Positions 1-64,000 of a stretch of 64,000 nucleotides of DNA are shown here, piece after piece (position 1 is the first letter of the stretch; every line of letters begins with the position of its first letter). The notes beneath the pieces were generated by a model that had not been told where the DNA came from, made no database searches, and was given only the letters and a program-made list of their open reading frames with translations. The translations under genes were made by a program, and so were the position numbers. The DNA lies in contig CACOAX010000002.1 in NCBI GenBank assembly GCA_902625365.1, positions 468 through 64,467 of the forward strand, in the 5' to 3' direction. This DNA is from an uncultured Alphaproteobacteria bacterium. GTDB taxonomy: Bacteria > Pseudomonadota > Alphaproteobacteria > HIMB59 > GCA-002718135.

Positions 1-113
1 AAAAGTCTGGTTATTTGTAATAACCATGCTACTGACAAAAAAATAAACAAAATAAGAATAAAATGTTTTGAAATTTGTAAAAATAAATAAGTTTTAATCT
101 TTTCAATATTCAT
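1..113 (-). CDS. 5' end of a membrane protein running off the window, possibly an LptF/LptG (YjgP/YjgQ)-type permease
   Basis: Manual reverse translation from ATG at 113-111 gives MNIEKIKTYLFLQISKHFILILFIFLSVAWLLQITRL with no stop before the window edge. It has a hydrophobic helix and an N-terminal pattern reminiscent of LptF/G. Confidence 0.25.
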   Translation of the reverse strand, partial: MNIEKIKTYLFLQISKHFILILFIFLSVAWLLQITRL

Positions 114-256
114 AATTTTATAGCTATATTTGTTAAATTATTTAATTAATGGTATATTTATTACCATTCTTTTGAATAAATTTATTCCAAAACTTATCAA
201 AATATGGACAAAATCAAATTAGTTAATTAGAAGTCATAACCATTATAGGAGTATTT

Positions 257-676
257 ATGAATAGAACTTTTTCAATTATAAAGCCTGATGCTACCAAAAG
301 AAATATTACTGGTTCAATTAACAAAATTATAGAACAAAACAATCTTGTCATTATTGCTCAGAAAAGGATTAAATTATCAAAAGAAAAAGCAGAGGATTTC
401 TATTCAGTTCACAGAGAAAAGCCATTTTTTCAAGAATTAATTCAATACATGACCTCTGGACCAGTTATAATTCAAGTTTTGGAAGGTGATAACGCAGTAG
501 AAAATTATAGAAAAATTATGGGCTCAACAAACCCTGAAAATGCTGATGATGGAACTATCAGAAAATTATATGGACTGAATATTCAGGAAAATTCCGTACA
601 TGGTTCAGACTCGAATGAAAATGCTAAAATTGAAATAAGTTATTTTTTTGATGAAAGTGAGATAATTAATAATTAA
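257..676 (+). CDS. ndk: Nucleoside diphosphate kinase
   Basis: 139 aa. N-terminus is [10 protein letters not shown]. It contains the NSVHGSDS active-site histidine motif, and the length is typical. Confidence 0.95.
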
Positions 677-797
677 ATAATGTAAAAATAATTAATAAAA
701 TAATTGCTACAAAAATTATTGTATAAAGTGTTAATTTATTAAAAGTTTTCCATGTTTGCGCCTTATCTTTAGCTATATTATTTTTATTGTAATCCAT
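666..797 (-). CDS. Small single-helix membrane protein (43 aa), possibly aa3-type cytochrome c oxidase subunit IV-like
   Basis: Not in the ORF track; translated manually as [44 protein letters not shown] polar head is followed by TF..F/K and one TM helix ending in N, like alphaproteobacterial CoxIV peptides. It overlaps the ndk 3' end convergently by 11 nt. Confidence 0.35.
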
Positions 798-839
798 TTT
801 ATATATAATAATTCATATTAAACATAATGCAATGATTTA

Positions 840-1865
840 ATGAAAAAAATAATTTTAATAATCATATTATTAATTATTCAAAAAAATGTTTATTCAGAAA
901 ACTTATTTGATACCTCTTTTTTTAATATCGAATTTACTTCAAGTAATATTGAAAATGATAAGATTGAAGTAATAAAAAAGATTAAATACGAAAGTGGTAT
1001 ATCTATTTTTAAAAAAATTTTAAATGAAGAGGATTTCATCAAAATAAGTAACAATATAACAGAAGAAATAATTAATACATTTATTAAAAATATTGTTATT
1101 AATGATGAGAAAATTATAAATGATAAGTACATCTCAAACATAAAAATAAATTTTCATAAAAATAAAATTGTAGAATTTTTAAGATTTAATAAATTACCTT
1201 ATGTTGAATATTATCCAGATAAATTTTTACTTATATTTTATGAACAAGAGGAAATAGGTAACAATTTATTTACAAGAAATAACAATTACTACAAATATTT
1301 TATTAGTAATTTAATGAATAATGATTTTTTTAAAATTCCCAACTTAGATATTAATGATAGATATATATTAAAAGAAGAAGATATTTTAAATAAAAATTAT
1401 TTTAAAATAAATAAATTCTCAAAAAAATATAATTCTAATGAAAATTTAGTCGTTATTTCAAAAATAAATAACAATAAAAAAAGTTATGAATTAATTTTGT
1501 ATTCAGATGGAAATATTTTGCAAAAACAATTCCAATACAATAAAAATGAAATGAAATTATTTTTTGAAATACTGCAAAATGAAACACTAAACTTATGGAA
1601 GAAGTTAAATCAAATACAAAATTACAAAATAAATATTCTTAATTGTAAAATTTATTATTTTAATTTATTAGAATTAAAAGAAATAAGAAAAAATTTAAAT
1701 AATATTTCAGCTATAAAAAATCTTAATATAAAAAATCTAGAATATAAGAATATCGAATATGATATACACTATTATGGTAATATAAAAATATTATCTAAAA
1801 TCTTACAGTTAAATAAGTTAAAAATTAATTATAGTAAAAATTCATGCGTTATTAGGTTAAAATGA
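840..1865 (+). CDS. Hypothetical exported protein (N/K/I-rich)
   Basis: 341 aa with an N-terminal signal-like helix MKKIILIIILLIIQKNVYS. Its stop overlaps the hda start (ATGA). No recognisable catalytic motif. Confidence 0.6.
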   Translation: MKKIILIIILLIIQKNVYSENLFDTSFFNIEFTSSNIENDKIEVIKKIKYESGISIFKKILNEEDFIKISNNITEEIINTFIKNIVINDEKIINDKYISNIKINFHKNKIVEFLRFNKLPYVEYYPDKFLLIFYEQEEIGNNLFTRNNNYYKYFISNLMNNDFFKIPNLDINDRYILKEEDILNKNYFKINKFSKKYNSNENLVVISKINNNKKSYELILYSDGNILQKQFQYNKNEMKLFFEILQNETLNLWKKLNQIQNYKINILNCKIYYFNLLELKEIRKNLNNISAIKNLNIKNLEYKNIEYDIHYYGNIKILSKILQLNKLKINYSKNSCVIRLK

Positions 1866-2491
1866 TTAGACAAAAAAGTTTTAATTATAATTTTATTAAT
1901 GATGAAAATGAACAAAATTTTTTTGTTAATAAAACAAATTTTTATGCTTTTAATGCGTTGATCAATGAAGATTCTAGGTTTTCATTTTTATATGGACCTA
2001 AAAAGTCGGGCAAATCTTATTTAGCACAAATATGGTTAAAAAAAAACAATGCGATAAAATATAATAATAACTTTTATGAGTTAATTCTAAATAAAAATAA
2101 AAACATATTGATAGACAATATATATTTGTTTGATGAAGAAAAAATATTTCATATTGTGAATAATTGCATTTTAAATAACATTAAAATATTGATTACATCA
2201 AATGATAAAATTAATGAAATTATATTTAAATATAATGATTTATCCTCACGCTTGAAAACCTTTTCTATTTTAGAAATAAAACAACCAAATGATGAAATGC
2301 TTTTAACAATTTTAACAAAATTACTAATTGAAAAACAATTTATAATAAACTCTAATGATATTTTTGAATATATATTAAGAAGAGTTGATAGAAGTTATTA
2401 CGGTATTAATGAAATTGTAGACAAATTAGATATATTATCACTCGAAAAAAAAAGGCAATTAACAATACCATTGATAAAAGAAATACTATAG
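1862..2491 (+). CDS. hda: DnaA-related regulatory inactivator (Hda/HdaA family AAA+ protein)
   Basis: 209 aa. Walker A is [10 protein letters not shown], Walker B-like is [11 protein letters not shown] followed by FHIVN, and the length is typical of Hda. Confidence 0.75.
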
Positions 2492-2504
2492 ATGGATCAA
2501 AAAT

Positions 2505-4271
2505 ATGAATAAATACAGATCCCACTTATGCTCAGATTTATCAATTTCTAATCTTGGTGAAAAAGTAACCATATCAGGTTGGGCTGATACAATTAGAGAT
2601 CATGGAAACCTATTATTTATTGATTTAAGAGATAATTATGGAATTACACAGTGTGTAATTGATGGAACTCATTCTCTATTTGAAGAAATAAGTAAATTAA
2701 GTAATGAGAGTGTTTTAACAATTATTGGAGAAGTTATTAAAAGATCTGAAGAGACAATAAATAAAAATCTTCAAACAGGAGAGATTGAAATACAAATTGA
2801 AGATTATAAAATTTTATCCAGATCTGAAATTCTTCCCCTACCTGTTAATTCAGATATCGAATATGGAGAAGAAATTAGATTAAAATACAGATTTTTAGAT
2901 TTAAGAAGAAACAAACTACATAAAAACATTATATTAAGAAGTAAGATAATATCAGACATTAGAAAGAAAATGATTGATAGAAACTTTGTAGAATTTCAAA
3001 CTCCCATTCTTACTTCATCATCACCAGAAGGAGCAAGAGATTATTTAGTTCCCTCTAGGATGCACCAAGGAAAATTTTATGCTCTTCCTCAAGCACCTCA
3101 GCAATTTAAACAATTATTAATGATTGCTGGTTTTGATAAATATTTTCAAATTGCACCATGTTTTAGAGATGAAGACAGTAGAGCAGATCGTTCTCCAGGT
3201 GAATTCTATCAACTAGACTTTGAGATGAGTTTTGTAACACAAGAAGATGTGTTCGAGGCTATTGAGCCAGTTTTATTTGAAATATTTGATGAAAATAAGA
3301 AAAATAATGAAATTAAGGTAAGTCCGTATCCATTTAAGAAAATACCTTATATGGAGTCGATGGAAGTTTACGGTTCTGATAAGCCTGATTTACGAAATCC
3401 ACTTGTTATTGATGATTATACAAAAGTATTTAAAGGTTCAAATTTTAAAATATTTAGCAATCAAATAGAAAAAGGATCAGTTGTTAAGGGAATAATTGTT
3501 AAAAATACTGGCGACCAACCTAGAAGTTTCTTTGATAAATTAAACAATTGGGCAAGAGAAGAGGGTGCAGCTGGATTAGGATATATTTCATTTGCAGAAA
3601 ATAGTTTTAAAGGCCCTATTGCAAAGAATTTAAATGAAGAACAGTTATTATTATTGAAACTTGAAGAAAATGACTCAATTTTTTTTATTTGTGATAAATT
3701 AAAAGAAGCTCAGTTATTTTCTGGTAAAGTAAGAGAAAAAATTTGTAATGATTTAAATTTACTTAATAAAAATTCTTTCGAATTTTGTTGGATAGTTGAT
3801 TTTCCAATGTATGAAATTGATGAAAAAACAAATAAAATACAATTTAGTCATAATCCTTTCTCAATGCCTCAAGGTGAGATGGAAGCTTTAGAGAATAAAG
3901 ATCCTCTTGATATAAAAGCATATCAATACGATATTGTATGTAATGGTGTAGAGTTATCTTCTGGTGCAATTAGAAATCATAAACCAGAAATTATGTATAA
4001 AGCCTTTGATATAGCTGGATATTCAAAAAAAGAATTAGAGGATAAATTTTCAGGAATGCTTAATGCTCTAAAGTTTGGAGCACCTCCCCATGGAGGTAGT
4101 GCACCAGGTATAGATAGAATCGTTATGTTACTTGCCGATGAGCCAAACATTAGAGAAGTAATAGCATTTCCAATGAATCAACAAGCTATGGATTTGATGA
4201 TGGATGCCCCTGCTAGTATTGATAAAGAAAGATTAGAAGAATTAGGTATAAGACTAATAGATAAAAATTAA
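2505..4271 (+). CDS. aspS: Aspartate--tRNA ligase
   Basis: 588 aa. Class II motifs are present: [26 protein letters not shown] and [12 protein letters not shown]. It also has an OB-fold N-terminus. Confidence 0.97.
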
Positions 4272-5147
4272 ACCTGTTCCAATAATAGCGATAATTGTTC
4301 CTACCCATGCACCATAAGAAGGTACTTTTTTTGTTAATATCCAAAGAAGAAATAATATCATTATTGGACTAGTTGAGGATAAAGTTGCTACAATACCTGC
4401 ATCAGCTTTTTGTAACGCGATTAAAAGTAAACTCATACCTAAAGCCATTCCTAAAAAGCCACTAAGAATTGATTGGTAAATAATTTTTGTTGTAAGTTTA
4501 ACTTTTGTATTAAAAATTTCATAATTTAAAAAAAATGTAAATGACAAAAAAATACATGAAATAGTAGTTCTAATTGCAGCTGAAGCTATTGGATCTGCTC
4601 CATCTGATAATATAGGTTTCATCATAACCAATCCAATTGCTTGGCATAAAGCGGCTCCAATGGATAAAATAATTCCTATATAAAGTGAACCCTCCACCTT
4701 TTCCCATCTATGCTCAGATCCTTTTTTATCTCCATATGAAATTGCAAAAACAACACCAAAAAAAACAACAAAACATCCAATAATACTAATAGTTGATGCA
4801 AGTTCATTTAGAAAAAAAATATTAATTACTACAGTAAAAGGAGCAGCTAATGAAAATAAAATATTATTTCTTCTTGGTCCAATTTTTTGCAAAGCAATAA
4901 ACAATAAAGTATCGCCTATGAATATGCCTACAATTCCTGAAATTATAATAATAGTTAAGTAATCAACACTAATCGTATTCCAAGTATTTATGTAAAATGT
5001 GTAAGTAATTAACATTATAGATACAAAAAATAATCTAAGACGATTAAAAGCCAAACCTCCAATCGTTCTTGTAACATCTGCTGATACTAAAGATGCAACT
5101 GCCCAACAAAGTGCAGCAGCCATTGCAATAAAGTAATAATAGATCAT
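4254..5147 (-). CDS. DMT superfamily (EamA-type) transporter
   Basis: 297 aa, about 10 hydrophobic segments, two EamA-like halves. Confidence 0.85.
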
Positions 5148-5155
5148 ATTATTTA

Positions 5156-5344
5156 TTAAAATAAACTTAAAATAAATTTAATAGGTATTGATAAATACTC
5201 ACCCAATAGATGTTCTTGTAATGCAAATCTTTTAATTAATCCTGTTGCTCTTAATATGGCGTAAATTACTAAAGCCCATAAATAAATTCCAAAAATAAAA
5301 TTTATGTATGATATTATTTTTTTAAATTTGTTATAATAATTCAT
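5156..5344 (-). CDS. Small membrane protein (62 aa from the internal ATG)
   Basis: I trimmed the ORF to MNYYNKF..., so it abuts the divergent ATG at 5345 rather than overlapping it. It has one or two TM helices and sits 8 nt upstream of the EamA gene. Confidence 0.35.
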   Translation of the reverse strand: MNYYNKFKKIISYINFIFGIYLWALVIYAILRATGLIKRFALQEHLLGEYLSIPIKFILSLF

Positions 5345-5962
5345 ATGAAACCTAAATATTGGAATAAAGGAAAACAATATTTATCAAATAAAGATAAAGT
5401 TTTGAAGAAGTTAATTCAAACTTATAAAAATGAATATTTAGATCAAAATTCTAATTATTTTCATTCATTAATTAATTCAATAATTGGTCAACAAATATCA
5501 GTATCAGCAGCTGATTCGATGAAAACTAAATTTTTTAAACTTAAAAGAAATATTACACCTCAAACTGTATCTAAATTACGTACTACAGATTTACGAAAAT
5601 GTGGTCTATCAAGGCAAAAAATTTTATATATAAGAAATATTTCTAAATTTTTTTTACAAAACAAGAACTTTATAAAAAATATTAATAAATATTCTGAAGA
5701 AGAAATTTATAATAATTTAATTGAAATTAAAGGAGTAGGGAATTGGACTATTCATATGTTTTTAATGTTTAGTTATGGAAGTTCAAATATTTTTCCAACA
5801 GGTGACTTAGGGTTTTTAAAAGCTATTTCAAAACTTTATAAAGTTAAACTTCCTGTAAGTGAAAGAAAACTTAAATTGCTTTACAAAAAATGGAGTCCGT
5901 ACAGTTCACAAGCTACATGGTATTTATGGAGATCATTAGACCCCATTCCAGTTAATTATTGA
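5345..5962 (+). CDS. HhH-GPD DNA glycosylase (DNA-3-methyladenine glycosylase II-like)
   Basis: 205 aa. The helix-hairpin-helix is LIEIKGVGNWTIHMFLMF followed by PTGDLG. Confidence 0.8.
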   Translation: MKPKYWNKGKQYLSNKDKVLKKLIQTYKNEYLDQNSNYFHSLINSIIGQQISVSAADSMKTKFFKLKRNITPQTVSKLRTTDLRKCGLSRQKILYIRNISKFFLQNKNFIKNINKYSEEEIYNNLIEIKGVGNWTIHMFLMFSYGSSNIFPTGDLGFLKAISKLYKVKLPVSERKLKLLYKKWSPYSSQATWYLWRSLDPIPVNY

Positions 5963-7394
5963 TATTTGCTCCTTGCTCTATCCAAACTTTTAATATCTCT
6001 CTTTCATTTTTTGTAATACCAGTTAGGTTATTCGGAGGCATAATTTCAGCATCAATAGCCTGTGCTTTGATTAATTTTATATTATTTACAATATCTTGAG
6101 CCGTGTCATATACAACTCCTTTTGGTGCCGCTTCAATACCTTCAAAAGTTGGATATTTGGCATGACATGTTCCACATCTGTATTTAATTATATTTTGTAC
6201 TTCATTGAAACTCACTAATTCTAAAGAAAGAGATGCATTTGCATCTTTTTTTTCAAATATTGAAAGACTGCTTAAAGTCATTAAAAAAAACATGATTAAA
6301 CCTGCTGAAGGTAAAATCCAAAATTTATATTGTTTTTTATTTCTTAAATTAAAGTAATGTCGAGTTAAAATGCCAGCTATCGATATAACAGCTAAAATTA
6401 ACCAATTATTTACTGCTCCATATGTAAAAGAAAAATGTGAGCTTATCATGATAAATAAAACTGGTAGTGTAAAATAATTATTATGTATTGATCTGTTTTT
6501 TGCTTCTAATGAAAGATTTAAATTTGGCTTTTGATTGTTTTCAGCTGATGAAACAAGATTTCTTTGTGCAGGAATAATGACTCTAAAAACATTAGCTGCC
6601 ATAATGGTACCAATAATCGCTCCAACATGTATGTATGCAGCTCTTGATCCATAAATTTGAGTCAAAAAATAACTTAATAATACAAATAATAAAAAACCAG
6701 TTGCAATCAAAGTTTGTTCATTATCTTTTAAAACATTTTTACAAAGATAATCATATAGAAGCCAAGATCCTATAAGTAAGAATATAGATATTAATATTGC
6801 TTGAAAGGGTGTTAATATAATACCGCTAGCTCCCAACATCATAGAACTTGCATTTAAATAATAAACTAAAATAAGTAATACAAAACCACTTATCCAAGTT
6901 GCATATGCTTCCCATTTAAACCAATGAAGAACTTTTGGAAGTTTTTTAGGAGGTCCTTTTAATTTTTCAATTCTATAAAACCCACCTGAATGAACAGACC
7001 ATAAATAACCGTCAAGGTGTTTAAAATCTGGATCATCTCTTTCAAGTCTACTATCCAGCCAATTAAAGTAAAATGATGTTCCAATCCACGCTACACCAAC
7101 AATTATATGAACCCATCTAACAATTAAATGTAACCACTCAGAATATACTGCAAATAAAGTTTCTGTTGGAACACCTAAATTATAAAAAGCTGCAGTAAAA
7201 GATATCACTATAGTTGTTGCAATTACAATATAGAGTCTTTGTTCTTTAGATTTTAAACCTGAAAATGCCCCAAGGATAATAAATAATAGTAAACCTAATA
7301 ATGCTGATGCTGGAAGTGATAAAAGTAAATTATGAAAAAAAGTTTGGAAGTCATAAGATTGAACTGGTGCAACAATTTTGAGAAATAATTCCAT
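5952..7394 (-). CDS. puuD: Membrane-bound urate hydroxylase, PuuD type (polytopic domain plus C-terminal cytochrome c)
   Basis: 480 aa, multi-TM, with a C-terminal CGTCH haem c motif encoded at 6162-6176 and a distal MPP. It is last in the xdh operon. Confidence 0.8.
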   Translation of the reverse strand: MELFLKIVAPVQSYDFQTFFHNLLLSLPASALLGLLLFIILGAFSGLKSKEQRLYIVIATTIVISFTAAFYNLGVPTETLFAVYSEWLHLIVRWVHIIVGVAWIGTSFYFNWLDSRLERDDPDFKHLDGYLWSVHSGGFYRIEKLKGPPKKLPKVLHWFKWEAYATWISGFVLLILVYYLNASSMMLGASGIILTPFQAILISIFLLIGSWLLYDYLCKNVLKDNEQTLIATGFLLFVLLSYFLTQIYGSRAAYIHVGAIIGTIMAANVFRVIIPAQRNLVSSAENNQKPNLNLSLEAKNRSIHNNYFTLPVLFIMISSHFSFTYGAVNNWLILAVISIAGILTRHYFNLRNKKQYKFWILPSAGLIMFFLMTLSSLSIFEKKDANASLSLELVSFNEVQNIIKYRCGTCHAKYPTFEGIEAAPKGVVYDTAQDIVNNIKLIKAQAIDAEIMPPNNLTGITKNEREILKVWIEQGANINN

Positions 7395-7395
7395 T

Positions 7396-7863
7396 TTAAT
7401 ATCTTATTTTATTTTCCTCTTTTTCCCAAATATTAAATGCTTTTATTGCTTCGTCACGTGATATTTGACTGATAGGTATTTTTCTTTCTTTAATTTCTAA
7501 TGATAGTTCATCATAAATAAACTTGTCATCAAATTTAATTTTTGCAGCATCCTCTCTAGAATTACCATAATATACTTTGTCTATATGTGACCAATATATC
7601 GCACTTAAGCACATAGGACACGGTTCGCAACTGGAATACAATTCACAACCTTCTAAGTTAAAGGTATTTAATTTTTGACATGCATTTCTAATAGCAACAA
7701 TTTCAGCATGAGCAGTAGGATCATTATTATATGTTACTCTATTTACTCCCTCTGCAATAATTTCATTTTCTTTTACAATTACACATCCAAAAGGGCCCCC
7801 ATTATGTTTGATATTATTAATTGACAGTAAAATAGCTCTTTTCATAAAATCTATATTTGTCAT
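7396..7863 (-). CDS. guaD: Guanine deaminase (cytidine-deaminase fold, GuaD type)
   Basis: 155 aa with HAEIVAIRNA and SSCEPCPMCLSAIYW...DAAKIKFDDKFIYDEL. This closely resembles my recollection of B. subtilis GuaD, and the gene lies in a purine catabolic context. Confidence 0.85.
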   Translation of the reverse strand: MTNIDFMKRAILLSINNIKHNGGPFGCVIVKENEIIAEGVNRVTYNNDPTAHAEIVAIRNACQKLNTFNLEGCELYSSCEPCPMCLSAIYWSHIDKVYYGNSREDAAKIKFDDKFIYDELSLEIKERKIPISQISRDEAIKAFNIWEKEENKIRY

Positions 7864-8690
7864 ATAACTTCTTTAATTTTATTATTTGATAAATGATTTA
7901 AGCTATTTTTTATTGATATTATTCTTGTAATTATTGAGAAAGCTATTTCATTCGGATCTTTTGAATTACCAATATCAATTCCAATCGGACACTCAATTTT
8001 CTCAACTATTGATTGATTGTGACCATTATCAATTAATCTTTTATAAAACCTTTTTTTCTTTGTAAGAGATCCAATTAAACCAACAAAAGTATTATTTTTT
8101 TTCAAAATTTCATTTAATATTTTTAAATCATAATCATGACTGTGAGTTAAGACTATAAAATAAGAATTATCTTCTAGTTTTGATACAATGTCCCAAGGTT
8201 TTTTCGAAAGCAAATAATTTATATCTTTGATATTTGTCATTTTTAAATAATCTTCTCTTGAATCAATCATAAAAGTATTAAAATTGATATTTTCTAATTT
8301 AGAAATTAACGCTTGACCAATATGCCCTGATCCAAAAATATATAAGTTAGGTTTAATATTATTAACAACATATTCATTTTTTAGCGCATCTTTGGAATTA
8401 TTATGTAAGCTTAATTTAACTTGTACGTATCCACCACAACATTGTCCAATTCCTGGCCCAAGCGGAATATTCATTACTTTATTTGCTATATTATTATCAA
8501 TTAATTTTCTCGCTTCATTGATAACTAAATATTCTAAGTTTCCGCCACCGATAGTTCCAAAAATAGTATCAGTTGAGATTAATATAATGTCATCTAAACT
8601 ATTAGGCGATGATCCTTTAACTTCAATAATTTTAGCCTTAACTATTTTACTATTAAAATTTATATTTTTACTTAATTTTTTAAGATACAT
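7860..8690 (-). CDS. xdhC: Xanthine dehydrogenase accessory/maturation protein XdhC
   Basis: 276 aa. It has an XdhC/CoxI-like N-terminus and a Rossmann-like IFGSGHIGQAL, and it lies directly after xdhB. Confidence 0.8.
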   Translation of the reverse strand: MYLKKLSKNINFNSKIVKAKIIEVKGSSPNSLDDIILISTDTIFGTIGGGNLEYLVINEARKLIDNNIANKVMNIPLGPGIGQCCGGYVQVKLSLHNNSKDALKNEYVVNNIKPNLYIFGSGHIGQALISKLENINFNTFMIDSREDYLKMTNIKDINYLLSKKPWDIVSKLEDNSYFIVLTHSHDYDLKILNEILKKNNTFVGLIGSLTKKKRFYKRLIDNGHNQSIVEKIECPIGIDIGNSKDPNEIAFSIITRIISIKNSLNHLSNNKIKEVI

Positions 8691-8691
8691 T

Positions 8692-10965
8692 TTAATGCAA
8701 ACTTTTTAATATATTTTCAGCAGTAGCAGGTGCAATTAAATTTTCAGAATTTTTTCCTTTATTGGCATTATATACTGCATCCTTTAATGCAATAAAACTT
8801 GAAATTGCTAGCATAAATGGTGGCTCTCCAACAGCTTTAGAGCGATTAATAACCTCTTCTTTATTAAAACCACGATCATATATTTCGACATTAAATTTAA
8901 ATGGTGTCTCACCTGCAGTTGGTATTTTATAAGTAGAAGGACTATGAGTTGTTAGAATTCCATTTGATTTCCAAGATACCTCTTCAGTTGTAAGCCAACC
9001 TAATCCCTGAATATAACCACCCTCAATTTGCCCTTTATCAATTCTTTTATTAATAGAATTGCCAACATCATGAATTATATCAACTTGAAGAATTTTATTT
9101 TCACCCGTTAATTTATCAATGATTACTTCAGTTACCGCTGCTCCATAAGTAAAATACAAGAATGGTCTTCCTTGAAGTGTTTTTGTATTTACATTAATTT
9201 TGTCAGTTTTATAGAAACCTGAAGATGACAATGGAATTCTATTTAAGTAAGCAGTATTTATCAATTCTTTAAAAGATATTTTTCTTTTATCAAAATAAAC
9301 AAAATTATTTTCATATTTTATTTTGCTATTTGTTTTAAAATAATCATAGATAAATTCATTTAGACCTGATTTGATATTATTTATAGCATTAACAATTGCT
9401 GCTCCATTTATATCAGTTGTAGCTGATGCGGCACTCGCTGATGTGTTAGGCACTTTTTCTGTATCCGTTGAAGAGATTTTTATATTTTCGTAATTAAGGC
9501 CAAATTCATTTGAAGCCACTAAAGCAAGTTTCGTCATCAATCCTTGACCCATTTCAATTCCTCCATGATTTAAATGAATGGATCCATCAGTGTAGATATG
9601 AACTAATGCACCACCTTGGTTTAAATGAGTAGTTGTAAATGATATTCCAAACTTTACAGGTGTTATTGCTATTCCTTTTTTTAGAACTTTATTTTTTTTG
9701 TTAAAATTATCAATTTCAACTTTTCTTTTTTTGTAATTAGATTTCTTAATTAGTTTATTAAAAATATCTTCAATCACATTGTCAGTAATTCTCATTCCAT
9801 AATGAGTAGTATTTTTAATTTTATCTTTATAAAAATTAATTTTTCTTATTTCACTTGCTTCCAGTTTTAATTTTTGAGCGATATTTTCAATTATATTTTC
9901 AATACAGAACATTCCTTGAGGTCCACCAAATCCACGAAAAGCAGTATTAGAAACAGTATTTGTTTTACATCTATACGAATTAATTTCTATATTCGGTATG
10001 TAGTATGCATTATCGATATGATAAATAGCTCTATCATTTATAGCTCCTGATAAATCTGGAGATATACCACATCTCGATGCCATCATTATCTTTAGAGCAA
10101 GTATTTCACCATTATTATTAAAACCTACTTCATAATCAAATAAAAAATCATGCCTTTTTCCAGTCATGATCATATCATCATCTCTATCAACTCTTAGTTT
10201 TACTGGTTTAGATAACTTTTTTGCTGCAATGCTTGTAATGGCGGCAAATAAAAAAGATTGTGTTTCTTTTCCACCAAAACCTCCACCAATTCTTCTTACG
10301 ATCACATGGATACTATTGTAATTTTGTTTTAGCACCTTACCAATAATTTGCTGTGTTTCTGATGGATGTTGTGTTGAAGAATAAACTAAAAAATTATTAT
10401 CTTCTTGTGGAATAGTCATTGCAATTTGACCTTCTAAATAAAAATGATCTTGACCCCCTGAATACAATTTACCCTTTAAATTGTTGTTAGATTTTTTAAA
10501 CCCATCTTTTATATTTCCCCTAGTTAGATGCTTCGGTTTTAAAACAAATGATTTTTTCTTTAATGCTTCTTCAATTGAAACTATCGGTTTAGATATTTTT
10601 AAGTCTATTTTTACTTTTAATGCAGCTTTTTTTGCTAAATTATTGGTCTTTGCTATAACTGCAAAAATTGGTTGCCCATAATATTCTATATTTTTTGAAG
10701 TAAATATTTTATCTCCCTTAAATATTGGCCCAACATCATTTATACCCTCAATGTCTTTTTCAGTAATAATGTCTACTACACCTTCTGAAGATAAAACATC
10801 TTTATAATCAATTTTTTTTATTACTCCTTTACTACAATTACTGTATCCAATTACTGCGTGAAGTAAATTTTTAGGCTCTGATATATCATCAGTATAAATT
10901 GCTTTTCCAGTAACATGTTTTACTGCACTTTCATGTTCAATATTTTTTGTAAATATTTTATCCAT
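8692..10965 (-). CDS. xdhB: Xanthine dehydrogenase, molybdopterin-binding subunit
   Basis: 757 aa with GGGFGGKE, AFRGFGGPQG and ELGQG-like GIEMGQGL motifs of the xanthine oxidase family. Confidence 0.93.
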   Translation of the reverse strand: MDKIFTKNIEHESAVKHVTGKAIYTDDISEPKNLLHAVIGYSNCSKGVIKKIDYKDVLSSEGVVDIITEKDIEGINDVGPIFKGDKIFTSKNIEYYGQPIFAVIAKTNNLAKKAALKVKIDLKISKPIVSIEEALKKKSFVLKPKHLTRGNIKDGFKKSNNNLKGKLYSGGQDHFYLEGQIAMTIPQEDNNFLVYSSTQHPSETQQIIGKVLKQNYNSIHVIVRRIGGGFGGKETQSFLFAAITSIAAKKLSKPVKLRVDRDDDMIMTGKRHDFLFDYEVGFNNNGEILALKIMMASRCGISPDLSGAINDRAIYHIDNAYYIPNIEINSYRCKTNTVSNTAFRGFGGPQGMFCIENIIENIAQKLKLEASEIRKINFYKDKIKNTTHYGMRITDNVIEDIFNKLIKKSNYKKRKVEIDNFNKKNKVLKKGIAITPVKFGISFTTTHLNQGGALVHIYTDGSIHLNHGGIEMGQGLMTKLALVASNEFGLNYENIKISSTDTEKVPNTSASAASATTDINGAAIVNAINNIKSGLNEFIYDYFKTNSKIKYENNFVYFDKRKISFKELINTAYLNRIPLSSSGFYKTDKINVNTKTLQGRPFLYFTYGAAVTEVIIDKLTGENKILQVDIIHDVGNSINKRIDKGQIEGGYIQGLGWLTTEEVSWKSNGILTTHSPSTYKIPTAGETPFKFNVEIYDRGFNKEEVINRSKAVGEPPFMLAISSFIALKDAVYNANKGKNSENLIAPATAENILKSLH

Positions 10966-12380
10966 TAATATAATGTTGATTTAATTTTATTATTTTCATT
11001 TAAAAACCTCTCTAAAAGGTTTTGACTAATTATAGTTCTATAATTTTTTGACGCTCTCATATCATCTATTGGATCAAATTCTTTTTTAATAATTTTCTTT
11101 GCTTCATTAATATTTTCTTCATTAAATATTTTATTCAATAAAAATTTTTGTGCCTTTTCAGCTATTTTTGGAGTTTCTGCTAAACCTCCACAAACAATTT
11201 TTATTTCTTTAATAATATTTTTTTCAATCCTAGCATTTATAGCCATGAAAACAGAACTTATGTCATCATCTATTCTTTTTGAAATTTTATAACATTTAAG
11301 AATATTTTTTTTATAAATGGGTATTATAATTTCTTTAATTATTTCATTAGGTTTTAATTTTGTTTTTCGATAGCTGAGAAAATAATTATCCAATAATAAA
11401 GTTTTTTTAACTTTTCCTTGAATAACAATTTTACTATTGAGTGCAATTAATACAGGCAAACTATCACCTATTGGAGATGCGCTTCCAATGTTACCTCCAA
11501 GAGAAGCAGTATTTCTTATTTGCTCAGATCCGTATCTTTCAAACATTTTAGCAAATGTTGGATAAATATTTTCTAAAATTGGTAAAATATCATTTATGGG
11601 AGTAGCGGATCCAATGTGTAAATTATTGTTTTTATTTTTAATATAATTTAAATCTTTATTTGATCCTAAATAAAAAATATTTTTTAAATCTTTTCTTTTT
11701 TTTGTTACTTCAAGAGCGAGATCTGTACCTCCGACTAGTAAATGTCCATTACTAATCTTTTGATAGTCTTCTATTAGAGAATTTAAATTATAATGGATGA
11801 AAAACTTAGAATCATTTTTTTTAATAACAATATCAGTTTTCTTAATTGATTTTAATAATCTGATAACTTTACTTTTTGAAAATTTATCACTTTTATAGCT
11901 ATACATATTTTTAATTGCATTTTTAATTGGAAGATAACCTGTGCATCTACATAAATTTCCAGAAAGAAATTTATCGATATTTTCTTCTGTTGGTTTAATT
12001 TTGTTTTCGTACATATTATACATTGACATAATAATACCAGGTGTACAAAAACCACATTGAGATCCATCACTATCAATCATTGATTGTTGAACAGGATGAA
12101 GTTTATTTTTTTTTATATGTTCAACCGTTATTAATTGCTTGCCATGTAGAGAATACAAAAAAGTAATACAAGTATTTATACTTTTATAAGAAATTTTATT
12201 CTCTTTTAATTCTCCTACAACTGCAGTACATGCTCCGCAATCACCAGATGCGCAACCTTCTTTTGTTCCAGTTAACTCATGATTATTTCGAAGATAATTT
12301 AAGACCGTTGTATTTGTATCTAAATCTTTGATAGATATTTTTTCTTCATTCAGGAGAAAATAGACATGTGCTATAGACAC
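10965..12380 (-). CDS. xdhA: Xanthine dehydrogenase, Fe-S/FAD-binding subunit
   Basis: 471 aa. Two 2Fe-2S motifs are present (CASGDCGACT, CGFCTPG...CRCTGY), followed by an FAD-binding domain (GGTDL). Confidence 0.93.
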   Translation of the reverse strand: MSIAHVYFLLNEEKISIKDLDTNTTVLNYLRNNHELTGTKEGCASGDCGACTAVVGELKENKISYKSINTCITFLYSLHGKQLITVEHIKKNKLHPVQQSMIDSDGSQCGFCTPGIIMSMYNMYENKIKPTEENIDKFLSGNLCRCTGYLPIKNAIKNMYSYKSDKFSKSKVIRLLKSIKKTDIVIKKNDSKFFIHYNLNSLIEDYQKISNGHLLVGGTDLALEVTKKRKDLKNIFYLGSNKDLNYIKNKNNNLHIGSATPINDILPILENIYPTFAKMFERYGSEQIRNTASLGGNIGSASPIGDSLPVLIALNSKIVIQGKVKKTLLLDNYFLSYRKTKLKPNEIIKEIIIPIYKKNILKCYKISKRIDDDISSVFMAINARIEKNIIKEIKIVCGGLAETPKIAEKAQKFLLNKIFNEENINEAKKIIKKEFDPIDDMRASKNYRTIISQNLLERFLNENNKIKSTLY

Positions 12381-12733
12381 TAGCTTCCTCTATATGTTGA
12401 ATAACTCCACGGGGTAATAAGAAGAGGTACATGGTAGTGCTCTTCTTTGTTAATTCCAAATCTAATTATTACGTCATCAAGAAAAAATGGTTCATCAAGA
12501 TTTGTAAATTCCTTAAAATAACTCCCGCAAAGAAATAGCAACTCATATTTTCCAAGTATAAAATTCTCTTTACTTAATATAGGCTCATCACATCTGCCAT
12601 CTTCATTGAGAATAAAATTTGAAATTTTAACTTTATTTTCACCATCAATTTTGAAAAGTGACCCTTTTATACCAGAACCAGGCTTACCATTATAGGTATC
12701 CAAAACATGAGTAGTTAAATATCCTTTAGACAT
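12380..12733 (-). CDS. uraH: 5-hydroxyisourate hydrolase (transthyretin-like)
   Basis: 117 aa. It starts LTTHVLD and ends with the signature YSTYRGS. Confidence 0.9.
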   Translation of the reverse strand: MSKGYLTTHVLDTYNGKPGSGIKGSLFKIDGENKVKISNFILNEDGRCDEPILSKENFILGKYELLFLCGSYFKEFTNLDEPFFLDDVIIRFGINKEEHYHVPLLITPWSYSTYRGS

Positions 12734-12785
12734 AATACTTATTCGTTTATACAGTATTTAGCTAAATATTAAATCAAGCATTTTT
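12734..12785. promoter_or_regulatory. 52-bp divergent control region between the uraH-xdh-guaD-puuD and puuE-uraD-alc-allA-ABC operons
   Basis: This is the only non-coding DNA between two divergent operons of one pathway. It contains the perfect 14-bp palindrome TATTTAGCTAAATA at 12755-12768. Confidence 0.4.
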
Positions 12786-13697
12786 ATGAAAGACGACAGA
12801 AATTATAAAGGCTACGGAAATAATGACTCTAACTTTTATTGGCCTAATAAATCAAAACTCGCTCTTCAATTTGTTCTAAATTATGAGGAAGGTGCTGAAA
12901 ATTCAATAATGAATGGTGACGAAGGATCAGAAACTTTTTTATCGGAAATAATTAATGCAAAGCAAATAAAAGGTGCCAGAAATATAAATATGGAATCAAT
13001 ATATGAGTATGGCTCAAGAAGGGGTTTTTGGAGAATACATAATGAGTTTGAAAAAAGAAAATTACCTTTAACAATATTTGGCGTTGGTATGGCTTTAGAA
13101 AAAAATCCTGATGTTTGTGAGCAAATAATTAAATCAAAGTATGAAGTAGCTAGCCATGGTTATCGATGGATAGACTATCAAAATATAACTGAGGAAGTTG
13201 AAAAAGAACATACTATAAAATGTAACAACATTATTAAAGATATATTTGGCTATTTTCCGTCTGGTTGGTATACTGGTAGAACAAGCCCAAATACAAGAAA
13301 TATAATTTTAGAAAATACAAATATTATTTACGATAGTGATTCCTATGCTGATGATTTACCCTACTGGATAAAAGTAAAAAATAAAAAACATCTAATTATT
13401 CCATACACTCTAGATAATAATGATATGAGATTTTCTACCTTACAAGGTTTTAACACAGGTGAGGATTTTTATAATTACTTAAAAAACTCATTTGATACAT
13501 TATACAGAGAAGCAAACGAGTTCAATAAACCAAAAATGATGAGTGTGGGTTTACATTGTCGATTAATAGCAAGACCTGGAAGATTTATGTCGTTGGTAAA
13601 ATTTTTGAATTATGTTTCTGGTTATAATGATATTTGGATATGCAAAAGAGAGGAAATTGCCAATTATTGGTATGAAAATTTTAGTGATGAAAATTGA
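12786..13697 (+). CDS. puuE: Allantoinase, PuuE type (polysaccharide deacetylase fold)
   Basis: 303 aa. It looks like a NodB/polysaccharide-deacetylase family member (FVLNYEEG, ASHGYRW) and is first in the ureide operon. Confidence 0.85.
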   Translation: MKDDRNYKGYGNNDSNFYWPNKSKLALQFVLNYEEGAENSIMNGDEGSETFLSEIINAKQIKGARNINMESIYEYGSRRGFWRIHNEFEKRKLPLTIFGVGMALEKNPDVCEQIIKSKYEVASHGYRWIDYQNITEEVEKEHTIKCNNIIKDIFGYFPSGWYTGRTSPNTRNIILENTNIIYDSDSYADDLPYWIKVKNKKHLIIPYTLDNNDMRFSTLQGFNTGEDFYNYLKNSFDTLYREANEFNKPKMMSVGLHCRLIARPGRFMSLVKFLNYVSGYNDIWICKREEIANYWYENFSDEN

Positions 13698-14196
13698 AGA
13701 TATTAATAATTATAACTCTGAGAAATTTATTGATTCTTTTAAAAATATTTATGAAGAATCTAAATTTATAACAGAATATGCTGATAAAAAGCGACCATTT
13801 AAAAATAAAAAAGAAATGATATCAATATTTTTAGAGTTGTTTGATAATTTAGATGAAGAAACTAAAGTAAATATAATTAAAAAACATCCTGATCTAGCCG
13901 ATAAAATAAAAATAAATAAAGGTTTGTCTGAATTATCTGATGAAGAACAAAGTAGATCTGGATTAAAAGATTGTTCAGAACAAGAATTTAACTTATTTAA
14001 AGATTTAAATTTAAAATTTAAAAACAAATTTAATATTCCATTTATTTTTGCAGTTAGAAATAAAAATAAAAATGAAATTATAACAGAGTTTAAAAGTAGA
14101 TTAGACAATAATGACTTAAACTTAGAAATAAAAACTTCAATTTCACAAGTAAAAGAAATTGCAAAATTAAGATTAACAGAATTAATTAATGAATAA
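13687..14196 (+). CDS. uraD: 2-oxo-4-hydroxy-4-carboxy-5-ureidoimidazoline (OHCU) decarboxylase
   Basis: I trimmed the track ORF to the ATG at 13687, which overlaps the puuE stop by 11 nt. Motifs are KKHPDLA and FIFAVRNKNKNEII..RL. Confidence 0.8.
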   Translation: MKIEDINNYNSEKFIDSFKNIYEESKFITEYADKKRPFKNKKEMISIFLELFDNLDEETKVNIIKKHPDLADKIKINKGLSELSDEEQSRSGLKDCSEQEFNLFKDLNLKFKNKFNIPFIFAVRNKNKNEIITEFKSRLDNNDLNLEIKTSISQVKEIAKLRLTELINE

Positions 14197-15166
14197 GAAA
14201 TATATTCAAAAAAATTATATAAACTTATGTAGTAAGGTTTTAGGTACAAAAATTCATAGTTTTTCTGATCAGTTTTTTGGATCAGCATCCAGATTGCTTA
14301 AAGAGGAACAACCAATTTTTAAAGAAGGAGTATACGATAAAAATGGGAAATGGATGGATGGATGGGAAACAAGAAGAAAAAGAATTGAAGGAAATGATTA
14401 TGTTACTATTAAATTAGGCCTTCCTGGTAAAATTAATTTTGCTGAAATAGACACAAGCTATTTTAATGGCAATCAACCTGAATACGCAAGCATTGATGCT
14501 TGTTATTTTGAAAAAAATAAATTTAATTGGGTAAATATTTTATCAAAAAGGAAACTTAATCCAAATTATCTTCATGGTTTTAAAACTCAACAGAATAATA
14601 AAGTTTTTAACTTCATAAGATTGAACATCTATCCAGATGGAGGAGTAGCAAGATTAAAATTATTAGGAAATTTAGATGTATCAAAATTAAAATTTCCAAA
14701 TAAAAAATTTGATTTACTTAGTATCCTTAACGGTTCAAAAATTGTGGCATGTAGTGATGAACATTTTGGAAGGGCAGAAAATTTATTACTTCCATTTAAA
14801 TCTAAAAATATGGGTAATGGTTGGGAAACTAAAAGAAGAAGAGGATCAGGATATGACTGGGTTATAATTAAACTTGGTAAACCTGGTTTAATTGAAAAGT
14901 TTAATATTGAAACTCATTATTTTAAAGGTAATTATCCTTCTCATTGTTCAGTACAAGCTCTTTATTCAATAAAAAATATAAATATAAACAAATTAATAAA
15001 TGAAAGCAAAAATTGGAAATATTTAATAAAAAATAAAAATCTTAAACCTAATTCATCATTAAAAATTAATTCAAATAAACAAATTAAAAAAATAAATTAT
15101 TTGAAGTTAAATATTTATCCTGACGGTGGTATTTCACGGATCAGGGCAATTGGAAAGTTTTTGTGA
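14189..15166 (+). CDS. alc: Allantoicase
   Basis: 325 aa with two internal repeats, each carrying GWET(R/K)RRR and a D/E-T-x-x-F-x-G-N core (IDTSYFNGN, IETHYFKGN). Confidence 0.9.
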   Translation: MNKKYIQKNYINLCSKVLGTKIHSFSDQFFGSASRLLKEEQPIFKEGVYDKNGKWMDGWETRRKRIEGNDYVTIKLGLPGKINFAEIDTSYFNGNQPEYASIDACYFEKNKFNWVNILSKRKLNPNYLHGFKTQQNNKVFNFIRLNIYPDGGVARLKLLGNLDVSKLKFPNKKFDLLSILNGSKIVACSDEHFGRAENLLLPFKSKNMGNGWETKRRRGSGYDWVIIKLGKPGLIEKFNIETHYFKGNYPSHCSVQALYSIKNININKLINESKNWKYLIKNKNLKPNSSLKINSNKQIKKINYLKLNIYPDGGISRIRAIGKFL

Positions 15167-15657
15167 ACTATAAAATAAAGAATATTAGTAAAGAGAATTT
15201 CAAAAATTATGGTGATTTAATTACAACATTTAATAAAAATTATGAAAGTATTAATAAAAATACAACTGATAGTTTTTTTGATTTAGCAAATATTCAAATA
15301 ATTGGTGATGACAAAAGATCTAGATTAAATATTTTTCAAGCTAAGAAAAGAAACTTTCCATTAAAAATTAACATGTTAGAAAATCACCCCTTTAGCTCTC
15401 AAGTATTTCTTCCATTTAATGCTACAGGGTTTTTAGTTTTAGTTGCTCCAATAGGTAACAAACCTAAAATTGATTTAATTGAAATATTCAAAGTAAGTGG
15501 TGGTGATGGTATAAATTTTAATCCCAAAGTATGGCATTTTCCTCTAATATCTCTTGAGAATGAAAAATATATTACCATTGATAAAAAAGATGCGGATAAT
15601 AATATTGAGATTTATAATTTTGAGCAATCAGAAATATTTGAATTAAATTATGAGTGA
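15163..15657 (+). CDS. allA: Ureidoglycolate lyase (urea-releasing, AllA family)
   Basis: 164 aa with a GTG start overlapping the alc stop (GTGA). Size is cupin-like, a NHPFSSQ.F.P motif is present, and the operon position fits. Confidence 0.8.
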   Translation: MNYKIKNISKENFKNYGDLITTFNKNYESINKNTTDSFFDLANIQIIGDDKRSRLNIFQAKKRNFPLKINMLENHPFSSQVFLPFNATGFLVLVAPIGNKPKIDLIEIFKVSGGDGINFNPKVWHFPLISLENEKYITIDKKDADNNIEIYNFEQSEIFELNYE

Positions 15658-17155
15658 TACAATATTAAATATAGAGAATATTACAAAATCTTTTCCAAGA
15701 GTAATAGCAAATAAAAAGGTTACCTTTGATATTAAAAAAAATGCAGTTCACGCAATTTTAGGAGAAAATGGAGCAGGGAAATCTACTTTGGTAAAAATTC
15801 TATATGGTCTCTTAGAACCAGATGAAGGAAATATTAAATTAAATAATAGGGATTTTAAAGTTAGTTCACCAGCAGAAGCAAGGAAACAAGGAATAGGAAT
15901 GGTATTTCAGCATTTTTCTTTATTTGATTCTTTATCAGTAAAAGAAAATTTAATTTTAGGAATTGATGAAAAGATGTCTTATTCAGATTTAGAAAATAAG
16001 CTAGAAAATATAAGCTCAAGATACAATCTTCCCTTAGATTTAGATGCTCCAATTACTGCTTTGTCAGCTGGAGAAAAGCAGCGTGTAGAAATAGTAAGAA
16101 TTTTATTACAAGACCCTCAGATACTTATTATGGATGAACCAACTTCAGTCTTAACACCACAAGAAGTTGAAAGTTTGTTTGTAACATTAAATGCACTCGT
16201 CAAAGAAGGTCGTACCATATTATATATCACTCATAAACTTGAAGAAGTAATATCAATATGTGATACAGTTACAATAATGAGAAGTGGTGAAATTATAGAC
16301 ACTTCAAGTACTTCAAATCAAACTGCAAAAACACTTGCAACAAAAATGCTAGGACAAAAACTAGATGATTTAAAAACTAATTACGGGCATATTAAAGATG
16401 AAGTTAACTTTGAAGTAAAAAATATTTCATGTGATTTTAATGATCCATTTTTAACAGACCTTAAAAATATTTCATTTCAAGTTAGAGTGGGTGAAATTTA
16501 TGGCATTGCTGGTGTTGCTGGTAATGGACAATCAGAATTAATGGACATTTTAACAGGGGAAAATATAAATATTAAATCTGGATCAATTACTTTTGATAAT
16601 AAAAAAATTGAAAAGTATGGACCACAAAAAAGAAGAGATTTATCTATTTCGTTTGTTCCCGAGAATAGATTAGGTCATAGTGCAGTTCCTGAGTTAAGTT
16701 TGTCTGAAAATATTCTTTTAAGTCAATTTCCAAAAAATAATTTTATTAAAAATGGTATAATATTGAAAAATAACGTTGATGATTTTGCTAATAATGTAAT
16801 TAATGAATTTAAAGTTATTACTCCTGGGAATGATGCTAAAGCATCAAGTTTGTCTGGAGGAAATTTACAAAAATATGTCATTGGTAGAGAAATTTCATCT
16901 AAGCCAAAAATATTAATTATTTCACATCCAACTTGGGGGATAGATGCCGGCGCTGAACATTCTATAAGAGAGTCTTTGATAGAATTATCGCAAAATGGAA
17001 CTTCTATAATTGTTATTTCTCAGGATTTAGATGAATTGATTGAAATTACTCATAAAATATCTGTTATTTATGATGGTAATTTATCCAAACCTTTTAAAAC
17101 TAGTGAAGTAGAAATTGAAAAATTAGGATTATTGATGGGTGGAAAAAATGAATAA
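15650..17155 (+). CDS. ABC transporter ATP-binding protein (duplicated ATPase, CUT2/BMP nucleoside type)
   Basis: 501 aa with Walker A GENGAGKST, signature LSAGEKQR, and a second signature LSGGNLQK. Confidence 0.92.
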   Translation: MSDTILNIENITKSFPRVIANKKVTFDIKKNAVHAILGENGAGKSTLVKILYGLLEPDEGNIKLNNRDFKVSSPAEARKQGIGMVFQHFSLFDSLSVKENLILGIDEKMSYSDLENKLENISSRYNLPLDLDAPITALSAGEKQRVEIVRILLQDPQILIMDEPTSVLTPQEVESLFVTLNALVKEGRTILYITHKLEEVISICDTVTIMRSGEIIDTSSTSNQTAKTLATKMLGQKLDDLKTNYGHIKDEVNFEVKNISCDFNDPFLTDLKNISFQVRVGEIYGIAGVAGNGQSELMDILTGENINIKSGSITFDNKKIEKYGPQKRRDLSISFVPENRLGHSAVPELSLSENILLSQFPKNNFIKNGIILKNNVDDFANNVINEFKVITPGNDAKASSLSGGNLQKYVIGREISSKPKILIISHPTWGIDAGAEHSIRESLIELSQNGTSIIVISQDLDELIEITHKISVIYDGNLSKPFKTSEVEIEKLGLLMGGKNE

Positions 17156-18221
17156 TTTATTTCCCTCTATAGTTTCTCGCTCACAGAGTTCAGGTCTAAT
17201 GAATTTTTTTATTCCCATAATATCTATTATTTTAACTTTAATTACTGGATCAATTATTTTTGTTCTCCTTGGTTTTGATCCAGTTTATGCATTGTATACG
17301 TTTTTTATTTCACCCATTTCTTCAACCTACGGTATTTCTGAATTATTTGTAAAAGCAACTCCTTTAGCCTTGATTGCAATTGGTCTTTCATATTGTTTTA
17401 AGAATAATATTTATAATATTGGAGCTGAAGGACAACTTACCATGGGTGCAATTTTTGGTGGAGGTATTGGAATATTATTTCACGATACAAATGCTTTCTG
17501 GTTGTTGCCATTAATGATTTTTGCAGGAGCAATTGGAGGAGCATTGTGGGGTTTAATACCTGCTATTTTAAAAACAAAATTTAATACAAATGAAATTTTA
17601 ACAAGCCTAATGATGGTTTATGTTGCTTTATTTATTTTAGATTATTTAGTAGTAGGGCCTTGGAAAGATCCATTTGGGTATAGCTTTCCTAAATCAAGAC
17701 CGTTCAGTGAATCAGGAAGAATGCCTTTATTATTTGATGGTTTAAGGGTGCACTTTGGATTAATTATAACGCTATTTTTAATTTTTGTATCTTGGTTTAT
17801 ATTTTCTAAAACTATTTTTGGCTTTCAATTGAAAGTATCTGGTTACAGTCCTAAAGCTGCTAGATATGCAGGTTTTAATCAAACAACTTTAGTTTTTTTT
17901 GCTTTTGCAATTTGTGGTGCTTTTGCAGGTATTGCAGGTTTAGCTGAAGTATCTGGCCCAATTGGATTATTATATAGAGATATTTCTCCAAATTATGGAT
18001 TTACTGCAATTATTGTCGCTTTCTTAGGTAGACTTCACCCAATTGGTATTATTTTTGCTTCTCTAGTTATCGCTCTTACCTACCTTGGTGCTGAGGACGC
18101 ACAATTGTTTTTACAAATACCTTCAGCAGTAGGTTTTATATTTCAAGGTTTGGTTTTATTTTATTTATTAGGTGCGGAATTACTAATTAACTATAAATTA
18201 ACTTACAAAAAATTATTATGA
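17148..18221 (+). CDS. ABC transporter permease (BMP/nucleoside-type)
   Basis: Polytopic. I prefer the ATG at 17148, an 8-nt overlap with the ATPase stop, over the GTG at 17139. Confidence 0.88.
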   Translation: MNNLFPSIVSRSQSSGLMNFFIPIISIILTLITGSIIFVLLGFDPVYALYTFFISPISSTYGISELFVKATPLALIAIGLSYCFKNNIYNIGAEGQLTMGAIFGGGIGILFHDTNAFWLLPLMIFAGAIGGALWGLIPAILKTKFNTNEILTSLMMVYVALFILDYLVVGPWKDPFGYSFPKSRPFSESGRMPLLFDGLRVHFGLIITLFLIFVSWFIFSKTIFGFQLKVSGYSPKAARYAGFNQTTLVFFAFAICGAFAGIAGLAEVSGPIGLLYRDISPNYGFTAIIVAFLGRLHPIGIIFASLVIALTYLGAEDAQLFLQIPSAVGFIFQGLVLFYLLGAELLINYKLTYKKLL

Positions 18222-19087
18222 ATTTAGATTTAATACTTGGAATTTTACAAATTGTTTTAATTGCAACAACACCTCTTGTTTTTGCTGGAATAGGTGAGTT
18301 AGTTGCAGAAAAATCTGGAGTATTAAATTTAGGTGTAGAAGGAATGATGTTAGTAGGGGCAGTGTCCGCTTTTACTATCTTAGTAATTACAGGAAGTTAT
18401 TTTTTAGCTTTTTTTGTATCTATATTATCTGGAATTATCATGTCTGGTTTATTTGCTTTTCTAGTTCTGTTTTTAATGTCAAATCAAATTGCTACAGGAT
18501 TAGCATTAACTATTTTTGGAATAGGTCTTAGTTCGATGCTTGGCAAACAATATATTGGAACACCAATTGATGGTCTGTCACCATGGTTTTTTGTTATATT
18601 TTCTTTCTTAATTGTTTTTTTGGTTAGTTATTTTTTTTATAAAACTAAAGCCGGTTTGATTTTAAGAGCAGTAGGGGAATCTCATAATTCTGCACATGCA
18701 TTAGGATATAGCGTTATTAAAATAAGATTTTTATCAATTTTATTTGGAGGTTCTATGTGTGCTCTTGCCGGATCATATATTTCAATTTGTTATGCCCCAA
18801 TGTGGCAAGAGGGAATGACAGCTGGACGTGGATGGATAGCGTTAGCTTTAGTTGTTTTTGCAACTTGGAAACCAGAAAGAGTGCTTATTGGAGCTTATAT
18901 ATTTGGAGGTGTTACTATTCTTCAAATGAATCTTCAGGCTTTAGGTTTAAGATTCCCTGGTCAATTTTTCAGCATGGCGCCATATGTTGCAACTATTATA
19001 GTTTTAGTGTTAATTTCTAGTAATAAATTAAGAATAAAACTTAGTGCACCTGCTTCGTTAACTATTCCTTTTTATAAAGGCAGATAA
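18218..19087 (+). CDS. ABC transporter permease (second subunit)
   Basis: 289 aa, polytopic, with an ATGA overlap with the preceding permease. Confidence 0.88.
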   Translation: MNLDLILGILQIVLIATTPLVFAGIGELVAEKSGVLNLGVEGMMLVGAVSAFTILVITGSYFLAFFVSILSGIIMSGLFAFLVLFLMSNQIATGLALTIFGIGLSSMLGKQYIGTPIDGLSPWFFVIFSFLIVFLVSYFFYKTKAGLILRAVGESHNSAHALGYSVIKIRFLSILFGGSMCALAGSYISICYAPMWQEGMTAGRGWIALALVVFATWKPERVLIGAYIFGGVTILQMNLQALGLRFPGQFFSMAPYVATIIVLVLISSNKLRIKLSAPASLTIPFYKGR

Positions 19088-19196
19088 ATAATATCCACTT
19101 TTTTTTTTCTATAATCATATACAATTATTGATCAAATCTATTTGTATATATTAAGTATATCTTTGAGTAATCGTTATATTAGCAGGTGAGGTTAAA

Positions 19197-20264
19197 ATGA
19201 TTAGAACAATAACTTATTTATCAACTTTTCTGGTATTTGCATTTGGCTCAGCATATGCAGACCCTAAAAAAGTTGGATTTATATATATAGGTCCTCCAGG
19301 AGATCACGGTTGGACGTATATGCATGATGTAGGTAGAAAATATATGGAAAGCCAACTTGGCGACTCTATTACTACTACTTATCTTGAAAATATTCCTGAA
19401 AATGCAGATGCAGTGAGAGCAATCCGAAAACTAGCTGATTCAGGACATGATTTAATATTTACTACGTCTTTCAACTATATGGATCAGACACATGAAGTAG
19501 CTAAGGATTTTCCCGATGTAAAATTTGAACATGCTACTGGATATATCCAAGCAGAAAATGTTGCTACTTATTCAGCTAGATTTTATGAAGGCAGAATGAT
19601 TGAAGGTCATATTGCTGGGCATATGACTGAAACCAATACTATTGGTTATATAGCTTCATTCCCTATCCCAGAAGTTGTTAGAGGAATAAATGCATTCTAT
19701 TTAGCAGCATCTAAAGTAAATCCAGATATAAAAATGAAAATTATTTGGGTATTTACTTGGTATGACCCAGGTAAAGAAGCTGATGCAGCAAATACATTAA
19801 TTAATCAAGGAGCTGACATAATTGTACAGCATACAGATACATACGCTCCTTGTCAGGCTGCTCAAAAAGCAGGTGTCTTTGCATTTGGTCAAGCTTCAAA
19901 TCAAGAAGAGTTCTGTCCTGATGCACATTTAACTTCAATTGAAGATATTTGGGGCCCTTATTATGCTGAAAGAGCAAAAGCTGTCGTTGATGGCACTTGG
20001 TCCTCAGGTGATACTTGGGATGGTATGGATAAAGGTATGGTTGTAATGTCACCATATAATACTAAACTTATGCCAGCAAGTCTAATTCAAGAAGCTGTAA
20101 ATATGGAAGTTGGAATTAAAGATGGAACTATCCATCCTTTCACAGGACCAATTTACAATCAAGCTGGTGAGCTTGTAGTTCCTGAAGGTGAAGTAGCGCC
20201 TGATGGAATGTTACTTGGAATGAACTTTTATGTTCAAGGAATTGACGGCGAAGTACCACAATAA
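19197..20264 (+). CDS. BMP-family (PnrA/Med-like) ABC substrate-binding protein, probably for a purine base or nucleoside
   Basis: 355 aa with a signal peptide and KVGFIYIGPPGDHGWTY typical of basic membrane protein family binding proteins. A strong RBS (AGGTGAGG) lies upstream. Confidence 0.9.
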   Translation: MIRTITYLSTFLVFAFGSAYADPKKVGFIYIGPPGDHGWTYMHDVGRKYMESQLGDSITTTYLENIPENADAVRAIRKLADSGHDLIFTTSFNYMDQTHEVAKDFPDVKFEHATGYIQAENVATYSARFYEGRMIEGHIAGHMTETNTIGYIASFPIPEVVRGINAFYLAASKVNPDIKMKIIWVFTWYDPGKEADAANTLINQGADIIVQHTDTYAPCQAAQKAGVFAFGQASNQEEFCPDAHLTSIEDIWGPYYAERAKAVVDGTWSSGDTWDGMDKGMVVMSPYNTKLMPASLIQEAVNMEVGIKDGTIHPFTGPIYNQAGELVVPEGEVAPDGMLLGMNFYVQGIDGEVPQ

Positions 20265-20280
20265 CTAATATTCTTAAAAT

Positions 20281-20310
20281 CCTCTCTCCTTAAAAGAGAG
20301 AGGTTTAATT
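20281..20310 (+). terminator. Intrinsic terminator after the binding-protein gene
   Basis: A perfect 8-bp stem CCTCTCTC (20281-20288) pairs with GAGAGAGG (20296-20303). The loop is 7 nt and a T-rich tail follows. Confidence 0.6.
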
Positions 20311-20331
20311 CTTAATTTCAAAGGAAGATTT

Positions 20332-20835
20332 ATGTCTGATTTACACATTAGTTGGGATGAATATAGAGCTAAAACAGAAGAATTAGCAAAACAAATTCAT
20401 AAAGATGGATGGAACTTTAATCAAGTTGTATGCATTGCAAAAGGAGGAATGAGAGTAGGGGATGTAATGGCAAGAATATTTGATGTCCCTCTAGCAATTC
20501 TTTCTGTTGAATCATATAAAGGTGATGGAGTAAAAAATAAAAGAGGTGCAATTACTTTTTCAAGAGATTTAGCAAAAACAAGTCCTAACATTGGATCAAA
20601 AGTTTTAATAGTAGATGATTTAGCAGACTCAGGAATTACACTAAAAAAAAGTATTGATTGGTTAAATCATACTTATGGTTTTTATATAGATGAACCAATA
20701 AGAACTGGAGTTTTGTTTTATAAATCAGTATCATCATTTAAACCAAATTATTATGTTGATTATTTAGAAGATTCTCCTTGGATACATATGCCTTATGAGG
20801 TTTATGAAACTATGAAACCTGAAGAGCTTGGTTAA
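20332..20835 (+). CDS. Purine phosphoribosyltransferase (Gpt-like)
   Basis: 167 aa with the PRPP loop VLIVDDLADSGITL and an overall layout like xanthine-guanine PRT. Confidence 0.8.
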   Translation: MSDLHISWDEYRAKTEELAKQIHKDGWNFNQVVCIAKGGMRVGDVMARIFDVPLAILSVESYKGDGVKNKRGAITFSRDLAKTSPNIGSKVLIVDDLADSGITLKKSIDWLNHTYGFYIDEPIRTGVLFYKSVSSFKPNYYVDYLEDSPWIHMPYEVYETMKPEELG

Positions 20836-21509
20836 AAAATTGAAGTAATTTCCTCAAACCTTTTCTTTTGTTTAGCAAATTTCGGAACTGTTGCATCCTC
20901 ATTTGGTAGCCCGACAATAAGCAAAACAAATGGTTTTTCATTACTAGGTCTTTTCAAAATTTTATTAAGAAATGTCATCGGACTTGGTGTGTGTGTTAAC
21001 ATTGCTAAACCAGAAAAATGTAAACAAGTAATTAATATACCAGTAGCTATACCCACAGACTCTTTTACATAATAATTTTTTATTTTTTTATTTTTTGAAA
21101 TTGAAAATTTTTTTTCAAATATAGCTATTAAATAAGGCGCATTTTCAATAAATTTTTTATTTTCATCAGTTCCTAAAGGAGTTAACGCATCTAACCACTC
21201 TTGGGGAGCTTTGTATTTGTAAAAATTTTCTTCTTCTTTTTCTGCTTCTATTCTAATCTTCTTTTTTACGGTTTTATTTTTTATTACTACAAAATGCCAT
21301 GGTTGAAGATTAGCCCCACTAGGAGCTGATCCTGCAGATAAGATTGCATTTTTTATAACATTTATATCGATTTTATCTTTTGAAAAATCACGTATGCTTC
21401 TTCTTTCTTTAATGTTATTATAAAAACTTTTTGAATTAATCCTCATATCTTTGATAGTTTGATTTGAAAATTTTAAATCTTCAGCTATGTATTTTTTAAC
21501 TATATGCAT
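20832..21509 (-). CDS. Flavin nitroreductase-superfamily protein of the iodotyrosine deiodinase (IYD) subclass
   Basis: 225 aa. RRSIRDF, SAGSAPSGANLQPWHFVVIKN, KIRIEAEKEEENFY and VGLPNEDATVP align closely with my recollection of animal and bacterial IYD. Confidence 0.8.
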   Translation of the reverse strand: MHIVKKYIAEDLKFSNQTIKDMRINSKSFYNNIKERRSIRDFSKDKIDINVIKNAILSAGSAPSGANLQPWHFVVIKNKTVKKKIRIEAEKEEENFYKYKAPQEWLDALTPLGTDENKKFIENAPYLIAIFEKKFSISKNKKIKNYYVKESVGIATGILITCLHFSGLAMLTHTPSPMTFLNKILKRPSNEKPFVLLIVGLPNEDATVPKFAKQKKRFEEITSIF

Positions 21510-21692
21510 TGGTTTGTTATTATTATTGGGATACTTTTAATTTCTCTGTCAATTAGTAATCCTCTATATAAACTAATTATAAAAAAACGAGTAAGATTTA
21601 ATCTTTTTATTGAAATATTGTTCAGAATAATACTATTTTTAATTAGCGTAATTATTATTTTTTTAGGCTTATACTTAGAAAGTATTTCTTAA
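21504..21692 (+). CDS. Possible small two-helix membrane protein
   Basis: 62 aa. It fills the whole 179-bp gap between two minus-strand genes, and its ATG overlaps the divergent start at 21509 (ATGCAT). It could instead be non-coding spacer. Confidence 0.3.
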   Translation: MHWFVIIIGILLISLSISNPLYKLIIKKRVRFNLFIEILFRIILFLISVIIIFLGLYLESIS

Positions 21693-22021
21693 TATCTTCT
21701 AATATTTCTGTCAATTAATGCAGCCCATGCATCTATTCCGCCAAGTACATTAACACAATGATTATAACCTTGTGCTTTGAGCCATTTACATACGGCTTGG
21801 CTTCTTGTTCCGGTATGACACATTACAAAAATATTTTTTTTCTTATCCAATTCGGTATATCTTTTAGCTATTTCTGAAAGTTTCATGTGTATTGTACCTT
21901 TAATATGGGCATGATCTCTCTCTGTATCTTCTCTTACATCTATAATTTGAATTTTTTTGTCATCTTGTTTAAGTTCATTTAACTGATGAACTGTTATTTC
22001 ACTACTACTGTAAAGATCCAT
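21689..22021 (-). CDS. Single-domain rhodanese sulfurtransferase
   Basis: 110 aa with the active-site loop CHTGTRS and GGIDAW near the C-terminus. Confidence 0.85.
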   Translation of the reverse strand: MDLYSSSEITVHQLNELKQDDKKIQIIDVREDTERDHAHIKGTIHMKLSEIAKRYTELDKKKNIFVMCHTGTRSQAVCKWLKAQGYNHCVNVLGGIDAWAALIDRNIRRY

Positions 22022-22130
22022 AATATTATCTTATTATAAATACTACTAGATTTCTACTATTTTAAATAAAATTAATTTTTAAAATTAAATTTGTTATTTC
22101 TAAATTTTTAATGTAAGAGCTTTCATCAAT

Positions 22131-22430
22131 ATGTCAAAAAAAATAACTTTTTCAGCTTTTGGTAGAGATTCATATTATCACAGAGACTGGTTCAAAAAAA
22201 ATGGTTTTAAATTTGATAGAAGTTCTAGAAAGTGGACTGTAGAAAATTTACCAATAGATAATGCTGAAGAATTCGCTAGTTATTGTAGAAAATACGGCTT
22301 AACATTTGAGCGATCTGATAGAATGATCACAGAATTTGATTATGCCGACTATCTCTGGGATGGAAGAAGGGATGAATTTATGAAACCTTCCGAAAATATT
22401 GAAATTCCACAACCTAAAAATAAAATCTAA
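22131..22430 (+). CDS. Hypothetical soluble protein (99 aa)
   Basis: The ORF has normal-looking, non-low-complexity composition rich in R, D, E, F and W. I recognise no family, but there is a KNGFKFD...RKWTV element. Confidence 0.55.
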   Translation: MSKKITFSAFGRDSYYHRDWFKKNGFKFDRSSRKWTVENLPIDNAEEFASYCRKYGLTFERSDRMITEFDYADYLWDGRRDEFMKPSENIEIPQPKNKI

Positions 22431-22433
22431 TTT

Positions 22434-23351
22434 TTGTTAAATAAATTATTATCTAATAATTTAATACTTCTTATAATTTTAGCAGCTATTTGGGGATCTT
22501 CTTTTTTTGTTATTAAAATTTGTCTGTCTAGTTTTACTCCTACAAGTATCGCCTCTTTAAGATTAATTATTGCATCTATATTTTTAATTATTTTATATTA
22601 TTCATACAACAATCATCCTAAATTAAGTCTTGATTTAGTTATAATTCTTTCTTTTATTGGAATTACAGGAAATTTTTTACCATTCTATCTGATTAGTTGG
22701 GCTGAACAATATATCCCTTCTTCAACTGCTGGTTTGTTAATGTCAGTTGGTCCCTTAATAACATTACTAATGTCTCATGTTTTAACTTCAGATGATAAGT
22801 TCACTTGGATTAAATTTTTATCAATTATTATAGGCTTTGTAGGTATTTTTTTTATTTTAGATGTAAGTAAATTTAATTTTCAAGATGAAAACTACATAAG
22901 TACTTTAGCTAAAATTTTTGTGATTATAGCAGCATTTGGCTACATGATTTCAAATATTGCAGCTTATAATAAATTAAAAAAATTAAGCTCTATTTCAATT
23001 ACTACTTTTGCTACATTGTTTGGAGCCATAATATCATTACCATTTTTATTCTATGATTTTATTAATTATGAAAATAATATTAATACAATTTCTTTAATTT
23101 CTATTATTTATTTAGGTGTTTTTCCAACAGCTATTGCATTTCATATGCGCTATCATATAGTTAAGCAATCTGGTCCGGTTTTCTTATCTTATGTTGCCTA
23201 TTTAATACCTGTTTTTGCTTTAATATGGGGATTCATATTTCTTTCTGAAAAAATAGTATTCACTTCTGTAGTCGGAATTATTTTAGTTTTTATTGGTCTG
23301 TTTGTGGGTCAAAAAAAATCAATGAGTAAAATATCCGTAAAAAACATATAA
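22434..23351 (+). CDS. DMT superfamily (EamA-type) transporter
   Basis: 305 aa, TTG start, with AAIWGSSFFVIK and 10 TM segments. Confidence 0.85.
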   Translation: MLNKLLSNNLILLIILAAIWGSSFFVIKICLSSFTPTSIASLRLIIASIFLIILYYSYNNHPKLSLDLVIILSFIGITGNFLPFYLISWAEQYIPSSTAGLLMSVGPLITLLMSHVLTSDDKFTWIKFLSIIIGFVGIFFILDVSKFNFQDENYISTLAKIFVIIAAFGYMISNIAAYNKLKKLSSISITTFATLFGAIISLPFLFYDFINYENNINTISLISIIYLGVFPTAIAFHMRYHIVKQSGPVFLSYVAYLIPVFALIWGFIFLSEKIVFTSVVGIILVFIGLFVGQKKSMSKISVKNI

Positions 23352-23449
23352 TACTAATAAAAAAGCAATAAAAATAGACACATTTTTGAAGTTAAAGTAT
23401 TTCATTTATGGTTGAAATTTAATTTTTTATAGTCCAATATACTTTTATT

Positions 23450-24814
23450 ATGAGCGACTCAATTAAATACTTACTTGAAGAAAATAAAGCACCAAAGTTT
23501 TGGTATAATATTAATGCAGACTTACCAAGTCCACCACCACCACCACTACATCCTGGGACTAAACAACCAGCTGGTCCTGACGACTTTGCTCCTTTATTTC
23601 CAATGAGTTTAATTATGCAAGAAGTTTCTACTGAAAGAGAAATAGAAATCCCTGAACCAGTAAGAGAAGTATACAAACAATGGAGACCCTCTCCTTTATT
23701 TAGAGCAAGAAGATTAGAAAAGTTTTTAGATACACCAGCTAAAATTTATTACAAATATGAAGGTGTTAGTCCTACTGGAAGTCACAAACCAAATACTGCA
23801 GTTCCACAAGCATTTTTTAATAAAGAAGAAGGAATTAGTAAAATTTTTACTGAAACGGGCGCAGGTCAGTGGGGAAGTTCATTAGCTTTTGCAGGCCAGA
23901 TCTTTGGTATAGATATAGAAGTTTTCATGGTTAAGGTTAGTTTTGATCATAAACCTTACAGAAAATTAATGATGCAATCCTTTGGCGCTAACTGTCACGC
24001 TAGTCCATCTAATTTAACTGATTTCGGTAAAAAGTTATTATCAGAAAATCCTGATAACCCTGGTAGTTTGGGAATAGCTATATCAGAAGCAATAGAAGCA
24101 ACTGTTAAAAGTGGAGGCAAAGCAAAATACTCACTTGGAAGTGTTTTAGGACACGTTTTAATGCATCAAACTATAAATGGCAATGAAGCTATTATGCAAA
24201 TGGAGATGGCTGGAGATTATCCTGATATAATTGTTGGCTGTACAGGTGGCGGTAGCAATCTTTCTGGATTAATGTTTCCATTTTTAGGACAACAGTTAAG
24301 AGGTGGTCAAAAAATTGATATAATTGGTTGCGAGCCTGCATCATGTCCTTCATTTACGAAGGGTAAGTATGCTTATGATCATGGTGATATGGCAAAAATG
24401 ACTCCATTAATTAAAATGCATACTCTTGGATCTGATTTCTTACCACCAGCAAATCACTCTGGTGGATTAAGATACCATGGCATGTCTTATCATTTAAGTC
24501 ATTTATATGAGTTAGGCCTGATGAGAGCAAAGGCTTATCGTCAAAAAGATTGTTTTGAAGCTGGTTTAACTTTTGCAAAACAAGAAGGAATTATTCCTGC
24601 TCCAGAAGGAAACCATGCAATAAAAGGCGCTATTGATGCAGCTTTAGAATGTAAAGAAAAAGGTGAGTCAAAAACTATTCTCTTTAATTTATGTGGTCAC
24701 GGATATTTTGATATGTCTGCTTATGATGATTATCTAAATGGATCAATGGCTGATGATGTTATTGATGATGATGGAATAGGTAAATCTATCTCTCAAATAC
24801 CAGAAGTAGCGTAA
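23450..24814 (+). CDS. TrpB-like PLP-dependent enzyme (TrpB2 / trpB_rel type)
   Basis: 454 aa with the PLP-lysine motif TGSHKPNTA and the phosphate loop GCTGGGSN. It has the long N-terminal extension typical of TrpB2. Confidence 0.88.
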   Translation: MSDSIKYLLEENKAPKFWYNINADLPSPPPPPLHPGTKQPAGPDDFAPLFPMSLIMQEVSTEREIEIPEPVREVYKQWRPSPLFRARRLEKFLDTPAKIYYKYEGVSPTGSHKPNTAVPQAFFNKEEGISKIFTETGAGQWGSSLAFAGQIFGIDIEVFMVKVSFDHKPYRKLMMQSFGANCHASPSNLTDFGKKLLSENPDNPGSLGIAISEAIEATVKSGGKAKYSLGSVLGHVLMHQTINGNEAIMQMEMAGDYPDIIVGCTGGGSNLSGLMFPFLGQQLRGGQKIDIIGCEPASCPSFTKGKYAYDHGDMAKMTPLIKMHTLGSDFLPPANHSGGLRYHGMSYHLSHLYELGLMRAKAYRQKDCFEAGLTFAKQEGIIPAPEGNHAIKGAIDAALECKEKGESKTILFNLCGHGYFDMSAYDDYLNGSMADDVIDDDGIGKSISQIPEVA

Positions 24815-24860
24815 TTTAAGTTTAATTTTTTTTTTATTTAATTAAAGGTGTTTCTTTATT

Positions 24861-26075
24861 ATGGTTGAAATTAAACCTTTTAAAGGTACACGTCCTTACA
24901 ACGAAGATGCAAAAAATTTAATTGCTCCTTCTACTGATCATTTAAGTATTGAAAATATAGAAATATTTAAAAAAAATAATTATTGGAATTATTTAAAAAT
25001 TTTGAATCCTGTTGGACAATTAAAAGAAGCAGATACTCTCTTAGAAGCTAAATCACATTTTAATGAAATGAAAGAAAATGACGTAATTAAAAAAGATAAA
25101 GAATTATGTTATTACATTTATCAAATTGAATTTAAAGGCCATACTCAACTAGGTTTTTTATCTCTTTCTAAAATATCAGATTTCGTAGATGAAAAAATTA
25201 AAGCACACGAAAAAATATACGAGACAAGGATGAGAGAAAGAGCAGAGCAAATGTTAAATATAAAAACACAAATTGGTCCTATTTATGTGGTATATAAAAA
25301 AAATAATAAGATAAAAGATTTATTATCCTCTATAATATCAAATACTCCAGATTATGATTTTGAAAGTTTTGATAAAACTATTCATAAACTCTGGTGTGTC
25401 TCTGATGAATTTTTCATCAAAAAGCTATCTTCTGTTTTTGTAAATGAGGTAGATAATTTTTATATTGCTGATGGACATCATAGAATGGGTGCAATGAAAA
25501 TTATTGGTGAATTAAATTATAATAAAAATATTTTACAGGAAGATTTTATGATAGCTGCATTTCCAAGTGATGAGGCTAAAATATTTGATTATAATAGAGT
25601 TGTTAAAGATTTAAATGGTTTGAGTGAAGAAAATTTTTTAGACATTCTTTCTGAAAACTTCGAAATAAAAAAAGAAAAAAATCCTTTCAAACCTCAATCT
25701 AATAAACAATTTGGAATGTATCACGAAAAAAAGTGGTACTCATTACATTTTAAAACTGAATTAAAAACTGATAATTTTGTTGATACGCTAGATATAAATA
25801 TTTTAAATAATTTTATTTTCAAAAAACATTTAAATATTTCTGATGTTAATAATGATGAAAGAATAAGATTTATTGCTGGATGTCATGGTTTGCAAGCTTT
25901 AGAAAAAAAAGTTGATGAAAATAATGACAGTGTGGCATTTTCTATCTTCCCATCTTCAATAAGTGATGTTATTACAGTCGCGAATAAAAATTTGACTATG
26001 CCTCCTAAATCAACATGGTTTGATCCAAAACCTTTAGATGGCTTAGTAGTTTATGAGTTTGAAAAAATTATATGA
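24861..26075 (+). CDS. DUF1015-family protein
   Basis: 404 aa. The motif IADGHHR and the overall size match DUF1015 as I recall it. Confidence 0.75.
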   Translation: MVEIKPFKGTRPYNEDAKNLIAPSTDHLSIENIEIFKKNNYWNYLKILNPVGQLKEADTLLEAKSHFNEMKENDVIKKDKELCYYIYQIEFKGHTQLGFLSLSKISDFVDEKIKAHEKIYETRMRERAEQMLNIKTQIGPIYVVYKKNNKIKDLLSSIISNTPDYDFESFDKTIHKLWCVSDEFFIKKLSSVFVNEVDNFYIADGHHRMGAMKIIGELNYNKNILQEDFMIAAFPSDEAKIFDYNRVVKDLNGLSEENFLDILSENFEIKKEKNPFKPQSNKQFGMYHEKKWYSLHFKTELKTDNFVDTLDINILNNFIFKKHLNISDVNNDERIRFIAGCHGLQALEKKVDENNDSVAFSIFPSSISDVITVANKNLTMPPKSTWFDPKPLDGLVVYEFEKII

Positions 26076-27235
26076 ATAAACCTAATAAAAAACCTAACAA
26101 TCCAAACTTTTCAAGTGGACCAACTTCAAAAAGACCAGGCTGGGACATATCAGTGTTGAGTAATGCTTTAACTGGTAGATCTCACAGATCTGTTGAATGT
26201 AAAGCAAGATTAAAAGAAGCAATAGATAAATCTAAAGATATTCTTAAATTACCTGATGATTATTTATTGGGTATCATGCCTGGATCAAATACTGGCGCTT
26301 TAGAAGCGGCTATGTGGTGCCTACTAGGTAAAACGGGAGTCGATATTCTTGCATGGGAAAATTTTGGTAAAGATTGGGTAATCGATGCAATTAGCGAACT
26401 AAAATTAGATAATTTAAATATTCATGAAGAAGATTATGGTAAACTACCTGACCTTAGCAAAGTCAATTTTGATAATGATGTTATTTTTACTTGGAATGGA
26501 ACAACATCTGGTGTCAAAGTTCCTAATGGAGATTGGATACCTGATGATAGAAAAGGCCTAACCATTTGTGATGCTACTTCGGCAATCTTTGGTATGCCTA
26601 TAGATTATAATAAATGTGATGTTATAACTTGGTCTTGGCAAAAAATACTTGGAGGAGAGGCTGCTCATGGAATGATAGCAATTTCTCCACGCGTTGTTGA
26701 AAGATTAGAAAGTTTTACACCTAGTTGGCCAGTGCCAAAATTATTTAGATTAGCTGAAAACCAAAAATTGATAAAAGGTATTTTTGAAGGAAACACAATT
26801 AATACACCTTCAATGATATGTGTTGAAGATATAATTGATTCATTAAATTGGGTTTCTTCTCAAGGAGGATTAAATTCATTAATTTCTAAATCTCAGAATT
26901 CTTTACAAAAAATTAGAGAATGGATTAATAAGAGAGATTGGGTCACCTTTTTATCTGAAATTGAAGATGATAATTATATCTCAAATACTGGAATAACTTT
27001 TAAAATTATTGAAGATTGGTTTACTAATAAAGATGAAAGCAGTCAAAGAGCTGTAATGGTTGATATATGTAAATTACTTTCTGAAAATAATGTTGGATTT
27101 GATTGCAATGGATATCCCAAAGCACCACCTTCTTTTAGAATATGGGCTGGAGGAACTGTTCAAACTTCAGATGTAGAATTAGTTTTACCTTGGATTGATT
27201 GGGCCTATTCAGAGATTAAATCAAAACATGCCTAA
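26072..27235 (+). CDS. serC: Phosphoserine aminotransferase (alphaproteobacterial/methanogen-type SerC)
   Basis: 387 aa with NFSSGP near the N-terminus and SWQKILGGE (PLP lysine region). ATGA overlap with the preceding gene. Confidence 0.85.
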   Translation: MNKPNKKPNNPNFSSGPTSKRPGWDISVLSNALTGRSHRSVECKARLKEAIDKSKDILKLPDDYLLGIMPGSNTGALEAAMWCLLGKTGVDILAWENFGKDWVIDAISELKLDNLNIHEEDYGKLPDLSKVNFDNDVIFTWNGTTSGVKVPNGDWIPDDRKGLTICDATSAIFGMPIDYNKCDVITWSWQKILGGEAAHGMIAISPRVVERLESFTPSWPVPKLFRLAENQKLIKGIFEGNTINTPSMICVEDIIDSLNWVSSQGGLNSLISKSQNSLQKIREWINKRDWVTFLSEIEDDNYISNTGITFKIIEDWFTNKDESSQRAVMVDICKLLSENNVGFDCNGYPKAPPSFRIWAGGTVQTSDVELVLPWIDWAYSEIKSKHA

Positions 27236-28166
27236 AGTACTAATATCAGATTCACTAGATAATATTGCATCTCAAATTTTAATAAAAAATAACATTTCAG
27301 TTGATACAAAAACAAACTTATCTCCTGAAGAATTAAAAAAAATAATTGATAACTATGATGGTTTAATCATTCGTTCTGCAACTAAGGTGCGAAAAGATTT
27401 AATTGACTCTCTTTCAAATTTAAAAATTATAGGTAGGGCAGGAGCAGGAGTAGATAATGTTGATGTGGAAGCTGCTAAAAATAAAAATATTATCGTAATG
27501 AATACCCCAGGAGGAAATACAAATGCTACAGCAGAACACACAATTGGTTTAATTTTTGCATTACAAAGAAAAATTACTGTTGCCAATGAGGCAACTCATA
27601 AGGGTCTTTGGGAAAAAAAGAAATTAAAAGGAAATGAAATTAAAGGCAAGAAAATTGGTATCATAGGTTTTGGCAATGTAGGCAAAAGAGTTGCAGAAAT
27701 ATCTGATGTATTGGGAATGCAGGTTTCAATATTTTCTTCATACTTTGAAACAATTAAGGATAACTTTCCTGAATATAATTCTTGTTCTATCGATGAGATT
27801 ATTAAAGATTCAGATATAATTTCTTTTCACTGTAAACCGAATAAAGATGGTAACCCCATTATGAATAAAAATCATTTATCATTGATGAAAAAAAATTGCA
27901 TAATTATTAATACTGCTAGAGGTAACTTAGTTGATGAAGATGATCTTAAAAATGCTCTAGAAAAAAAAGAAATTAAAGGCGCTGCATTAGATGTTTTTAA
28001 AAATGAGCCTTTAGAAGAAAGTGGGTTTTATAATTTAGATAATATAATTTTAACTCCACATATTGCTGCTTCTACTGATGAAGCACAAATAGTAGTAGCA
28101 GAAATGGTTGCTAATCAGTTTGTTGAATTTTTTAATAATAATAAAATTATAAATTCAGTTACTTAA
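27228..28166 (+). CDS. serA: D-3-phosphoglycerate dehydrogenase, short form without an ACT domain
   Basis: I trimmed to the ATG at 27228 (MPKVLISD). The NAD motif is GIIGFGNVGKRVA and the catalytic region is NTARG...PHIAAST. It has about 312 codons, so there is no regulatory domain. Confidence 0.88.
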   Translation: MPKVLISDSLDNIASQILIKNNISVDTKTNLSPEELKKIIDNYDGLIIRSATKVRKDLIDSLSNLKIIGRAGAGVDNVDVEAAKNKNIIVMNTPGGNTNATAEHTIGLIFALQRKITVANEATHKGLWEKKKLKGNEIKGKKIGIIGFGNVGKRVAEISDVLGMQVSIFSSYFETIKDNFPEYNSCSIDEIIKDSDIISFHCKPNKDGNPIMNKNHLSLMKKNCIIINTARGNLVDEDDLKNALEKKEIKGAALDVFKNEPLEESGFYNLDNIILTPHIAASTDEAQIVVAEMVANQFVEFFNNNKIINSVT

Positions 28167-30018
28167 TAAAAATTTCAGTTAAATTTTCTAAGTAAGCTGA
28201 TGGATTTGAGAGTATGTTACCATCTAATATATTAGCTTGATCTAAAATTAAATTTGAAGCTTTTTTATGGTCAATTTTTGTTAAATTTTGAGATAAATTT
28301 ACAATCATCGGATGGTTTGGATTAATTTCAAGTATCTTTTTTGAAACAGGAGTTTTTTGATTATGCATTTTCATCAGTTTTTCCATATTTATATCCATCC
28401 CTGCTTCTTCAGCAACAAGTAGAATTGGACTTTTTGTTAATCTCTTAGATATAATAACATCAGATATAGTCTCTTTAAGCTCTGTTTTAAGTATGTTAAT
28501 TAAATCATTGATTTTACTATCTATTTTCTTTTTATCTTCGTCTTTCTTACTTGATTTTTCACCAACTTTCGAAACATCAACTTTACCTTTAGTTATTGAT
28601 TTAAATTCTAAATCTTTAAATTTATTTACATTTTGTATCCAAAACTCATCTACTGCATCAACCATAAACAAAACTGGTATCTCTTTATCAGTAAAAACTT
28701 CTAATTGAGGAGAGTTTTTAATATGATCCTTATCAGTATTAGCAAAATAATAAATTTCTTTTTGATCTTTAGCCATTAACTTAATGTATTCTTCAAGAGA
28801 TATTTTTTTATCGTTTAAAGAATTTTCAAACCTTAATAGCGGTAGGATTTTTTCATGATGATCGTTATGTTCGTATAACCCTTCTTTTAAAACAGGACCA
28901 AAATTATTCCAAAATGTCTCAAATTTATCCTTTTCTTTCTTAGCTAAGCTATCAATTTCACTTAAAATTTTATTTGTAATACCTTTTTTAATTTTCGTAA
29001 TAATAGGATTATTTTGAAGCATTTCTCTACTTATATTGAGAGAAATATCTTGTGAGTCGACTACTCCTGGAATAAAGCGTAACCAATTAGGGATTATGTC
29101 TTCACAATCATCAGTGATAAAAACTTTTTGAACATATAATTTTATTTTATTTTTCCTATCAGCATTAAATAAGTCCATAGGTTGATTGGTAGGAAAATAC
29201 ATTAAAGCCTTATAACTAATAACACCCTCAGCGTTATAGTGAATAGTTTTTAAGGGATCATCAAAGTTAAATGAAATATTATTATAAAATTGCTTATAGT
29301 CTTCCTCTTTTATATCTTTTTTATCTTTTAGCCATAATGGACTACCTTCATTTATTTTTTCTTCTTTTTCTTTATCGTCAAGATCCTTAAGATAAATTGG
29401 GAAAGGAATATAATTTGAGTATTTTGTTATAATTGATCTTAAACGAAATGAATCTAAAAATTCATCAGCATCTTTCTTTATATTTAAAGTTATACAAGTT
29501 CCTCTTTTATCTTTTTTAGCATCTTCTATTGTATAATTTTCTTTCCCATTGGAAGACCAAAGATTTGTTTCTTCATTTTCAGCATCTTTAGAAAGAACTT
29601 CAACATTATCCGCAACCATATATGAGGAATAAAAACCAACACCAAACTGTCCAATTGCGGAAATATCATTACCCTTTTTATTTTTCATTGCTTCAATAAA
29701 TTTACTAGTTCCTGATCTCGCTATAGTTCCTAAATTATCGATAAGTTCATTTTTAGACATTCCAATTCCATTATCTTCAATTTCAATAATTTTTTTCTTT
29801 TTTGAAACTCTAATATTTATTTTTAAATTCTTTTCATCTTTAAGAAGATTTTTTTTAGAGAGTGATTGATATCTTAGTTTTTCACAGGCATCTGCAGAAT
29901 TAGATATTAATTCTCTTAAAAATATTTCTCTTTCGCTATAAAGAGAATTAGCAACAAGATCTAAAAGCTTACTGACTTCAGCTTGAAATGTTAAATTTTC
30001 TTTAGTTTTTTCTGCCAT
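28159..30018 (-). CDS. htpG: Molecular chaperone HtpG (Hsp90)
   Basis: 619 aa with LRELISNSADA, IGQFGVGFYS and NISRE motifs. Confidence 0.97.
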   Translation of the reverse strand: MAEKTKENLTFQAEVSKLLDLVANSLYSEREIFLRELISNSADACEKLRYQSLSKKNLLKDEKNLKINIRVSKKKKIIEIEDNGIGMSKNELIDNLGTIARSGTSKFIEAMKNKKGNDISAIGQFGVGFYSSYMVADNVEVLSKDAENEETNLWSSNGKENYTIEDAKKDKRGTCITLNIKKDADEFLDSFRLRSIITKYSNYIPFPIYLKDLDDKEKEEKINEGSPLWLKDKKDIKEEDYKQFYNNISFNFDDPLKTIHYNAEGVISYKALMYFPTNQPMDLFNADRKNKIKLYVQKVFITDDCEDIIPNWLRFIPGVVDSQDISLNISREMLQNNPIITKIKKGITNKILSEIDSLAKKEKDKFETFWNNFGPVLKEGLYEHNDHHEKILPLLRFENSLNDKKISLEEYIKLMAKDQKEIYYFANTDKDHIKNSPQLEVFTDKEIPVLFMVDAVDEFWIQNVNKFKDLEFKSITKGKVDVSKVGEKSSKKDEDKKKIDSKINDLINILKTELKETISDVIISKRLTKSPILLVAEEAGMDINMEKLMKMHNQKTPVSKKILEINPNHPMIVNLSQNLTKIDHKKASNLILDQANILDGNILSNPSAYLENLTEIFIK

Positions 30019-30119
30019 TTTTAAAATTTAAGCATTCATATCTATAATTCAATAGTAAGCAATAATTTTTTGCCACATTTAAGACTATATAAGTAAAAGT
30101 TATGGTATTTAGGTTTATA

Positions 30120-30734
30120 ATGAAATTTGATAATTTTTTAAAATTATTTTGTATTACATTGTTATTTTTATATGCATGTACTTCAAATCAGTTAACAAAT
30201 ACTGCTGATAGTTGCATAATTTTTGATGAAAAGAAAAGCTGGTATAAAGCAACTAAAAATTCTTATGATAAATGGAATACCCCAATTGCATTCCAATTAG
30301 CAGTTATAAAACAAGAATCATCTTTTACCCAATTTGCAAAACCGAAAAGAAAAAAATTTTTAGGTTTAATACCAACCTCTAGACCATCAACTGCTTTTGG
30401 TTATGCACAAATAACAAATCCCACTTGGGATTGGTATAAGAATAAAACTGGAAATCAAAATGCATCAAGGGCAAATTTTAGAGATGTAACTGATTTTATT
30501 GGCTGGTACACAACGCAGTCCGAAAATATGATTGGAATTTCAAAAAATGATTACTATAATCAATATTTAGCATATCATGAAGGTCAAAACGGATGGTCGA
30601 AAGAGACATTTAAAAGTAAAGATTGGTTGATTGATGTTGCTAAAAATGTAGAAAGAAATACTAAGATGTTTAATAAACAACTAAAACAATGCGAAGAAAA
30701 ACTAAATAAAAAAGGTTTCTTCGGAATACTATAA
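30120..30734 (+). CDS. Lipoprotein with a lytic-transglycosylase (SLT)-like domain
   Basis: From the internal ATG there is a lipobox, LFLYAC. It also has VIKQESSF (catalytic Glu-Ser) and AFGYAQIT motifs. Confidence 0.6.
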   Translation: MKFDNFLKLFCITLLFLYACTSNQLTNTADSCIIFDEKKSWYKATKNSYDKWNTPIAFQLAVIKQESSFTQFAKPKRKKFLGLIPTSRPSTAFGYAQITNPTWDWYKNKTGNQNASRANFRDVTDFIGWYTTQSENMIGISKNDYYNQYLAYHEGQNGWSKETFKSKDWLIDVAKNVERNTKMFNKQLKQCEEKLNKKGFFGIL

Positions 30735-31912
30735 TGCCAATTTTAAACAGCATAAATCAAATGCAAGATCAGATGACAGAATGGCGTCAGGATTTACATA
30801 AAATTCCTGAGATAGGCCTTCAAGAATTTGAAACATCAAAATATATCAAAAACAAGTTAAGTGAATTTAATATTAAATTTAAAGATGGTTACGCTAATAC
30901 AGGTGTTGTTGCTTGGGTAGATGGTAATGAAGTCACTAATGATAAGACAATTGGTTTAAGAGCAGATTTTGACGCTCTTCCTATGCCAGAACAAAACGAA
31001 TTTAATCATAAATCACAAAATAAAGGTATGATGCATGGTTGTGGTCATGATGGTCATACCACAATGCTTCTTGGAGCAGCGAAATATCTAAGTGAAAATA
31101 ATAATTTTAATGGAAGAGTATATTTCATTTTTCAACCAGGAGAAGAAGGTTTTGCTGGAGGAGAAAAAATGATTCAAGATGGTATGTTTGATGATTTTAA
31201 AATTGATGAAGTTTATGCACTTCATAATTGGCCTGAGTTACCTTTAGGTACGTTTGGTGTAAATAGTGGACCGATGATGGCAGCAGTTGATGAATTTGAT
31301 ATTACTGTAAAAGGAAAGGGTGGTCATGCTGCATCACCTCATCTAGCAATTGATCCTGTTGTAATTTCTGCACAAGTTATTTCTGCTGTTCAAACAATTA
31401 TAAGTAGATCCACAGATCCTGTTGATAAAGCTCTTATAAGTATTACAAAAATTAATGCTGGTACAGCTTATAATGTAATTGATGATCAAGTTAAAATGGG
31501 TGGGACAATTAGAACTTTTCGAAGAGAAACAAGAGCATACATAGAGAAAAGATTAAATGAATTATGTAAAGGTATAGCCGATGCACATGGTGCAGAGATA
31601 AAAATTGAGTTTGATTTAGTAAATAAATATCCACCTACTATAAATTCTAAAGAAGAAACAAAATTTGCCGCGAATGTAGCTAAAGATTTGGTTGGTGATG
31701 ATAAAGTTATTACTGATATTGACCCGTCAATGGGAGGAGAAGATTTTTCATATTTGTTAGAAAAAAAACCTGGTTCCTATCTTTATCTTGGTCAAGGAGA
31801 TGCAGAACATAGCGCTCATCTACATACAACAAAGTATGATTTTAATGATAATTTATTACCTATTGGTGTAAATTTTTGGGTGGAACTTGTTCAAAAATAC
31901 TTTTCTAAGTAA
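30734..31912 (+). CDS. M20D-family amidohydrolase (hippurate hydrolase / N-acyl-amino-acid amidohydrolase type)
   Basis: 392 aa with MHGCGHDGH, QPGEEG and GGEDFS motifs. Confidence 0.88.
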   Translation: MPILNSINQMQDQMTEWRQDLHKIPEIGLQEFETSKYIKNKLSEFNIKFKDGYANTGVVAWVDGNEVTNDKTIGLRADFDALPMPEQNEFNHKSQNKGMMHGCGHDGHTTMLLGAAKYLSENNNFNGRVYFIFQPGEEGFAGGEKMIQDGMFDDFKIDEVYALHNWPELPLGTFGVNSGPMMAAVDEFDITVKGKGGHAASPHLAIDPVVISAQVISAVQTIISRSTDPVDKALISITKINAGTAYNVIDDQVKMGGTIRTFRRETRAYIEKRLNELCKGIADAHGAEIKIEFDLVNKYPPTINSKEETKFAANVAKDLVGDDKVITDIDPSMGGEDFSYLLEKKPGSYLYLGQGDAEHSAHLHTTKYDFNDNLLPIGVNFWVELVQKYFSK

Positions 31913-31921
31913 TCTTAATTG

Positions 31922-32683
31922 ATGTTAAATTTTAGTGCGATTTATTCAATAATCGCATTTAGAATTAAAGAATTTCTCCAAGAGTATCATTATTCTTTAT
32001 TAGCCCCTTTAACTACAAATCTTTTATTTATATTAGTTTTTATCACAGTAGAAAATTATTACTCACTTTCTATGGATTCAGGTTCTTTCGTTGAATTTAT
32101 TGCTCCTGGATTAATCATTATGATCGTTGCTCAGGAAAGTTACGATAATTCGTCTGCTACTTTAATTCATATGAAACAAATTGGTTCTTTAGATGATTGG
32201 TTAATGGCACCTATATATAGAATTGAAATATTAATATCTTTAATATTAACATCTCTTATTATTGGAATTATTTTAGCACTTTTTAATTTTTTTATATTTA
32301 CTTTTTTAATAGATATTGAAATTTATAATTTTTTTTATTTTTTTTACTACCTATTTTTAGTTATAATATTTTTCTCATGTTTAGGATGTTTCGTGGGAAT
32401 AATTTTTAATTCTTGGGATTCACAAAGTACATTCTCGAGCTTTTTTGTTGCACCTATTAATTTTTTATCAGGAACCTTTTTTTCAATAAATTATCTTCCT
32501 GATAATATGAAGGCTATACTTTTATATAATCCTTACTATTATGTTGTAAGCTTTTTTAGGAATTCATTTAATGATGAATTTTCATTTAATTTAGTTGAAA
32601 ATATTTTTATAATATTTTTTATTTTATTAATTTTGATTATTACATTATTTATTTTTTTCAAAGGTTTTAAAATTATTAAATGA
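31922..32683 (+). CDS. ABC-2 type transporter permease (no adjacent ATPase)
   Basis: About 253 aa with six hydrophobic segments and an ABC-2-like layout. I prefer the ATG at 31922 to the TTG at 31919. Confidence 0.65.
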   Translation: MLNFSAIYSIIAFRIKEFLQEYHYSLLAPLTTNLLFILVFITVENYYSLSMDSGSFVEFIAPGLIIMIVAQESYDNSSATLIHMKQIGSLDDWLMAPIYRIEILISLILTSLIIGIILALFNFFIFTFLIDIEIYNFFYFFYYLFLVIIFFSCLGCFVGIIFNSWDSQSTFSSFFVAPINFLSGTFFSINYLPDNMKAILLYNPYYYVVSFFRNSFNDEFSFNLVENIFIIFFILLILIITLFIFFKGFKIIK

Positions 32684-33273
32684 TTGATGTTATTTTTAAT
32701 TTTTTAATTCAATTTGATTTATTAATAAAAAAAAATTTAGAATTGTCTTTAATTTTATATTTTTTATTTTCTTTTTTGTTTTTTACATTTTCTCTACCTG
32801 GTAGTTTAATAATTATACTTGCATCAAGTTTCTTTTTTGGATTTATTACAGGTTTTATAATTAATATAACAACTATTGTTTTAGGTAGTTTATGTTTTTT
32901 TCTTTTTTTTAAAAATATATTTAAAAAATATTTTAATAAACAAATTGAAAAATTTAGTTACAAATTAAATACAATCATTAAAAAATCATCTTTTGAATAC
33001 TTAGTTTTATTACGACTTATCTTTGGAGTACCATTATTTGTTCAAAATTTATTTTTATCAACATTAAATATTTCTAAAACTAAATTTATAATTTCATCTT
33101 TTATTGGTTTTACTCCTTATTTTCTTCTTTTTTCATTTATTGGTAATCAATTTTCTGATTTTATTGAAATTAAGGAATTTCAACTTCGTAATATTTTATC
33201 TTTTGAATTAATTTTAATTTTTTTAATATTAATTATTTTTTTATTAATTAGAATTTTTTTTAAATTTAAATAA
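32680..33273 (+). CDS. DedA/TVP38 (SNARE-associated) family membrane protein
   Basis: 197 aa, polytopic, with LRLIFGVP typical of the family. ATGA overlap with the upstream gene. Confidence 0.65.
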   Translation: MIDVIFNFLIQFDLLIKKNLELSLILYFLFSFLFFTFSLPGSLIIILASSFFFGFITGFIINITTIVLGSLCFFLFFKNIFKKYFNKQIEKFSYKLNTIIKKSSFEYLVLLRLIFGVPLFVQNLFLSTLNISKTKFIISSFIGFTPYFLLFSFIGNQFSDFIEIKEFQLRNILSFELILIFLILIIFLLIRIFFKFK

Positions 33274-33649
33274 ATAGATTTTTAAATCTAATTGAAATGA
33301 AACATAAATAAACAGTAACTACTATTGCGGCATATATAGTTATATCAATAATTATTAAATTTTTTGCGGAAAATTCATTTGCTATTCTTGAATATATTAA
33401 AGCAGAAGTCTGTATTATAGATGTAATAATAATAACATTTAGCAATCTAATAGATCCCTTTGTATTCAAGTAGATCATGAAAAGACCAATAAACAAAAGA
33501 CCTGTTATAGCTCCACCAAGGTTTCTAAGCCATGCTATATTGATACTTTCAGCAGCAGTTAAATTAACAAAACTATATGGCAAAAATAAAAAATATATTC
33601 CATACATAAGAGAAAAAATTGATAAAAATAAAATGCTTAATCTAATCAT
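33266..33649 (-). CDS. Hypothetical four-helix membrane protein
   Basis: 127 aa and hydrophobic. No motif recognised. Confidence 0.5.
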   Translation of the reverse strand: MIRLSILFLSIFSLMYGIYFLFLPYSFVNLTAAESINIAWLRNLGGAITGLLFIGLFMIYLNTKGSIRLLNVIIITSIIQTSALIYSRIANEFSAKNLIIIDITIYAAIVVTVYLCFISIRFKNLFI

Positions 33650-33717
33650 CTACTAAAAACTATTTATTAAGATATAATTAGTATTGCAAATTAATTTTTA
33701 CTAAATATAGAAAATAT

Positions 33718-33951
33718 ATGTTCCGATTGTTAATAGTTTTAATTGTTATAGTAATTATACTATTTATTTTGAGATCAAGAGCTAAATCACAATATAATAA
33801 TTATGGTAACTTTTATAGAAATTTAATTCTGATAGTCATAATCGGGGGTATAATCTTCTTCCTTGCAACAACTGGAAAATTCTTGATACCACAGTTATTA
33901 AACCTTATTAAAGTTGGTTTACCATTCTTGACAAAATTAATAGGAATATAA
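33718..33951 (+). CDS. Hypothetical small membrane protein
   Basis: 77 aa with two TM helices. Its stop shares a base with the next start (TAATG). Confidence 0.4.
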   Translation: MFRLLIVLIVIVIILFILRSRAKSQYNNYGNFYRNLILIVIIGGIIFFLATTGKFLIPQLLNLIKVGLPFLTKLIGI

Positions 33952-34814
33952 TGAAATATTTTTCAACAAATGATTTACCCTTAAACGATGAAATGATTAA
34001 TTTTTGGAATAATAACGGATATTTGGTTATAGAAAATTTCAACACAGATAAAGAATGTGATGAATTAATGCAACGATCATCATATCTTATTGAACATAAT
34101 AATTTTAATAATCAAAAATCTATTTTTGATACAGTCAATCAAGCTCATAATGATGATAATTATTTTTTAGAATCAGGAGATAAAATTCGTTTCTTCTTTG
34201 AAGAAAAAGCTAATTTAAATGATGATAACATAGAAGAAAATAAACATTTTATTGTAAATAAAATTGGTCATGCGTTGCATGACTTAGACAAAGTTTTTTA
34301 TAAATTTTCTCATAAGCAAAAACTTCAAGATATTGCTTTATCACTTGGTTTCTCTAAACCAAAATTACTTCAATCTATGTATATTTTTAAGCAACCAAAA
34401 ATAGGTGGTGAAGTAGTTTGCCATCAAGATTCTACTTTTTTATATACTGAGCCAGAAAGTACTATCGGTTTCTGGTTTGCATTAGAAGACGCAAATAAAA
34501 CAAACGGATGTTTACAGGTTGCAAGTGGAGGTCACAAAGGTCCATTAAGAAAACTTTTTAAAAAAGTAGACGGTAAAATGCAAATGATAGATCTAAATGA
34601 TGAACCATTTCCTGAAACTGATACTTTTGTAGAAGTAAAAAAAGGATCACTTGTTTTATTACATGGTAGACTACCTCATTATTCATGTGAGAACACAAGT
34701 TTAAAATCAAGACATGCTTACACAATTCATGTAATTGATAATAACAACAAATATCCTGAATGGAATTGGTTACAAAGATCTTCAATACCTCTTAAAAGTT
34801 TTATTAATGACTAA
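33951..34814 (+). CDS. Phytanoyl-CoA dioxygenase (PhyH) family Fe(II)/2-oxoglutarate oxygenase
   Basis: 287 aa with the HxD motif CHQDSTF, WFALEDANKTNGCL and a distal His in SRHAYTIH. Confidence 0.8.
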   Translation: MKYFSTNDLPLNDEMINFWNNNGYLVIENFNTDKECDELMQRSSYLIEHNNFNNQKSIFDTVNQAHNDDNYFLESGDKIRFFFEEKANLNDDNIEENKHFIVNKIGHALHDLDKVFYKFSHKQKLQDIALSLGFSKPKLLQSMYIFKQPKIGGEVVCHQDSTFLYTEPESTIGFWFALEDANKTNGCLQVASGGHKGPLRKLFKKVDGKMQMIDLNDEPFPETDTFVEVKKGSLVLLHGRLPHYSCENTSLKSRHAYTIHVIDNNNKYPEWNWLQRSSIPLKSFIND

Positions 34815-35751
34815 AAAAATAATTTTAGATTGTGATCCAGGTCATGATGATGCTGTAGCAATAATGTTGGCTGCTTCTTCTAAAGAGATTGACATACTGG
34901 GTATCACATGTGTTGGAGGAAATAGTGGTTTAAATAATACAGTAAATAACGCTCTTAAGGTTTGTACATTAATTGAAAGAACGGACATCAAAGTTTACTC
35001 AGGTGCAAATAAACCTATTCACTATGAATTATTTACAGCTGAATATGTTCATGGAAAAACCGGATTAGATAAAAAAGGTGATCCTATAATAATAGATACA
35101 AATTATAAACCTCAAGAAAAACATGCAGTTGATTTCATAGTAGAAACTTGTAAATCTTCAACAGAGCAAATTTATTTATGTCCAACAGGACCTCTTACGA
35201 ATATTGCCTTAAGTTTAAAAAAAGATCCGTCTATTAAAGAAAATATAAAAGAAATAGTTTTTATGGGTGGAGCCGCTATGTGCTTAGGAAATACTACACC
35301 TTCAGCTGAATTTAATATTTATGTGGATCCACATGCGGCTAATATTGTTTTAGAATCAGGCATTTCTTTAACAATGATGGGTTTAGATGTTACTCATCAG
35401 GTAAATGTAAATTCAAAAATTATCAAATCAATGAATGAAAATAAAAATAAAAGTTCTAAGTTTTTTGGTGAACTAATGGAATTTTATACAATATTTCATA
35501 AAGAGTTGTACGAAACTGAGGAAACACCTCTGCATGACCCATGTGTCATCGCATATTTATTAGATCCATCTATCTTTAGTGGTAAACAGGTTAATGTCAC
35601 AGTTGAAGAAAATTCTGAATTAACAAGAGGGGAGACTGTTGTTGATTGGCTTGGTGTTACCAAAAGACCAGCAAATTGTTTTGTGATGAATGAAGCTAAT
35701 GATGAAAAATTTTTTCAATTACTTAAAGATAAATTATCTTTGTTACCTTAG
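34807..35751 (+). CDS. Inosine/uridine-preferring nucleoside hydrolase
   Basis: I trimmed to the ATG at 34807, which gives MTKKIILDCDPGHDDAVAI (the DxDxxxDD calcium-binding signature). Confidence 0.9.
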   Translation: MTKKIILDCDPGHDDAVAIMLAASSKEIDILGITCVGGNSGLNNTVNNALKVCTLIERTDIKVYSGANKPIHYELFTAEYVHGKTGLDKKGDPIIIDTNYKPQEKHAVDFIVETCKSSTEQIYLCPTGPLTNIALSLKKDPSIKENIKEIVFMGGAAMCLGNTTPSAEFNIYVDPHAANIVLESGISLTMMGLDVTHQVNVNSKIIKSMNENKNKSSKFFGELMEFYTIFHKELYETEETPLHDPCVIAYLLDPSIFSGKQVNVTVEENSELTRGETVVDWLGVTKRPANCFVMNEANDEKFFQLLKDKLSLLP

Positions 35752-36668
35752 CTATAAAAACTTTTTGCAATCTGTCCAGCTAAATTTGCATTATTAATTA
35801 TTAATGATACATTAGCATTTAGAGTTTCATTTTTTGATTGTTCGTTAATTTCATTTATAAGAAATGGCGTTAATTCTTTTCCACTAATATTATTTCTATC
35901 AGCTTTTATTGTTGCATTATTAATCCATTTTTCAACGTCATTTTTATTAAGCGCCTTTTCTATTGGAACTTTGTTAAATATGAGAATTGATTTTTTATTT
36001 TCTATATTTTTATTGAGTTTTAAAAAAGAAGAAATTTCATGAATTTCATCAAATTTTTTATCAACTTTATTTTCTGTTTCTTCATACCAAAAACCAGGCA
36101 TATAATTTGTTTGATAACCAATTCTTGTAATTCCTAAAGTTTCAAGTAGTTCATTTGTTTTGTTTAAATCTAAAATAGATTTAGCACCACTACAGATTAC
36201 AAAATTTGAATTCTCAGAAAGTGCATATAGATCTGCAGATACATCATTCGTATTTTCAGCATTAAGATGTACACCACCAATTCCCCCTGTTGCAAAAAAT
36301 CTTATTTGAAATTTAGAAGCTATAGAAATTGAACTTGCTACTGTTGTAGCAGCATTTTCTTTATTAAATATTGATAAATTTATATTGTGGTTAGATACTT
36401 TTTGTACATTTTTCTCTTTTGCTAATATTTGAATATCCTCTTGCGATAATCCTATTTTAACCTTACCTCTAATTATTCCTATTGTTGCAGCAATTGCACC
36501 ATTATCTTCAACGGCCTTTATAGACTCGTTTGCGACTTTAATATTTTCTGGATAAGGCAATCCATGACTAATCAATGTGCTTTCTAAAGCTACTATTGGT
36601 TTTTTTCTATTTATTGCCTCCTGAACTTTTTCACTTACATCAAATATTTCTTGCATACTATTGTACAC
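35748..36668 (-). CDS. psuG: Pseudouridine-5'-phosphate glycosidase
   Basis: 306 aa. ALESTLISHGLPYP and FATGGIGGVH are typical of the IndA/PsuG family. Confidence 0.88.
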   Translation of the reverse strand: MYNSMQEIFDVSEKVQEAINRKKPIVALESTLISHGLPYPENIKVANESIKAVEDNGAIAATIGIIRGKVKIGLSQEDIQILAKEKNVQKVSNHNINLSIFNKENAATTVASSISIASKFQIRFFATGGIGGVHLNAENTNDVSADLYALSENSNFVICSGAKSILDLNKTNELLETLGITRIGYQTNYMPGFWYEETENKVDKKFDEIHEISSFLKLNKNIENKKSILIFNKVPIEKALNKNDVEKWINNATIKADRNNISGKELTPFLINEINEQSKNETLNANVSLIINNANLAGQIAKSFYS

Positions 36669-37545
36669 TCACTTTCTTAGAAAGATTTTTAATTTTTAAA
36701 AAATCACTTTTAGTTTTTAGGCTTTTACCACTAGCATAATAAGATCCGCATGCTACTGAAGTTTTCAAAATATAATTCATATTTTCATTTATACTGAACA
36801 AATACAGCATCATGGCTGCTAGTGCGTCTCCAGCTCCATTTTCGTTTACTACTTTTATTGATGGGGGTTTTATTTTTTTTATAAATTCATTACTTCCAAA
36901 TATTACATTATTTTTTGAATTAGTAGTAATTATTTTTATTTTTTTATTTTGTTTTAATATTTTTTTTACACCTAATATAATATTTGAAGAATTAGTAAGT
37001 TTAAGTAACTCCGCTTTATTTAAGAATATAAAATCAATTTTATTTATAATTCTTTTAATTTTAATAACTTTATGCACTGATGTAGCGCACACTATAATTT
37101 TATTTTTTTTTGATAGTTTATTTATTGATTTTTCCAAATAGGTTTTAGAAAAATTTAGATCAAATATTATATTTTTATTCTTGATGTTTGGTATTTTTAA
37201 AGATTTATTATTTTCATATTCATCTGTGTTAGCTAAACCTAATAAAAATTTATTATTTTTATCTGATAAAGCTAAATAGTATCTATCTGTATAATTTTTA
37301 TTCACTTGATTAACATATATTTTTTTTGAGATTTTTTTTCTAATCTCTTCATTGATAGCTAAACTATAAAAATTTACATCAACAAAATTTGAAAGCAATT
37401 CTGCAATATTATACGCCACTCCACCAATTCTGCTTTTTTGTGTAATTTGATTAGATCTAAAATTAATAATATTTTTTTTAAGATTTAATAAATAATCGTG
37501 ATGAATTGCCCCAATACAAACAAAAATGTTTTTAGATTTCAGCAT
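36658..37545 (-). CDS. psuK: PfkB-family carbohydrate kinase, probably pseudouridine kinase
   Basis: 295 aa with the C-terminal NENGAGDA motif of ribokinase-like kinases. It overlaps psuG by 11 nt. Confidence 0.75.
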   Translation of the reverse strand: MLKSKNIFVCIGAIHHDYLLNLKKNIINFRSNQITQKSRIGGVAYNIAELLSNFVDVNFYSLAINEEIRKKISKKIYVNQVNKNYTDRYYLALSDKNNKFLLGLANTDEYENNKSLKIPNIKNKNIIFDLNFSKTYLEKSINKLSKKNKIIVCATSVHKVIKIKRIINKIDFIFLNKAELLKLTNSSNIILGVKKILKQNKKIKIITTNSKNNVIFGSNEFIKKIKPPSIKVVNENGAGDALAAMMLYLFSINENMNYILKTSVACGSYYASGKSLKTKSDFLKIKNLSKKVSVQ

Positions 37546-37546
37546 T

Positions 37547-40500
37547 ATGAATTATACACCTTTTATGTCAGTTTTTGATGTTGATCCACCTATTATTGAT
37601 AATAAACATTTAATTAAATGGTTAAAGATTAATTTTTCTTTCTTAAGAAATAAATTACTCAAAATTAAACAACTTGATAGTGAAAGGGATATAAATTTTA
37701 TTATATTCATAAATAACAAAAAAAAATATGTATTGAAAATTTCAAACCCATCAGAAAAAATAAATATATTAAAATACCAAGATAGATTAATTAATTATTT
37801 ACGAAGTGATCTTAGTCTTAAATCTTTTATACCAAAAATACACCATACAAAGATTGTAAAATATTTAGATAAAAAAAATAGAGAATGCTTTGTTAGGATC
37901 TTGTCTTATATTGAAGGGCAAATGTACGGAGCTATAAAAAATACCGATAAGATTGAAAATTCTTTAGGTAAGTTACTTGGAAAAGTATCAAATAAGTTAC
38001 AAGCATTTAATGATATAGATGCTCATAGAAATTTTATTTGGGATCCATCAAATATAAAATGGATTAAAAAAGATATTAATATTTTTACTGGCTCAAAAAA
38101 ATCAATTTTATTAAAATGTTTTTCAGAATATCAAAAATTTGTAAAAAATAATTTAAATAAATTAAGATATTCAATAACTCATTCAGATCCAAATAATTAT
38201 AATATCGTTATTAAGGAAAACAATGTTTGTGGTTTACTAGATTATGGAGACTCTATTTATTCTCCAACAATAAATGATTTAGCTATATGTCTTTCATACG
38301 CATTAATGAATAATGACAACATTTATCTTACACTTAAAAATATAATAACAGAGTACAATAAACAGTTTTCTATTAATGAGGATGAAATTAATTCATTAAT
38401 ATCGCTATGTAAGTCAAGACTTATGATTACTGTTGTAATGGCAAAAAAACAAAGAATTAAATATCCATCAAATCAATATTTAAGTATTAGTGAGAAAGAT
38501 GCATGGTCTTTATTAGAAAAATTAGACAAAATTCCTATCAATTTTTTAATATATATTGTTCGTGAAATATGTGGCTTTGATATTATTCAGCATCATAATG
38601 AAATTATAAATTATATAAATAAATTCAACTTTGGTAATATTTTTAAATTTAATTTACTTGATAAAAATAAATCTATCTTGAAATTAAGTTCTGATTCACC
38701 TTTATTAAAAGGTAATCCAGATAATAGTTTGCTTAAAAAAAGAGTTAATAAAATATTTAAAGAAGATAATTCTCGTATAGGAATAGGTTTATACAATGAA
38801 AAAAGAAAAGTTTATAAGGGTCCTAACTTCATTTCTGAATTAAATACGAATGAAAGACGTAATATTCATTTAGGCGTAGATATCTTTATTGATCAGGGAA
38901 CAGATTTATTTGCACCAATAGAAGGTAAAATTTTAATTTTAAAAAATAATAATTTTAAATATGACTATGGTCCCACTCTAGTTTTAGAACATAGTTTTAA
39001 AAAATATAAATTTTATACTCTTTACGGTCATTTATCCAAAATAATGTTTCAAAAACTAAAAACTGGAAAAAAAATTAAGAAAGGTGACTGGATTGGTAAA
39101 ATTGGTAACTCTAATGAAAATGGAAAATGGTTACCACATTTACATTTTCAAATTATTTTAGATTTATTAGGACATGATAAGAATTTTCCAGGAGTAGGTG
39201 AAGAATTTTTATTCAATATTTGGAATAAAATTTCACCTGATCCAAATTTAATTCTACGAATTCCAAAATCGTTTTATTCTAATAATAATAATTTTAGAGA
39301 TACTTTAAAAAAAAGAAGAAAAAATATTTCAGATAATTTTTCAATTTCTTACAAGAACCCCCTTCATATGCTTGAAGCTAAAGATCAGTATTTTTTTGAT
39401 AGATATGGAAGAAGATACTTAGATTGTGTAAATAATATTTCCCATGTTGGGCATTCAAATTCTTATGTCCATGAAGCAATGACTCAACAAAATTTAAAAC
39501 TTAATACTAATACAAGATATCTTTACAATACAATTAATGATTATAGTGAATTACTTTTAAGTAAGTTTCCAAAGAAATTAAATAAGATATTTTTTGTATG
39601 CACAGGATCTGAAGCTAATGATTTAGCGTATAGAATAGCTCAAACTTATACTAATGCAAAAGATGTCTTTGTTATAGATAATGCTTATCATGGGCATACC
39701 AATGCTTTAATTGATCTGAGTCCTTATAAATTTAATAGTAAGGGTGGTTTAGGTAAAAAAGATTATGTTCACGTATTAGATATGCCTGATCCCTTAAGAG
39801 GTAAGTGGAAATATCAAAATTCAAATTGGATTAAAAAATATATAACTGAAGCTAAAACAGTAATTAGAAATAAAATTAAAGAAACCAAAATTGCATGTTT
39901 TTTTGCTGAAAGTATACTTGGTTGCGGTGGTCAAGTAATTCTTCCAAAAAATTATTTAAAAGAAATATTTTCAGAAATTAGAAGAAACAATGCTTTATGT
40001 ATCGTTGATGAGATACAAACTGGTTTCGGACGTGTTGGAAGAAATTTTTGGTCATTTGAAGAGCATGATGTCGTTCCTGATATAGTAACCTTAGGAAAAC
40101 CTATGGGTAATGGTCACCCTATAGCTGCTGTTATAACTACCGAAAAAATTGCTTCAACTTTTAATAACGGGATGGAATATTTTAATTCATTCGGTGGCAA
40201 TCCTGTTTCCTGCGCTATTGGTAAAGCAGTATTAGAGACTATTGATAATAATAAATTACAAAAAAATGCTTTGTTAGTTGGTAATTATTTTTTAAAAGAA
40301 TTAAAAAAAATTCAACTAAAATATAAAAAATATATTAGTGAAGTTAGAGGTAGAGGGCTTTTTTTAGGAATGGATATTATTCAAAATAGTAATATCTCTA
40401 AACCAAATAAAAAATTAGCTAAACTGCTTATTAATTATATGAGAAATCAAGGTATTTTATTGAGCACTGATGGCCCTTATGACAATGTTATTAAAATAAA

Positions 40501-40576
40501 ACCACCTCTTGTATTTACAAAATTAAATGTTGATCAGGTATGTAAAAATTTAGAAACTTTCTTTAAAAAATTATAA
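37547..40576 (+). CDS. Tri-domain fusion: APH/hydroxylysine-kinase-like phosphotransferase, M23 peptidase-like domain, and class-III aminotransferase-fold (AGXT2L/phospho-lyase-like) domain
   Basis: The kinase loop is HSDPNNYN plus LLDYGDS. The M23 motifs are HLGVD and PHLHFQ. The PLP domain has DEIQTGFGRVGRNFWSFEEH and DIVTLGKPMGNGHP. I prefer the ATG at 37547 because 37526 would overlap the divergent psuK start. Confidence 0.85.
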   Translation: MNYTPFMSVFDVDPPIIDNKHLIKWLKINFSFLRNKLLKIKQLDSERDINFIIFINNKKKYVLKISNPSEKINILKYQDRLINYLRSDLSLKSFIPKIHHTKIVKYLDKKNRECFVRILSYIEGQMYGAIKNTDKIENSLGKLLGKVSNKLQAFNDIDAHRNFIWDPSNIKWIKKDINIFTGSKKSILLKCFSEYQKFVKNNLNKLRYSITHSDPNNYNIVIKENNVCGLLDYGDSIYSPTINDLAICLSYALMNNDNIYLTLKNIITEYNKQFSINEDEINSLISLCKSRLMITVVMAKKQRIKYPSNQYLSISEKDAWSLLEKLDKIPINFLIYIVREICGFDIIQHHNEIINYINKFNFGNIFKFNLLDKNKSILKLSSDSPLLKGNPDNSLLKKRVNKIFKEDNSRIGIGLYNEKRKVYKGPNFISELNTNERRNIHLGVDIFIDQGTDLFAPIEGKILILKNNNFKYDYGPTLVLEHSFKKYKFYTLYGHLSKIMFQKLKTGKKIKKGDWIGKIGNSNENGKWLPHLHFQIILDLLGHDKNFPGVGEEFLFNIWNKISPDPNLILRIPKSFYSNNNNFRDTLKKRRKNISDNFSISYKNPLHMLEAKDQYFFDRYGRRYLDCVNNISHVGHSNSYVHEAMTQQNLKLNTNTRYLYNTINDYSELLLSKFPKKLNKIFFVCTGSEANDLAYRIAQTYTNAKDVFVIDNAYHGHTNALIDLSPYKFNSKGGLGKKDYVHVLDMPDPLRGKWKYQNSNWIKKYITEAKTVIRNKIKETKIACFFAESILGCGGQVILPKNYLKEIFSEIRRNNALCIVDEIQTGFGRVGRNFWSFEEHDVVPDIVTLGKPMGNGHPIAAVITTEKIASTFNNGMEYFNSFGGNPVSCAIGKAVLETIDNNKLQKNALLVGNYFLKELKKIQLKYKKYISEVRGRGLFLGMDIIQNSNISKPNKKLAKLLINYMRNQGILLSTDGPYDNVIKIKPPLVFTKLNVDQVCKNLETFFKKL

Positions 40577-41162
40577 AATATATTCCATAACTAATCATTA
40601 GCAGACCAATGGTTAGATCAATCCAAAACCATGTTTTATTTGAATAAATATATTTTGATAAAAACTTTGACATATATCCTAAAGAAAAGAAAAACAAAAA
40701 ACTAGCTGAAATTGCTCCAACGCCAAATAAAAATTGTTCATTAAAATTTGTTGATAATGATCCCAGCAAAATAATTGTATCTAGATAAACATGAGGATTT
40801 GCATATGTAATAAGAAATAAGGTAATTAATACTTTTCCGTATTCGTTAATTATATTTAATTCTTTTTTGATATCTTTAATTTGATTTAGTTTTATAACTT
40901 TATTTAATCCATAAAATATAAGCCAAATTCCACCTAATACTTTTACTATTCCAATAATACTTGGATTAATTTGAACAATATAATTAGATAGATATATTCC
41001 GATTACAATTAGTAAACTGTCAGATAGACTGCAAAATAAAGTGACTGTAAAAACATAAGATTTTTTAAGCCCTTGCTGAATTACAAATAAATTTTGAGGT
41101 CCTATTGCTATAATTAATGTTCCTCCAATTATTAATCCTTGGATAAAATCATAAATATGCAT
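40563..41162 (-). CDS. LysE/ArgO-family amino-acid exporter
   Basis: 199 aa with the N-terminal AIGPQNLFVIQQG motif and six TM segments. Confidence 0.85.
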   Translation of the reverse strand: MHIYDFIQGLIIGGTLIIAIGPQNLFVIQQGLKKSYVFTVTLFCSLSDSLLIVIGIYLSNYIVQINPSIIGIVKVLGGIWLIFYGLNKVIKLNQIKDIKKELNIINEYGKVLITLFLITYANPHVYLDTIILLGSLSTNFNEQFLFGVGAISASFLFFFSLGYMSKFLSKYIYSNKTWFWIDLTIGLLMISYGIYFIIF

Positions 41163-41197
41163 ATTGCTTAAAGTTATAATTACACTATTTTAAAATT

Positions 41198-41656
41198 ATG
41201 CACAAAATTATATTGTTTAGTTTATTTATTTTATTATCAAAAAATGTTTATGGAGAAATGATAAAACCTGATCCTTCAATTGGTCCTAAAGAAGTTATTC
41301 TAATTCAATTAAAGGCACTCCAAAACAATGATTTACCTTTTATTGATGCTGGAATTGAGCAAACTTGGGAATTTGCGCATCCTAATAATAGAATATACAC
41401 AGGCCCTCTAGAAAATTTTATTAGGATGATTAAGAATCCATCCTATGCAATGATGATTGACCATTTAGAGCACAATATAATTCCTGTTCAGGAACAAGAA
41501 AAAAGTTCATACTATTTTGTAGAACTTACAGATAGTAATGGAAAAAAATTTGGTTTCGAATGGACTGTAGAAAAAGTAGATCAAATTGGTGAGTTTAAAG
41601 ATTGTTGGATGACCATCGGTGTTTCTACACCAATGCCTTTATCACAAGCATCATAG
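41198..41656 (+). CDS. Exported DUF4864-like protein
   Basis: 152 aa with a signal peptide. IQLKALQNND...WEFAHPNNR resembles DUF4864 (NTF2-like). Confidence 0.6.
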   Translation: MHKIILFSLFILLSKNVYGEMIKPDPSIGPKEVILIQLKALQNNDLPFIDAGIEQTWEFAHPNNRIYTGPLENFIRMIKNPSYAMMIDHLEHNIIPVQEQEKSSYYFVELTDSNGKKFGFEWTVEKVDQIGEFKDCWMTIGVSTPMPLSQAS

Positions 41657-42312
41657 TGTGTGGGAGATTTACAAGTACTGAAGATAAAGAAAAAATTATA
41701 AAATTATTTCCTAACTCTGAAGTTTTAAACTACGCTCATAAGTCTTACAATATATCACCTTCAAATATCATTAATATCATTTATGAAAATAACCATAACC
41801 TTTTAATAGATACTTTTAGTTGGAGTTATAGTTTCTTTAGTAAACAAAATAATGTTACTCAATTTGTTATTAATGCAAGAATTGAAACGATTAATGACAA
41901 ATATTTATTTAAAGAATCATTTACTAAGAGAAAATGCCTTATTATTGCAAATGGATATTATGAATGGAAAAATATAAACAATCAAAAACAACCATATTTA
42001 ATATCAATCCCAAAAAATGAATTATTATTTTTAGGTGGAATTTGGAGAGAAGAAATCAGAGATAATAAGAAAACAAATGTTGCTTGTATAATTACTAAGG
42101 AAGCAAATGAAAAGCTTTCCCAAATACATAATAGAATGCCTCTTATTATGTCTCATAATGAGGGTCTTGATTTTCTAAATGATAATGAAAATGAATTTCT
42201 ATATAACAACAAAAGCATTATCGAGGATGATTTAGACTTTTATCCAGTATCAAAAATTGTAAATAATCCAAAAAATAATGATGAAAATTGCCTTAAGGAA
42301 ATATCTTTATAA
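41656..42312 (+). CDS. SOS-response-associated peptidase (SRAP/YedK) abasic-site processing protein
   Basis: From the GTG at 41656 the protein begins (M)CGRFT with the catalytic Cys at position 2. It also has NARIET, GYYEW and HNRMP motifs. Confidence 0.8.
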   Translation: MCGRFTSTEDKEKIIKLFPNSEVLNYAHKSYNISPSNIINIIYENNHNLLIDTFSWSYSFFSKQNNVTQFVINARIETINDKYLFKESFTKRKCLIIANGYYEWKNINNQKQPYLISIPKNELLFLGGIWREEIRDNKKTNVACIITKEANEKLSQIHNRMPLIMSHNEGLDFLNDNENEFLYNNKSIIEDDLDFYPVSKIVNNPKNNDENCLKEISL

Positions 42313-42369
42313 TATTTAAATTTTTTTATCGCTTTTATAATATTAATCAAATATATAATTTTTTTTTAA

Positions 42370-43308
42370 ATGAGCCATTTATTTTATAAACCTGCTAAAT
42401 CTAGATTACACAGAAGTGAATTGGCAGTTCCTGGGTCTAATCCAAAGATGTTTGAAAAAGCATTAAAATCAAATGCCGATTATATTTTTCTCGATTTAGA
42501 AGATGCAGTATCTCCAAATGATAAAATTGATGCAAGAAAAAATGTTATTAACGCAATAAAAGAATATAATTGGCGAGAAGAAGGTAAAACAATTTCTATA
42601 AGAATTAACGGCTTGGATACACACTATATGTATCGTGATGTGATCGAAATTATAGAAGAGGTCGGTGATATGGTTGATACATTATTAATTCCAAAAGTAG
42701 GCTCATCATCTGACGTATATATGGTTGACTGTATGCTTAATCAAATTGAACAAAATAAAAAATTTGAAAATCGAATAGGTTTAGAATGTTTAATTGAAAC
42801 AGCATTAGGAATGTCTAATATCCAATCAATAGCAACATCAAGTTCGAGACTAGAAGCATTACACTTTGGAGTTGCAGATTATGCAGCAAGTATGCGAGCA
42901 AGAACTGTTGTCATAGGAGGTTTAAATCCCGATTACCCTGGTGATCAATGGCACCATGGCTTATCAACTTTAGTAATGACCTGTAGATCATATGGGTTAA
43001 GAGCAATAGATGGTCCTTTTGGTGATTTTAATGACAAGGAAGGGTATCTTGATGCAGCAAAAAGAGCCGCAGCAATTGGTTTTGAAGGTAAATGGGCAAT
43101 ACATCCATCGCAAATAGATCTAGCTAATGAAGTTTTTTCTCCACCCAAAGAAGAAATAGATAAAGCAAAAAGAATATTATTAGAATTAGAAAAAGCAGCT
43201 GCTGAAGGAAAGGGCGCTGCTCAGCTTGATGGCAGAATGATCGATGCTGCATCCGCAAGAATGGCTGAAAATATTGTAAATATTAATAAATTAATTGAGA
43301 GCAAGTAA
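42370..43308 (+). CDS. mcl: L-malyl-CoA/beta-methylmalyl-CoA lyase (HpcH/CitE family)
   Basis: 312 aa. RLHRSELAVPGSNP, IRINGLDTHYMYRDV, FGVADYAAS and GFEGKWAIHPSQIDLANEVF are near-identical to my recollection of methylotroph MclA. Confidence 0.88.
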   Translation: MSHLFYKPAKSRLHRSELAVPGSNPKMFEKALKSNADYIFLDLEDAVSPNDKIDARKNVINAIKEYNWREEGKTISIRINGLDTHYMYRDVIEIIEEVGDMVDTLLIPKVGSSSDVYMVDCMLNQIEQNKKFENRIGLECLIETALGMSNIQSIATSSSRLEALHFGVADYAASMRARTVVIGGLNPDYPGDQWHHGLSTLVMTCRSYGLRAIDGPFGDFNDKEGYLDAAKRAAAIGFEGKWAIHPSQIDLANEVFSPPKEEIDKAKRILLELEKAAAEGKGAAQLDGRMIDAASARMAENIVNINKLIESK

Positions 43309-44471
43309 TGGACATACACGAATATCAAGCAAAAAAAATATTGTCTGATTTTGGTGTTAAAATTCCAACTGGTGGTATTGTTTATAGTCCAGAAAATGCA
43401 GAAAATAAAGCGAGAGAAATTGGTGGTTCTAAATGGGTTGTAAAAGCGCAAGTTCACTCTGGTGCTAGAGGTAAAGCGGGAGGAATTATATTATGTAATT
43501 CTCCATTAGAAGTTGCTGATGCAACTGATAAATTATTAGGTAAAAAATTAATTACAAACCAAACTGGTCCAGAAGGTAAAATAATAAATAGAATTTATAT
43601 TGAAGAAGCAACTGATATCAAACATGAATTATATTTAGGTTTAGTGTTTGATAGATCTTCAGAAAGTATAATGGTTGTAGCTTCAACAGAAGGTGGAATG
43701 AGTGTCGAAGAAATTTCAAAAGAAAAACCTGAAACAATTATACGATCTAAAATAGAAGTAGCAGTTGGCATTCAGCAATTTCAAGCAAGAGAAATAGCTT
43801 TTGGTTTGGGAATTGAATCCAAATTGATCTCAAGAGCTGCAAATACTATTATTGGTTGTTATAAAGCATTTAGTGAGCTTGATGCAACAATGGTTGAAGT
43901 TAACCCATTAGTTGTATCAAACCAAGATGAAATATTAGCATTAGATTGTAAAATGAGTTTTGATAATAATGCAATGTTTAGAAGAGATGAAATTGCAGAA
44001 CTTAGAGATAAAACACAGGAAAATTCTAACGAAGTTTATGCTTCTGACAGAGGAATGAATTATGTAAGCCTAGACGGGAATATTGGTAATATTATTAATG
44101 GTGCAGGTTTAGCAATGGCTTCAATGGACATGATAAAACTTGCCGGCGGTGAACCTGCAAATTTTCTAGATGTTGGTGGAGGGGCCACTCCTGAGAAAAT
44201 AGTTAAAGCTTTTAAGTTAATCTCTATGGACACAAAAGTTAAGGTAATTTTAGTTAATATTTTTGCAGGTATTAACAGATGTGATTGGGTTGCGGAAGGA
44301 ATCGTTCAAGCTTTATCAAAAATTGAAATTAAACATCCTTTAGTTATACGTTTAGCTGGAACGAACGTTGAAAAAGGAAATGAAATACTAAAAAAAAGCA
44401 ATATTAATTACATTGAAGCATCAACTTTGGAAGATGCAGCAAATAAAGCAGTAAAGGCTCTTGCACAATAA
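43308..44471 (+). CDS. mtkA: Malate--CoA ligase beta subunit (SucC homologue, MtkA-like)
   Basis: 387 aa with an ATP-grasp N-terminus MDIHEYQAK. QQFQAREIAF and NIFAGINRCDWVAEG match MtkA rather than the SucC wording as I recall it. It is coupled to mcl (TAATG). Confidence 0.8.
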   Translation: MDIHEYQAKKILSDFGVKIPTGGIVYSPENAENKAREIGGSKWVVKAQVHSGARGKAGGIILCNSPLEVADATDKLLGKKLITNQTGPEGKIINRIYIEEATDIKHELYLGLVFDRSSESIMVVASTEGGMSVEEISKEKPETIIRSKIEVAVGIQQFQAREIAFGLGIESKLISRAANTIIGCYKAFSELDATMVEVNPLVVSNQDEILALDCKMSFDNNAMFRRDEIAELRDKTQENSNEVYASDRGMNYVSLDGNIGNIINGAGLAMASMDMIKLAGGEPANFLDVGGGATPEKIVKAFKLISMDTKVKVILVNIFAGINRCDWVAEGIVQALSKIEIKHPLVIRLAGTNVEKGNEILKKSNINYIEASTLEDAANKAVKALAQ

Positions 44472-45367
44472 TGTCTATAATCATTCACAAAAATACAAAG
44501 ATTTTAGTCCAAGGTTTTACTGGAAAAATTGGAAGCTTTCATGCTGAAGAAATGATTAAGTATGGTTCAAACGTTGTTGGTGGAGTAACACCTGGAAAGG
44601 GAGGTATGACTCATTTGAATCTTCCTGTTTTTAATACTGTTAAAGAAGCTGTAGATCAAACGGGTGCATCAACGTCAATTTTATTTGTACCACCATCCTT
44701 TGCAGCAGACTCAGCAATGGAAGCTGCTGATGCAGGTATTAAAACTTGTGTGGCTATTACTGATGGTATACCTTCTCATGATATGGTTAAAATAAAAAGA
44801 TATATGAAAAGATACCCAAAAGATAAAAAAATGGGATTAGTAGGTCCGAATTGTGCAGGAATAATTAGCCCTGGTAAATCCATGTTAGGTATTATGCCAG
44901 GTCATATTTACAAAGAAGGTAAAATAGGAATAGTTAGTAGATCTGGTACTTTGGGATATGAAGCTGCACAACAACTTAAAGATTTAGAAATAGGTGTTTC
45001 AACAAGTGTTGGTATTGGAGGTGATCCAATAAATGGCAGTTCTTTTAGAGATATAATTGAAAAGTTCGAGAATGATGATGAAACAATTGCAGTTTTAATG
45101 ATAGGTGAAATAGGTGGTCCGCAAGAAGTAGAGGCTGGTAAATTTGCTAAAGAAAATATGAGTAAACCTGTAATTGCTTATATTGCAGGGTTAACTGCTC
45201 CTAAAGGTCGTGTTATGGGTCATGCTGGAGCTATAGTCTCTGCATATGGTGAAAGTGCGATTGAAAAAGTAGAACTTCTTAAAGAGTGTGGAGTTACGAT
45301 TTCCAAAAACCCTTCTGTAATGGGAGAGACCGTAAAAAAAGTATTGGTAGAAAATAAATTGAATTAA
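44471..45367 (+). CDS. mtkB: Malate--CoA ligase alpha subunit (SucD homologue, MtkB-like)
   Basis: 298 aa with CoA-binding VQGFTGKIGSFH and the phosphohistidine loop GHAGAIVS. Confidence 0.8.
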   Translation: MSIIIHKNTKILVQGFTGKIGSFHAEEMIKYGSNVVGGVTPGKGGMTHLNLPVFNTVKEAVDQTGASTSILFVPPSFAADSAMEAADAGIKTCVAITDGIPSHDMVKIKRYMKRYPKDKKMGLVGPNCAGIISPGKSMLGIMPGHIYKEGKIGIVSRSGTLGYEAAQQLKDLEIGVSTSVGIGGDPINGSSFRDIIEKFENDDETIAVLMIGEIGGPQEVEAGKFAKENMSKPVIAYIAGLTAPKGRVMGHAGAIVSAYGESAIEKVELLKECGVTISKNPSVMGETVKKVLVENKLN

Positions 45368-45382
45368 TATAATAAAATTAAA

Positions 45383-45520
45383 ATGAAATTTTTATATAAA
45401 AATGAATTTTGGATGCTTATATTTTCATTAGGTGTTCTTTACTGGCTATTTAATCCATCAGTTTTAATGACTTTGATTATGATAATACCTTTATTGTTAG
45501 CAGTTTCATCTAGAAAATAA
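45383..45520 (+). CDS. Possible 45-aa membrane peptide
   Basis: Not in the ORF track. Manual translation gives MKFLYKNEFWMLIFSLGVLYWLFNPSVLMTLIMIIPLLLAVSSRK. It occupies most of a 177-bp gap. Confidence 0.25.
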   Translation: MKFLYKNEFWMLIFSLGVLYWLFNPSVLMTLIMIIPLLLAVSSRK

Positions 45521-45544
45521 TTATTTTATATCTAATTAATATTT

Positions 45545-46132
45545 GTGAAAATTAATTATTATTTACTATATTTTATTGTTTTATTGTATTCACCATTTTC
45601 CTTATCAAATGAACATATTGAGTACGATGATTGGATTAAAAATGAAATTTTCTCAAAAAATTTAATAAAAAAAATTGATAATTTAATTAATTTAAAAGTT
45701 AATTCTAAAACTCAAAGTGAAAACCAAGCAAAAAAAATAAAAAAAATAATTATTTCAAATTTAAACTTTATTGCTAATTATCAAAATCAATATAAAAATT
45801 TAAGATCATTTTGTAGTAATCAAATTGGTGAAATAAATTTTGAATATTTTTTACTTGTTGAGAATTGTATCGAAAATAAAGATAAAAAATTAATGAATGA
45901 ATATTCATTATCTGAATTTGAATTTAATAATACCAAAAGTTTATTATTTGATAATGCAGAAAAATTTAAAATCAAATTTATTAGTTTGCATTCGCACGAA
46001 GTTAAAAAAGAAAACTATGATATAATAATGAAAAATTATAAAAATAATATTGAAGAAATAAACTATAAAATATTTGAAGATCAATTTAATATTTTATTAA
46101 TATATTTAGAAAATAAATATAAATTAAATTAA
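45545..46132 (+). CDS. Hypothetical exported protein (N/K-rich)
   Basis: 195 aa with a GTG start and a signal-like N-terminus. No motif recognised. Confidence 0.5.
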   Translation: MKINYYLLYFIVLLYSPFSLSNEHIEYDDWIKNEIFSKNLIKKIDNLINLKVNSKTQSENQAKKIKKIIISNLNFIANYQNQYKNLRSFCSNQIGEINFEYFLLVENCIENKDKKLMNEYSLSEFEFNNTKSLLFDNAEKFKIKFISLHSHEVKKENYDIIMKNYKNNIEEINYKIFEDQFNILLIYLENKYKLN

Positions 46133-46137
46133 TATTT

Positions 46138-46701
46138 ATGAAATTATATTTAATTAGACACGCTGAGTCTGAAGCTAACGCAGCATCAGATTTAGATAAT
46201 CCAACTTATTATTATGATGCAAGAATTACTCAAAGAGGAGTTGTGCAAGCAAAAAAATTAAATAATAGAATTAAAAATCTCAAATTTGATAATTATTTTT
46301 GTTCCCCCTTAACAAGAACATTGGAAACATTCTCTATTGTTTTTCCATCTAATAAACCTGTAATTGAACCTTTAATAAGAGAGCATTTGTACCACTCATG
46401 TGATGTAGGAAGACAACCAAAAAAATTAAAAAAAGAATTTAATAATTTTGATTTTAATAATTTAAATAATTTTTGGTGGAATAATAACAAACCTATTAAT
46501 GAAAAAAAAATTATACAAGAGTCTCACAATGATATTAAAATGAGATTAAGGTCTTTTCTGCTAACTATCAAAAACCTTAATTTACAAAAAATTGTATTAG
46601 TCAGTCATGGTACATTCTTAAGTCAAATAACTGAATATATGCTGGATAACTGTGAGGTATATGATTGTGAGTACAATGAGGTATACGAAAAATTCTTTTA
46701 A
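46138..46701 (+). CDS. Histidine phosphatase superfamily protein (phosphoglycerate mutase-like)
   Basis: 187 aa with the N-terminal LIRHAESEAN (RHG motif) and a distal SHG. Confidence 0.8.
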   Translation: MKLYLIRHAESEANAASDLDNPTYYYDARITQRGVVQAKKLNNRIKNLKFDNYFCSPLTRTLETFSIVFPSNKPVIEPLIREHLYHSCDVGRQPKKLKKEFNNFDFNNLNNFWWNNNKPINEKKIIQESHNDIKMRLRSFLLTIKNLNLQKIVLVSHGTFLSQITEYMLDNCEVYDCEYNEVYEKFF

Positions 46702-46724
46702 TTTAATTCTTAATAAATAATAAA

Positions 46725-47492
46725 CTAAAACATCTCATTTATTATTTTATTTAATTTTTGTGTTACTCTATCAATTATTTTTTTTCCTATCAGAGTATTG
46801 GACTTTGTAGGGTCTCCAATAATTCCACTTTTACTTAATTCTTTAGTTACCCAAGTTTTCTTAATATTTTTCTCATAAGAAATGGTTTTAGATGATAAAT
46901 AATCGGGAGATAATGTATGTTTAGAAATTTTAGATTGCCTAACTAGGTTTGGAAATAAATATAACATAATAGATGTTTCAAATTCTCCACCGTGATAACC
47001 AAAGTCTTTTTCTTTACTTGATATAATTCCTTTAAATTGATCAAATAAAAAATATGTGCCTTTTACTATGTTTATCTTAAATTCTGATTTCAATTCTTTA
47101 GCAATAATATCTATATGGCTAATTTGTCCACCATGACTATTTAAAAGTAATATATTTTTAAATTTCAATTTACATACATTTTCTAAAATTGATAAAGAGT
47201 GCGATATAAATTCCAATGAATCAATACTTATTGTTCCATCAAAATCCGCATGTTCAGCAGCTGAACCAAAATATATTTCAGGCATAATTAAATATTTATT
47301 TGAATTATATTTTTTATTGAATTCTAATAATATTCCTTCAAGAATTTTTTTATCAGTATTTAAAGGAAGATGCGGACCGTGCTGTTCTATTGATGAAAAT
47401 GGGAAAATTAAAACTGTTTTTCTATTTATTTTTTTAATTTCATTTGTTGTTAATTCTTCCCAAAAGTTTGTTAGCATTTTTTTATTATACAT
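46725..47492 (-). CDS. Creatininase-fold amidohydrolase
   Basis: 255 aa with SIEQHGPHLPLNTD, NSHGGQ and HGGEFETS metal-site motifs of the creatininase family. That family also contains the archaeal formamide hydrolase ArfB. Confidence 0.85.
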   Translation of the reverse strand: MYNKKMLTNFWEELTTNEIKKINRKTVLIFPFSSIEQHGPHLPLNTDKKILEGILLEFNKKYNSNKYLIMPEIYFGSAAEHADFDGTISIDSLEFISHSLSILENVCKLKFKNILLLNSHGGQISHIDIIAKELKSEFKINIVKGTYFLFDQFKGIISSKEKDFGYHGGEFETSIMLYLFPNLVRQSKISKHTLSPDYLSSKTISYEKNIKKTWVTKELSKSGIIGDPTKSNTLIGKKIIDRVTQKLNKIINEMF

Positions 47493-47505
47493 TTATAAGT
47501 AAATT

Positions 47506-48465
47506 ATGAAATCTTATTCTTTATGGATTGATAAAAAAAAACAAGCTAAAATTTATCAAAAAAAACTTATTTACAATAAAAATAACAAAACAGTTTTAGT
47601 TAAAACTATTTACTCAGGTATTAGCAAGGGAACTGAAAAATTAGTTTCATCTAAAAGCATAAGTAAGGATCAATTTGAATTAATGAAAGCCCCTTTTCAA
47701 GAGGGTTCTTTTAATTTACCTATAAAATACGGTTATATAAATGTTGGGAATATTATTGATGGTCCAAGGAAATATATAAATAAAAAAATATTTAGTCTTT
47801 ATCCTCATCAAGATTTATATGAAATTTCTATTCACAATTTAATTTTTCTACCAAAAGGAAATTTGAGAAAATATATTCTAACTGCAAATATGGAAACAGC
47901 AATTAATATCTTTTGGGACGCTCAATCTAAAAGTAATAACAAAATTCTAATTGTAGGGCTTGGCTCTGTAGGAATATTAACTGCATTTTTTTTTAAAATT
48001 AATGGATATAAAAATGTTTATGTTTTTGATAATAATAAAAATAAAAGAAAAATTGCCAATTATTTAGGATTCAATTTTATTGATATAAGAAAGATTGAGA
48101 AAATAGATGTAGCAATAAACACTACAGCTAATTATAAAGTTTTAAATTCTTTAATGGAAAAATTATCTATCGAAGGAAAAATAGTAGAAGCTAGTTGGTA
48201 TGGTAAAAATAAAGGAGAAGTTGCCTTGGGCGGGTATTTTCATTCTAAAAGATTAAAAATTATTAGCTCACAGGTATCTAAAATACCAAAATACATGAAA
48301 AATAAATATGATTTTGAGGGGAGATTAAAATTAGCAATTAAATCTTTAAAAAATTCAAAATTAGAAAAATTAATTACTAGTGAAAGTAATTTTTTTGATT
48401 TAGAAAAAGATTACTATAAAATCCTTCAAAATAAGGACACAATAATGCATCTAGTTAAATATTAA
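47506..48465 (+). CDS. Medium-chain dehydrogenase/reductase-like oxidoreductase lacking the usual zinc cysteines
   Basis: 319 aa with a GroES-like N-terminus and a Rossmann motif VGLGSVG. SGISKGTE replaces the canonical GxCGSD zinc site. Confidence 0.7.
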   Translation: MKSYSLWIDKKKQAKIYQKKLIYNKNNKTVLVKTIYSGISKGTEKLVSSKSISKDQFELMKAPFQEGSFNLPIKYGYINVGNIIDGPRKYINKKIFSLYPHQDLYEISIHNLIFLPKGNLRKYILTANMETAINIFWDAQSKSNNKILIVGLGSVGILTAFFFKINGYKNVYVFDNNKNKRKIANYLGFNFIDIRKIEKIDVAINTTANYKVLNSLMEKLSIEGKIVEASWYGKNKGEVALGGYFHSKRLKIISSQVSKIPKYMKNKYDFEGRLKLAIKSLKNSKLEKLITSESNFFDLEKDYYKILQNKDTIMHLVKY

Positions 48466-48467
48466 TT

Positions 48468-48866
48468 ATGTATTCGATAAAAGTAAGAGAAAATATTCTA
48501 ATAGCTCATTCTTTACCTGGAGAAGTATTTGGACCAGCTCAAAATATGCATGGAGCTACATATTTAGTAGATGCAGAATTTTTCACTGATAAAATTAATA
48601 AATACAATATAATTATGGATTTAGGAATAGTGTCCACAACTTTAAAAGATGTTCTTAAAATATATAATTATCAAAATTTAGATGAAATTGATGAATTTAA
48701 GGGAAAAATTACCTCAACAGAGTTTCTAGCAGAGGATATTTGCAATAAGATCTTGAATAGACTAAGAAATGAATTCTCTGAAGATTACAAATCTTTAAAA
48801 AAAATTAAAATAACCTTGCAAGAATCAAATGTTGCATGGGCATCATATGAAAAAGAGGTTATCTAA
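48468..48866 (+). CDS. 6-pyruvoyl-tetrahydropterin synthase/QueD-fold protein with a degenerate active site
   Basis: 132 aa. IAHSLPG......NMHGATY parallels the PTPS AAH....C..LHGH.Y wording, but the Cys and the last His are missing. Confidence 0.7.
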   Translation: MYSIKVRENILIAHSLPGEVFGPAQNMHGATYLVDAEFFTDKINKYNIIMDLGIVSTTLKDVLKIYNYQNLDEIDEFKGKITSTEFLAEDICNKILNRLRNEFSEDYKSLKKIKITLQESNVAWASYEKEVI

Positions 48867-49893
48867 AAATAAATCTGATATTTATTTTGTCTATCCAGGA
48901 AATATTAATGCAAAAACTGGAGGATATATTTATGAAAAAAATATCCTAGAATATGCAAAGATAAGAGATATAAATATTAGATCAATTGCTCTAAGTGAAA
49001 ATTATCCTTTTCCTACAAATAACGATATAAAATATTTTCTTAAAATTTTAGATAAAATTGATCCTCACTCTAAAATTATTATAGATGGATTAGCTTTAGA
49101 AGGAATGTATTCAATTTTTAAAAAAATACTTACTTATAATGTTATCGCGCTAATACATCATCCATTATATCTTGAATTTAAAGGTCAAAGGTCAAAAAAA
49201 TTCTTACGATTAGAAAAAGAAAATTTCAAAAAAATAAATAAATTTATTGTGACTTCTAAAAATACAAAAAATTTATTAATAAATGAATTTAAGGTACTAA
49301 ATAATAAAATTTATGTAGTTGAACCTGGTATAGAAAGACTTGCAAAATATAATTTTAAAAATAATAGGAAAATTCATTTTTTAACATGTGGAAGTATAAT
49401 AAATAGAAAAAATTATCTTTTTTTATTAAAAGTTCTAAAGCCTTTAGATAATTTTATTTTAGAAATTATTGGTGATACTACAAGAGATATAAGTTATTAC
49501 AAAAAACTCAAAAAATTTATTTCTAAAAATTCAATGAACAGAAAAATAATATTCCATGGCACTATTTCAGATACAAAATTAGCTAAATTATATTCTAAAA
49601 CAGATTGTTACATTTCGGTAAGTAAATATGAAGGTTTTGGTATGTCTTTAGCAAATGCATTAATAATTAAAAAGCCAATTATAACCTATTTTACTAATAC
49701 TATCTTAAATACACTAGGAAAAAAAGGTGTTATTTATTTCAAAAAATTTGAAGTAAATGATCTTAGGAAAATAATTATTAAAAATATATTAAATAAAAAA
49801 AATTTTAAAAAACTAAATATTGATATTCATAAAAATAAAAGATATCTTCTTACTCCTCTAGAGTCTGCTAAGAAATTTGTTAAATTAATTTAA
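48847..49893 (+). CDS. Group-1 (GT4-like) glycosyltransferase
   Basis: I trimmed to the ATG at 48847. The C-terminal half has SKYEGFGMSLANALIIKKPII, a GT1 E-x7-E-like region. Confidence 0.75.
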   Translation: MKKRLSKNKSDIYFVYPGNINAKTGGYIYEKNILEYAKIRDINIRSIALSENYPFPTNNDIKYFLKILDKIDPHSKIIIDGLALEGMYSIFKKILTYNVIALIHHPLYLEFKGQRSKKFLRLEKENFKKINKFIVTSKNTKNLLINEFKVLNNKIYVVEPGIERLAKYNFKNNRKIHFLTCGSIINRKNYLFLLKVLKPLDNFILEIIGDTTRDISYYKKLKKFISKNSMNRKIIFHGTISDTKLAKLYSKTDCYISVSKYEGFGMSLANALIIKKPIITYFTNTILNTLGKKGVIYFKKFEVNDLRKIIIKNILNKKNFKKLNIDIHKNKRYLLTPLESAKKFVKLI

Positions 49894-49894
49894 T

Positions 49895-50707
49895 ATGCAT
49901 GAATTTCAAAATAAATGGTTAAATCTTAGAGAAACTGTCGATAGAAATTCAAGAAACAAAAGAATACTATATTTAATTAATAAATTTTTTAAAAATAAAA
50001 AAAATATTAGAATAGTTGACTTAGGTTCTGGTGCTGGATCTAATTATAGATTTCTTAAGTCACGATTATTAAATAATCAATATTGGTCTTTTGTAGATAT
50101 ATCACATAAATCAACAAATTATTTTAAAAAAAATATAAAATTATCATCTAAAATAAAAAAAAATAATTTTAAAATTGTTGATGTAATTAATAATCTAGAA
50201 AAAATAAATTTTAATGATTATAATTTAGTTACAGGATCTGCTTTTTTAGATATTCTTCCAAAAACATGGTTTAAAAATTTTTATAAATTTAATGTTGATA
50301 CAGAAATTGTCTACTTTGCCTTAAATTATAACGGTAATTTTAAATTTTTTCCAAAACACAAGGATGATAAAAAAATTCTTAATATTTTTAATAAAGATCA
50401 AAAATCTGACAAAGGAATAGGGGAATTGGCCGTTGGACCAGATTGCACTAAATTAATAAATAAAGTATTTAAAAGGACTCACAAAACATATGTTTTAGAC
50501 TCTACATGGGATGTTAGTAAAAATTATGAATTTCAAATTTATTTCTTAAATTTTTGTAGAGAAATTATTCAAAAAAATAAACTTAACTTTGATGATTGGT
50601 TAAAATTTCGTTTAAAAAATATTAAAGAAAAAAATTCTAGATTTATTTTAAATAATAAAGATTTTTTAGCTATTAAGAAAAAAATTAACAATAAATTCAT
50701 TTTCTAA
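49895..50707 (+). CDS. Class I SAM-dependent methyltransferase
   Basis: 270 aa with motif I IVDLGSGAGSN and motif post-I FVDIS. Confidence 0.7.
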   Translation: MHEFQNKWLNLRETVDRNSRNKRILYLINKFFKNKKNIRIVDLGSGAGSNYRFLKSRLLNNQYWSFVDISHKSTNYFKKNIKLSSKIKKNNFKIVDVINNLEKINFNDYNLVTGSAFLDILPKTWFKNFYKFNVDTEIVYFALNYNGNFKFFPKHKDDKKILNIFNKDQKSDKGIGELAVGPDCTKLINKVFKRTHKTYVLDSTWDVSKNYEFQIYFLNFCREIIQKNKLNFDDWLKFRLKNIKEKNSRFILNNKDFLAIKKKINNKFIF

Positions 50708-51499
50708 TTCATTAAAATTATATTTTGGTCTGATAGCTTTATTGAGATTTGAAATTTCTTTTAAATTCAATGAATTAATTCCAGAACCTATTAATATTGG
50801 GGCAATCATTAATTGAAGAATATCAATATATTTATTATTTATTAATTCTGAAATAGTTTTTGATCCTCCCTCTACTAAAATATTTTTATATTTAAGTTTT
50901 TTAATTTGTGTAATTAAGTTTTTAGTAAAATTTTTTTCTTTTAATTTAATTATCGTTGAATTATTCAATTTAATATTTTTATTACTTTTTGTAAAAATTA
51001 TATTTTCATTACCGTCATTAAAAATTTTATATTTGTTATTTAGCGAAAGACTGCCATCAATAATAATTCTTTTTGGATTTGTGCCCTTTATTCTTCTTGT
51101 TGTTAATAGTGGATCGTCTTTTTTAATAGTATTTGAGCCCACAATAATCGCATCACTGATACTTCGTAAACAATGAAGATAAATAATACTCTTGGGATTA
51201 TTTATATAATGTGAATTACCATTATTTAACGCAATTCTACCATCAATACTTTGTCCTATCTGAGCTATAACTAATTTTTTGTTTTTTCTTAGAATCGGGA
51301 CAAGGATATTTAAGATTGATTGATAAAATTTACTTATATTAATTTTGGATTCCAGATTATTATTTTTTATGTAAAAGTTACTTTTTCTTTTTGATGATAA
51401 AGAAATACTATTTTTTTTAACCAATAAATATAAATCACTATTCTTTTTAGAATTTTTTATAAAATCTAGTAAAATTCCTATATTTTTTGATGTAATCAT
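50666..51499 (-). CDS. RibD C-terminal-domain reductase (no deaminase domain)
   Basis: 277 aa with AQIGQSIDGRIA, DAIIVGSNTIKKDDPLLT and VEGGSKT typical of RibD_C/DHFR-like reductases. About 70 extra residues sit at the N-terminus. Confidence 0.8.
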   Translation of the reverse strand: MITSKNIGILLDFIKNSKKNSDLYLLVKKNSISLSSKRKSNFYIKNNNLESKINISKFYQSILNILVPILRKNKKLVIAQIGQSIDGRIALNNGNSHYINNPKSIIYLHCLRSISDAIIVGSNTIKKDDPLLTTRRIKGTNPKRIIIDGSLSLNNKYKIFNDGNENIIFTKSNKNIKLNNSTIIKLKEKNFTKNLITQIKKLKYKNILVEGGSKTISELINNKYIDILQLMIAPILIGSGINSLNLKEISNLNKAIRPKYNFNELENEFIVNFFLNS

Positions 51500-51535
51500 T
51501 TGTTTTTATTGCAATTATATCTATATAAAGTTTTC

Positions 51536-52657
51536 ATGAGTTTCAAATCTAATACAGGAACTATAATAGATAGGGCAATTAATGAACTCAGGACCGGAAG
51601 ACCCTTAATAATTCAGAATAACAAGGAATATTGGATGTTCTTTAATATAGAGCATTCCCAAAGTAAAATTTTTAATCAATTCAATAAGCACTTAATTGAT
51701 GAAAAATACCTTCTTATCACTAAACAAAAAGCTCAATCAATTTTTAATAAGAATGTTAAAAGTAATACTTATTTTGAGATACATCCCAAAACAGATGTAA
51801 ATCAAATAATAAATTTATTTGTCAATCCTCTTAGCAATAATAAAGTAATTAAATTTACCAATATTAAAAAATTCAAAGCTAAAAATTTTCATAATGTTTG
51901 TATTGATCTTTCCAAAAATGCTAAAATGATACCATCGCTAGTTTTTAAAAAAATTAATAAAAAACATTACAAAAATATAAATGAATTTGGATTTAAAAAT
52001 GGAATTTTAATATTCGATTACAAAGATTTATTGAAGCAAAATGAATTAATTTGTGAAAGTATCAAATTAGTTTCCAGTGCAAAAGTTCCACTACCAAAAA
52101 ATGAAAATTCTAATTTTAAAATATTTAAATCATATATTGGATCTGATAAACATGTAGCGATAATTGTAAATCCAAAAAAAATAAATAAAAAATCTGTTAA
52201 TTTAAGAATACATTCAGCTTGTTTTACAGGTGATATTTTTCACTCTTTAAAATGTGATTGCGGTGAACAGTTAAATCAATCAATCAATTACATGGTTAGA
52301 AATAATGGTGGAATTATATTATATTTAGAACAAGAAGGTAGAGGAATAGGATTAGCTAACAAAATGAGAGCCTATTCTCTTCAAGCAAGAGGTATGGATA
52401 CAATAGACGCCGATCATAATATTGGTTTTTTAGATGATGAAAGAGATTTTAATATTGCAGCTAGAATACTTAAATTATTAAAAATAAATAAAGTTAATCT
52501 TATTACAAATAATAAAAGTAAAATAAATTCTATTAAGAAAGCTGGAATTAAAGTCGAAAATCAAATTAATACAAAGCCAACCTTGAATAAATTTAATAAA
52601 AATTATTTTAAAACAAGAGTTAAAAAAGCCGGATATGGTCTTAAACTAGTAGTATAA
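51536..52657 (+). CDS. GTP cyclohydrolase II with an additional N-terminal (degenerate RibB-like) domain
   Basis: The C-terminal half has IHSACFTGD, LKCDCG (zinc Cys triad), EGRGIGLANKMRAYSLQ and DERDF. I prefer the ATG at 51536 to the TTG at 51500. Confidence 0.88.
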   Translation: MSFKSNTGTIIDRAINELRTGRPLIIQNNKEYWMFFNIEHSQSKIFNQFNKHLIDEKYLLITKQKAQSIFNKNVKSNTYFEIHPKTDVNQIINLFVNPLSNNKVIKFTNIKKFKAKNFHNVCIDLSKNAKMIPSLVFKKINKKHYKNINEFGFKNGILIFDYKDLLKQNELICESIKLVSSAKVPLPKNENSNFKIFKSYIGSDKHVAIIVNPKKINKKSVNLRIHSACFTGDIFHSLKCDCGEQLNQSINYMVRNNGGIILYLEQEGRGIGLANKMRAYSLQARGMDTIDADHNIGFLDDERDFNIAARILKLLKINKVNLITNNKSKINSIKKAGIKVENQINTKPTLNKFNKNYFKTRVKKAGYGLKLVV

Positions 52658-52659
52658 TT

Positions 52660-53103
52660 ATGAAAAAAATTCCTAAGATAAAACTTCAATTAACAAACGA
52701 CAATGAGTTTGATTCATCTAAATTAAAGAATAAAACAGTTTTATTCTTTTATCCTAAGGCGTTAACTGGTGGATGCTCAGTAGAAGTTGCAGATTTTCAG
52801 AAATATTTAACAAAATTTAATAAAATTGGCTTTGATGTAATAGGAGCTTCTAAAGATCCTGTTGATCGGAATAAAAAATTTTCAGATAAATATAAATTGA
52901 AATACCCACTTGGTTCGGATGAAGGAAAAAATTGTGATAAACTTGGTATTTGGATAGAAAAATCTATGTATGGTAGGAAATATTTTGGGATAGATAGATC
53001 TACATTTGTAATGGATAAAAATGGAAAAATTCTAAATTCTTGGAATAAAGTCAAAGTTAAAGGTCATGCTGAAGAAGTTTATAATTTTTGTAAGGATCAG
53101 TAA
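52660..53103 (+). CDS. bcp: Peroxiredoxin (Bcp-type thiol peroxidase)
   Basis: 147 aa with FFYPKALTGGCSVE containing the peroxidatic Cys. It starts 2 nt after the GCH II gene. Confidence 0.85.
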   Translation: MKKIPKIKLQLTNDNEFDSSKLKNKTVLFFYPKALTGGCSVEVADFQKYLTKFNKIGFDVIGASKDPVDRNKKFSDKYKLKYPLGSDEGKNCDKLGIWIEKSMYGRKYFGIDRSTFVMDKNGKILNSWNKVKVKGHAEEVYNFCKDQ

Positions 53104-53107
53104 ATTT

Positions 53108-54001
53108 TTATTTAATTTTACCTATTTCTTTTTCTCTTTTGATTACAAATAAACCACTTAATGTAATAATTATTGCACCTACAATCATATTATAAGTTGG
53201 AGTTTCACCTAATATTAAATACCCAAAAATCATACCAAATATAATTACACTATATCTTGCAGAGGCCGTTAAAGAGAGTGGTGCATAAAAAACTGTTAAT
53301 ACTGAAAATAAATATCCGAATAAAACAAATATACTAGAAGCAAGAATATAATTTACATCTTCACCGCTTACTTGATAACCAAAAATAATTGAACCTAACC
53401 CTGCAAACCCAGTGATTAACAATGCTGTCACAAATGTAATTTCAACACTATTTGATTTAGTCGCTAAACTTTTTGTAGCAATATCTCTAATAGTTAAAAA
53501 AATAGCAGCTAAAATAGGTAACACCAAAAGATAATTAAATTGAAAATTTTGTGGATTTACAACAACTAGTACACCTAAGAAGCCAATTATAACTGCACAC
53601 CATCTTCTTATTCCGACTTTCTCTCCCAAAAAAAGAAAAGCAAAAATCGTCACAAAAAAAGGATTAGTCATTAAAAGTGTGTAAACCTCAGATATTGGAA
53701 GTAATATTAATCCAACCAAAAAAAATAATGCCGTTAAAACTTCATACAAACCTCTTATATGAAAACTTTTGATTGATAGTATTTTAATTAAATTCTTTTT
53801 TTCAAAAAATATTAAATATAGACCTAATAAGCTAGAGGTAATTAAACCTCTTAAAAAAATTACAGAATATAATGAATTGTCATCACCTATATTTTTTACA
53901 ACAAGTTTGACATAACTATCATTTATAGAGAATGATAATTGGCCAGCCATCATAAAAAGTACACCTATCGTCCCAACTGAAAATAAAATCTTGCTTTTCA
54001 T
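53108..54001 (-). CDS. DMT superfamily (EamA-type) transporter
   Basis: 297 aa, 10 TM segments, duplicated EamA halves. Confidence 0.85.
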   Translation of the reverse strand: MKSKILFSVGTIGVLFMMAGQLSFSINDSYVKLVVKNIGDDNSLYSVIFLRGLITSSLLGLYLIFFEKKNLIKILSIKSFHIRGLYEVLTALFFLVGLILLPISEVYTLLMTNPFFVTIFAFLFLGEKVGIRRWCAVIIGFLGVLVVVNPQNFQFNYLLVLPILAAIFLTIRDIATKSLATKSNSVEITFVTALLITGFAGLGSIIFGYQVSGEDVNYILASSIFVLFGYLFSVLTVFYAPLSLTASARYSVIIFGMIFGYLILGETPTYNMIVGAIIITLSGLFVIKREKEIGKIK

Positions 54002-54025
54002 AATAAAAAAAAATATTTAACTGAT

Positions 54026-55360
54026 ATGTTACAAAGAAATACTTCCAGCCATTTATATGGATTTACTGACTTGAAGTCATTAAATGAAAGAGGCCCTTTA
54101 GTTATTTCTTATGGAAAAGGAATATATGTTTACGATACTAAAGGTAATAAATATCTAGATGGAAATTCTGGTCTATGGAATCAGTGCGCTGGTTTTGACT
54201 ATCCTGGATTAATTGAAGTTGCAAAAAAACAGTATGAAAAATTTGCAGGTTATCATTCTTTATTTGGAAGATTGTCTGAAGAAACGTTACAGCTATCTGA
54301 AAAAATTATTGAAGTATCACCTTTTGATCAAGGTCGTGTATTTTTTTGTAATTCAGGATCTGAAGCAAATGACACCATGATCAAAATGTTATGGATGTTA
54401 AATGCAAGAATTGGAAAGCCAAATAGACGAAAAATTATAACAAGAATTAATGGATATCACGGAGTTACTTTAGGAGCTTCTTCAATGACAGCCAAACCAT
54501 ACAATAAAGAATTTGGATTACCATCAAAAGAATTCATTCATATTGAATGTCCTCATTATTGGAAATATGGATTAGAGAATGAAACGGAAGAGGAATTTTC
54601 TCTTAGGATGGCCAAAAATTTAGAAGAAAAAATCATTAAAGAAGATCCAGAAACTATCGCAGGTTTTGTTGCAGAACCCGTTCAAGGTGCAGGTGGTTGT
54701 ATACCACCATCAAAATCTTATTTTGATTTAGTTCAGCCTATATTAAAAAAATATAATATTCCTTTTATCGCAGATGAAGTTATTTGTGGATTTGGAAGAA
54801 CTGGAAATTTATGGGGTTGTGATACCTATAATATCAAACCAGATATAATTATTTCATCTAAATGTTTAACAGCTGGGTACTTTCCAATGGGAGCAGTTAT
54901 TGTTAATAAAGAGTTTTCTGATAAATTTGTAGAAGTATCAGAAGAAGCAGAGGAGTTTCCACATGGTTTTACAGCTGGTGGCCATCCTGTTGGATGTGCA
55001 ATTGCTTTGAAAGCAATAGATGTAATTATGAATGAGGGTTTATTAGATAATGTAAAGTTGATGGAACCCTATTTTTTTGAAAGATTAAATGAATTTAATG
55101 ATTATGAACACATTGGAGAAACTAGAGGTATAGGTCTTATGGCTGCATTAGAGATGGTAAAAAATAAAGATACAAAAGAACCATTTGAAGGTCATCTTAA
55201 TATGGGTGATAAAGTTGCTAATTTATCAATTGATAATGGATTAATTTGCAGACCTTTAGGGCCTGCAATTGTTTTGTGTCCTCAATTCATAATTAATAAA
55301 AATCAAATTGACGAAATATTTGATTCTCTTCATAAAACTATAAAGCAAGTTTTTAATTAA
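54026..55360 (+). CDS. Class-III (omega) aminotransferase
   Basis: 444 aa with NSGSEAND, ADEVICGFGRTG and SSKCLTAGYFPMGA (PLP lysine). Confidence 0.9.
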   Translation: MLQRNTSSHLYGFTDLKSLNERGPLVISYGKGIYVYDTKGNKYLDGNSGLWNQCAGFDYPGLIEVAKKQYEKFAGYHSLFGRLSEETLQLSEKIIEVSPFDQGRVFFCNSGSEANDTMIKMLWMLNARIGKPNRRKIITRINGYHGVTLGASSMTAKPYNKEFGLPSKEFIHIECPHYWKYGLENETEEEFSLRMAKNLEEKIIKEDPETIAGFVAEPVQGAGGCIPPSKSYFDLVQPILKKYNIPFIADEVICGFGRTGNLWGCDTYNIKPDIIISSKCLTAGYFPMGAVIVNKEFSDKFVEVSEEAEEFPHGFTAGGHPVGCAIALKAIDVIMNEGLLDNVKLMEPYFFERLNEFNDYEHIGETRGIGLMAALEMVKNKDTKEPFEGHLNMGDKVANLSIDNGLICRPLGPAIVLCPQFIINKNQIDEIFDSLHKTIKQVFN

Positions 55361-55653
55361 GTTTCGTATTTAACTATAAAACCTGAATACTTAACATTAC
55401 TAATTATACTATTTGGAATAACTCCTTCAACTAGAGCTAGTGATGGACCATCTTTAGCTTTTTCAGTAATAGATAGTATACTTTGCATATCTCCTTGAAT
55501 TATGGCCTCTACTTCATCTTTACTTTCTTTATTTTGAATATAACCATTTAATCCCAAAGATATTGCTAAATCACTAAACCAATGTCTAAAGCCCACCCCC
55601 TGGACTTTTCCTTTAATAATAAGTCGATAAGTTTTTATTTCATTTGTATTCAT
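55357..55653 (-). CDS. acyP: Acylphosphatase
   Basis: The motif is IKGKVQGVGFRHW. I trimmed to MNTNEIKTY (ATG at 55653), although 55686 is an alternative. The longer track ORF would overlap the divergent gene. Confidence 0.75.
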   Translation of the reverse strand: MNTNEIKTYRLIIKGKVQGVGFRHWFSDLAISLGLNGYIQNKESKDEVEAIIQGDMQSILSITEKAKDGPSLALVEGVIPNSIISNVKYSGFIVKYET

Positions 55654-55706
55654 TGAAGTATCAATATAAGTACTTTTTTTTATCATACAATCCTTCAATT
55701 CATTAT

Positions 55707-56585
55707 ATGAAAAAAAGTATAGTTTATTCTTCAATTCTTTTATTTTTTGCTGGAATTTTTTTTGTAACAAATGATGCAATAATAAACTACCTAACCCAAA
55801 CAGATGTAAAATTTTATCATTTCATCTTTTATGGAATACCCATTTATTTATGTTTCCCCTTATATTTATATTTTAATGGAACTTTAAAAAAAAATATAAA
55901 ATGCACTAATTATTTTCCACCTATTTTCAGAGGTTTTTTAAATATTCCTTTGCCTTTTATTGCCTTTATAACACTTGAACAAATTAAACTTCCAGAATTC
56001 ACAACATTAAATATGACCGCTCCATTAATGGGAACAATATTTGCTATTTTTTTATTAAATGAAAAATTAAATTTTTTAACTTATATATCTTTGTTCATAG
56101 GTTTTTTAGGTGTACTATTTGTTATACAGCCGGGATTTGAAAGCTTTAATATTTATTATCTAATTGTCCTTATCGGGGTATTATTAATTACAATTACAAC
56201 ATTTATTGTAAATAAATATAATCATGTAACTACAAATATTGGGTATTTTCTTTATGGTGGTTTCTTTGTGCACTTTACTTCAATACCTTTATTTATTATG
56301 AATCCATTAAAAGTAACTCTTTTTGAATTTATTTTAATTTCTACTGCTGCATTATTTATTAATTCAGCAATGTTTTTTGCAACTACTGCTTTTAAGATTG
56401 CTCAAAAACATTATGCATCAGTATTTAGTTTAGTTTACCTCCAGGTTTTATGGTCATCATTAGTTGGAATATTTATATTTAATGAATATATGAATTTATA
56501 TGCTTATATTGGAGCAATATTTATAGTTTTAAGTGGAATTGTTTCATTACCTTCACAAATAAAACAATTAAAGGAAGCAAATTAA
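55707..56585 (+). CDS. DMT superfamily (EamA-like) transporter
   Basis: I trimmed to the ATG at 55707 (MKKSIVYSS...). 10 TM segments. Confidence 0.75.
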   Translation: MKKSIVYSSILLFFAGIFFVTNDAIINYLTQTDVKFYHFIFYGIPIYLCFPLYLYFNGTLKKNIKCTNYFPPIFRGFLNIPLPFIAFITLEQIKLPEFTTLNMTAPLMGTIFAIFLLNEKLNFLTYISLFIGFLGVLFVIQPGFESFNIYYLIVLIGVLLITITTFIVNKYNHVTTNIGYFLYGGFFVHFTSIPLFIMNPLKVTLFEFILISTAALFINSAMFFATTAFKIAQKHYASVFSLVYLQVLWSSLVGIFIFNEYMNLYAYIGAIFIVLSGIVSLPSQIKQLKEAN

Positions 56586-57307
56586 TGTATAAAATCTTAT
56601 TATTTTTATTTCTTTTCTTTTTTAGCTGTAATTCTTTTTCTAACGAAGTTAAGATCTTAAATGAAACCGTTGGCAATGGTTTAGAAGTTAAAAATCATTC
56701 AAAATTATCTGTTCATTACATCGGTAGACTCGAGGATAATACTGTTTTTGATAGTTCATACGATAGAGGGCAATTATTTGATTTTCAAATAGGTGTAAGA
56801 CAAGTAATCTTAGGTTGGGAGACAGGTTTGCTTGGTATGAAAGAAGGAGGCAAAAGAACAATTTTTATTCCGTATGAGCTAGCATATGGAGAAAGTGGTG
56901 CAGGCAGTTTGATTCCGCCAAAATCAAATCTTATTTTTGAAATTGAAGTTACAAAAGTAATCCCTCCAGGGTACAAAGAAATAGATGGTTATCAATTTAA
57001 ATTAGCAATGACTAGTGATTTTAAAATTATAGATATTAGAACTAAAGATGAAATCATTAATTCAAATAAAATACCTGGCGCTATTCAAATAACTGCATTT
57101 GATAAAAATGGAAATTTTTTTCCTAATTTTTTTGATAAGTATAAAGAAAATGTACAAATTGGAGAAAAAGTTGTTTTTGTAAGTCAGAACGGAGATATAT
57201 CATCAATTTTAGCTAATGGATTTGTTGAGCAACTAAAGCAGATTAATATATATCATTTAAAAGATGGTGTTTCTGGTCTAGAAAATATAAATTTTGATTT
57301 TGAATAA
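56585..57307 (+). CDS. Exported FKBP-type peptidyl-prolyl isomerase fused to a Cys-less rhodanese-like domain
   Basis: It has a signal/lipobox-like N-terminus (FFFSC). The FKBP core is VHYIGRL..G.VFDSS...GVRQVILGWETGLLGMKEGG. The C-terminal IIDIRTKDEI..IPGAI...FVSQNGDIS has no active-site Cys. Confidence 0.8.
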   Translation: MYKILLFLFLFFFSCNSFSNEVKILNETVGNGLEVKNHSKLSVHYIGRLEDNTVFDSSYDRGQLFDFQIGVRQVILGWETGLLGMKEGGKRTIFIPYELAYGESGAGSLIPPKSNLIFEIEVTKVIPPGYKEIDGYQFKLAMTSDFKIIDIRTKDEIINSNKIPGAIQITAFDKNGNFFPNFFDKYKENVQIGEKVVFVSQNGDISSILANGFVEQLKQINIYHLKDGVSGLENINFDFE

Positions 57308-57308
57308 A

Positions 57309-58115
57309 TTAAAAATCTATCTTCTTATTATTTTCAGCTGCATAATTAATAATAAATTGCCACGCTGACCTACCCGTTCTATTTCCTCTTTGCAAACTCC
57401 ATTTAATTGCTTCTTTTTCTGTTTCTTTATTAAATGGCAAATTAAACTTTTCGCAATATTTACTAATGATATTAATAAAATCGTTTTGAGAAATATTATG
57501 AAAGCCAATCCATAAACCAAATCGATCACTGAGACTTATTTTTTCTTCTACACTCTCATCTGTATGAATTGCAGAAGATCTTTCATTTTCTATCATATCC
57601 CTAGGCATTAAATGTCTTCTATTTGAAGTAACATATAAAATAATATTCTTAGGTTGGTTTTGTATACTTCCATCTAAAGTAGATTTAATTATTTTGTAGT
57701 CACTATCTATTTTTTCAAATGATAAATCATCAATAAAAATTATAAAATTAAAATTTTTAAAATTTTCATATTTTTCATAAATTATTTCGATATCAAAAAT
57801 ATTGTTCTTATTTAATTGTATTAATTTTAAGTTTTTATTTTTTTTGTTTACTTTATTAAAAACAGATTTAATTAGAGAGCTTTTACCGTTACCTCTAGAT
57901 CCCCAAAGTAAAGCATTATTTGTAAAATTACCTTCAGAAAAATTTACTGTATTATTTAAAATAGTTTTTTTCTGCCTATCTAGTCCAACCAAAAGATCTA
58001 AATCCAAACATCTAAAATTCGATATTATTTTGAGATTTTTTATTTTACTATCCCAAATAAATGCACTTCCTCTTGAGACAGTCAGATTTGATAAAAAATT
58101 GCTTAAAAACATCAT
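57309..58115 (-). CDS. DUF815-family AAA-type ATPase
   Basis: 268 aa with LLWGSRGNGKSSLIKS (Walker A) and IFIDDLSFE (Walker B). It is divergent from yajC-secDF, as I recall is common in Alphaproteobacteria. Confidence 0.8.
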   Translation of the reverse strand: MMFLSNFLSNLTVSRGSAFIWDSKIKNLKIISNFRCLDLDLLVGLDRQKKTILNNTVNFSEGNFTNNALLWGSRGNGKSSLIKSVFNKVNKKNKNLKLIQLNKNNIFDIEIIYEKYENFKNFNFIIFIDDLSFEKIDSDYKIIKSTLDGSIQNQPKNIILYVTSNRRHLMPRDMIENERSSAIHTDESVEEKISLSDRFGLWIGFHNISQNDFINIISKYCEKFNLPFNKETEKEAIKWSLQRGNRTGRSAWQFIINYAAENNKKIDF

Positions 58116-58187
58116 AAATACTTTATTTGATTTTTCTTATTACACAGTATAATAAATCACTCAAATTAAATCATCATAGGTACTATT

Positions 58188-58529
58188 ATGGAAGCTTTTG
58201 GAACATTTTTACCACTTATTTTAATATTTGTAGTTTTTTATTTTTTACTAATTAGACCTCAACAAAGAAAAGTTAAACAGCATAAAGAAATGCTTTCTAA
58301 TTTAAAAAGAGGGGACAAAATAGTAACCTCAGGTGGAATCATTGGAACCATAAATAAAGTTGCAGATAATAGAGAACTAACTTTAGAAGTGGCAGAAAAT
58401 GTTGAAATTAAGATTGCATCAGGAATGGTTGCGGATTTATATGCAATGCCCGAAGTTAAAAAAAAAGAACCACCAAAGGAAGAGAATAAAGGCAAATCTG
58501 GCTTCTCTTTATTTTCTAGAAAAAAATAA
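58188..58529 (+). CDS. yajC: Preprotein translocase subunit YajC
   Basis: 113 aa with a single TM helix followed by IRPQQKR-type LIRPQQRKVK and GDKIVTSGGIIG. Confidence 0.9.
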   Translation: MEAFGTFLPLILIFVVFYFLLIRPQQRKVKQHKEMLSNLKRGDKIVTSGGIIGTINKVADNRELTLEVAENVEIKIASGMVADLYAMPEVKKKEPPKEENKGKSGFSLFSRKK

Positions 58530-58540
58530 TTTTTTTATTA

Positions 58541-60091
58541 ATGAAAAATTATCCTATCTGGAAATCATTCACAGTAATATCATTAGTTTTATTAGGAATA
58601 ATTTTTGCAATACCTTCAATTATTTATGATGAAAATTCTGAAAATTGGTTTTTAAAAAATAAGATTAATTTAGGTTTAGATTTACAAGGTGGATCATATT
58701 TATTATTAGAAGTACAACTTGATGTTTTATATAACGAAGAATTAGAAAATTTTGCTGATAGTGTTCGTTTGATTTCAAGGGATCAAGCTGCAAAAATCGA
58801 ACAAATTGTTATTGAAGAAAATGATGTTATTGTAACGTTTTCAGATATTAATAAAATCAAAGATATTAGAGATAGTTTTTTTCAAATGTATAGAGGTATT
58901 TCATTACAAATAAATAATAACAAATTGAATATTAAGCTAAATGATGATTATAAAAAAATTATTCAAGACTCCGCGATTAAGCAATCACTTGAAATTGTTA
59001 GAAAAAGAATTGATGAATCGGGAACAAAAGAACCTTTAATACAAAGATCTGGTAAAAAAAGAATTTTATTGCAATTACCAGGAGTAAAAGATCCAGAAAG
59101 AATAAAAGATTTATTAGGCAAAACTGCTAAACTTACCTTTCATATAGTTGATGATGAAAACACGTCTGCGCTAAATAATAATTTGGCACCTTTTGGAAAA
59201 ATGATTGTATTAGATTTATACGATGAAAATATAAAATATCTTTTGAATAAGAGAGCTGTCGTCGGTGGAGAAAACTTAGTTGATGCTAAAGGTTCATTTG
59301 ATCAAACAGAAGGTCACGCGGTATCTTTTAGATTTGATACTGAAGGTGCTCAAAAATTTGGAAAAGTTACTACAAACAATATTGGAAAAAGAATGGCTGT
59401 GGTATTAGATGGAGTTGTTATTACTGCTCCTAGAATAAGTAGTGCAATTACTGGCGGTTCTGGAATCATAACTGGAAACTTCAATGCACAAGAGGCTTCT
59501 GATCTAGCAGTTTTATTAAGAGCTGGTGCGTTACCAGCACCTTTAGAAATAGTTGAAGAGAGATCAGTGGGTGCTGGTTTAGGAGCAGATTCTATAGCTG
59601 CTGGTCAAATAGCTGCAATTATTGGTATGGTATTGGTATGTATTTTTATGATACTCATATACGGAACCTTTGGAGCCTTAGCCAATGTTTCTTTAGTAGT
59701 TAACTTATTTATTATTATTTCATTACTAGGAGCAATTGGTGCAACATTAACATTACCTGGTATTGCTGGAATTGTATTAACAATTGGTATGGCAGTAGAC
59801 GCAAATGTTTTAATTTTTGAAAGAATTAAAGAAGAGAGTTTAAAACAAACAAAAGTTTTTCAAATTGTTAAAAATGGTTTTGATAGAGCCATGTCAACCA
59901 TACTTGATGCTAACATTACTACTCTTATTGCTGCTGTTTTGCTATTTGCTTTTGGCTCTGGTCCAATAAGAGGTTTTTCCATAACATTATCTTTAGGTGT
60001 AATAGCTTCGATGTTTACTGCTTTAATGCTTACAAATTTCTTGGTTTACATGTACTTATCATTTGCAAATAAAAAGGAATTAAAACTTTAA
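58541..60091 (+). CDS. secD: Protein translocase subunit SecD
   Basis: 516 aa with LGLDLQGG, a periplasmic domain, and a C-terminal six-TM region containing AVDANVLIFERIKEE. Confidence 0.95.
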   Translation: MKNYPIWKSFTVISLVLLGIIFAIPSIIYDENSENWFLKNKINLGLDLQGGSYLLLEVQLDVLYNEELENFADSVRLISRDQAAKIEQIVIEENDVIVTFSDINKIKDIRDSFFQMYRGISLQINNNKLNIKLNDDYKKIIQDSAIKQSLEIVRKRIDESGTKEPLIQRSGKKRILLQLPGVKDPERIKDLLGKTAKLTFHIVDDENTSALNNNLAPFGKMIVLDLYDENIKYLLNKRAVVGGENLVDAKGSFDQTEGHAVSFRFDTEGAQKFGKVTTNNIGKRMAVVLDGVVITAPRISSAITGGSGIITGNFNAQEASDLAVLLRAGALPAPLEIVEERSVGAGLGADSIAAGQIAAIIGMVLVCIFMILIYGTFGALANVSLVVNLFIIISLLGAIGATLTLPGIAGIVLTIGMAVDANVLIFERIKEESLKQTKVFQIVKNGFDRAMSTILDANITTLIAAVLLFAFGSGPIRGFSITLSLGVIASMFTALMLTNFLVYMYLSFANKKELKL

Positions 60092-60990
60092 TGTTTGGTT
60101 TAAATAAAATTATTCCTGTTGAGCCCAACATTAATTTTTTAGGTTTAAGAAAAAATTTCTTAATTTTTTCAATATTAGCAATTTTACTTTCAATTGGCTT
60201 ATTAAGTATAAAGGGATTAAATCTAGGGATTGATTTTAAAGGAGGTACATTAATTGAGGTGAGTACAAAAAATACCTCAATTGGAGAATTAAGAGAAATT
60301 TTATCTTCTTCTTATAGTGATGTATCTTTACAAGAATTTGGTGATGAAAGTATTATTTTAATTAGACTTCAAAATAAAAGTAATCAAGAAAGCATTGAGA
60401 CAGTTAATTCTGTTAAAAATTTAATTCAAGACAAAGTTGTTGAGTTTAGAAGATCTGAATTTGTTGGACCTACAATTAGTTCTGAGTTATTATTTCGAGG
60501 TTTTCAAGCCGTCTCTTTTGCTTTAATTGCAATTTTAATTTACATTTGGTTGAGATTTGAATGGCAATTTGGTTTTGGTGCCGTTGTTGCTTTAACTCAT
60601 GATGTATTATTTACTCTAGGTTTGCTATCCATTTTAAATGTAGAATTTTCTCTTGCCACAATAGCAGCAATTCTTACAATTGCTGGTTATTCAATTAATG
60701 ATACAGTTGTAATTTTTGATAGGGTTCGTGAAAATTTAAGGAAATATAAAAAGTTAGAGTTAGTAGATCTCTTTAACTTATCAGTTAATAATACTCTATC
60801 AAGAACCATAATGACAAGTTTAACAACGCTTCTTGCTTTAGTATCTTTATTTATTTTTGGGGGTGAGGTTATTAGACCTTTCGCTTTAACAATGATTATT
60901 GGCGTGATAATTGGAACATATTCATCAGTATTTATTGCGGTCCCAACTTTATTAATCTTTAAGTTTAGACCGCAAGATGAGGATGATTAG
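60091..60990 (+). CDS. secF: Protein translocase subunit SecF
   Basis: 299 aa with GIDFKGGT and SINDTVVIFDRVREN. Its start overlaps the secD stop (TAATG). Confidence 0.95.
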   Translation: MFGLNKIIPVEPNINFLGLRKNFLIFSILAILLSIGLLSIKGLNLGIDFKGGTLIEVSTKNTSIGELREILSSSYSDVSLQEFGDESIILIRLQNKSNQESIETVNSVKNLIQDKVVEFRRSEFVGPTISSELLFRGFQAVSFALIAILIYIWLRFEWQFGFGAVVALTHDVLFTLGLLSILNVEFSLATIAAILTIAGYSINDTVVIFDRVRENLRKYKKLELVDLFNLSVNNTLSRTIMTSLTTLLALVSLFIFGGEVIRPFALTMIIGVIIGTYSSVFIAVPTLLIFKFRPQDEDD

Positions 60991-61583
60991 GCGTTATTTA
61001 AATTTTCTGTAACTTTTTCCCAATTAACTAAATTATCGATAAATGCTTTTAAATAATCAGGTCTTCTGTTTCTATAATCTACATAATATGAGTGTTCCCA
61101 AACATCACATCCAAGTAGAGGAGTGTGACCATGTACGATTGGGTTTTCACCATTTGGTGTTTTAGTAATTTCTAATTTTCCATTATTTAAAACTAGCCAA
61201 CACCAACCTGATCCAAATTGCCCAATCCCTGCGTTTATAAAATCTTCTTTCATTTTTTCAACTGAACCAATATCTGAAACTATCTTATTTTCGAGCTCAG
61301 AGGGAATTTTACCATCTGGATTATTTTTCATTACTTCCCAAAAATGAACATGATTTATATGTTGTGCTACATTATTGAATACTGGGGCATTTTTTTGATA
61401 TGAATTAATAACAATATCATTCATATTGTCATCTGATATATTCTGTTCCTTAATAAATTTATTTCCATTAGTAATGTAAGCCATATGATGCTTATCATGA
61501 TGCAACTCTAAAGTTTCAGCCGACATATACGGCATTAGAGCATCTTTACTATAGGGTAGATCTGGTAACTCTAGATTTATCAT
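60987..61583 (-). CDS. sodB: Fe/Mn superoxide dismutase
   Basis: 198 aa with LPDLPY, HHDKHH and DVWEHSYY motifs. Confidence 0.95.
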   Translation of the reverse strand: MINLELPDLPYSKDALMPYMSAETLELHHDKHHMAYITNGNKFIKEQNISDDNMNDIVINSYQKNAPVFNNVAQHINHVHFWEVMKNNPDGKIPSELENKIVSDIGSVEKMKEDFINAGIGQFGSGWCWLVLNNGKLEITKTPNGENPIVHGHTPLLGCDVWEHSYYVDYRNRRPDYLKAFIDNLVNWEKVTENLNNA

Positions 61584-61597
61584 TTTATTTCCTCGAT

Positions 61598-64000
61598 TTA
61601 TAAAATTTTCTTTAAAAATTCACCTGTATAGCTTTTTTTATTATTTGCAATATCTTCGGGGGTACCAGTTCCAACAATTTGACCACCATTTACACCTCCT
61701 AAAGGACCAAGATCAATTATATGATCAGCTGTTTTAATAACATCAAGATTATGCTCAATAACGATTACAGTATTACCTTCATCAACGAGTGTATGAAGAA
61801 TTTTAAGTAATTTTTTAACATCGTCAAAATGAAGACCGGTTGTTGGTTCATCTAGAATATATAGTGTTTTTCCTGTTGATCTTTTTGATAATTCTTTTGA
61901 TAATTTTATTCTTTGTGCTTCGCCACCTGACAAAGTAGTAGCTGATTGACCTATTTTTATGTAATCTAATCCAACATCCATTAGAGTTTGTAGTTTTTGT
62001 TTTATTGTAGGAATTTTATCAAAAAATTTATAACCTTCTTCAACAGTCATTTCTAAAACATCTGAAATAGATTTATCTTTATATTTTACTTCTAAAGTTT
62101 CTCTATTATACCTTTTACCTTTGCAAATATCACACTCGACATAAACATCAGCTAAAAAATGCATTTCTATTTTTTTTACTCCATCACCTTCACATGATTC
62201 ACATCTACCACCCTTAACGTTAAATGAAAAACGACCTGGTTTATAGCCTCTAGCACTGGACTCATTTAAGTTTGCAAACCAATCTCTTATTGGAGTAAAA
62301 CATCCTGTATATGTTGCTGGGTTTGATCTTGGCGTTCTTCCAATAGGAGATTGATCAATATCAATTACTTTATCGATATGATTAATACCTTTAAAGTTAA
62401 AACGACTTTCATCTTTATTTAAAGATTTATTGAAATATTCATCTAATCTTTGAAACAATGTATCAATAATCAATGAAGATTTTCCACTTCCAGATACACC
62501 TGTTACAGTAATAAAATTCCCTAAAGGTAAAGTGATATTAAGATTATTTAAGTTATTTGTTTTTATTTTATTAAGTTTAAAAACTTTATTTTTATTAAAT
62601 TTTCTTCTAATTTTTGGAACTTCTATTTCTAAGGATTTATTCAAATATTTTGCTGTTAAACTTTTATTATTTTTTAATATTTTTTTAAGATCACCCTCTG
62701 CAATTATGTGACCTCCATTAACACCAGCCTTGACACCTATATCAATTATATGATCAGATTGTCTAATTGCATCCTCATCATGTTCAACAACAATTACTGT
62801 ATTTCCTAAATCTCTTAATCTAAATAAAGTTTCAATCAGTTGTTGATTATCTTTTTGATGCAACCCAATAGAAGGTTCATCTAAAACGTATAAAACTCCT
62901 GTTAAACCTGAACCAATTTGACTTGCTAATCTAATTCTTTGACTTTCACCTCCAGATAAAGTTTTACTAGCTCTTGCCAAAGATAAATAATCTAAACCAA
63001 CTCTATTTAAAAAAACTAATCGATCTTTAATTTCTTTTATTACTCCCTCAGCAATTTTTTTATTGTTTTTATCAAGTTTACTTTCAAGTGATGAAAACCA
63101 ATGTAAACACTCGCTAATTGATTTTTTGGTAATATTACCAATATGATTTTCATCAATTTTTACAGCTAAAGCTTTCTCATTAAGCCGGTAACCATTGCAA
63201 ACTTCACAGTCTCTTTCAGATAAATATTTTTCTAATTCATATTGAAGCCACCATCTCTCAGTTTCTTCGTATTTTCGATCAATAAAGTTTATTATTCCTT
63301 CAAAATCATATAAAAAATTTAATTCGCTATTTTCATCTCCATAAAGAATAATATTCTTTACCTTTTTTGGAATTTGACTCCACGGAACATTTTTTTTTAC
63401 TTTAAATTGCTTTAGAATTTTATCTATTGTTTCAACAAAATATTTTTTTTGATAACCAAATACTTTAGTCTCCCAAGGCTTTATAGCTCCATCAGCAATA
63501 GATCTAGTTTCATCAGGTACAATTTTATATTCATCAAAATATTTTTCAACTCCAAGACCATCACATTCAGAGCAAGCACCTTGTGGAGCATTAAAACTAA
63601 ATAATCTAGGTTCAATCTCTTCAATACTAAATCCAGAAACAGGGCATGCAAATTTTGATGAAAATATCGATATTTTATTTGTATCTAGATTTTCTAAATA
63701 TAACAAACCATCTGATAAAGTTAACGCAACTTCTATACTTTCACTCAGTCTTTGCTGAATATTTTTTTTTACAATAAGTCGATCAATTACAACATCAATA
63801 TTATGTTTAAAATTCTTTTTAAGTGAAGGCACTTCATCAATATCATAGACAACATTATCTACTTTAAGTCGTTGATAACCTCTTTTTTTTAAATCTTCGA
63901 TTTCTTTTCGATATTCACCTTTTCTATCTCTAACTATTGGAGATAAAATATAAATTCTTTTATCAATATTATTTTTAATTATAAGATCAGTCATTTCACT
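61598..64000 (-). CDS. uvrA: Excinuclease ABC subunit A (C-terminal about 800 codons; 5' end lies beyond the window)
   Basis: It has GVSGSGKSSL, two LSGGE.QRI.L signatures and CxxC zinc modules. The ORF is open to the window edge, and UvrA proteins are longer than the visible part. Confidence 0.95.
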   Translation of the reverse strand, partial: SEMTDLIIKNNIDKRIYILSPIVRDRKGEYRKEIEDLKKRGYQRLKVDNVVYDIDEVPSLKKNFKHNIDVVIDRLIVKKNIQQRLSESIEVALTLSDGLLYLENLDTNKISIFSSKFACPVSGFSIEEIEPRLFSFNAPQGACSECDGLGVEKYFDEYKIVPDETRSIADGAIKPWETKVFGYQKKYFVETIDKILKQFKVKKNVPWSQIPKKVKNIILYGDENSELNFLYDFEGIINFIDRKYEETERWWLQYELEKYLSERDCEVCNGYRLNEKALAVKIDENHIGNITKKSISECLHWFSSLESKLDKNNKKIAEGVIKEIKDRLVFLNRVGLDYLSLARASKTLSGGESQRIRLASQIGSGLTGVLYVLDEPSIGLHQKDNQQLIETLFRLRDLGNTVIVVEHDEDAIRQSDHIIDIGVKAGVNGGHIIAEGDLKKILKNNKSLTAKYLNKSLEIEVPKIRRKFNKNKVFKLNKIKTNNLNNLNITLPLGNFITVTGVSGSGKSSLIIDTLFQRLDEYFNKSLNKDESRFNFKGINHIDKVIDIDQSPIGRTPRSNPATYTGCFTPIRDWFANLNESSARGYKPGRFSFNVKGGRCESCEGDGVKKIEMHFLADVYVECDICKGKRYNRETLEVKYKDKSISDVLEMTVEEGYKFFDKIPTIKQKLQTLMDVGLDYIKIGQSATTLSGGEAQRIKLSKELSKRSTGKTLYILDEPTTGLHFDDVKKLLKILHTLVDEGNTVIVIEHNLDVIKTADHIIDLGPLGGVNGGQIVGTGTPEDIANNKKSYTGEFLKKIL

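Follow-up and report, generated by a model that had tools for sequence, protein, structure and literature searches.

A predicted locus for purine uptake, salvage and aerobic catabolism, conserved in the AG-337-I02 lineage of marine Alphaproteobacteria

The closest described counterpart of the locus analysed here is the purine catabolism pathway of SAR11, SAR116 and SAR86 reported by Braakman et al. (2025, Sci Adv; PMC11698098). The catabolic genes common to that operon and to ours are those for PuuD, a tadA-like deaminase, the Mo and FAD subunits of xanthine dehydrogenase (XDH), hiuH, uraD, PuuE, alc and ugl. A purine ABC transporter and a PPRT are also shared, as are the expected products, namely NADH, glyoxylate and urea plus some ammonia. 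Clade V is not treated separately in the main text of that study, and in its Data S1 AG-337-I02 (clade V) is entered as having all the genes named above, urease A/B/G and a urea ABC transporter. The AEGEAN-169 genomics papers (PMC10308909, PMC10734472) make no mention of purine, xanthine or urea. A wider comparison is offered by the proteobacterial ureide pathway (xdhABC/puuD/hiuH/uraD/puuE/alc/allA; Rhodobacter XDH, Agrobacterium PuuD, Pseudomonas PuuE), to which the present genes correspond in enzyme families that pass equivalog cut-offs and in the aerobic, urea-releasing route. They differ in being arranged in two overlapping operons fused to an importer, and the block contains neither a GntR, LysR or PucR regulator nor an allantoin racemase or permease. 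The cluster is real but ordinary; it has already been tabulated in the literature and is nothing new in kind.

The window is a 64,000-nucleotide stretch from an AG-337-I02-like SAG, a marine alphaproteobacterium of the AEGEAN-169/HIMB59 type (SAR11 "clade V"). An initial annotation had proposed a guanine and xanthine catabolism cluster joined to an uptake system at positions 5952–20835, in two divergent, compact operons with 52 bp between them, and all 15 genes were found there in that arrangement. The features, with predicted products and supporting matches, are as follows.

5952–7394, minus strand: puuD, membrane urate oxidase with a C-terminal cytochrome c domain (PF06181, 9e-113; CGTCH)
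7396–7863, minus strand: guaD, CDA-fold guanine deaminase (1WKQ/1TIY, 1e-46; PF00383)
7860–8690, minus strand: xdhC, XDH maturation factor (TIGR02964)
8692–10965, minus strand: xdhB, xanthine dehydrogenase Mo-pterin subunit (TIGR02965)
10965–12380, minus strand: xdhA, xanthine dehydrogenase 2Fe-2S/FAD subunit (TIGR02963)
12380–12733, minus strand: hiuH, 5-hydroxyisourate hydrolase (TIGR02962)
12734–12785, no strand: putative divergent promoter region, 52 bp (conserved 27-bp core TTATACAGTATTT-N4-AAATATTAAAT)
12786–13697, plus strand: puuE, metal-independent allantoinase (TIGR03212)
13687–14196, plus strand: uraD, OHCU decarboxylase, start revised from 13612 (TIGR03164; PF09349)
14189–15166, plus strand: alc, allantoicase, urea-releasing (TIGR02961)
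15163–15657, plus strand: allA, ureidoglycolate lyase, urea-releasing (PF04115, 4.8e-36)
15650–17155, plus strand: ABC ATPase with two nucleotide-binding domains (PF00005 twice)
17139–19087, plus strand: two ABC permeases, 17139–18221 and 18218–19087 (PF02653 in both)
19197–20264, plus strand: putative periplasmic Bmp-family purine-base binding protein with a Sec signal peptide (PF02608; 3S99, 6PI5)
20281–20303, plus strand: candidate hairpin terminator or attenuator 3' of the binding-protein gene (8-pair stem, T-rich tail)
20332–20835, plus strand: putative type I purine phosphoribosyltransferase, salvage (PF00156)

The minus-strand operon runs hiuH-xdhA-xdhB-xdhC-guaD-puuD, with the three xdh genes abutting or overlapping by 1 nt and the 3' end of puuD overlapping a convergent HhH-GPD gene by 11 nt. 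On the plus strand, puuE-uraD-alc-allA lead through overlapping stops and starts (4–17 nt), as had been described, into the genes for the ABC ATPase and the two permeases; the separately signalled Bmp binding-protein gene and the phosphoribosyltransferase gene lie downstream. The block is flanked by the HhH-GPD gene on one side and a nitroreductase gene on the other.

The step-by-step assignment of the pathway was borne out by matches to NCBIfam and Pfam families and by alignment to solved structures. Seven products score above NCBIfam equivalog cut-offs: XdhA (TIGR02963, 523.8 bits against a cut-off of 467), XdhB (TIGR02965, 1060.3 against 849.5), XdhC (TIGR02964, 227 against 161.6), HiuH (TIGR02962, 115.9 against 87.45), PuuE (TIGR03212, 436.6 against 424.6), UraD (TIGR03164, 138.8 against 96.25) and allantoicase (TIGR02961, 357.1 against 277.9). 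PuuD is a predicted membrane urate oxidase, in which the Urate_ox_N domain spans residues 84–373 and the translation holds the haem-c motif CGTCH near the C-terminus with MPP further downstream. AllA reaches 124.3 with PF04115 (gathering score 23), and stays below the best NCBIfam ureidoglycolate-lyase model (135.4 against 230) and a subfamily model (108.4 against 160). The start of uraD is most likely the in-frame ATG at 13687, which overlaps the puuE stop, and not 13612; PF09349 then spans residues 7–163 of a 169 amino acid product. A moaA gene for Moco synthesis was found in the same genome.

No curated NCBIfam model reaches its cut-off for GuaD. The protein is nonetheless predicted to be a CDA-fold guanine deaminase of the Bacillus subtilis type, on the basis of a full-length alignment to the B. 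subtilis enzyme (1WKQ, residues 3–155) in which the HAE and CEPCPMC motifs are kept, as are the FDD aspartate and C-terminal Tyr. The C-terminal segment and terminal Tyr, which in 1WKQ/1TIY complete the active site of the neighbouring subunit, are included in this likeness. The E. coli and mammalian guanine deaminases are of the amidohydrolase type, to which GuaD does not belong.

What the analysis demonstrates directly is which genes are present, their order and their conservation. We read the block, with a probability of roughly 0.8, as a locus through which an AG-337-I02-like bacterium would take up, salvage and aerobically degrade purines, mainly to harvest nitrogen. Free purine bases would be captured by the periplasmic Bmp-type protein, passed to the ABC importer and either salvaged to nucleotides by the phosphoribosyltransferase or degraded. 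In the latter case guanine would be converted to xanthine by GuaD with release of one NH3, and hypoxanthine and xanthine would be oxidised to urate by XdhAB, matured by XdhC. The membrane cytochrome c oxidase PuuD would form 5-hydroxyisourate, HiuH and UraD would yield (S)-allantoin, and PuuE would open this to allantoate, from which allantoicase and ureidoglycolate lyase would release two urea and one glyoxylate. The further use of glyoxylate is a weak point of this reading, since no malate synthase was found in the source assembly. The Alc/AllA route with two urea per purine ring had been proposed before and is supported here, whereas the accompanying statement that all nitrogen leaves as urea was too broad, as GuaD would release the exocyclic amino nitrogen of guanine as ammonia. 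For the AG-337-I02 lineage, a urease encoded some 113 kb from the block is the most likely enzyme to split the urea, so that the locus would mainly harvest nitrogen.

The need for a urease elsewhere in the genome, pointed out in the initial annotation, stands, and most relatives have one. In G039, ureABC, ureG and two ORFs in the ureE and ureF positions are on the same contig as the block, 113 kb from it. Contig C2 of the source assembly (G000, 55% complete) is collinear with this contig (G039:C1) at 93–95% identity. A ureC gene scores above the cut-off in 66 of 116 family genomes (57%; the genomes are incomplete), in contrast to about 5% with urease in SAR11 proper (PMC11698098).

An unlikely alternative is that the same pathway operates in a cell without urease, with purines consumed for reducing power, glyoxylate and the single ammonia from GuaD, and urea excreted to neighbours. 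In line with it, no urease (ureC), urea carboxylase or urtA was found in the 55%-complete source assembly, where the matches to urea carboxylase were generic biotin carboxylases under the cut-off. Five block-carrying congeners or members of other genera have no ureC at 84–91% completeness (G102, G068, G005, G001, G107), and G092 has part of the urease-upstream flank within a long contig from which the rest of the urease island is missing. An energy- and carbon-harvesting mode has moreover been argued for most SAR11 (PMC11698098). However, the source assembly has none of the DNA matching 110–363 kb of G039:C1, the region in which urease sits, and a search for the flanks of the urease island found this whole region to be unassembled. 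Among 51 relatives with an assembled full block, 39 have ureC, a fraction about equal to their mean completeness. ATP-driven ABC importers are the transporter type that Braakman et al. (PMC11698098) tie to nitrogen harvesting. Neither malate synthase nor glyoxylate carboligase scored above the cut-off in the three nearest high-quality relatives (G080, G039, G091), so that the standard routes of carbon harvest are missing in these. We infer that the source cell probably has urease, and nitrogen harvesting remains the preferred reading.

The binding protein, with predicted signal peptide MIRTITYLSTFLVFAFGSAYA|D, can be placed by similarity and pocket contacts in the free-purine-base-binding subgroup of Bmp/PnrA proteins. 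Its nearest solved structures, Brucella 3S99 (9e-127) and Pseudomonas AtzT (6PI5, 2e-105), align nearly full-length to residues 16/17–355, and the residues that serve in stacking and hydrogen bonding (W39, S91-F92, E159, W188) are conserved, so that these proteins have in common the aromatic sandwich along with the Ser-Phe and Glu contacts. AtzT binds guanine with a Kd of 110 nM (PMC6834077), and adenine is modelled in 3S99. N218 and N220 of AtzT are replaced by H212 and D214, as in 3S99.

It is very unlikely that the ABC system instead imports purine nucleosides, in the manner of PnrA/BmpD, or another heterocycle, with an unlinked nucleosidase or phosphorylase feeding catabolism. The Pfam family is named PnrA-like, Bmp transporters are described as systems for purine nucleosides in a field study of AEGEAN-169 (PMC11366302), and the best matches of the ATPase and permeases are putative vitamin-B6 transporter models, under cut-off. 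Yet in both closest solved homologues (about 1e-126 and 2e-105) the ligand is a free base, adenine or guanine, GTP is not bound by AtzT (PMC6834077), and nucleoside-binding Bmp structures match at only 1e-6 to 1e-16. Furthermore, genes for a nucleosidase or phosphorylase are missing from the block, and free bases are the substrates of GuaD, XDH and the phosphoribosyltransferase. Free purine bases are accordingly the substrate range that we infer.

The salvage enzyme had been called Gpt-like, and of this label the generic phosphoribosyltransferase assignment (PF00156) stands. The more specific part is weakly supported, since the scores are under the cut-offs of the XPRT model NF006613 (50.8 against 138) and the HGPRT model TIGR01203 (43.4 against 150). 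The best solved match is an archaeal purine phosphoribosyltransferase (4TRB, 1e-8), and similarity to 1VDM is also weak.

In agreement with the initial annotation, scans of the block, of three genes upstream (back to aspS at 2505) and of five downstream (to 24814) gave no transcription-factor domain. Both operons would be transcribed from the compact 52-bp spacer as a bidirectional promoter, with very short leaders. Its 27-bp core is constant across genera in which the flanking proteins are only 60–70% identical, and contains a TATTT-N4-AAATA dyad with conserved arms and four variable central bases. A perfect 14-bp palindrome was considered as a conserved operator and rejected, as the central AGCT varies (AACT, AGGT, GATT, ATTT and others) and the arms alone are kept. 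As a tentative suggestion, the spacer could, beyond providing back-to-back promoters, serve as operator for an unlinked regulator that responds perhaps to nitrogen or to purines; if so, the two operons would be switched jointly in a genome that encodes very few transcription factors. A search of the source assembly for a second copy of the motif, which might have revealed a regulon, returned none that was convincing, and a sigma-70 consensus scan (86 matches against 108 expected) was uninformative in DNA of 27% GC. No Rfam family or riboswitch matched the block spacers at the gathering score, nor at E≤1.

The binding-protein gene would have its own strong ribosome-binding site and terminator hairpin. 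It is preceded by a 109-bp spacer with a conserved AGGTGAGG Shine-Dalgarno sequence, and this spacer folds no better than shuffles (z = +1.6). Relatives retain the stem of the downstream hairpin, with changes on both arms.

The block had further been taken for an accessory module, with universal conservation named beforehand as the observation that would speak against this. Within the family the block is syntenic and near-universal, and the accessory claim therefore fails. Where both flanks are on one contig, the full 15.5-kb block occupies the same site in 52 of 54 family genomes, with the same 15 genes in the same order from HhH-GPD to nitroreductase. It is also present in 7 other genera, and has the same genes and order in the 6 of them that were checked in full. 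The two remaining sites, in the congeners G022 and G095, have the transporter and salvage part without the ten catabolic genes, and in G115, from another genus of the family, the deaminase is missing. All other apparent absences that were inspected proved to be contig breaks or chimeric ends. Presence of allantoicase alone (81 of 116 genomes) would wrongly class the block as accessory; nine "absent" genomes were inspected, and all have pieces of the block at contig ends. Despite these missing genes in three genomes and the presence of the catabolic genes in only about 18–22% of SAR11-proper genomes (PMC11698098), a horizontally mobile accessory nitrogen-acquisition island is scarcely credible, given the constant flanks and order, divergence of block proteins that tracks that of flank proteins, GC content equal to that of the surroundings, and the lack of an integrase, tRNA or repeat boundary among the flanking ORFs. 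Presence is not patchy and the site is not variable; the block is a fixed core feature of the AG-337-I02 lineage and not an optional add-on.

In the oligotrophic ocean, purines form a significant labile currency in which nitrogen and carbon pass between picocyanobacteria and heterotrophs. For the AG-337-I02 branch of AEGEAN-169/HIMB59, the entire pathway from uptake to urea is a fixed, syntenic core trait, usually accompanied by urease, in contrast to its patchy distribution in SAR11 proper. This marks the lineage as a consistent consumer of purine nitrogen, and could guide the reading of metatranscriptomes and the design of isotope experiments.

Open reading frames at 5952–20835 form two divergent gene strings in a window of about 27% GC throughout. 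The gene content and divergent layout proposed in the initial annotation were borne out by these ORFs, by Pfam and by NCBIfam, apart from a minor change to one gene boundary: the start of uraD is most likely the in-frame ATG at 13687, overlapping the puuE stop, and not 13612. The pathway reading of the block, from guanine and xanthine to glyoxylate, was also correct, and the cluster is real, intact and ordinary.

Genes of the block. All were matched by Pfam; "equivalog" marks those that also passed the NCBIfam equivalog cut-off.
5952–7394, minus strand: puuD, with a C-terminal CGTCH haem-c motif
7396–7863, minus strand: CDA-fold deaminase of 155 aa, aligned to 1WKQ
7860–8690, minus strand: xdhC (equivalog)
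8692–10965, minus strand: xdhB (equivalog)
10965–12380, minus strand: xdhA (equivalog)
12380–12733, minus strand: hiuH (equivalog)
12786–13697, plus strand: puuE (equivalog)
probable start 13687, plus strand: uraD (equivalog)
14189–15166, plus strand: alc (equivalog)
15163–15657, plus strand: allA (Pfam only)
15650–17155, plus strand: double-NBD ABC ATPase
17139–18221 and 18218–19087, plus strand: two permeases
19197–20264, plus strand: Bmp-family binding protein, 109 bp past the permeases
20332–20835, plus strand: phosphoribosyltransferase, 67 bp past the Bmp gene

Over its whole length the deaminase can be aligned to guanine deaminase of B. subtilis (1WKQ, E 1e-46), the C-terminal FDD and terminal Tyr included, and the phosphoribosyltransferase (PRTase) is a purine PRT only generically. 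A nitroreductase-fold gene (20832–21509) is convergent with the PRTase gene, the two overlapping by 4 nt; its similarity to BluB is weak and below cut-off, its position is kept in most of the family, and no family match ties it to the purine pathway. Further downstream, a 99-aa ORF (22131–22430) matches no Pfam family at E<=1; relatives keep it at 71–99% identity, always between a rhodanese gene and a second EamA transporter gene.

The initial annotation took the block for an accessory module, and here it was wrong. Allantoicase alone was detected in 81 of 116 genomes of the family and in 9 of the 11 high-quality ones, the former being close to the fraction predicted from incompleteness alone. 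A stricter test was confined to the 54 genomes, the assembly holding the window included, in which the flanking HhH-GPD and nitroreductase genes lie on one contig. The flanks are about 15.5 kb apart in 52 of these, all with allantoicase. Nine seemingly allantoicase-less genomes were inspected (G038, G046, G051, G066, G009, G010, G100, G109 and G114), and in every one the block is present in pieces cut off by a contig end or a chimeric junction. Beyond the genus, five other genera carry the complete block at this site with the gene order unchanged. G115, from a sixth and more distant genus, lacks only the deaminase gene, and in G114, from a seventh, at least the xdh half is present; protein identities fall to 40–65%. 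On the strength of the flank test, the inspected absences and the other genera, the block is a conserved core locus whose catabolic half is rarely lost or replaced; such conservation is what the initial annotation itself had named as refuting an accessory role.

In G115 (MarineAlpha5_Bin9; G115:C18:36000–52500, locus L120), no deaminase gene lies between xdhC and puuD. Several single-cell assemblies are interrupted within the block or finish in junctions that are inverted and chimeric (L105, G046:C30:1–600; L106, the end of G066:C20; G000:C15, in the window's own assembly, with a duplicated inverted end). The junctions include an xdhC/xdhB fragment head to head with the deaminase gene and an allantoicase fragment fused after xdhB. 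Such ends have the look of MDA artefacts and would pass for missing genes.

In the remaining two genomes, G022 (L100, G022:C13:3000–11000) and G095 (L101, G095:C4:2500–10500), the flanks are 5.3 kb apart and enclose only the ATPase, permeases, binding protein and PRTase, with no catabolic genes. Their ATPases, 92% identical to each other and at most 70% to any other in the family, represent a distinct allele. Identity to the window climbs along the locus, from 68% for the ATPase through 80% and 86% for the permeases to 94% for Bmp, a gradient more suggestive of a mosaic or recombinant allele than of a recent deletion. The short form was found in only 1 of 80 loci recovered via the binding protein.

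The binding protein carries a signal peptide of the Sec type and lacks a lipobox. Its nearest solved homologue is 3S99 from Brucella (E 9e-127), whose deposited structure contains adenine in the pocket, followed by AtzT from Pseudomonas (E 2e-105), which co-purifies with guanine and binds it with a Kd of 110 nM, against 2.5 uM for adenine, and does not bind GTP (PMC6834077). When the AtzT ligand contacts were transferred by alignment, the aromatic sandwich (W39, W188), Ser91-Phe92 and Glu159 were found to be kept, whereas Asn218/Asn220 of AtzT are replaced by His212/Asp214, a pair shared with 3S99. Nucleoside-binding Bmp structures are far weaker matches. Taken together, the closest homologues, the kept contacts and these weaker matches make import of free purine bases the best reading of the ABC system, and this fits the block enzymes, all of which act on bases.

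In keeping with the initial annotation, no linked regulator was seen: the block and the flanking genes scanned, three upstream as far as aspS (2505) and five downstream as far as 24814, contain no transcription-factor domain, and Rfam returned no family match. The 52-bp divergent spacer contains a 27-bp core, TTATACAGTATTT-N4-AAATATTAAAT, kept in genera whose flanking proteins are 60–70% identical; the 14-bp palindrome reported earlier does not hold as such, as its four central bases vary among relatives, but the core around N4 does. Boxes resembling -10 elements lie in the outer parts, about 13–15 nt from each ATG (minus strand, TATAAA/TATAAT; plus strand, TATTAA), from which we infer very short leaders and divergent promoters that would overlap each other. 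The spacer may also embed a dyad for an unlinked regulator, at less than even odds. A second copy of the core was not found in the window's assembly. A conserved AGGTGAGG ribosome-binding site precedes the binding-protein gene, and a hairpin terminator, its stem kept despite changes on both arms, follows it, as is usual where a binding protein is to be over-expressed.

Alc and AllA yield two urea from each purine ring, as the initial annotation had it, but not all nitrogen leaves in this form, since the GuaD step frees the amino nitrogen of guanine as ammonia. The assembly holding the window (G000; 1.03 Mb, 44 contigs, 55% complete) is collinear over contig C2 with contig C1 of the relative G039 at 93–95% identity, and small contigs C32 and C15 carry the match on to 110 kb. 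About 8.5 kb of G039 (G039:C1:94200–102755) is missing at a clean junction in G000:C15:6707–6718 and is a small variable island within otherwise collinear sequence. The 55%-complete assembly, with no DNA matching G039:C1 between 110 and 363 kb, yielded no ureC, urea carboxylase or urtA. In G039, ureA, ureB, ureC and ureG lie at 132–136 kb together with two ORFs that occupy the ureE and ureF positions, at a distance of 113 kb from the block in that genome.

Across the family, 66 of 116 genomes have ureC above cut-off. Among the 51 other genomes in which a full block is assembled the count is 39, about as expected from their completeness. Some more distant block carriers, 84–91% complete, have no ureC. 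The close congener G092 retains part of the urease-upstream flank within a 462-kb contig (L124, G092:C1:386000–406000), and neither the DDAH-YczE-urease stretch nor the downstream flank was found there; it seems to be without most of the urease island and may be a true absence. From these cases urease is common but not universal, and the relatives probably answer the question for the window's cell with yes, at odds of roughly three to one.

Malate synthase was not found in the window's assembly, and neither it nor glyoxylate carboligase was above cut-off in the three nearest high-quality relatives (G080, G039, G091), which favours nitrogen harvesting over carbon harvesting. Malate synthase G is present in two more distant congeners (G033, G002).

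The binding protein has relatives at 93–99% identity in GORG single-cell genomes, which bear the label uncultured Alphaproteobacteria and include "Pelagibacteraceae bacterium AG-337-I02"; MarineAlpha5_Bin9 is among the more distant ones. The lineage is AEGEAN-169/HIMB59, alias SAR11 "clade V". The cluster and pathway are already known, because Braakman et al. 2025 (PMC11698098) report this operon and its pathway from SAR11, SAR116 and SAR86, with most nitrogen exiting as urea, and score AG-337-I02 (clade V) positive for every block gene in their Data S1. The same table scores AG-337-I02 positive for urease A/B/G and a urea ABC transporter, and HIMB59 for the ABC permease and PRT only; these authors set urease-positive nitrogen harvesters, linked to an ABC importer, against urea excreters. 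Two AEGEAN-169 genomics papers (PMC10308909, PMC10734472) make no mention of purines, and a South Pacific Gyre study (PMC11366302) notes for one AEGEAN-169 clade that it uses urea and expresses Bmp transporters. All that is added to this literature is the core and syntenic status of the block across the family to which the window's genome belongs.

Follow-up and report, generated by a model that had tools for sequence, protein, structure and literature searches.

A conserved trpB2-DUF1015-serC-serA gene cluster in Pelagibacterales and its proposed link to O-phospho-L-serine

Introduction

What role could a tryptophan synthase-like enzyme play in one operon with SerA and SerC, the enzymes expected to supply O-phospho-L-serine (OPS)? 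The question is raised by the genes trpB2, DUF1015, serC and serA, four open reading frames in a row on the plus strand at positions 23450-28166 of a stretch of 64,000 nucleotides (the window) from an uncultured Alphaproteobacteria bacterium (GCA_902625365.1, CACOAX010000002.1:468-64467). The initial annotation, made from the sequence alone, proposed that OPS is fed directly to the TrpB-like enzyme, instead of or beside serine synthesis. The identities of the four proteins, the order of their genes in relatives and the transcription of the cluster were analysed here, and the possible functions of the operon are weighed below.

Organization of the gene cluster

The cluster and its flanking genes are listed in Table 1. 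DUF1015 and serC share a 4-nt ATGA overlap, serC and serA overlap by 8 nt, with the serA ATG at 27228 placed before the serC stop, and the third junction is a 46-nt spacer, which agrees with the translational coupling, or near coupling, first described for the four genes. In the 39 species representatives nearest to the window, the trpB2-DUF1015 spacer measures 46-47 nt, and terminator-like sites are absent from all three junctions of the cluster. The operon is closed downstream by the convergent htpG gene; the 3' ends of htpG and serA share 8 nt. Upstream, the EamA gene is found 5' of trpB2 in 55 of 80 loci, all of them from the window's own lineage (TrpB2 at least 84% identical), and it is absent upstream of trpB2 in the 70%-identity group.

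Table 1. Features of the cluster and its flanks, in window coordinates
Feature	Position	Strand	Description
EamA-family (DMT) transporter	22434..23351	+	PF00892, two repeats; upstream flank
Leader	23352..23449	+	98 nt, between EamA transporter gene and trpB2
trpB2	23450..24814	+	454 aa, TrpB2-class PLP beta-replacement enzyme, stand-alone type
Spacer	24815..24860	+	46 nt, SD-like AGGTG before the DUF1015 ATG
DUF1015 ("SerBK" family)	24861..26075	+	404 aa, predicted free-serine kinase / phosphoserine phosphotransferase
serC	26072..27235	+	387 aa, phosphoserine transaminase, serC_2 type
serA	27228..28166	+	312 aa, probable short D-3-phosphoglycerate dehydrogenase, without ACT/ASB
htpG (Hsp90)	28159..30018	-	PF00183, 398 bits; downstream flank, convergent

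The TrpB2-class enzyme

The TrpB-like protein is firmly assigned by its sequence to the TrpB2 class, as had been proposed. It matches NF009057 with 704 bits (cutoff 366) and TIGR01415 (trpB_rel) with 610 bits (cutoff 519), while its score with the canonical trpB model TIGR00263, 133 bits, is under the cutoff of 392. Against PDB chains, the Sulfolobus TrpB2 6hul_B reaches 459 bits, the Sulfolobus TrpB2 4qys_B 389 bits and TrpB1 about 117 bits, and the similarity of the protein to the Sulfolobus TrpB2 enzymes is about that found among these enzymes themselves. K113 aligns with K82 of PfTrpB, E135 aligns with E104, and the GGGSN motif is located at residues 266-270; from TrpB1, we take these to be the PLP-binding lysine, the catalytic glutamate and the loop that holds the PLP phosphate, respectively. 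The GAGQWG signature of known TrpB2 enzymes is also present. Within the cluster, trpB2 shows the highest conservation, and its product is also more conserved than HtpG.

In TrpB1 enzymes, the Asp residue of the GLDYPG motif contacts the hydroxyl group of serine. The window protein has R341 (GGLRYHG) in place of this Asp, and the same Arg is present in all three solved Sulfolobus TrpB2 chains. An arginine at the leaving-group position would speak against serine and for OPS as the donor, judging from the alignment. The report of OPS use by TrpB2 on which the initial annotation drew does exist: the O-phosphoserine-dependent tryptophan synthase TrpB2 of Busch et al. 2014 is cited in PMC12727527, and tryptophan is reported as the product of every TrpB2 enzyme characterised so far (PMC12727527).

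Compared with PfTrpB, the protein carries five inserted residues after D242; compared with 6hul_B, it has four extra ones. Merkl 2007 (PMC1854888) reports this loop insertion exclusively for TrpB2 forms without TrpA binding; it is lacking in the TrpA-binding TrpB1 and TrpB2_i enzymes. By the insertion and by the position of its gene outside a trp operon, the enzyme is of the stand-alone type (TrpB2_o/_a). No trpA, other trp gene or second PALP enzyme is present among the window's ORFs of at least 150 aa. The single trpB of strain HTCC1062 is TrpB1-like and belongs to a trpF-trpB-trpA operon (Kagan 2008, PMC2395257), so the TrpB2-DUF1015 pair may be absent from that strain.

SerC and SerA

SerC scores 586 bits with NF002841 (cutoff 477) and 522 bits with TIGR01365 (cutoff 448), and its PDB matches are all phosphoserine aminotransferases. 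In Pfam, SerA is made only of the 2-Hacid_dh and 2-Hacid_dh_C domains, with no ACT or ASB domain, and its top 11 PDB matches are D-3-phosphoglycerate dehydrogenases (PGDH), including the archaeal enzymes 1wwk and 2ekl of 307-313 aa, which confirms the short, ACT-less form noted earlier. Its best NCBIfam model is the PGDH model TIGR01327, with 323 bits against a cutoff of 454 over model positions 1-308 of 525; the protein lacks the regulatory half covered by the model, which accounts for the score under the cutoff. The glyoxylate reductase model gives 207 bits, and serA is coupled translationally to serC; SerA is a probable PGDH. A TTG at 27195 was rejected as the serA start; the ATG at 27228 (MPKVLISD...) is common to the starts of the relatives and gives the 312-residue protein.

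The occurrence of serA and serC in SAR11, put forward initially as worth confirming, is not new, as both genes are already on record in subclade IIIa and in some genomes of I/II and LD12 (PMC10030771, PMC3448164). SAR11 lineages with serABC-type genes are reported to be glycine/serine prototrophs, in part from growth in culture (PMC10030771), and the serACB operon of subclade IIIa has been linked to this prototrophy (PMC10030771, PMC3448164).

The DUF1015 protein and its probable role in the last step of serine synthesis

The product of the second gene matches PF06245 with 229 bits (E 8.6e-68) over model positions 1-323 of 325, and aligns end to end with family representatives of about 400-420 aa, although its identity to typical members is no more than about 30-37%. 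Its invariant residues include H116, E117, R123, R127, DGHHR (204-208), DYN (243-245) and K383. The AF2 model (pLDDT 88, pTM 0.87) gives nine significant Foldseek matches against the PDB, with E 2e-9 to 3e-7 and probability 1.00, followed by a next match at E 1e-2. The nine are exclusively SbnI (6nr6, 5uje, 5ujd), SerK (5x0b/e/g/j/k) and 1vk1, the Pyrococcus homologue of SbnI/SerK, with target-normalised TM values of 0.50-0.63, so that the predicted structure has an SbnI/SerK-like fold.

Replacement of SerB by a DUF1015 protein was proposed earlier for C. difficile (Hofmann 2018). In the GapMind 2026 preprint (10.1101/2024.10.14.618325), an E. coli serB::kan mutant is complemented by a clostridial member, and the genes of the family usually accompany serA/serC in genomes without serB; its members, named "SerBK", are described as probable serine kinases, with the kinase direction favoured thermodynamically. 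The window protein is likewise encoded with serC and serA, and this arrangement is kept in 65 species representatives. No HAD-type serB is found among the window's ORFs of at least 150 aa; a His_Phos_1 protein at 46138-46701, on which the CobC, dPGM and PspA models score equally weakly (about 50 bits), is a candidate phosphatase. The statement that the operon has no serB is therefore right only for the classical HAD-type gene and leaves out the SerBK-family protein encoded in the middle of the operon. From its modelled fold and by analogy with its family, DUF1015 probably stands in for SerB at the last serine step. With such a protein the operon probably encodes a complete serine route, and serine synthesis would thus not be bypassed.

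DUF1015 is also the fastest-evolving gene of the cluster, with 35-37% identity between lineages where TrpB2 is 90% identical, and this speed could reflect a relaxed constraint instead of a key role. A trimmed SAR11 form of 361-375 aa is paired with TrpB2 in loci where serC and serA are not nearby.

Gene order in relatives

Gene order was compared in 80 loci from different GTDB species representatives. All four genes are colinear in 65 of the 68 evaluable Pelagibacterales species representatives, so the order is conserved among relatives, as the initial annotation needed it to be, and the arrangement is far beyond chance. TrpB2 lies next to DUF1015 in 71 of the 75 GTDB loci that could be evaluated, and likewise in each of the six extra loci. 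In L062, serC-serA is inverted as a block and the TrpB2-DUF1015 pair is unbroken. The pair is also found without serC/serA in L070 (about 1.8 kb available downstream), in L071, L081 and L082 (about 6-7 kb) and, within shorter contigs, in L084 and L086; in this pair-only group, 6-9 nt separate the two genes. L066, which has serC-serA, and L071, which lacks them, are close relatives (TrpB2 90% and MtnA 88% identical). The tightest and most conserved link of the cluster is that of TrpB2 with DUF1015, not that of TrpB2 with serA/serC.

TrpB2 occurs without DUF1015 in three related loci (L052, L055 and L057). At the four informative DUF1015 loci outside Pelagibacterales, no TrpB2 neighbour is found, which indicates that the coupling of the two genes is not general.

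Proposed function of the operon

We consider it fairly probable that this is a phosphoserine-centred operon of Pelagibacterales (SAR11-type), in which DUF1015 acts as an interconverter and an OPS-using TrpB2 makes tryptophan. SerA, short and not feedback-regulated, and SerC would convert 3-phosphoglycerate to OPS, DUF1015 would interconvert OPS and L-serine as a SerK/SbnI-like phosphotransferase in place of a HAD-type SerB, and the stand-alone TrpB2 would join OPS, not serine, to indole, forming tryptophan and releasing phosphate. TrpB2-DUF1015 would be the ancestral, tightly linked sub-module, made of an OPS user and an OPS/serine interconverter, and serC-serA an added sub-module for de novo OPS supply. 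Where serC-serA is missing, DUF1015 would work as a kinase, making OPS from serine and ATP or ADP and feeding TrpB2. This reading is built directly on the gene identities, the predicted DUF1015 fold, the gene order, the Asp-to-Arg exchange in TrpB2 and the RNA contigs that cross from trpB2 into DUF1015. The catalytic activities are all inferred, as are the preference of TrpB2 for OPS, the role of indole as nucleophile and the direction in which DUF1015 runs. The feeding of phosphoserine to TrpB2 gains from the synteny of the pair and from R341, and the bypass of serine synthesis is the part of the original proposal that probably falls. If the reading is right, the cluster ties serine supply to tryptophan synthesis via phosphoserine, and an adjacent OPS consumer would account for a point left unsettled in the preprint (10.1101/2024.10.14.618325), where thermodynamics favours the kinase direction of SerBK.

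The locus could also be an ordinary serine operon, with DUF1015 as its SerB and a TrpB2 that uses L-serine, takes nothing from the phosphoserine pool and is adjacent because its substrate is the end product of the pathway, or through inherited order. Replacement of SerB by DUF1015, commonly with serA/serC and without TrpB (10.1101/2024.10.14.618325; L087), fits such an operon, as do the four outside loci, and inheritance alone can keep gene order within one order of bacteria. However, in loci with no serC-serA close by the two genes keep a distance of 6-9 nt, and they hold together through the inversion in L062, although SAR11 gene order between species is otherwise reported to be poorly conserved. 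The arginine at the leaving-group position and the OPS dependence published for TrpB2 (cited in PMC12727527) also speak against serine as donor, and a plain serine operon is considered rather unlikely. A catabolic operon, which we hold to be improbable, would run in the opposite direction: imported serine, or glycine via GlyA, would be phosphorylated by DUF1015 and returned by reverse SerC and SerA reactions to 3-phosphoglycerate for gluconeogenesis, with TrpB2 as a side branch or as an OPS beta-eliminase that releases pyruvate, ammonia and phosphate. Bacteroides needs DUF1015 to draw nitrogen from L-serine, serine breakdown by a kinase, SerC and SerA has been suggested for Bacteroides and Thermococcus, and thermodynamics favours the kinase direction (10.1101/2024.10.14.618325); glycine/serine uptake is, in addition, known in SAR11 (PMC10030771). 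The prototrophy of the serABC-type lineages (PMC10030771) fits biosynthesis instead, the TrpB2 enzymes tested are poor serine deaminases (PMC1854888), and TrpB2 retains the indole-activating glutamate of TrpB1.

The nucleophile could differ too, if TrpB2 joined OPS-derived aminoacrylate to sulfide or a thiol and made cysteine or S-alkylcysteine. The dependence of SAR11 on reduced sulfur would fit, same-fold serine kinases feed OPS to PLP enzymes that do not make tryptophan (SbnI-SbnA; SerK in cysteine synthesis), the high conservation of TrpB2 relative to HtpG suggests a central role, and the trpF-trpB-trpA operon of HTCC1062 (PMC2395257) makes a second tryptophan synthase look redundant in a streamlined genome. 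Yet the protein scores far above the TrpB2 equivalog cutoff, keeps the catalytic E135 and resembles the Sulfolobus enzymes at TrpB2 level, the characterised TrpB2 enzymes are all reported to make tryptophan (PMC12727527), and the neighbourhood has no sign of sulfur chemistry, which makes a non-indole nucleophile very improbable.

Comparison with known systems

The window enzyme resembles known TrpB2 proteins (Merkl 2007; 4qys, 6hte, 6hul) in HMM class, in the Lys/Glu pair, GAGQWG, the Arg and the loop insertion, and in being encoded at a site outside trp operons. In the survey of Merkl 2007 (PMC1854888), no conserved neighbourhood except trp operons was found for trpB2 genes, whereas here trpB2 leads an operon that also contains a serine kinase-like gene and serC-serA and is conserved across the order. 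DUF1015 shares with the SerBK family the full-length PF06245 domain, the adjacency to serC/serA, the lack of a nearby HAD-type SerB and the predicted fold; unlike the loci of the preprint, the window has the order DUF1015-serC-serA with TrpB2 in front. The preprint (10.1101/2024.10.14.618325) makes no mention of TrpB or SAR11, and the TrpB2-DUF1015 neighbourhood appears to be undescribed in the literature so far.

The SAR11 IIIa serACB operon (HIMB114, LSUCC isolates) likewise clusters serA with serC, and de novo serine/glycine synthesis is expected from both. The IIIa operon is described as carrying a canonical serB, whereas the cluster here includes DUF1015 and TrpB2, and the ORFs of at least 150 aa in the 64-kb window include no HAD-type serB. 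A protein of the kinase fold encoded beside a fold-type-II PLP beta-replacement enzyme, whose class is reported to use OPS, is the feature shared with SbnI-SbnA of staphyloferrin B and with Thermococcus SerK. SbnI pairs with SbnA, and SerK with OPS-dependent cysteine synthesis through OPS sulfhydrylase. The common logic would be the activation of serine as a phosphate ester, whose phosphate is then displaced. DUF1015 is about 160 residues longer than SbnI/SerK and has no detectable sequence similarity to either, and its PLP partner is a TrpB2, not a CysK/SbnA-type enzyme, so that the product would be tryptophan.

Transcription and leader

The 98-nt leader has no match to Rfam families at gathering threshold or at E<=1. 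Its motif TTGAxxTTT ... CAATAT is found in closer relatives only, and the whole leader before trpB2 is covered by a metatranscriptome contig (X2 record 17); it is possible that the cluster has its own promoter there. The cluster is transcribed in seawater, as metatranscriptome contigs cover it and the trpB2/DUF1015 junction is crossed in two runs, by X1 record 4 (24521-24991) and X2 record 19 (24572-25114).

Gene organization of the cluster

The TrpB2-type gene of the window is followed on the + strand (23450-28166) by a DUF1015 gene, serC and serA, and the junctions are, in order, a spacer of 46 nt and overlaps of 4 and 8 nt; the four genes are coupled or nearly so, as the initial annotation had described them. 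No terminator-like site was found in any junction of the cluster, and htpG converges on its 3' end. The G+C content is 26-31% across the whole window and the cluster composition is not unusual there. SerA, which had been read as a short form lacking an ACT domain, is such a form, and its nearest structures in a PDB search are phosphoglycerate dehydrogenases, including archaeal enzymes of 307-313 amino acids. The gene is intact throughout the relatives, according to ORF listings and a protein search. A TTG codon at 27195 was ruled out as the serA start, which is the ATG at 27228.

The leader upstream of trpB2 is conserved among close relatives only. No Rfam family matched the window at the gathering threshold, and a search of 22000-28500 at E≤1 returned only one chance snoRNA match.

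Features of the window and of homologous loci (L numbers), with their positions
Feature	Position	Strand	Description
trpB2	23450-24814	+	NCBIfam "TrpB-like PLP enzyme" models at 704 and 610 bits, both above cutoff; canonical trpB model at 133 bits against a cutoff of 392
DUF1015	24861-26075	+	Full-length PF06245 protein; no NCBIfam model matched
serC	26072-27235	+	Equivalog-level serC_2-type phosphoserine transaminase (NCBIfam)
serA	27228-28166	+	Two 2-hydroxyacid-dehydrogenase domains only; nearest models are phosphoglycerate dehydrogenase
htpG	28159-30018		Convergent with the cluster
Region of higher contig depth	25984-27201		Over serC, in metatranscriptomes
Candidate phosphatase	46138-46701		187 amino acids, histidine-phosphatase superfamily (His_Phos_1)
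Purine-to-glyoxylate catabolic cluster	5952-20835		Complete; membrane urate oxidase (Urate_ox_N), deaminase, xdhC, xanthine dehydrogenase large and small subunits, polysaccharide-deacetylase-type protein (possibly allantoinase), OHCU decarboxylase, allantoicase, ureidoglycolate lyase
Nucleoside genes	34735-37545	+, then -	Nucleoside hydrolase (+), then pseudouridine glycosidase (Indigoidine_A) and PfkB kinase (-)
Fusion gene	37526-40576		1016 amino acids; phosphotransferase (APH), peptidase M23 and class-III aminotransferase
Lyase and ligase genes	42370-45367		HpcH/CitE-type C-C lyase, then ATP-grasp CoA ligase beta/alpha pair
EamA-family (DMT) transporter	4254-5147
EamA-family (DMT) transporter	22434-23351		Directly upstream of trpB2
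EamA-family (DMT) transporter	53108-54001
EamA-family (DMT) transporter	55644-56585
L047	3963-5045		DUF1015 N-terminal fragment
L052	8001-9365		Lone trpB2
L055	7944-9365		trpB2 without DUF1015
L057	7944-9365		trpB2 without DUF1015
L085 (SAG-MED46)	5630-6989		Apparent frameshift in trpB2
L088	4861-7227		DUF1015 in an unrelated 1.36-Mb chromosome

Conservation of gene order

The closest proteins carry the names Pelagibacteraceae or Candidatus Pelagibacter, and the 80 best GTDB species-representative loci come from Pelagibacterales single-cell and metagenome-assembled genomes. The relatives with 85-100% TrpB2 identity are MarineAlpha5 bins and single amplified genomes (SAGs) of the GORG "AG-" series. 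Another group, distinct from that of the window and with about 70% TrpB2 identity, includes the subclade Ic SAG AAA288-N07 alongside "Candidatus Pelagibacter sp." genomes. The order trpB2-DUF1015-serC-serA is colinear in 65 of these 80 loci, which bears out the expectation that it would be conserved in relatives. In the others the TrpB2-DUF1015 pair precedes an inverted serC-serA block (one locus, L062), lacks serC-serA downstream (two, L070 and L071) or runs into a contig end (three), the contig ends directly after trpB2 (five), or TrpB2 is found without a full DUF1015 (four: L047, L052, L055 and L057).

Among these last four, L047 was rejected as a true case of TrpB2 without DUF1015; it holds an N-terminal DUF1015 fragment fused to inverted genes that are upstream in the window, and is therefore probably a SAG assembly chimera. 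L052 (AG-464-B02_NODE_5, titled uncultured gamma proteobacterium) has a TrpB2 87% identical to that of the window, flanked by lpxK-kdsB-folD on one side and purK-purE-bioH-bioF-thiG on the other, a gammaproteobacterial-looking context, which suggests that a SAR11-type trpB2 was transferred horizontally or that the SAG is chimeric or mis-binned. L055 and L057, both labelled Pelagibacterales, have a TrpB2 of 85% identity between secretion/pilus-type genes and trmH-tuf-nusG-rplK-rplA.

When the short DUF1015 of L071 was used as a query, a large group of forms of 361-375 amino acids was retrieved. The trpB2 gene lies directly upstream of them, 6-9 nt away, in every context retrieved, the next genes being asparaginase-II, mtnA, PhyH, MTAP or GFA, and serC and serA are absent from the DNA available downstream of the pair. 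L066, which has serC-serA, and L071, which does not, share the same downstream genes, and their identities are 90% for TrpB2, 88% for MtnA and 35% for DUF1015. Judged from gene order, it is the TrpB2-DUF1015 pair that is conserved as a unit, with serC-serA as an addition that can move.

Within the cluster TrpB2 is always the most conserved protein and DUF1015 always the least; between L053 and the window the identities are 87% for TrpB2, 67% for HtpG, 61% for SerC, 52% for SerA and 45% for DUF1015. The evolutionary rates in this single operon are very unequal (window compared with L030, L053, L066 and L071): TrpB2 exceeds HtpG in conservation, and DUF1015 evolves fastest by a wide margin. The apparent frameshift of L085 falls near TrpB2 residue 402. 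No TrpB2-DUF1015 fusion protein occurs among the 150 best representatives.

The TrpB2 protein

The TrpB2 of the window matches solved Sulfolobus TrpB2 chains with 459 and 389 bits in a PDB search, and any TrpB1 with about 117 bits. The Schiff-base lysine K113 is kept, as is E135, which aligns with E104 of PfTrpB, and the motif GAGQWG stands where TrpB1 has GAGQHG. The Asp of the TrpB1 motif GLDYPG (D300 in P. furiosus, D305 in Salmonella), a residue in contact with the serine hydroxyl, is replaced by Arg (R341, in GGLRYHG), and the same Arg is present in all three solved TrpB2 chains. A five-residue insertion is found at the site of a loop insertion that is exclusive to non-operon TrpB2 forms without TrpA binding (Merkl 2007, PMC1854888). 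The use of O-phospho-L-serine (OPS) by TrpB2, mentioned in the initial annotation, is indeed published (Busch 2014, as cited in PMC12727527). When the pair was sought in strain HTCC1062, cluster-member names and supplementary tables gave only "Tryptophan synthase beta chain 1, SAR11_0488", and this genome is reported to have a single trpB copy (Kagan 2008, PMC2395257), so the pair may be absent there.

The DUF1015 protein and the apparent absence of serB

In genomes without serB, DUF1015 genes are typically neighbours of serA and serC (GapMind 2026 preprint, 10.1101/2024.10.14.618325). According to the same preprint, a clostridial member rescues E. coli serB::kan and the predicted fold is like that of the serine kinase SbnI; its authors name the family SerBK. 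The family comprises 6,452 representative clusters, and the protein of the window aligns end to end with typical members of about 400-420 amino acids at about 30-37% identity. A sequence search of the PDB gave no match to it at E≤10. A confident model built from a 34-sequence alignment (pLDDT 88, pTM 0.87) has as its sole significant structural matches SbnI, the Thermococcus free serine kinase and their Pyrococcus homologue, with E values from 2e-9 to 3e-7, the next match being at 1e-2.

Residues that do not vary between the long and the short forms of SAR11 are, among others, HE(116-117), R123, R127, DGHHR(204-208), DYN(243-245) and K383, of which DGHHR resembles the nucleotide-binding motif of the ParB/sulfiredoxin type. 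Seven small deletions separate the short forms from the long form; at least two fall in loops that are modelled with low confidence, and all core motifs are kept.

Among the larger ORFs of the window there is no HAD-type phosphatase and no trpA, glyA or second PALP enzyme. The absence of serB holds in that sense, but its meaning is changed by the DUF1015 literature, in which the family is a published SerB substitute, and the model obtained here resembles SbnI and SerK. The candidate phosphatase of the window, about 18 kb from the cluster, scores equally weakly, at about 50 bits, against models for the phosphoserine phosphatase PspA, for CobC and for archaeal dPGM, with none of the three favoured.

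A serA-serC pair in a SAR11-like genome, which had been flagged as worth confirming, is present here and is not new: subclade IIIa is already described as having these genes and the resulting glycine/serine prototrophy, and some subclade I/II and LD12 genomes are noted as well (PMC10030771, PMC3448164). In a recent survey based on serA, serB and serC, 129 of 135 Pelagibacter genomes were given a pathway score of "absent or incomplete".

Proposed role of the pair

OPS offers the simplest chemistry that joins all four genes through their predicted activities. SerA and SerC would form OPS, DUF1015 would interconvert OPS and serine, and TrpB2 would use up OPS. The proposed pair would thus be like SbnI-SbnA and like SerK with cysteine synthesis, in which a free serine kinase supplies an OPS-dependent fold-type-II PLP enzyme. 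A further and more tentative reading is of an autonomous, SAR11-wide TrpB2-DUF1015 module, in which DUF1015 phosphorylates free serine and indole displaces the phosphate on TrpB2, giving an energy-driven and effectively irreversible tryptophan/indole salvage kept even in glycine/serine-auxotrophic lineages without serA and serC. OPS consumption by TrpB2 would also give a purpose to the favoured kinase direction of SerBK, left open in the preprint (10.1101/2024.10.14.618325).

An ordinary serine operon carrying TrpB2 as a passenger is an unlikely alternative on the gene orders available. It agrees with the four informative DUF1015 contexts outside Pelagibacterales (a fifth contig, too short to judge, was left out), where serC-serA-DUF1015 or unrelated neighbours occur and never TrpB2; it sits poorly with the short DUF1015 forms that keep trpB2 and have no serC-serA in the DNA available downstream. 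A catabolic route from serine to 3-phosphoglycerate is a still less probable explanation, in whose favour a Bacteroides DUF1015 homologue is required for growth with serine as nitrogen source (10.1101/2024.10.14.618325). TrpB2 has so far had a biochemistry, with high indole affinity and OPS preference, but no genomic context for a physiological role. A nucleophile other than indole appears very improbable.

We found no earlier account of a conserved TrpB2-DUF1015(-serC-serA) arrangement. Outside trp operons, no neighbourhood of trpB2 was seen in the Merkl 2007 survey (PMC1854888), and the SerBK preprint (10.1101/2024.10.14.618325) mentions neither TrpB nor SAR11; serA and serC in SAR11, DUF1015 as a SerB substitute (preprint) and OPS-dependent TrpB2 are already published. 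If the autonomous module is real, it would supply the physiological context that TrpB2 has missed since the class was recognised, DUF1015 would act as a kinase in vivo, SAR11 with serC-serA added would be serine prototrophs, and the serine pathway would have been scored "incomplete" because SerB was sought in the wrong family. That context would be an order-wide neighbourhood with a serine kinase-like enzyme and two OPS-forming enzymes, found in bacteria that rank among the ocean's most abundant organisms. If DUF1015 replaces SerB, lineages with DUF1015-serC-serA are predicted to be glycine/serine prototrophs, which bears on models of SAR11 nutrient dependence. SAR11 with the pair only and SAR11 with the pair plus serC-serA offer a natural comparison for the kinase or phosphatase direction of SerBK in vivo.

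In a single case, L088, the gene right ahead of DUF1015 encodes DAHP synthase, which opens aromatic amino-acid synthesis, and thiL-pgpA comes after DUF1015.

Transcription of the cluster

About 40% of the sampled words of the cluster are present in seawater metatranscriptomes. In two runs, contigs bridge trpB2 and DUF1015, and the leader ahead of trpB2 and the serC/serA overlap are spanned as well; these contigs carry no strand information and may include some DNA, so co-transcription is supported by them, not proven. In four metatranscriptomes serC has a contig word-depth roughly 5-10 times as great as trpB2, DUF1015 or serA. Contig depth reflects expression poorly; the difference may come from a promoter within the operon, from unequal mRNA stability or from cross-mapping of related lineages.

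Other features of the window

The purine cluster, whose end products glyoxylate and urea would be relevant to the glycine supply of SAR11, is followed by genes for a nucleoside ABC transporter of the Bmp type and for a phosphoribosyltransferase; together with the nucleoside hydrolase, pseudouridine glycosidase and PfkB kinase genes it points to nucleoside scavenging. The HpcH/CitE-type lyase has RipC, CitE and malyl-CoA lyase as best models, all below cutoff, and with the adjacent ligase genes may form a malyl-CoA or glyoxylate-assimilation module. The fusion protein matches NCBIfam NF004799 ("hypothetical protein") with 1013 bits, just below cutoff. EamA-family transporter genes number four in 64 kb, and the one next to trpB2 is conserved there in the lineage of the window.

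Follow-up and report, generated by a model that had tools for sequence, protein, structure and literature searches.

The animal enzymes ETNPPL (AGXT2L1; ethanolamine-phosphate phospho-lyase) and its paralogue PHYKPL (AGXT2L2; 5-phosphohydroxy-L-lysine phospho-lyase) are stand-alone, PLP-dependent proteins of ca. 450 to 500 residues, and the kinases that supply them are encoded by separate genes. Only PHYKPL works after hydroxylysine kinase, as the phosphoethanolamine used by ETNPPL is made by another kinase; an earlier note on the DNA studied here, which placed both lyases downstream of hydroxylysine kinase, was thus right about PHYKPL and wrong about ETNPPL. A bacterial pathway with the same two-step logic was reportedly described by Jones, Faulkner, and Turner in the 1970s in Erwinia and Pseudomonas, in which an amino alcohol kinase phosphorylates ethanolamine or 1-aminopropan-2-ol and an O-phosphate phospho-lyase (EC 4.2.3.2) eliminates Pi and NH3 to leave an aldehyde. 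To our knowledge, the genes for these activities have never been tied to the three-domain family considered below, and no M23 component has been described for them. More recently, Cuetos et al. (2016, ChemBioChem 17:2308) are said to have found that the stand-alone protein A1RDF1 of Arthrobacter aurescens TC1 (5G4I/5G4J) is an O-phosphoethanolamine phospho-lyase with no transaminase activity. Bacterial bi- and trifunctional fusions of this type reportedly served Veiga-da-Cunha et al. (2012, J Biol Chem 287:7246) as a clue to the assignment of the animal enzymes. That assignment is cited as a success of gene-fusion or comparative-genomics reasoning (PMC12138971; PMC5714238). The prediction of a fused kinase and phospho-lyase is therefore not new, and the architecture is already catalogued as NCBIfam NF004799 (PRK06148, “hypothetical protein”), which carries no functional name; NF004800 (PRK06149, “aminotransferase”) is a close known system alongside it. 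In the literature that we searched, we found no measured activity for any three-domain member.

The window (the whole stretch of 64,000 nucleotides that was analyzed, with an extremely AT-rich composition and a GC content of ca. 26%) contains one such gene, which is laid out as follows.

37547..40576, plus strand: fusion gene for a putative three-domain enzyme (kinase, M23, PLP phospho-lyase); intact ORF of 1009 codons
37568..38581, plus strand: N-terminal APH-fold small-molecule kinase domain (residues 8 to 345; Pfam APH, 1.2e-9)
38582..38773, plus strand: poorly conserved linker from kinase to M23 (residues 346 to 409)
38774..39202, plus strand: peptidase M23 (LytM-type) domain (residues 410 to 552; Pfam PF01551, 6.6e-17)
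39203..39292, plus strand: helical connector from M23 to PLP domain (residues 553 to 582; model helices 553-562, 567-570, and 574-578)
39293..40573, plus strand: PLP domain with class III fold, ETNPPL/PHYKPL phospho-lyase type (residues 583 to 1009)

Translation of 37547 to 40576 on the plus strand is stop-free and gives 1009 residues followed by a stop codon. All three modules exceed their Pfam thresholds (APH, residues 57 to 254, 38.7 bits against a gathering cutoff of 23.2; Peptidase_M23, residues 440 to 537, 61.9 bits against 28.7; Aminotran_3, residues 606 to 1004, 257 bits against 30.5), which bears out the earlier description of three modules in one uninterrupted frame. Every motif quoted in that description was located in the translation: HSDPNNYN (residues 212 to 219, nt 38180-38203) and DYG (residues 232 to 234, nt 38240-38248) in the kinase domain, HLGVD (residues 441 to 445, nt 38867-38881) and PHLHF (residues 530 to 534, nt 39134-39148) in the M23 domain, and DEIQTGFGRVGRNFWSFEEH (residues 821 to 840) and DIVTLGKPMGNGHP (residues 845 to 858) in the PLP domain. 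The sole uncertainty about the ORF is its start codon; were translation to begin at the in-frame ATG farther upstream (37526), the product would have 1016 aa, and Met7 (nt 37565) is the position at which 60%-identical homologues (P0032) begin. Residues 1 to 6 also form the only low-confidence stretch of the AF2 model of the full-length protein (pLDDT, 94.8; pTM, 0.89). Inspection of the sequence revealed no signal peptide, and the protein is best explained as a cytoplasmic enzyme. As a whole, the locus is best explained by a self-contained, PRK06148-type enzyme that degrades an amino alcohol through its kinase and phospho-lyase domains, a reading that we regard as reasonably probable.

The kinase domain retains the catalytic residues Lys64 (nt 37736-37738), His212, Asp214, and Asn219 (all within HSDPNNYN), and Asp232 (the Asp of DYG). 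Among 94 diverse family representatives (at most 50% identity, many phyla), on which all conservation counts given here are based, Asp214, Asn219, and Asp232 never vary, Lys64 is found in 91, and His212 is conserved. The top PDB match of the family profile is 6ef6 (2e-16), followed by the type II homoserine kinase 2ppq, with the amicoumacin kinase 6sum also matched; by Foldseek, the domain superimposes on this same group with TM scores of 0.6 to 0.7, although identity to solved kinases is just 11 to 18%. On these profile and fold matches, the phosphotransferase recognized earlier is an intact small-molecule kinase of the APH/homoserine kinase II type. We take 6ef6 to be the (S)-1-amino-2-propanol kinase of M. 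smegmatis that Mallette and Kimber reportedly described (2018, J Biol Chem 293:19909; cited in PMC8007038), its PDB title reading merely “aminoglycoside phosphotransferase.” The APH/ELK fold and the HxDxxxxN and DxG motifs are common to the fusion kinase, to HYKK/AGPHD1, and to bacterial APH-fold amino-alcohol kinases, such as that of the M. smegmatis RMM system, and such kinases are known to pair with PLP phospho-lyases. Unlike the RMM-type kinase, the fusion kinase is joined to other domains and has no microcompartment context. The linker that follows the kinase averages only 15% identity to distant homologues yet is modeled with high confidence, and the connector on the far side of the M23 domain averages 24%.

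The M23 module, placed earlier at 38768 to 39169 (residues 408 to 541), agrees with the Pfam match and with the model strands (411 to 552). Its metal-binding and catalytic set is complete, comprising His441 and Asp445 (HLGVD), His495 (YGHL, nt 39029-39031), and His531 and His533 (HLH, nt 39137-39145). The domain aligns to 6jmx (E value of 2e-9) and 2hsi with every motif matched, and its HxxxD, YxHL, and HxH motifs align with those of Campylobacter Pgp3 (6JMX), Vibrio ShyA, and E. coli MepM. Other known members of the M23 family (LytM/lysostaphin type) either hydrolyze peptidoglycan or elastin, as secreted or periplasmic enzymes, or are degenerate activators. In contrast, the domain described here lies within a cytoplasmic metabolic enzyme without a signal peptide, and a peptidoglycan substrate is for this reason implausible.

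The alternative that survives best is that the M23 domain is a structural scaffold or oligomerization module only, with histidines that bind either a structural zinc or no zinc at all and with no hydrolytic role, much as the earlier note had suggested. This would fit the fact that two-domain kinase-PLP proteins are common, are interspersed with three-domain proteins in the PLP tree, and have no separate M23 gene nearby, and that ca. 8 of the 94 representatives have lost at least two zinc ligands from M23 while their kinase and PLP sites are intact. It would also fit a protein that, lacking a signal peptide, has the usual M23 substrate out of reach, and whose high pTM (0.89) points to domains packed rigidly together. 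However, the five residues, including the nonligand catalytic residues His495 and His531, are retained in this protein and in 82 of the 94 representatives (which, as noted, share at most 50% identity and span many phyla), whereas known noncatalytic LytM domains, such as those of EnvC and NlpD, have lost them. Against distant homologues, the M23 domain averages 39.8% identity, close to the 44.5% of the PLP domain and far above the 25.1% of the kinase, and where the site has degenerated, conservation of the whole M23 domain is relaxed (23 to 28% identity). We do not favor the scaffold and consider it doubtful, albeit a serious contender. Because the residue set is complete and the domain is under nearly the same constraint as the PLP domain, we infer that in most lineages M23 is a working metal site and no passive spacer; it might hydrolyze an amide or peptide linkage in a substrate precursor. 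The existence of two-domain forms and of forms with degenerate sites means that M23 is dispensable for the core chemistry.

As to the substrate, the following genes flank the fusion gene in the window.

40563..41162, minus strand: convergent LysE/ArgO-type basic amino-acid exporter gene (PF01810 LysE, E value of 8.8e-25)
36658..37545, minus strand: divergent PfkB-family kinase gene (PF00294)
35748..36668, downstream of the PfkB gene: Indigoidine_A (PsuG-type) gene (PF04227)

The PfkB and Indigoidine_A genes look, by family membership, like a pseudouridine catabolism pair. The start codon of the PfkB gene and the annotated start of the fusion gene are 1 nt apart. On the other side, the convergent LysE-type gene reported earlier is real, and its 14-nt overlap with the 3′ end of the fusion gene (40563 to 40576) is exact. 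Among NCBIfam models, it scores highest against the L-lysine exporter TIGR00948 (137.6 bits) and then ArgO (126 bits), in each case under the cutoff, and it is syntenic in three relatives (L023, L030, and L033) at 60 to 77% identity. This neighbor is a possible hint at the substrate class; being convergent, it is not cotranscribed with the fusion gene, and it is, moreover, an exporter. Phyllobacterium, Pararhizobium, and Shinella share a conserved unit in which the fusion gene is accompanied by a divergent Lrp/AsnC regulator and by an amino-acid substrate-binding protein. The best NCBIfam model for the Phyllobacterium binding protein (one copy scanned) is of the lysine/arginine/ornithine type, and the same is true of the binding protein of an amino-acid ABC transporter that, together with an SDR, lies upstream of the fusion gene and in the same orientation on S. 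meliloti pSymB. One two-domain form is followed by an overlapping gene of the Orn/Arg-decarboxylase family, and ornithine cyclodeaminase/mu-crystallin genes flank the fusion in 4 of 29 distant loci. An unfused Herbaspirillum operon contains genes annotated as HAD, “hydroxylysine kinase,” “GABA aminotransferase,” and an Lrp/AsnC regulator (PMC13275390).

Because the neighboring genes repeatedly point to basic amino acids, our leading guess, weakly suggested by these neighborhoods, is a 5-hydroxylysine-like substrate. The enzyme would then act on a hydroxylated basic amino acid, such as 5-hydroxy-L-lysine, and yield 2-aminoadipate semialdehyde, like the animal HYKK/PHYKPL pair. All of the hints lie under curated family cutoffs or come from generic families; the SBP_bac_3, LysE, and Lrp/AsnC families each serve many amino acids. 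No neighbor was conserved across phyla among the loci compared (the relatives and the 29 distant loci).

The main alternative, which we judge unlikely, retains the same chemistry with ethanolamine (giving acetaldehyde) or 1-aminopropan-2-ol (giving propionaldehyde) as the physiological substrate. O-phosphoethanolamine is a substrate of both 6tor and 5g4i, the solved PLP enzymes most similar to this domain, and the best profile match of the kinase is 6ef6, presumably an aminopropanol kinase, as noted above. Phosphatidylethanolamine provides ethanolamine as a plentiful source of nitrogen in the sea, and no aldehyde- or lysine-pathway partner is conserved beside the fusion gene. However, the neighbors that do recur are amino-acid-type transporters, Lrp/AsnC regulators, and the LysE/ArgO exporter, and not ethanolamine permeases or aldehyde dehydrogenases. 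Nor is similarity to ETNPPL informative about the bacterial substrate, since the vertebrate ETNPPL/PHYKPL split presumably postdates the divergence from bacteria; sequence comparison, in which ETNPPL alone represented the animal pair, does not separate ETNPPL-like from PHYKPL-like specificity.

The PLP domain, which makes up the C-terminal third of the protein, matches human ETNPPL (6tor) at 1.2e-121 and A1RDF1 (5g4i) at 9e-87, with the next PDB entry at 2e-43; identity is 46.6% to ETNPPL (over ca. 415 residues), 38% to A1RDF1, and 28 to 31% to transaminases or racemases. Foldseek gave a TM score of 0.94 for both lyases (root mean square deviation of 1.8 Å to 6tor). In a neighbor-joining tree (star-like and without support values), ETNPPL nests among the PLP domains of the fusion proteins, and A1RDF1, the more distant of the two lyases, falls outside this clade. 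Four key residues, Arg657 (LNTNTRY, nt 39515-39517), Asp821 (nt 40007-40009), the Schiff-base residue Lys851 (nt 40097-40099), and Lys983 (nt 40493-40495), are invariant in all 94 representatives. Human ETNPPL shares the Schiff-base Lys, the PLP-binding Asp, LNTN(T/S)R(Y/F), and a Lys in place of the Arg in the class III motif NV(L/I)R(I/L)xPPL (seen in 9wrf, 7vno, and 9wqz); A1RDF1 shares this Lys, within NVLK(M/I)(R/K)PP, and the TRY motif. LNTNTRY with Arg657 is common to both lyases and is missing from the aligned transaminase and racemase sequences. As the earlier note anticipated, the domain thus groups with the ETNPPL/PHYKPL phospho-lyases (ETNPPL being the animal sequence compared) and away from transaminases.

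That the domain is instead a genuine class III aminotransferase, with a functionally unrelated kinase, is very improbable. The Aminotran_3 match would be consistent with such an enzyme, as would homologue names such as “DavT” (5-aminovalerate aminotransferase; P0019 and P0024) and “aminotransferase class III-fold PLP-dependent enzyme.” However, these names are automatic, every specific transaminase NCBIfam model scores far under its cutoff (e.g., GABA-AT, 175 bits against 507; argD, 213 against 410), and the fusion to a kinase is conserved across phyla. In class III transaminases, a conserved Arg binds the oxo-acid carboxylate; its replacement by Lys in 94 of 94 family members and the identity of ca. 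30% to transaminases versus 47% to ETNPPL rule against this candidate.

The fusion is a real, intact member of a widespread, catalogued PRK06148-type family. More than 30 independent assemblies from single cells or metagenomes carry a collinear full-length copy at ca. 94 to 96% identity, and collinear homologues at 36 to 42% identity occur in at least nine phyla, the taxa including Chloroflexota, Acidobacteriota, Bacteroidota, Deltaproteobacteria, Actinomycetes, Gemmatimonadota, Verrucomicrobiota, and Deinococcota. Among the 150 top-ranking representatives at 50% identity, there are no fewer than 121 clusters with three domains and 19 with two, and 87 plasmid records, S. meliloti pSymB among them, cover at least 80% of the query. 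The protein is collinear with NF004799 end to end (residues 39 to 1007 against profile positions 29 to 1009 of 1015), each subdomain matching the corresponding part of the profile; the score of 1012.9 bits lies below the curated cutoff of 1128, plausibly owing to extreme AT-rich composition and divergence. Although in one metagenome contig (L084) the kinase C terminus is a separate ORF overlapping an M23-PLP ORF, an assembly or frameshift artifact joining separate genes is ruled out by the collinear copies in close relatives and distant phyla, the same unbroken architecture standing in dozens of independent assemblies and in complete plasmids and chromosomes, a curated full-length profile existing, and the AF2 model packing the three domains with confidence, so that we give this reading virtually no weight.

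With an intact small-molecule kinase and an ETNPPL-type PLP domain in one protein, the route proposed earlier, from amino alcohol to O-phosphate to carbonyl compound, NH4+, and Pi, is the best reading of the predicted activities and, as a reading of sequence, is well supported. By homology, the APH-fold kinase would use ATP or GTP to phosphorylate the hydroxyl beside the terminal amino group of a small molecule. The PLP domain, given its close homology to ETNPPL and A1RDF1, would then hold the amine as an external aldimine on Lys851-PLP; abstraction of a proton from the amine-bearing carbon would allow the vicinal phosphate to be eliminated, and the enamine or imine so freed would hydrolyze to a carbonyl compound and NH4+. 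In sum, amino alcohol and NTP would be converted to an aldehyde or ketone, NH4+, Pi, and NDP. The earlier expectation that nitrogen and phosphorus are both scavenged may therefore stand for nitrogen, at a cost of one ATP or GTP per NH4+, but not for phosphorus, as a route that begins with the amino alcohol sets free only the gamma-phosphate that the nucleotide has donated. It would amount to a deamination independent of both transaminases and B12, through which the cell would gain nitrogen and a carbon skeleton with no net change in phosphorus. If the substrate is a simple amino alcohol, the pathway would resemble that of Erwinia and Pseudomonas and the mycobacterial RMM aminopropanol kinase and phospho-lyase, and if it is ethanolamine, the fusion would provide a B12-free alternative to ethanolamine ammonia-lyase.

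Window positions 37547-40576 on the forward strand hold a single uninterrupted frame that runs for 1009 codons to its stop codon, and every motif quoted for it in the earlier note lies where that note had placed it. The three domains were recovered by Pfam models over their gathering scores (APH, residues 57-254; Peptidase_M23, 440-537; Aminotran_3, 606-1004). Joining of separate genes by a sequencing frameshift can be dismissed as the origin of this arrangement, given that over 30 independent assemblies carry the same collinear protein with 94-96% identity. There is slight uncertainty over the start codon, for which ATG 37526, ATG 37547 and the codon for Met7 at 37565 are candidates. Met7 is where more distant homologues begin, and low confidence in the structure model is confined to residues 1-6.

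The nearest homologues come from single-cell genomes labelled "uncultured Alphaproteobacteria", and remoter ones carry the labels HIMB59, Pelagibacteraceae or MarineAlpha5. Beyond these, proteins with 36-42% identity over nearly the full length occur in Chloroflexota, Acidobacteriota, Bacteroidota, Deltaproteobacteria, Actinomycetes, Gemmatimonadota, Verrucomicrobiota and Deinococcota. Homologues of 966 to 1057 residues align end to end in the order kinase, M23, PLP, and in a library clustered at 50% identity, the 150 best representatives included 121 three-domain proteins of about 1000 residues and 19 two-domain kinase-PLP proteins of about 750. A full-length copy was found in 87 plasmid records, including Sinorhizobium (S. 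meliloti) pSymB and a Paracoccus megaplasmid. Exactly this architecture is described by the NCBIfam model NF004799/PRK06148 ("hypothetical protein"; 1015 positions), which was matched from profile position 29 to 1009 with 1012.9 bits, somewhat short of its curated cut-off of 1128 bits. The fusion gene is real, the earlier description of it was correct, and it adds one more member to an already known bacterial family that lacks biochemical characterization; what the window contributes is a very AT-rich (ca. 26% GC) marine alphaproteobacterial member rather than a new principle.

Two homologues departed from these architectures. On a metagenome contig (locus L084, 2-2135), an ORF encoding the end of a kinase domain overlaps a 596-residue M23-PLP ORF by 38 nt. 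We rejected the protein from this locus (P0240) as a distinct "M23-PLP only" form because of that overlapping upstream ORF; what it represents is probably a family copy that was split or frameshifted, the two options for the gene being a frameshift error and a variant that is truly split. The other homologue, P0268, is a stand-alone PLP protein on a contig too short for informative context.

The C-terminal domain has the class III (fold type I) aminotransferase fold (PF00202, 257 bits), with the Schiff-base lysine (Lys851) and the PLP-binding aspartate (Asp821) invariant in all 94 diverse family representatives. Its best matches among all PDB sequences were the phospho-lyases human ETNPPL (6tor; 410 bits, E = 1.2e-121) and Arthrobacter A1RDF1 (5g4i; 295 bits, E = 9e-87). 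All others scored at most 152 bits, beginning with a racemase (E = 2e-43), and every transaminase was weaker than the racemase. In the trimmed alignment, identity was 46.6% to ETNPPL, 38% to A1RDF1 and 28-31% to the racemase and a GABA transaminase. A neighbor-joining tree, star-like, without support values and lacking PHYKPL (the paralogue of ETNPPL), placed ETNPPL among the fusion PLP domains and A1RDF1 outside them; its outgroups were the transaminase and the racemase. AlphaFold modelling of the full length (pLDDT 94.8, pTM 0.89) gave a structure that superposed on 6tor with a TM score of 0.94 and an rmsd of 1.8 Å. In keeping with the earlier note, which had likened the domain to the animal AGXT2L1/AGXT2L2 enzymes, the characterized phospho-lyases compared (ETNPPL and A1RDF1) are nearer to it than every transaminase, racemase and decarboxylase that shares the fold.

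Two motifs point in the same direction, in what is our own reading of five alignments rather than a published rule. In class III transaminases, a conserved arginine binds the carboxylate of the oxo-acid. The corresponding position of the NV(L/I)R(I/L)xPPL motif is lysine in the fusion protein (Lys983, invariant across the 94 representatives) and in both 6tor and 5g4i, and arginine in 9wrf, 7vno and 9wqz. The LNTNTRY motif, with its invariant Arg657, aligns through NTNTRY with NTNSRF in 6tor and NLHTRY in 5g4i, and is missing from all three non-lyases aligned. Consistent with this, the specific NCBIfam transaminase models all scored far under their own cut-offs. Judged by sequence, the PLP domain is an enzyme of the phospho-lyase type. 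Public records call two close homologues (P0019 and P0024) "5-aminovalerate aminotransferase DavT", which is almost certainly a misannotation spread from the class III fold.

The kinase domain is the most divergent of the three, with a mean identity to distant homologues of 25.1%, against 39.8% for M23, 44.5% for PLP and 15-24% for the linkers. Its Pfam match (APH, PF01636) reached 38.7 bits against a gathering cut-off of 23.2, and its functional residues are well kept: the catalytic loop His212-x-Asp214-xxxx-Asn219 (His212 in 86 of the 94 representatives, Asp214 and Asn219 in all), the metal-binding Asp232-x-Gly234 (Asp232 in all) and the ATP-binding Lys64 (91 of 94). A PDB search with the domain as a single sequence returned no matches; with a family profile, the best was 6ef6 (E = 2e-16), followed by Agrobacterium type II homoserine kinase (2ppq), amicoumacin kinase and APH(2'') enzymes. 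Residues 1-345, modelled separately (pLDDT 95.5), gave TM scores of 0.6-0.7 to the same group of small-molecule kinases, the fold resembling amicoumacin kinase, homoserine kinase II and NahK. Models specific for homoserine kinase fell far short (32 bits against a cut-off of 271). We describe the domain, as far as residues and predicted fold can tell, as an intact small-molecule kinase.

By homology, the kinase domain would phosphorylate a hydroxyl adjoining a terminal amine. The PLP domain would then form an external aldimine with the product, take a proton from the amine-bearing carbon and eliminate phosphate, after which hydrolysis of the enamine would yield a carbonyl compound and NH4+. Coupling of kinase and lyase is expected. 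The earlier note had proposed that such a route scavenges both nitrogen and phosphorus. The phosphorus half is wrong in net terms, because the Pi released is the group that had been transferred from ATP or GTP one step earlier; nitrogen and a carbon skeleton would be gained at the expense of one NTP.

The kinase and phospho-lyase logic is itself already established. In 2012, Veiga-da-Cunha et al. are said to have taken as their starting point bacterial homologues occurring in bi- or trifunctional proteins with an APH-family kinase, and reportedly used these fusions to infer what AGXT2L1, AGXT2L2 and AGPHD1 do, an inference that they went on to prove. Two papers point to that study when illustrating how gene fusion or comparative genomics can reveal function (PMC12138971, PMC5714238). 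Such bacterial fusions were historically what led to the human assignments, and the prediction made for this gene in the earlier note thus retraces the published inference in reverse. A characterized bacterial three-domain member was not found in the limited collection of literature searched, nor does any PDB entry span more than one domain of the protein (best whole-query TM score, 0.40).

Peptidase_M23 matched the central domain with 61.9 bits against a gathering cut-off of 28.7, and its motifs could be matched to those of the solved peptidases 6jmx and 2hsi: HxxxD (His441 and Asp445), YxHL (His495) and HxH (His531 and His533). The location of the domain is atypical, because its two fusion partners are cytoplasmic enzymes that depend on cofactors and the N terminus of the protein is neither a signal peptide nor hydrophobic; without a signal peptide, peptidoglycan is implausible as the substrate of the domain. 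The earlier note had suggested that M23 might be a binding or oligomerization module rather than a peptidase. At least two zinc ligands are indeed lost in about 8 of the 94 representatives, where M23 identity drops to 23-28% and the catalytic residues of kinase and PLP domains stay intact (P0189, P0198, P0199, P0205, P0206, P0210, P0222 and P0228 in the family alignment, A2); such proteins amount to natural "M23-dead" variants suited to comparison. The two-domain forms lack M23 entirely, and no separate M23 gene lay beside them in the three loci examined. Taken together, these forms indicate that M23 is dispensable for the core chemistry. Nonetheless, and here our reading departs most from that note, a purely binding role is disfavored, given that all five metal and catalytic residues are kept in 82 of the 94 and that conservation of the domain approaches that of the PLP domain. 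The metal and catalytic site appears to be under selection in most lineages, and the domain looks functional. One speculative and, in our estimation, rather unlikely proposal is that M23 is an active cytoplasmic zinc amidase or peptidase performing an upstream third step, in which an amino alcohol would be freed from a conjugated precursor (as candidates, an amino alcohol in N-acyl or gamma-glutamyl linkage, or a hydroxylysine-containing peptide of two or three residues like the Gly-X-Hyl of collagen) and then degraded by the flanking kinase and phospho-lyase. If true, this would make the polypeptide a three-step catabolic assembly line and provide the first metabolic (non-cell-wall) role of an M23 peptidase.

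The surroundings of the gene in the window comprise the following features.

30734-31912: M20 amidohydrolase
33951-34814: PhyH-family Fe(II)/2-oxoglutarate dioxygenase, 2.7 kb upstream of the fusion gene
34735-37545: nucleoside salvage/catabolism cluster directly upstream, with an inosine-uridine nucleoside hydrolase (forward), an Indigoidine_A/PsuG-type pseudouridine-5'-phosphate glycosidase (reverse) and a PfkB kinase (reverse)
36812-37141, forward: 109-codon ORF antisense within the PfkB gene
40563-41162, reverse: LysE-type gene
41198-42312: DUF4864 protein with a signal-like N terminus, then an overlapping SRAP (SOS-response-associated peptidase) gene
42370-45367: HpcH/HpaI (CitE/malyl-CoA-lyase-like) gene and the genes following it

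The PfkB kinase is probably a pseudouridine kinase. Its start codon at 37545 lies 1 nt from the annotated fusion start at 37547, which implies either divergent promoters inside coding sequence or a fusion start at Met7 (37565). The antisense ORF, whose translation is hydrophobic and of low complexity, is almost certainly not a gene. For the M20 amidohydrolase the models for carboxypeptidase CpsA (364 bits) and N-acetyl-diaminobutyrate deacetylase DoeB2 (348 bits) both stayed under their cut-offs; it is possibly an N-acyl amino acid or peptide hydrolase, and a homologue is present in the three closest relatives examined and at one distant locus (L069). In related genomes, synteny with the fusion gene extends to the DUF4864 and SRAP genes. 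The HpcH/HpaI gene matched RipC and CitE best, both under cut-offs. Directly after it come, in this order, a gene whose ATP-grasp and CoA-ligase domains are those of a succinyl-CoA-synthetase beta subunit and a putative alpha-subunit ORF, an arrangement that recalls, by analogy, malate thiokinase with malyl-CoA lyase. An Rfam scan of the window gave no RNA families at the gathering threshold.

A hydroxylase partner was considered and rejected. The PhyH gene is syntenic in relatives (60-77% identity), and a Gemmatimonadota locus (L071) also carries one (4317-5177) about 2.7 kb from its fusion gene; the two PhyH proteins are only 28% identical, and unrelated genes lie between PhyH and the fusion gene. 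More generally, a survey in which the ORFs of 32 loci were clustered by all-against-all BLAST, together with a Pfam census of 105 flanking genes, revealed no neighbor conserved across phyla and no partner common beyond related taxa, which fits a self-contained module. Ornithine cyclodeaminase/mu-crystallin occurred near the fusion gene in 4 loci, at least three of which have other neighbors in common and probably represent one lineage.

Within lineages, the recurring neighbors hint at amino acids, especially basic ones, by matches that are under curated cut-offs or to generic families. In the window, the convergent LysE-type gene, which overlaps the fusion 3' end by 14 nt as previously noted, is closest to the models for L-lysine exporter and ArgO. 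In Phyllobacterium, Pararhizobium and Shinella, the fusion gene belongs to a shared unit with genes for a substrate-binding protein of amino-acid type and a divergently oriented Lrp/AsnC regulator; in the Phyllobacterium copy, the one scanned, the best models were lysine/arginine/ornithine type for the binding protein and LysM for the regulator. On pSymB (L078, 5743-11946), a LacI regulator, an amino-acid ABC transporter (permease and a binding protein again scoring best as lysine/arginine/ornithine type) and an SDR oxidoreductase lie immediately upstream in the same orientation, with sugar ABC transporter and glycosidase genes after the fusion gene, the whole making up a catabolic island. Close to the Paracoccus copy lie a gene of the glutamine synthetase family and an ABC transporter of amino-acid type. 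At L086 (4853-8544), the stop codon of a two-domain member without M23 overlaps the start of an Orn/Arg/Lys-decarboxylase-family gene, which suggests an operon and, through it, a link of the pathway with diamines or basic amino acids. An unfused operon in Herbaspirillum combines a HAD gene, a "hydroxylysine kinase" (a KEGG label), a "GABA aminotransferase" and, as its last gene, an Lrp/AsnC regulator (PMC13275390).

These hints tilt us toward a hydroxylated basic amino acid as the substrate, for example 5-hydroxylysine, which would yield 2-aminoadipate semialdehyde. The main alternative is ethanolamine or aminopropanol; 6ef6, the best structural match of the kinase profile, is what we take to be the (S)-1-amino-2-propanol kinase of the Mycobacterium (M. 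smegmatis) RMM microcompartment, the product of which is presumably cleaved by a PLP phospho-lyase.

The family comprises hundreds of clusters in at least nine phyla, from genome-streamlined marine alphaproteobacteria to rhizobial megaplasmids. Identifying the substrate would define how bacteria can draw on amino alcohols or on hydroxylated basic amino acids for nitrogen independently of transaminases and B12, and would replace names that are uninformative or wrong ("DavT", "aminotransferase class III" and "hypothetical protein"). An answer for the M23 domain could, in addition, reveal a non-cell-wall function of M23 domains.

Follow-up and report, generated by a model that had tools for sequence, protein, structure and literature searches.

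A predicted malyl-CoA lyase and malate thiokinase operon as a candidate malate synthase substitute in AEGEAN-169 marine bacteria

Malate thiokinase (MtkAB; EC 6.2.1.9) and malyl-CoA lyase (Mcl; EC 4.1.3.24) act in the serine cycle of Methylobacterium/Methylorubrum extorquens and Aminobacter aminovorans. Acting in two reversible steps, the pair converts malate, CoA, and ATP to acetyl-CoA, glyoxylate, ADP, and phosphate or back (PMC11533326, PMC3832036). In Rhodobacter sphaeroides, the apparent malate synthase consists of the lyase Mcl1 and the malyl-CoA thioesterase Mcl2 (PMC2948502, PMC3832036). An engineered reverse glyoxylate shunt combines Methylococcus SucCD-2 with Mcl in E. coli (reviewed in PMC6966089), and in evolved Methylomonas sp. 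DH-1, mcl and mtkAB were duplicated after breakage of malate synthase, leading to the proposal that Mcl and Mtk complement the defect (PMC11533326). For the marine AEGEAN-169 group, Getz et al. found malate synthase in only some subclade II genomes and tied glycolate use to those (PMC10308909). The AEGEAN-169 genome literature that we examined, including that study, makes no mention of malyl-CoA enzymes. Our limited search found no publication in which malate thiokinase is shown to run physiologically against the serine-cycle direction, and none naming malate-CoA ligase together with Pelagibacter. The enzymes themselves are well known; what is new here is their genomic context, with interest in direction and energetics.

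We analyzed a window of 64,000 nucleotides from an uncultured alphaproteobacterium (contig CACOAX010000002.1), which contains an intact, stop/start-coupled mcl-mtkA-mtkB operon (Table 1). The host matches AG-337-I02, a genus of the order HIMB59 in the AEGEAN-169 group (PMC8692485): homologues at the 99% level include AG-337-I02, and a pyruvate carboxylase, a sarcosine oxidase, and a PhnW-like gene fit the published AEGEAN-169 description (PMC11366302). Because this assembly (G000) is only 55% complete, absences were tested in relatives. The trio resembles the serine-cycle enzymes in protein family, active-site residues, and the motifs of Aminobacter, but forms a stand-alone three-gene operon in a streamlined heterotroph whose near-complete relatives lack Sga, Ppc, and glyoxylate regeneration through Icl/Ccr.

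Table 1. Features of the window discussed in the text
Feature	Position	Strand	Remarks
mcl	42370..43308	+	malyl-CoA lyase (predicted), 312 aa, intact ORF
mtkA	43308..44471	+	malate--CoA ligase (malate thiokinase) beta subunit (predicted), 387 aa, intact ORF
mtkB	44471..45367	+	malate thiokinase alpha subunit (predicted), 298 aa, intact ORF
TAATG stop/start overlap mcl/mtkA	43306..43310	+	one-base overlap
TAATG stop/start overlap mtkA/mtkB	44469..44473	+	one-base overlap
~10-kb block between SRAP gene and bcp, headed by mcl-mtkAB	42313..52659		synteny vs G061, G063, G068, G112
allA-like ureidoglycolate lyase gene, after allantoicase	15163..15657	+	PF04115 match, below NCBIfam cutoffs
serC and short serA-like gene	26072..28166	+	partial serine biosynthesis

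An earlier note on this DNA, made from the sequence alone, had described the three genes as coupled by overlapping stops and starts and as visibly less AT-rich than their neighbors. Both observations held: two overlaps join the genes, and their GC content is 0.33-0.35 against 0.16-0.26 in neighboring genes. The third-position GC of the trio (0.15-0.19) is ordinary relative to the genome mean of 0.164 +/- 0.028, and sdhA and sucD of the same genome are equally GC-rich, indicating that the excess reflects amino acid composition; higher GC was accordingly rejected as a mark of foreign DNA. A promoter and terminator scan gave a result at chance level, and no riboswitch was found close to the trio, either in the window or in SAR11 loci. 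RNA-library contigs from four studies match all three genes at at least 90% identity, and one reaches from mtkA into mtkB. These contigs are compatible with expression of the trio; they neither rank expression nor prove transcription.

The first gene had been proposed to encode a malyl-CoA lyase. Its best solved relatives are indeed malyl-CoA lyases (5ugr, E 6e-115; 4l9y, 2e-83), whereas CitE proteins match it at only about 1e-21. The protein retains D42, E44, D45, R78, E143, D170, and the lid aspartate D292, so that the catalytic Arg, the Mg-binding Glu/Asp, and the lid Asp described for malyl-CoA lyase (PMC3832036) are all present. In the Mcl2 malyl-CoA thioesterase cluster a glutamate replaces the lid aspartate (PMC3832036); D292 excludes this assignment, and no Mcl2-like paralogue was seen. 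The citrate lyase beta subunit was rejected as well (175 bits on the CitE model TIGR01588, cutoff 443), placing the protein among Mcl-type enzymes rather than among citrate or citramalyl-CoA lyase subunits.

The earlier note had regarded the two following SucC/SucD homologues as Mtk-type, and the data for the beta subunit agree. MtkA passes the malate--CoA ligase beta model NF010647 with 624.8 bits (cutoff 604), the genome's own SucC stays below that cutoff with 409.9 bits, and the two proteins share 38% identity. In a tree that left out the M. extorquens protein itself, MtkA falls into a 73-row Mtk-type clade (support 100/99) that excludes every SucC, and its clade-mates are methylotroph-type homologues, including those of Aminobacter, Hyphomicrobium, and Ruegeria. 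Both motifs quoted in the note, including QQFQAREIAF, are present and occur in the Aminobacter homologue too, whereas three SucC proteins read NIFGGI..CD, and among the few sequences compared the motifs tell the Mtk clade from SucC. MtkB shares about 54% identity with the SucD of the same genome and matched no MtkB-specific profile model; it is assigned on the basis of its coupling to mtkA and of its co-occurrence with mtkA in nearly all homologous loci. The ligase genes are linked to a malyl-CoA lyase gene, and many Mtk-clade homologues adjoin sga, hpr, or ppc.

Both ligase subunits also exceed the broad SucC/SucD cutoffs, as a second succinyl-CoA synthetase beside a CitE-like protein would. 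We consider this reading very improbable. A separate sucCD pair lies on contig C1 of the same genome within a full TCA-cycle cluster, sdhCDAB-mdh-sucCD-sucAB-lpd, so these are not its only sucCD-like genes, and SucC and MtkA are set apart by score, identity, and clade. The operon therefore very probably encodes a malyl-CoA lyase and a malate thiokinase distinct from the TCA-cycle SucCD, with malate as the predicted substrate of MtkAB.

The distribution of the module was compared with that of malate synthase. Among 105 genomes of AG-337-I02, mcl is present in 70, malate synthase G in 19, and both in a single genome (G015). Malate synthase A was not found in the 67 genus genomes searched; four other genera in the family do carry it. 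Taking SucC identity to G000 as the yardstick of host relatedness, 52 of the 58 genomes at or above 87% carry mcl and two carry glcB; at 63-75% identity (20 genomes), mcl is found in none and glcB in 14. The host tree places G033, which has glcB only, and G015 at the boundary. In G000, glcB is missing beside galE-galT-sufE, the site that it occupies in more distant relatives, and an unrelated 387-aa gene stands at the glcB site of G033, G031, and G015 on continuous contigs. At the module site, four glcB relatives (G061, G063, G068, and G112) have the SRAP gene and bcp within ~0.8 kb, without the whole 10-kb block. Synteny thus shows that the genes are genuinely absent from these sites.

The simplest history is one gain of the module followed by loss of glcB. 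The mutual exclusivity of mcl and glcB is then essentially one clade-level event, which is suggestive and no statistical proof; a hypergeometric P of 9e-10 is invalid as evidence because the carriers are close kin. G001 was considered as a second independent replacement and ruled out, as it has malate synthase A; like G015, it retains both systems. The earlier note had named malate synthase among the genes to look for, and its general absence from carriers in the genus favors a replacement, with G015 as a counterexample. Isocitrate lyase was found in 0 of 41 genomes; even so, other lineages of the family retain malate synthase G or A, at several distinct loci, which suggests standing selection for a glyoxylate sink.

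This pattern also bears on the substrate. Mcl enzymes take several CoA thioesters (PMC3832036), and through such promiscuity the main substrate of the trio might be a hydroxy acid other than malate, such as citramalate or beta-methylmalate. That is improbable: crotonyl-CoA carboxylase/reductase was over cutoff in 0 of 5 genomes, pointing to the lack of an ethylmalonyl-CoA pathway, the beta subunit passes a malate-specific model, and the loss of glcB would be left unexplained.

The module extends beyond the genus: mcl occurs in 71 of 116 genomes of the family and, within the SAR11 family, in 23 of 251 (~9%, the search center counted in). Identity to three SAR11 genomes is 80-88% for the module, against 47-49% for SucC, 58-59% for Mdh, and 68-69% for SucD. 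The far greater closeness of the module indicates lateral exchange among streamlined marine bacteria, and these sequence comparisons support lateral entry of the operon into one AEGEAN-169 subclade, the one lacking malate synthase. SAR11 was not retained as the donor: a tree of MtkA alone nests the window clade within SAR11, and the three-gene tree makes the two sisters. Monophyly of the family's module copies was not rejected (p-AU 0.118). The SAR11 carriers kept malate synthase in 27 of 29 genomes and isocitrate lyase in 25 of 29.

The SAR11 loci differ in their surroundings. In some of them (L046:1-11514 of G139, L025, and L035), mcl-mtkAB and ppc lie inside an N-methylglutamate methylamine cluster; G139 also has an sga-like gene, found in few module carriers, and isocitrate lyase, and could encode a partial isocitrate-lyase-type serine cycle. 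Published work describes SAR11 as a group that does not assimilate C1 (PMC3160333). Most of the other SAR11 carriers, including L028, L030, and L033, have the module between his genes and a HIT gene, away from any C1 genes. Besides these SAR11 loci, G001 (L100:2472-9447) also has the module in the vicinity of methylamine genes; there a serC-like gene comes after mcl-mtkAB, and then a ppc in convergent orientation.

The description of the trio as serine-cycle-type applies to the ancestry of the enzymes and not to the pathway encoded here. A serine-glyoxylate aminotransferase (Sga)-like protein, which the earlier note had suggested looking for, was found in 0 of 38 family genomes; for Sga/Agt/BhcA-like aminotransferases as a whole, the best match in these genomes was the PhnW-like protein at ~25%. 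PEP carboxylase was absent from G000 and from five genus genomes that are 90-96% complete. The hydroxypyruvate reductase search returned GhrA-like proteins with scores below cutoff, and glycerate kinase was not found in G000, the sole genome searched for it, which is 55% complete. A working serine cycle for one-carbon assimilation would fit the nearest non-streamlined homologues, which lie in sga/hpr/ppc clusters, and the presence of a Formate-THF ligase. With Sga, Ppc, Icl, and Ccr all missing from relatives that are 90-96% complete, we regard it as the least credible of the readings considered. C4 compounds and glycine can be supplied by other routes, through pyruvate carboxylase and sarcosine oxidase, respectively (the latter, PMC11366302).

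A likely source of glyoxylate, judged from its sequence, is the allA-like gene in the purine cluster (Table 1), behind an allantoicase gene that passes its own NCBIfam cutoff. The note's distance of 22 kb to the purine pathway is borne out, as the cluster ends ~21.5 kb upstream of the operon (the glyoxylate-releasing gene is 26.7 kb away), but this nearness carries no weight, because module-free relatives share the cluster as part of their syntenic core. AllA is widespread both in module carriers and in malate-synthase relatives. A GlcD-like gene is present, for which no glcE/glcF partner was found. As to glyoxylate sinks, the carriers have neither an Sga/BhcA-like aminotransferase nor a Gcl over cutoff, and no other was found.

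We propose, at about even odds, that the trio stands in for malate synthase and removes glyoxylate by a reversible, ATP-coupled route. Glyoxylate would arise mainly from purine breakdown through AllA, and perhaps from glycolate via a GhrA-like enzyme; Mcl and Mtk would connect glyoxylate to the TCA cycle in place of malate synthase, and the ADP-forming ligase step would retain the thioester energy as ATP. The trio probably took over the job of malate synthase, possibly saving one ATP per turn. The broader proposition, that an abundant, natural ocean lineage exchanged the irreversible malate synthase for a malyl-CoA route conserving one ATP per glyoxylate, we put forward as tentative, with somewhat less confidence.

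ATP synthesis costs about +30 kJ/mol. The malate synthase reaction is reported at -44 kJ/mol (PMC6966089), and from these two values the net Mcl plus Mtk condensation comes to about -14 kJ/mol. Under assumed concentrations, glyoxylate would reach equilibrium at about 1-160 uM under starvation and at 0.7-100 mM when the cell is energized. These figures make the sink weak. Being near equilibrium, the route could act as a sink at high glyoxylate or low energy charge and run in reverse at other times.

Operation in the serine-cycle direction is accordingly the main alternative, which we consider possible but less likely. Here ATP would drive the cleavage of malate to acetyl-CoA and glyoxylate, either for glycine synthesis without isocitrate lyase or for conversion of C4 acids to acetyl-CoA, and malate synthase would have been lost because it closes a futile cycle. 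The exclusivity of mcl and glcB could also have arisen because a cycle between malate synthase and Mtk/Mcl wastes ATP and was selected against. Cleavage is thermodynamically favored at high energy charge, a GhrA-like reductase could absorb glyoxylate overflow, and SAR11 and G001 modules sometimes adjoin ppc, sga, or a serC-like gene. No carrier searched has a canonical serB (found in 1 of 45 genomes overall and 1 of 38 family genomes), and neither isocitrate lyase nor malic enzyme nor PEP carboxykinase was found. However, serB, isocitrate lyase, malic enzyme, and PEP carboxykinase are also missing from module-free relatives, so the gaps do not require the module. In G000 itself, glyA, gcvP, and serB were not found, which is weak evidence at 55% completeness; the downstream histidine phosphatase was rejected as a SerB substitute, since it matched phosphoserine phosphatase 1 only marginally (E 0.001). 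Cleavage would also leave purine-derived glyoxylate without a known exit, and in the 38 family genomes no aminotransferase that would turn glyoxylate into glycine is evident. Of the two directions offered in the earlier note, glyoxylate assimilation is thus backed by the loss of malate synthase in carriers, whereas glycine formation meets the lack of a recognizable aminotransferase.

The substitution for malate synthase proposed here resembles the Rhodobacter sphaeroides system in that a malyl-CoA lyase replaces malate synthase and malyl-CoA is a free intermediate. It differs in that an ADP-forming ligase would take the place of the thioesterase, conserving the thioester energy, and in that there is neither an ethylmalonyl-CoA pathway nor an Mcl2-like protein. 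The engineered reverse glyoxylate shunt uses the same two activities outside the serine cycle, but is synthetic and run toward cleavage, whereas the trio described here is natural. In Methylomonas sp. DH-1, complementation is a suggestion for a laboratory strain; here a natural lineage combines gain of the module with loss of glcB. If Mcl and MtkAB do substitute, the largest species cluster of the genus can also channel glyoxylate to the TCA cycle, a route missed by metabolic models that score only aceB/glcB. If the ATP-conserving reading is true, malate thiokinase would here work physiologically in reverse of the serine cycle. For marine metagenomes, mcl and mtkAB are no markers of methylotrophy.

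Further loci showed other arrangements. A gammaproteobacterial MAG (G148; L055, L154) has isocitrate lyase and mcl-mtkAB, with malate synthase G/A not found, and may close a glyoxylate shunt with Mcl and Mtk. At three loci (L049, L051, and L053), which have a different neighborhood, no mcl adjoins mtkAB, and malate synthase was not found in the genomes concerned. In a Dokdonia MAG record (L037), SAR11-like mtkAB (88% identical) is joined to unrelated genes, probably on a chimeric or misbinned contig. The MtkA of G080 (L106:9281-10441) has 37 substitutions within residues 49-256 and is otherwise nearly identical to the window copy; the divergent segment is at most 83% like any homologue compared and looks like recombination with an unsampled allele.

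Within the window, the rest of the inserted block (45545-52657) encodes the histidine phosphatase, then a creatininase-like amidase, a zinc dehydrogenase, and a 6-pyruvoyl-tetrahydropterin synthase-like protein, besides glycosyltransferase, methyltransferase, RibD-like, and RibA-like proteins, as judged from sequence. These genes share their site of gain with mcl-mtkAB, and a functional link to the trio is not evident. Upstream of the operon, positions 37526-40576 encode a 1016-aa protein with a PRK06148 match just below cutoff and a C-terminal class III aminotransferase part; it is core in relatives both with and without the module.
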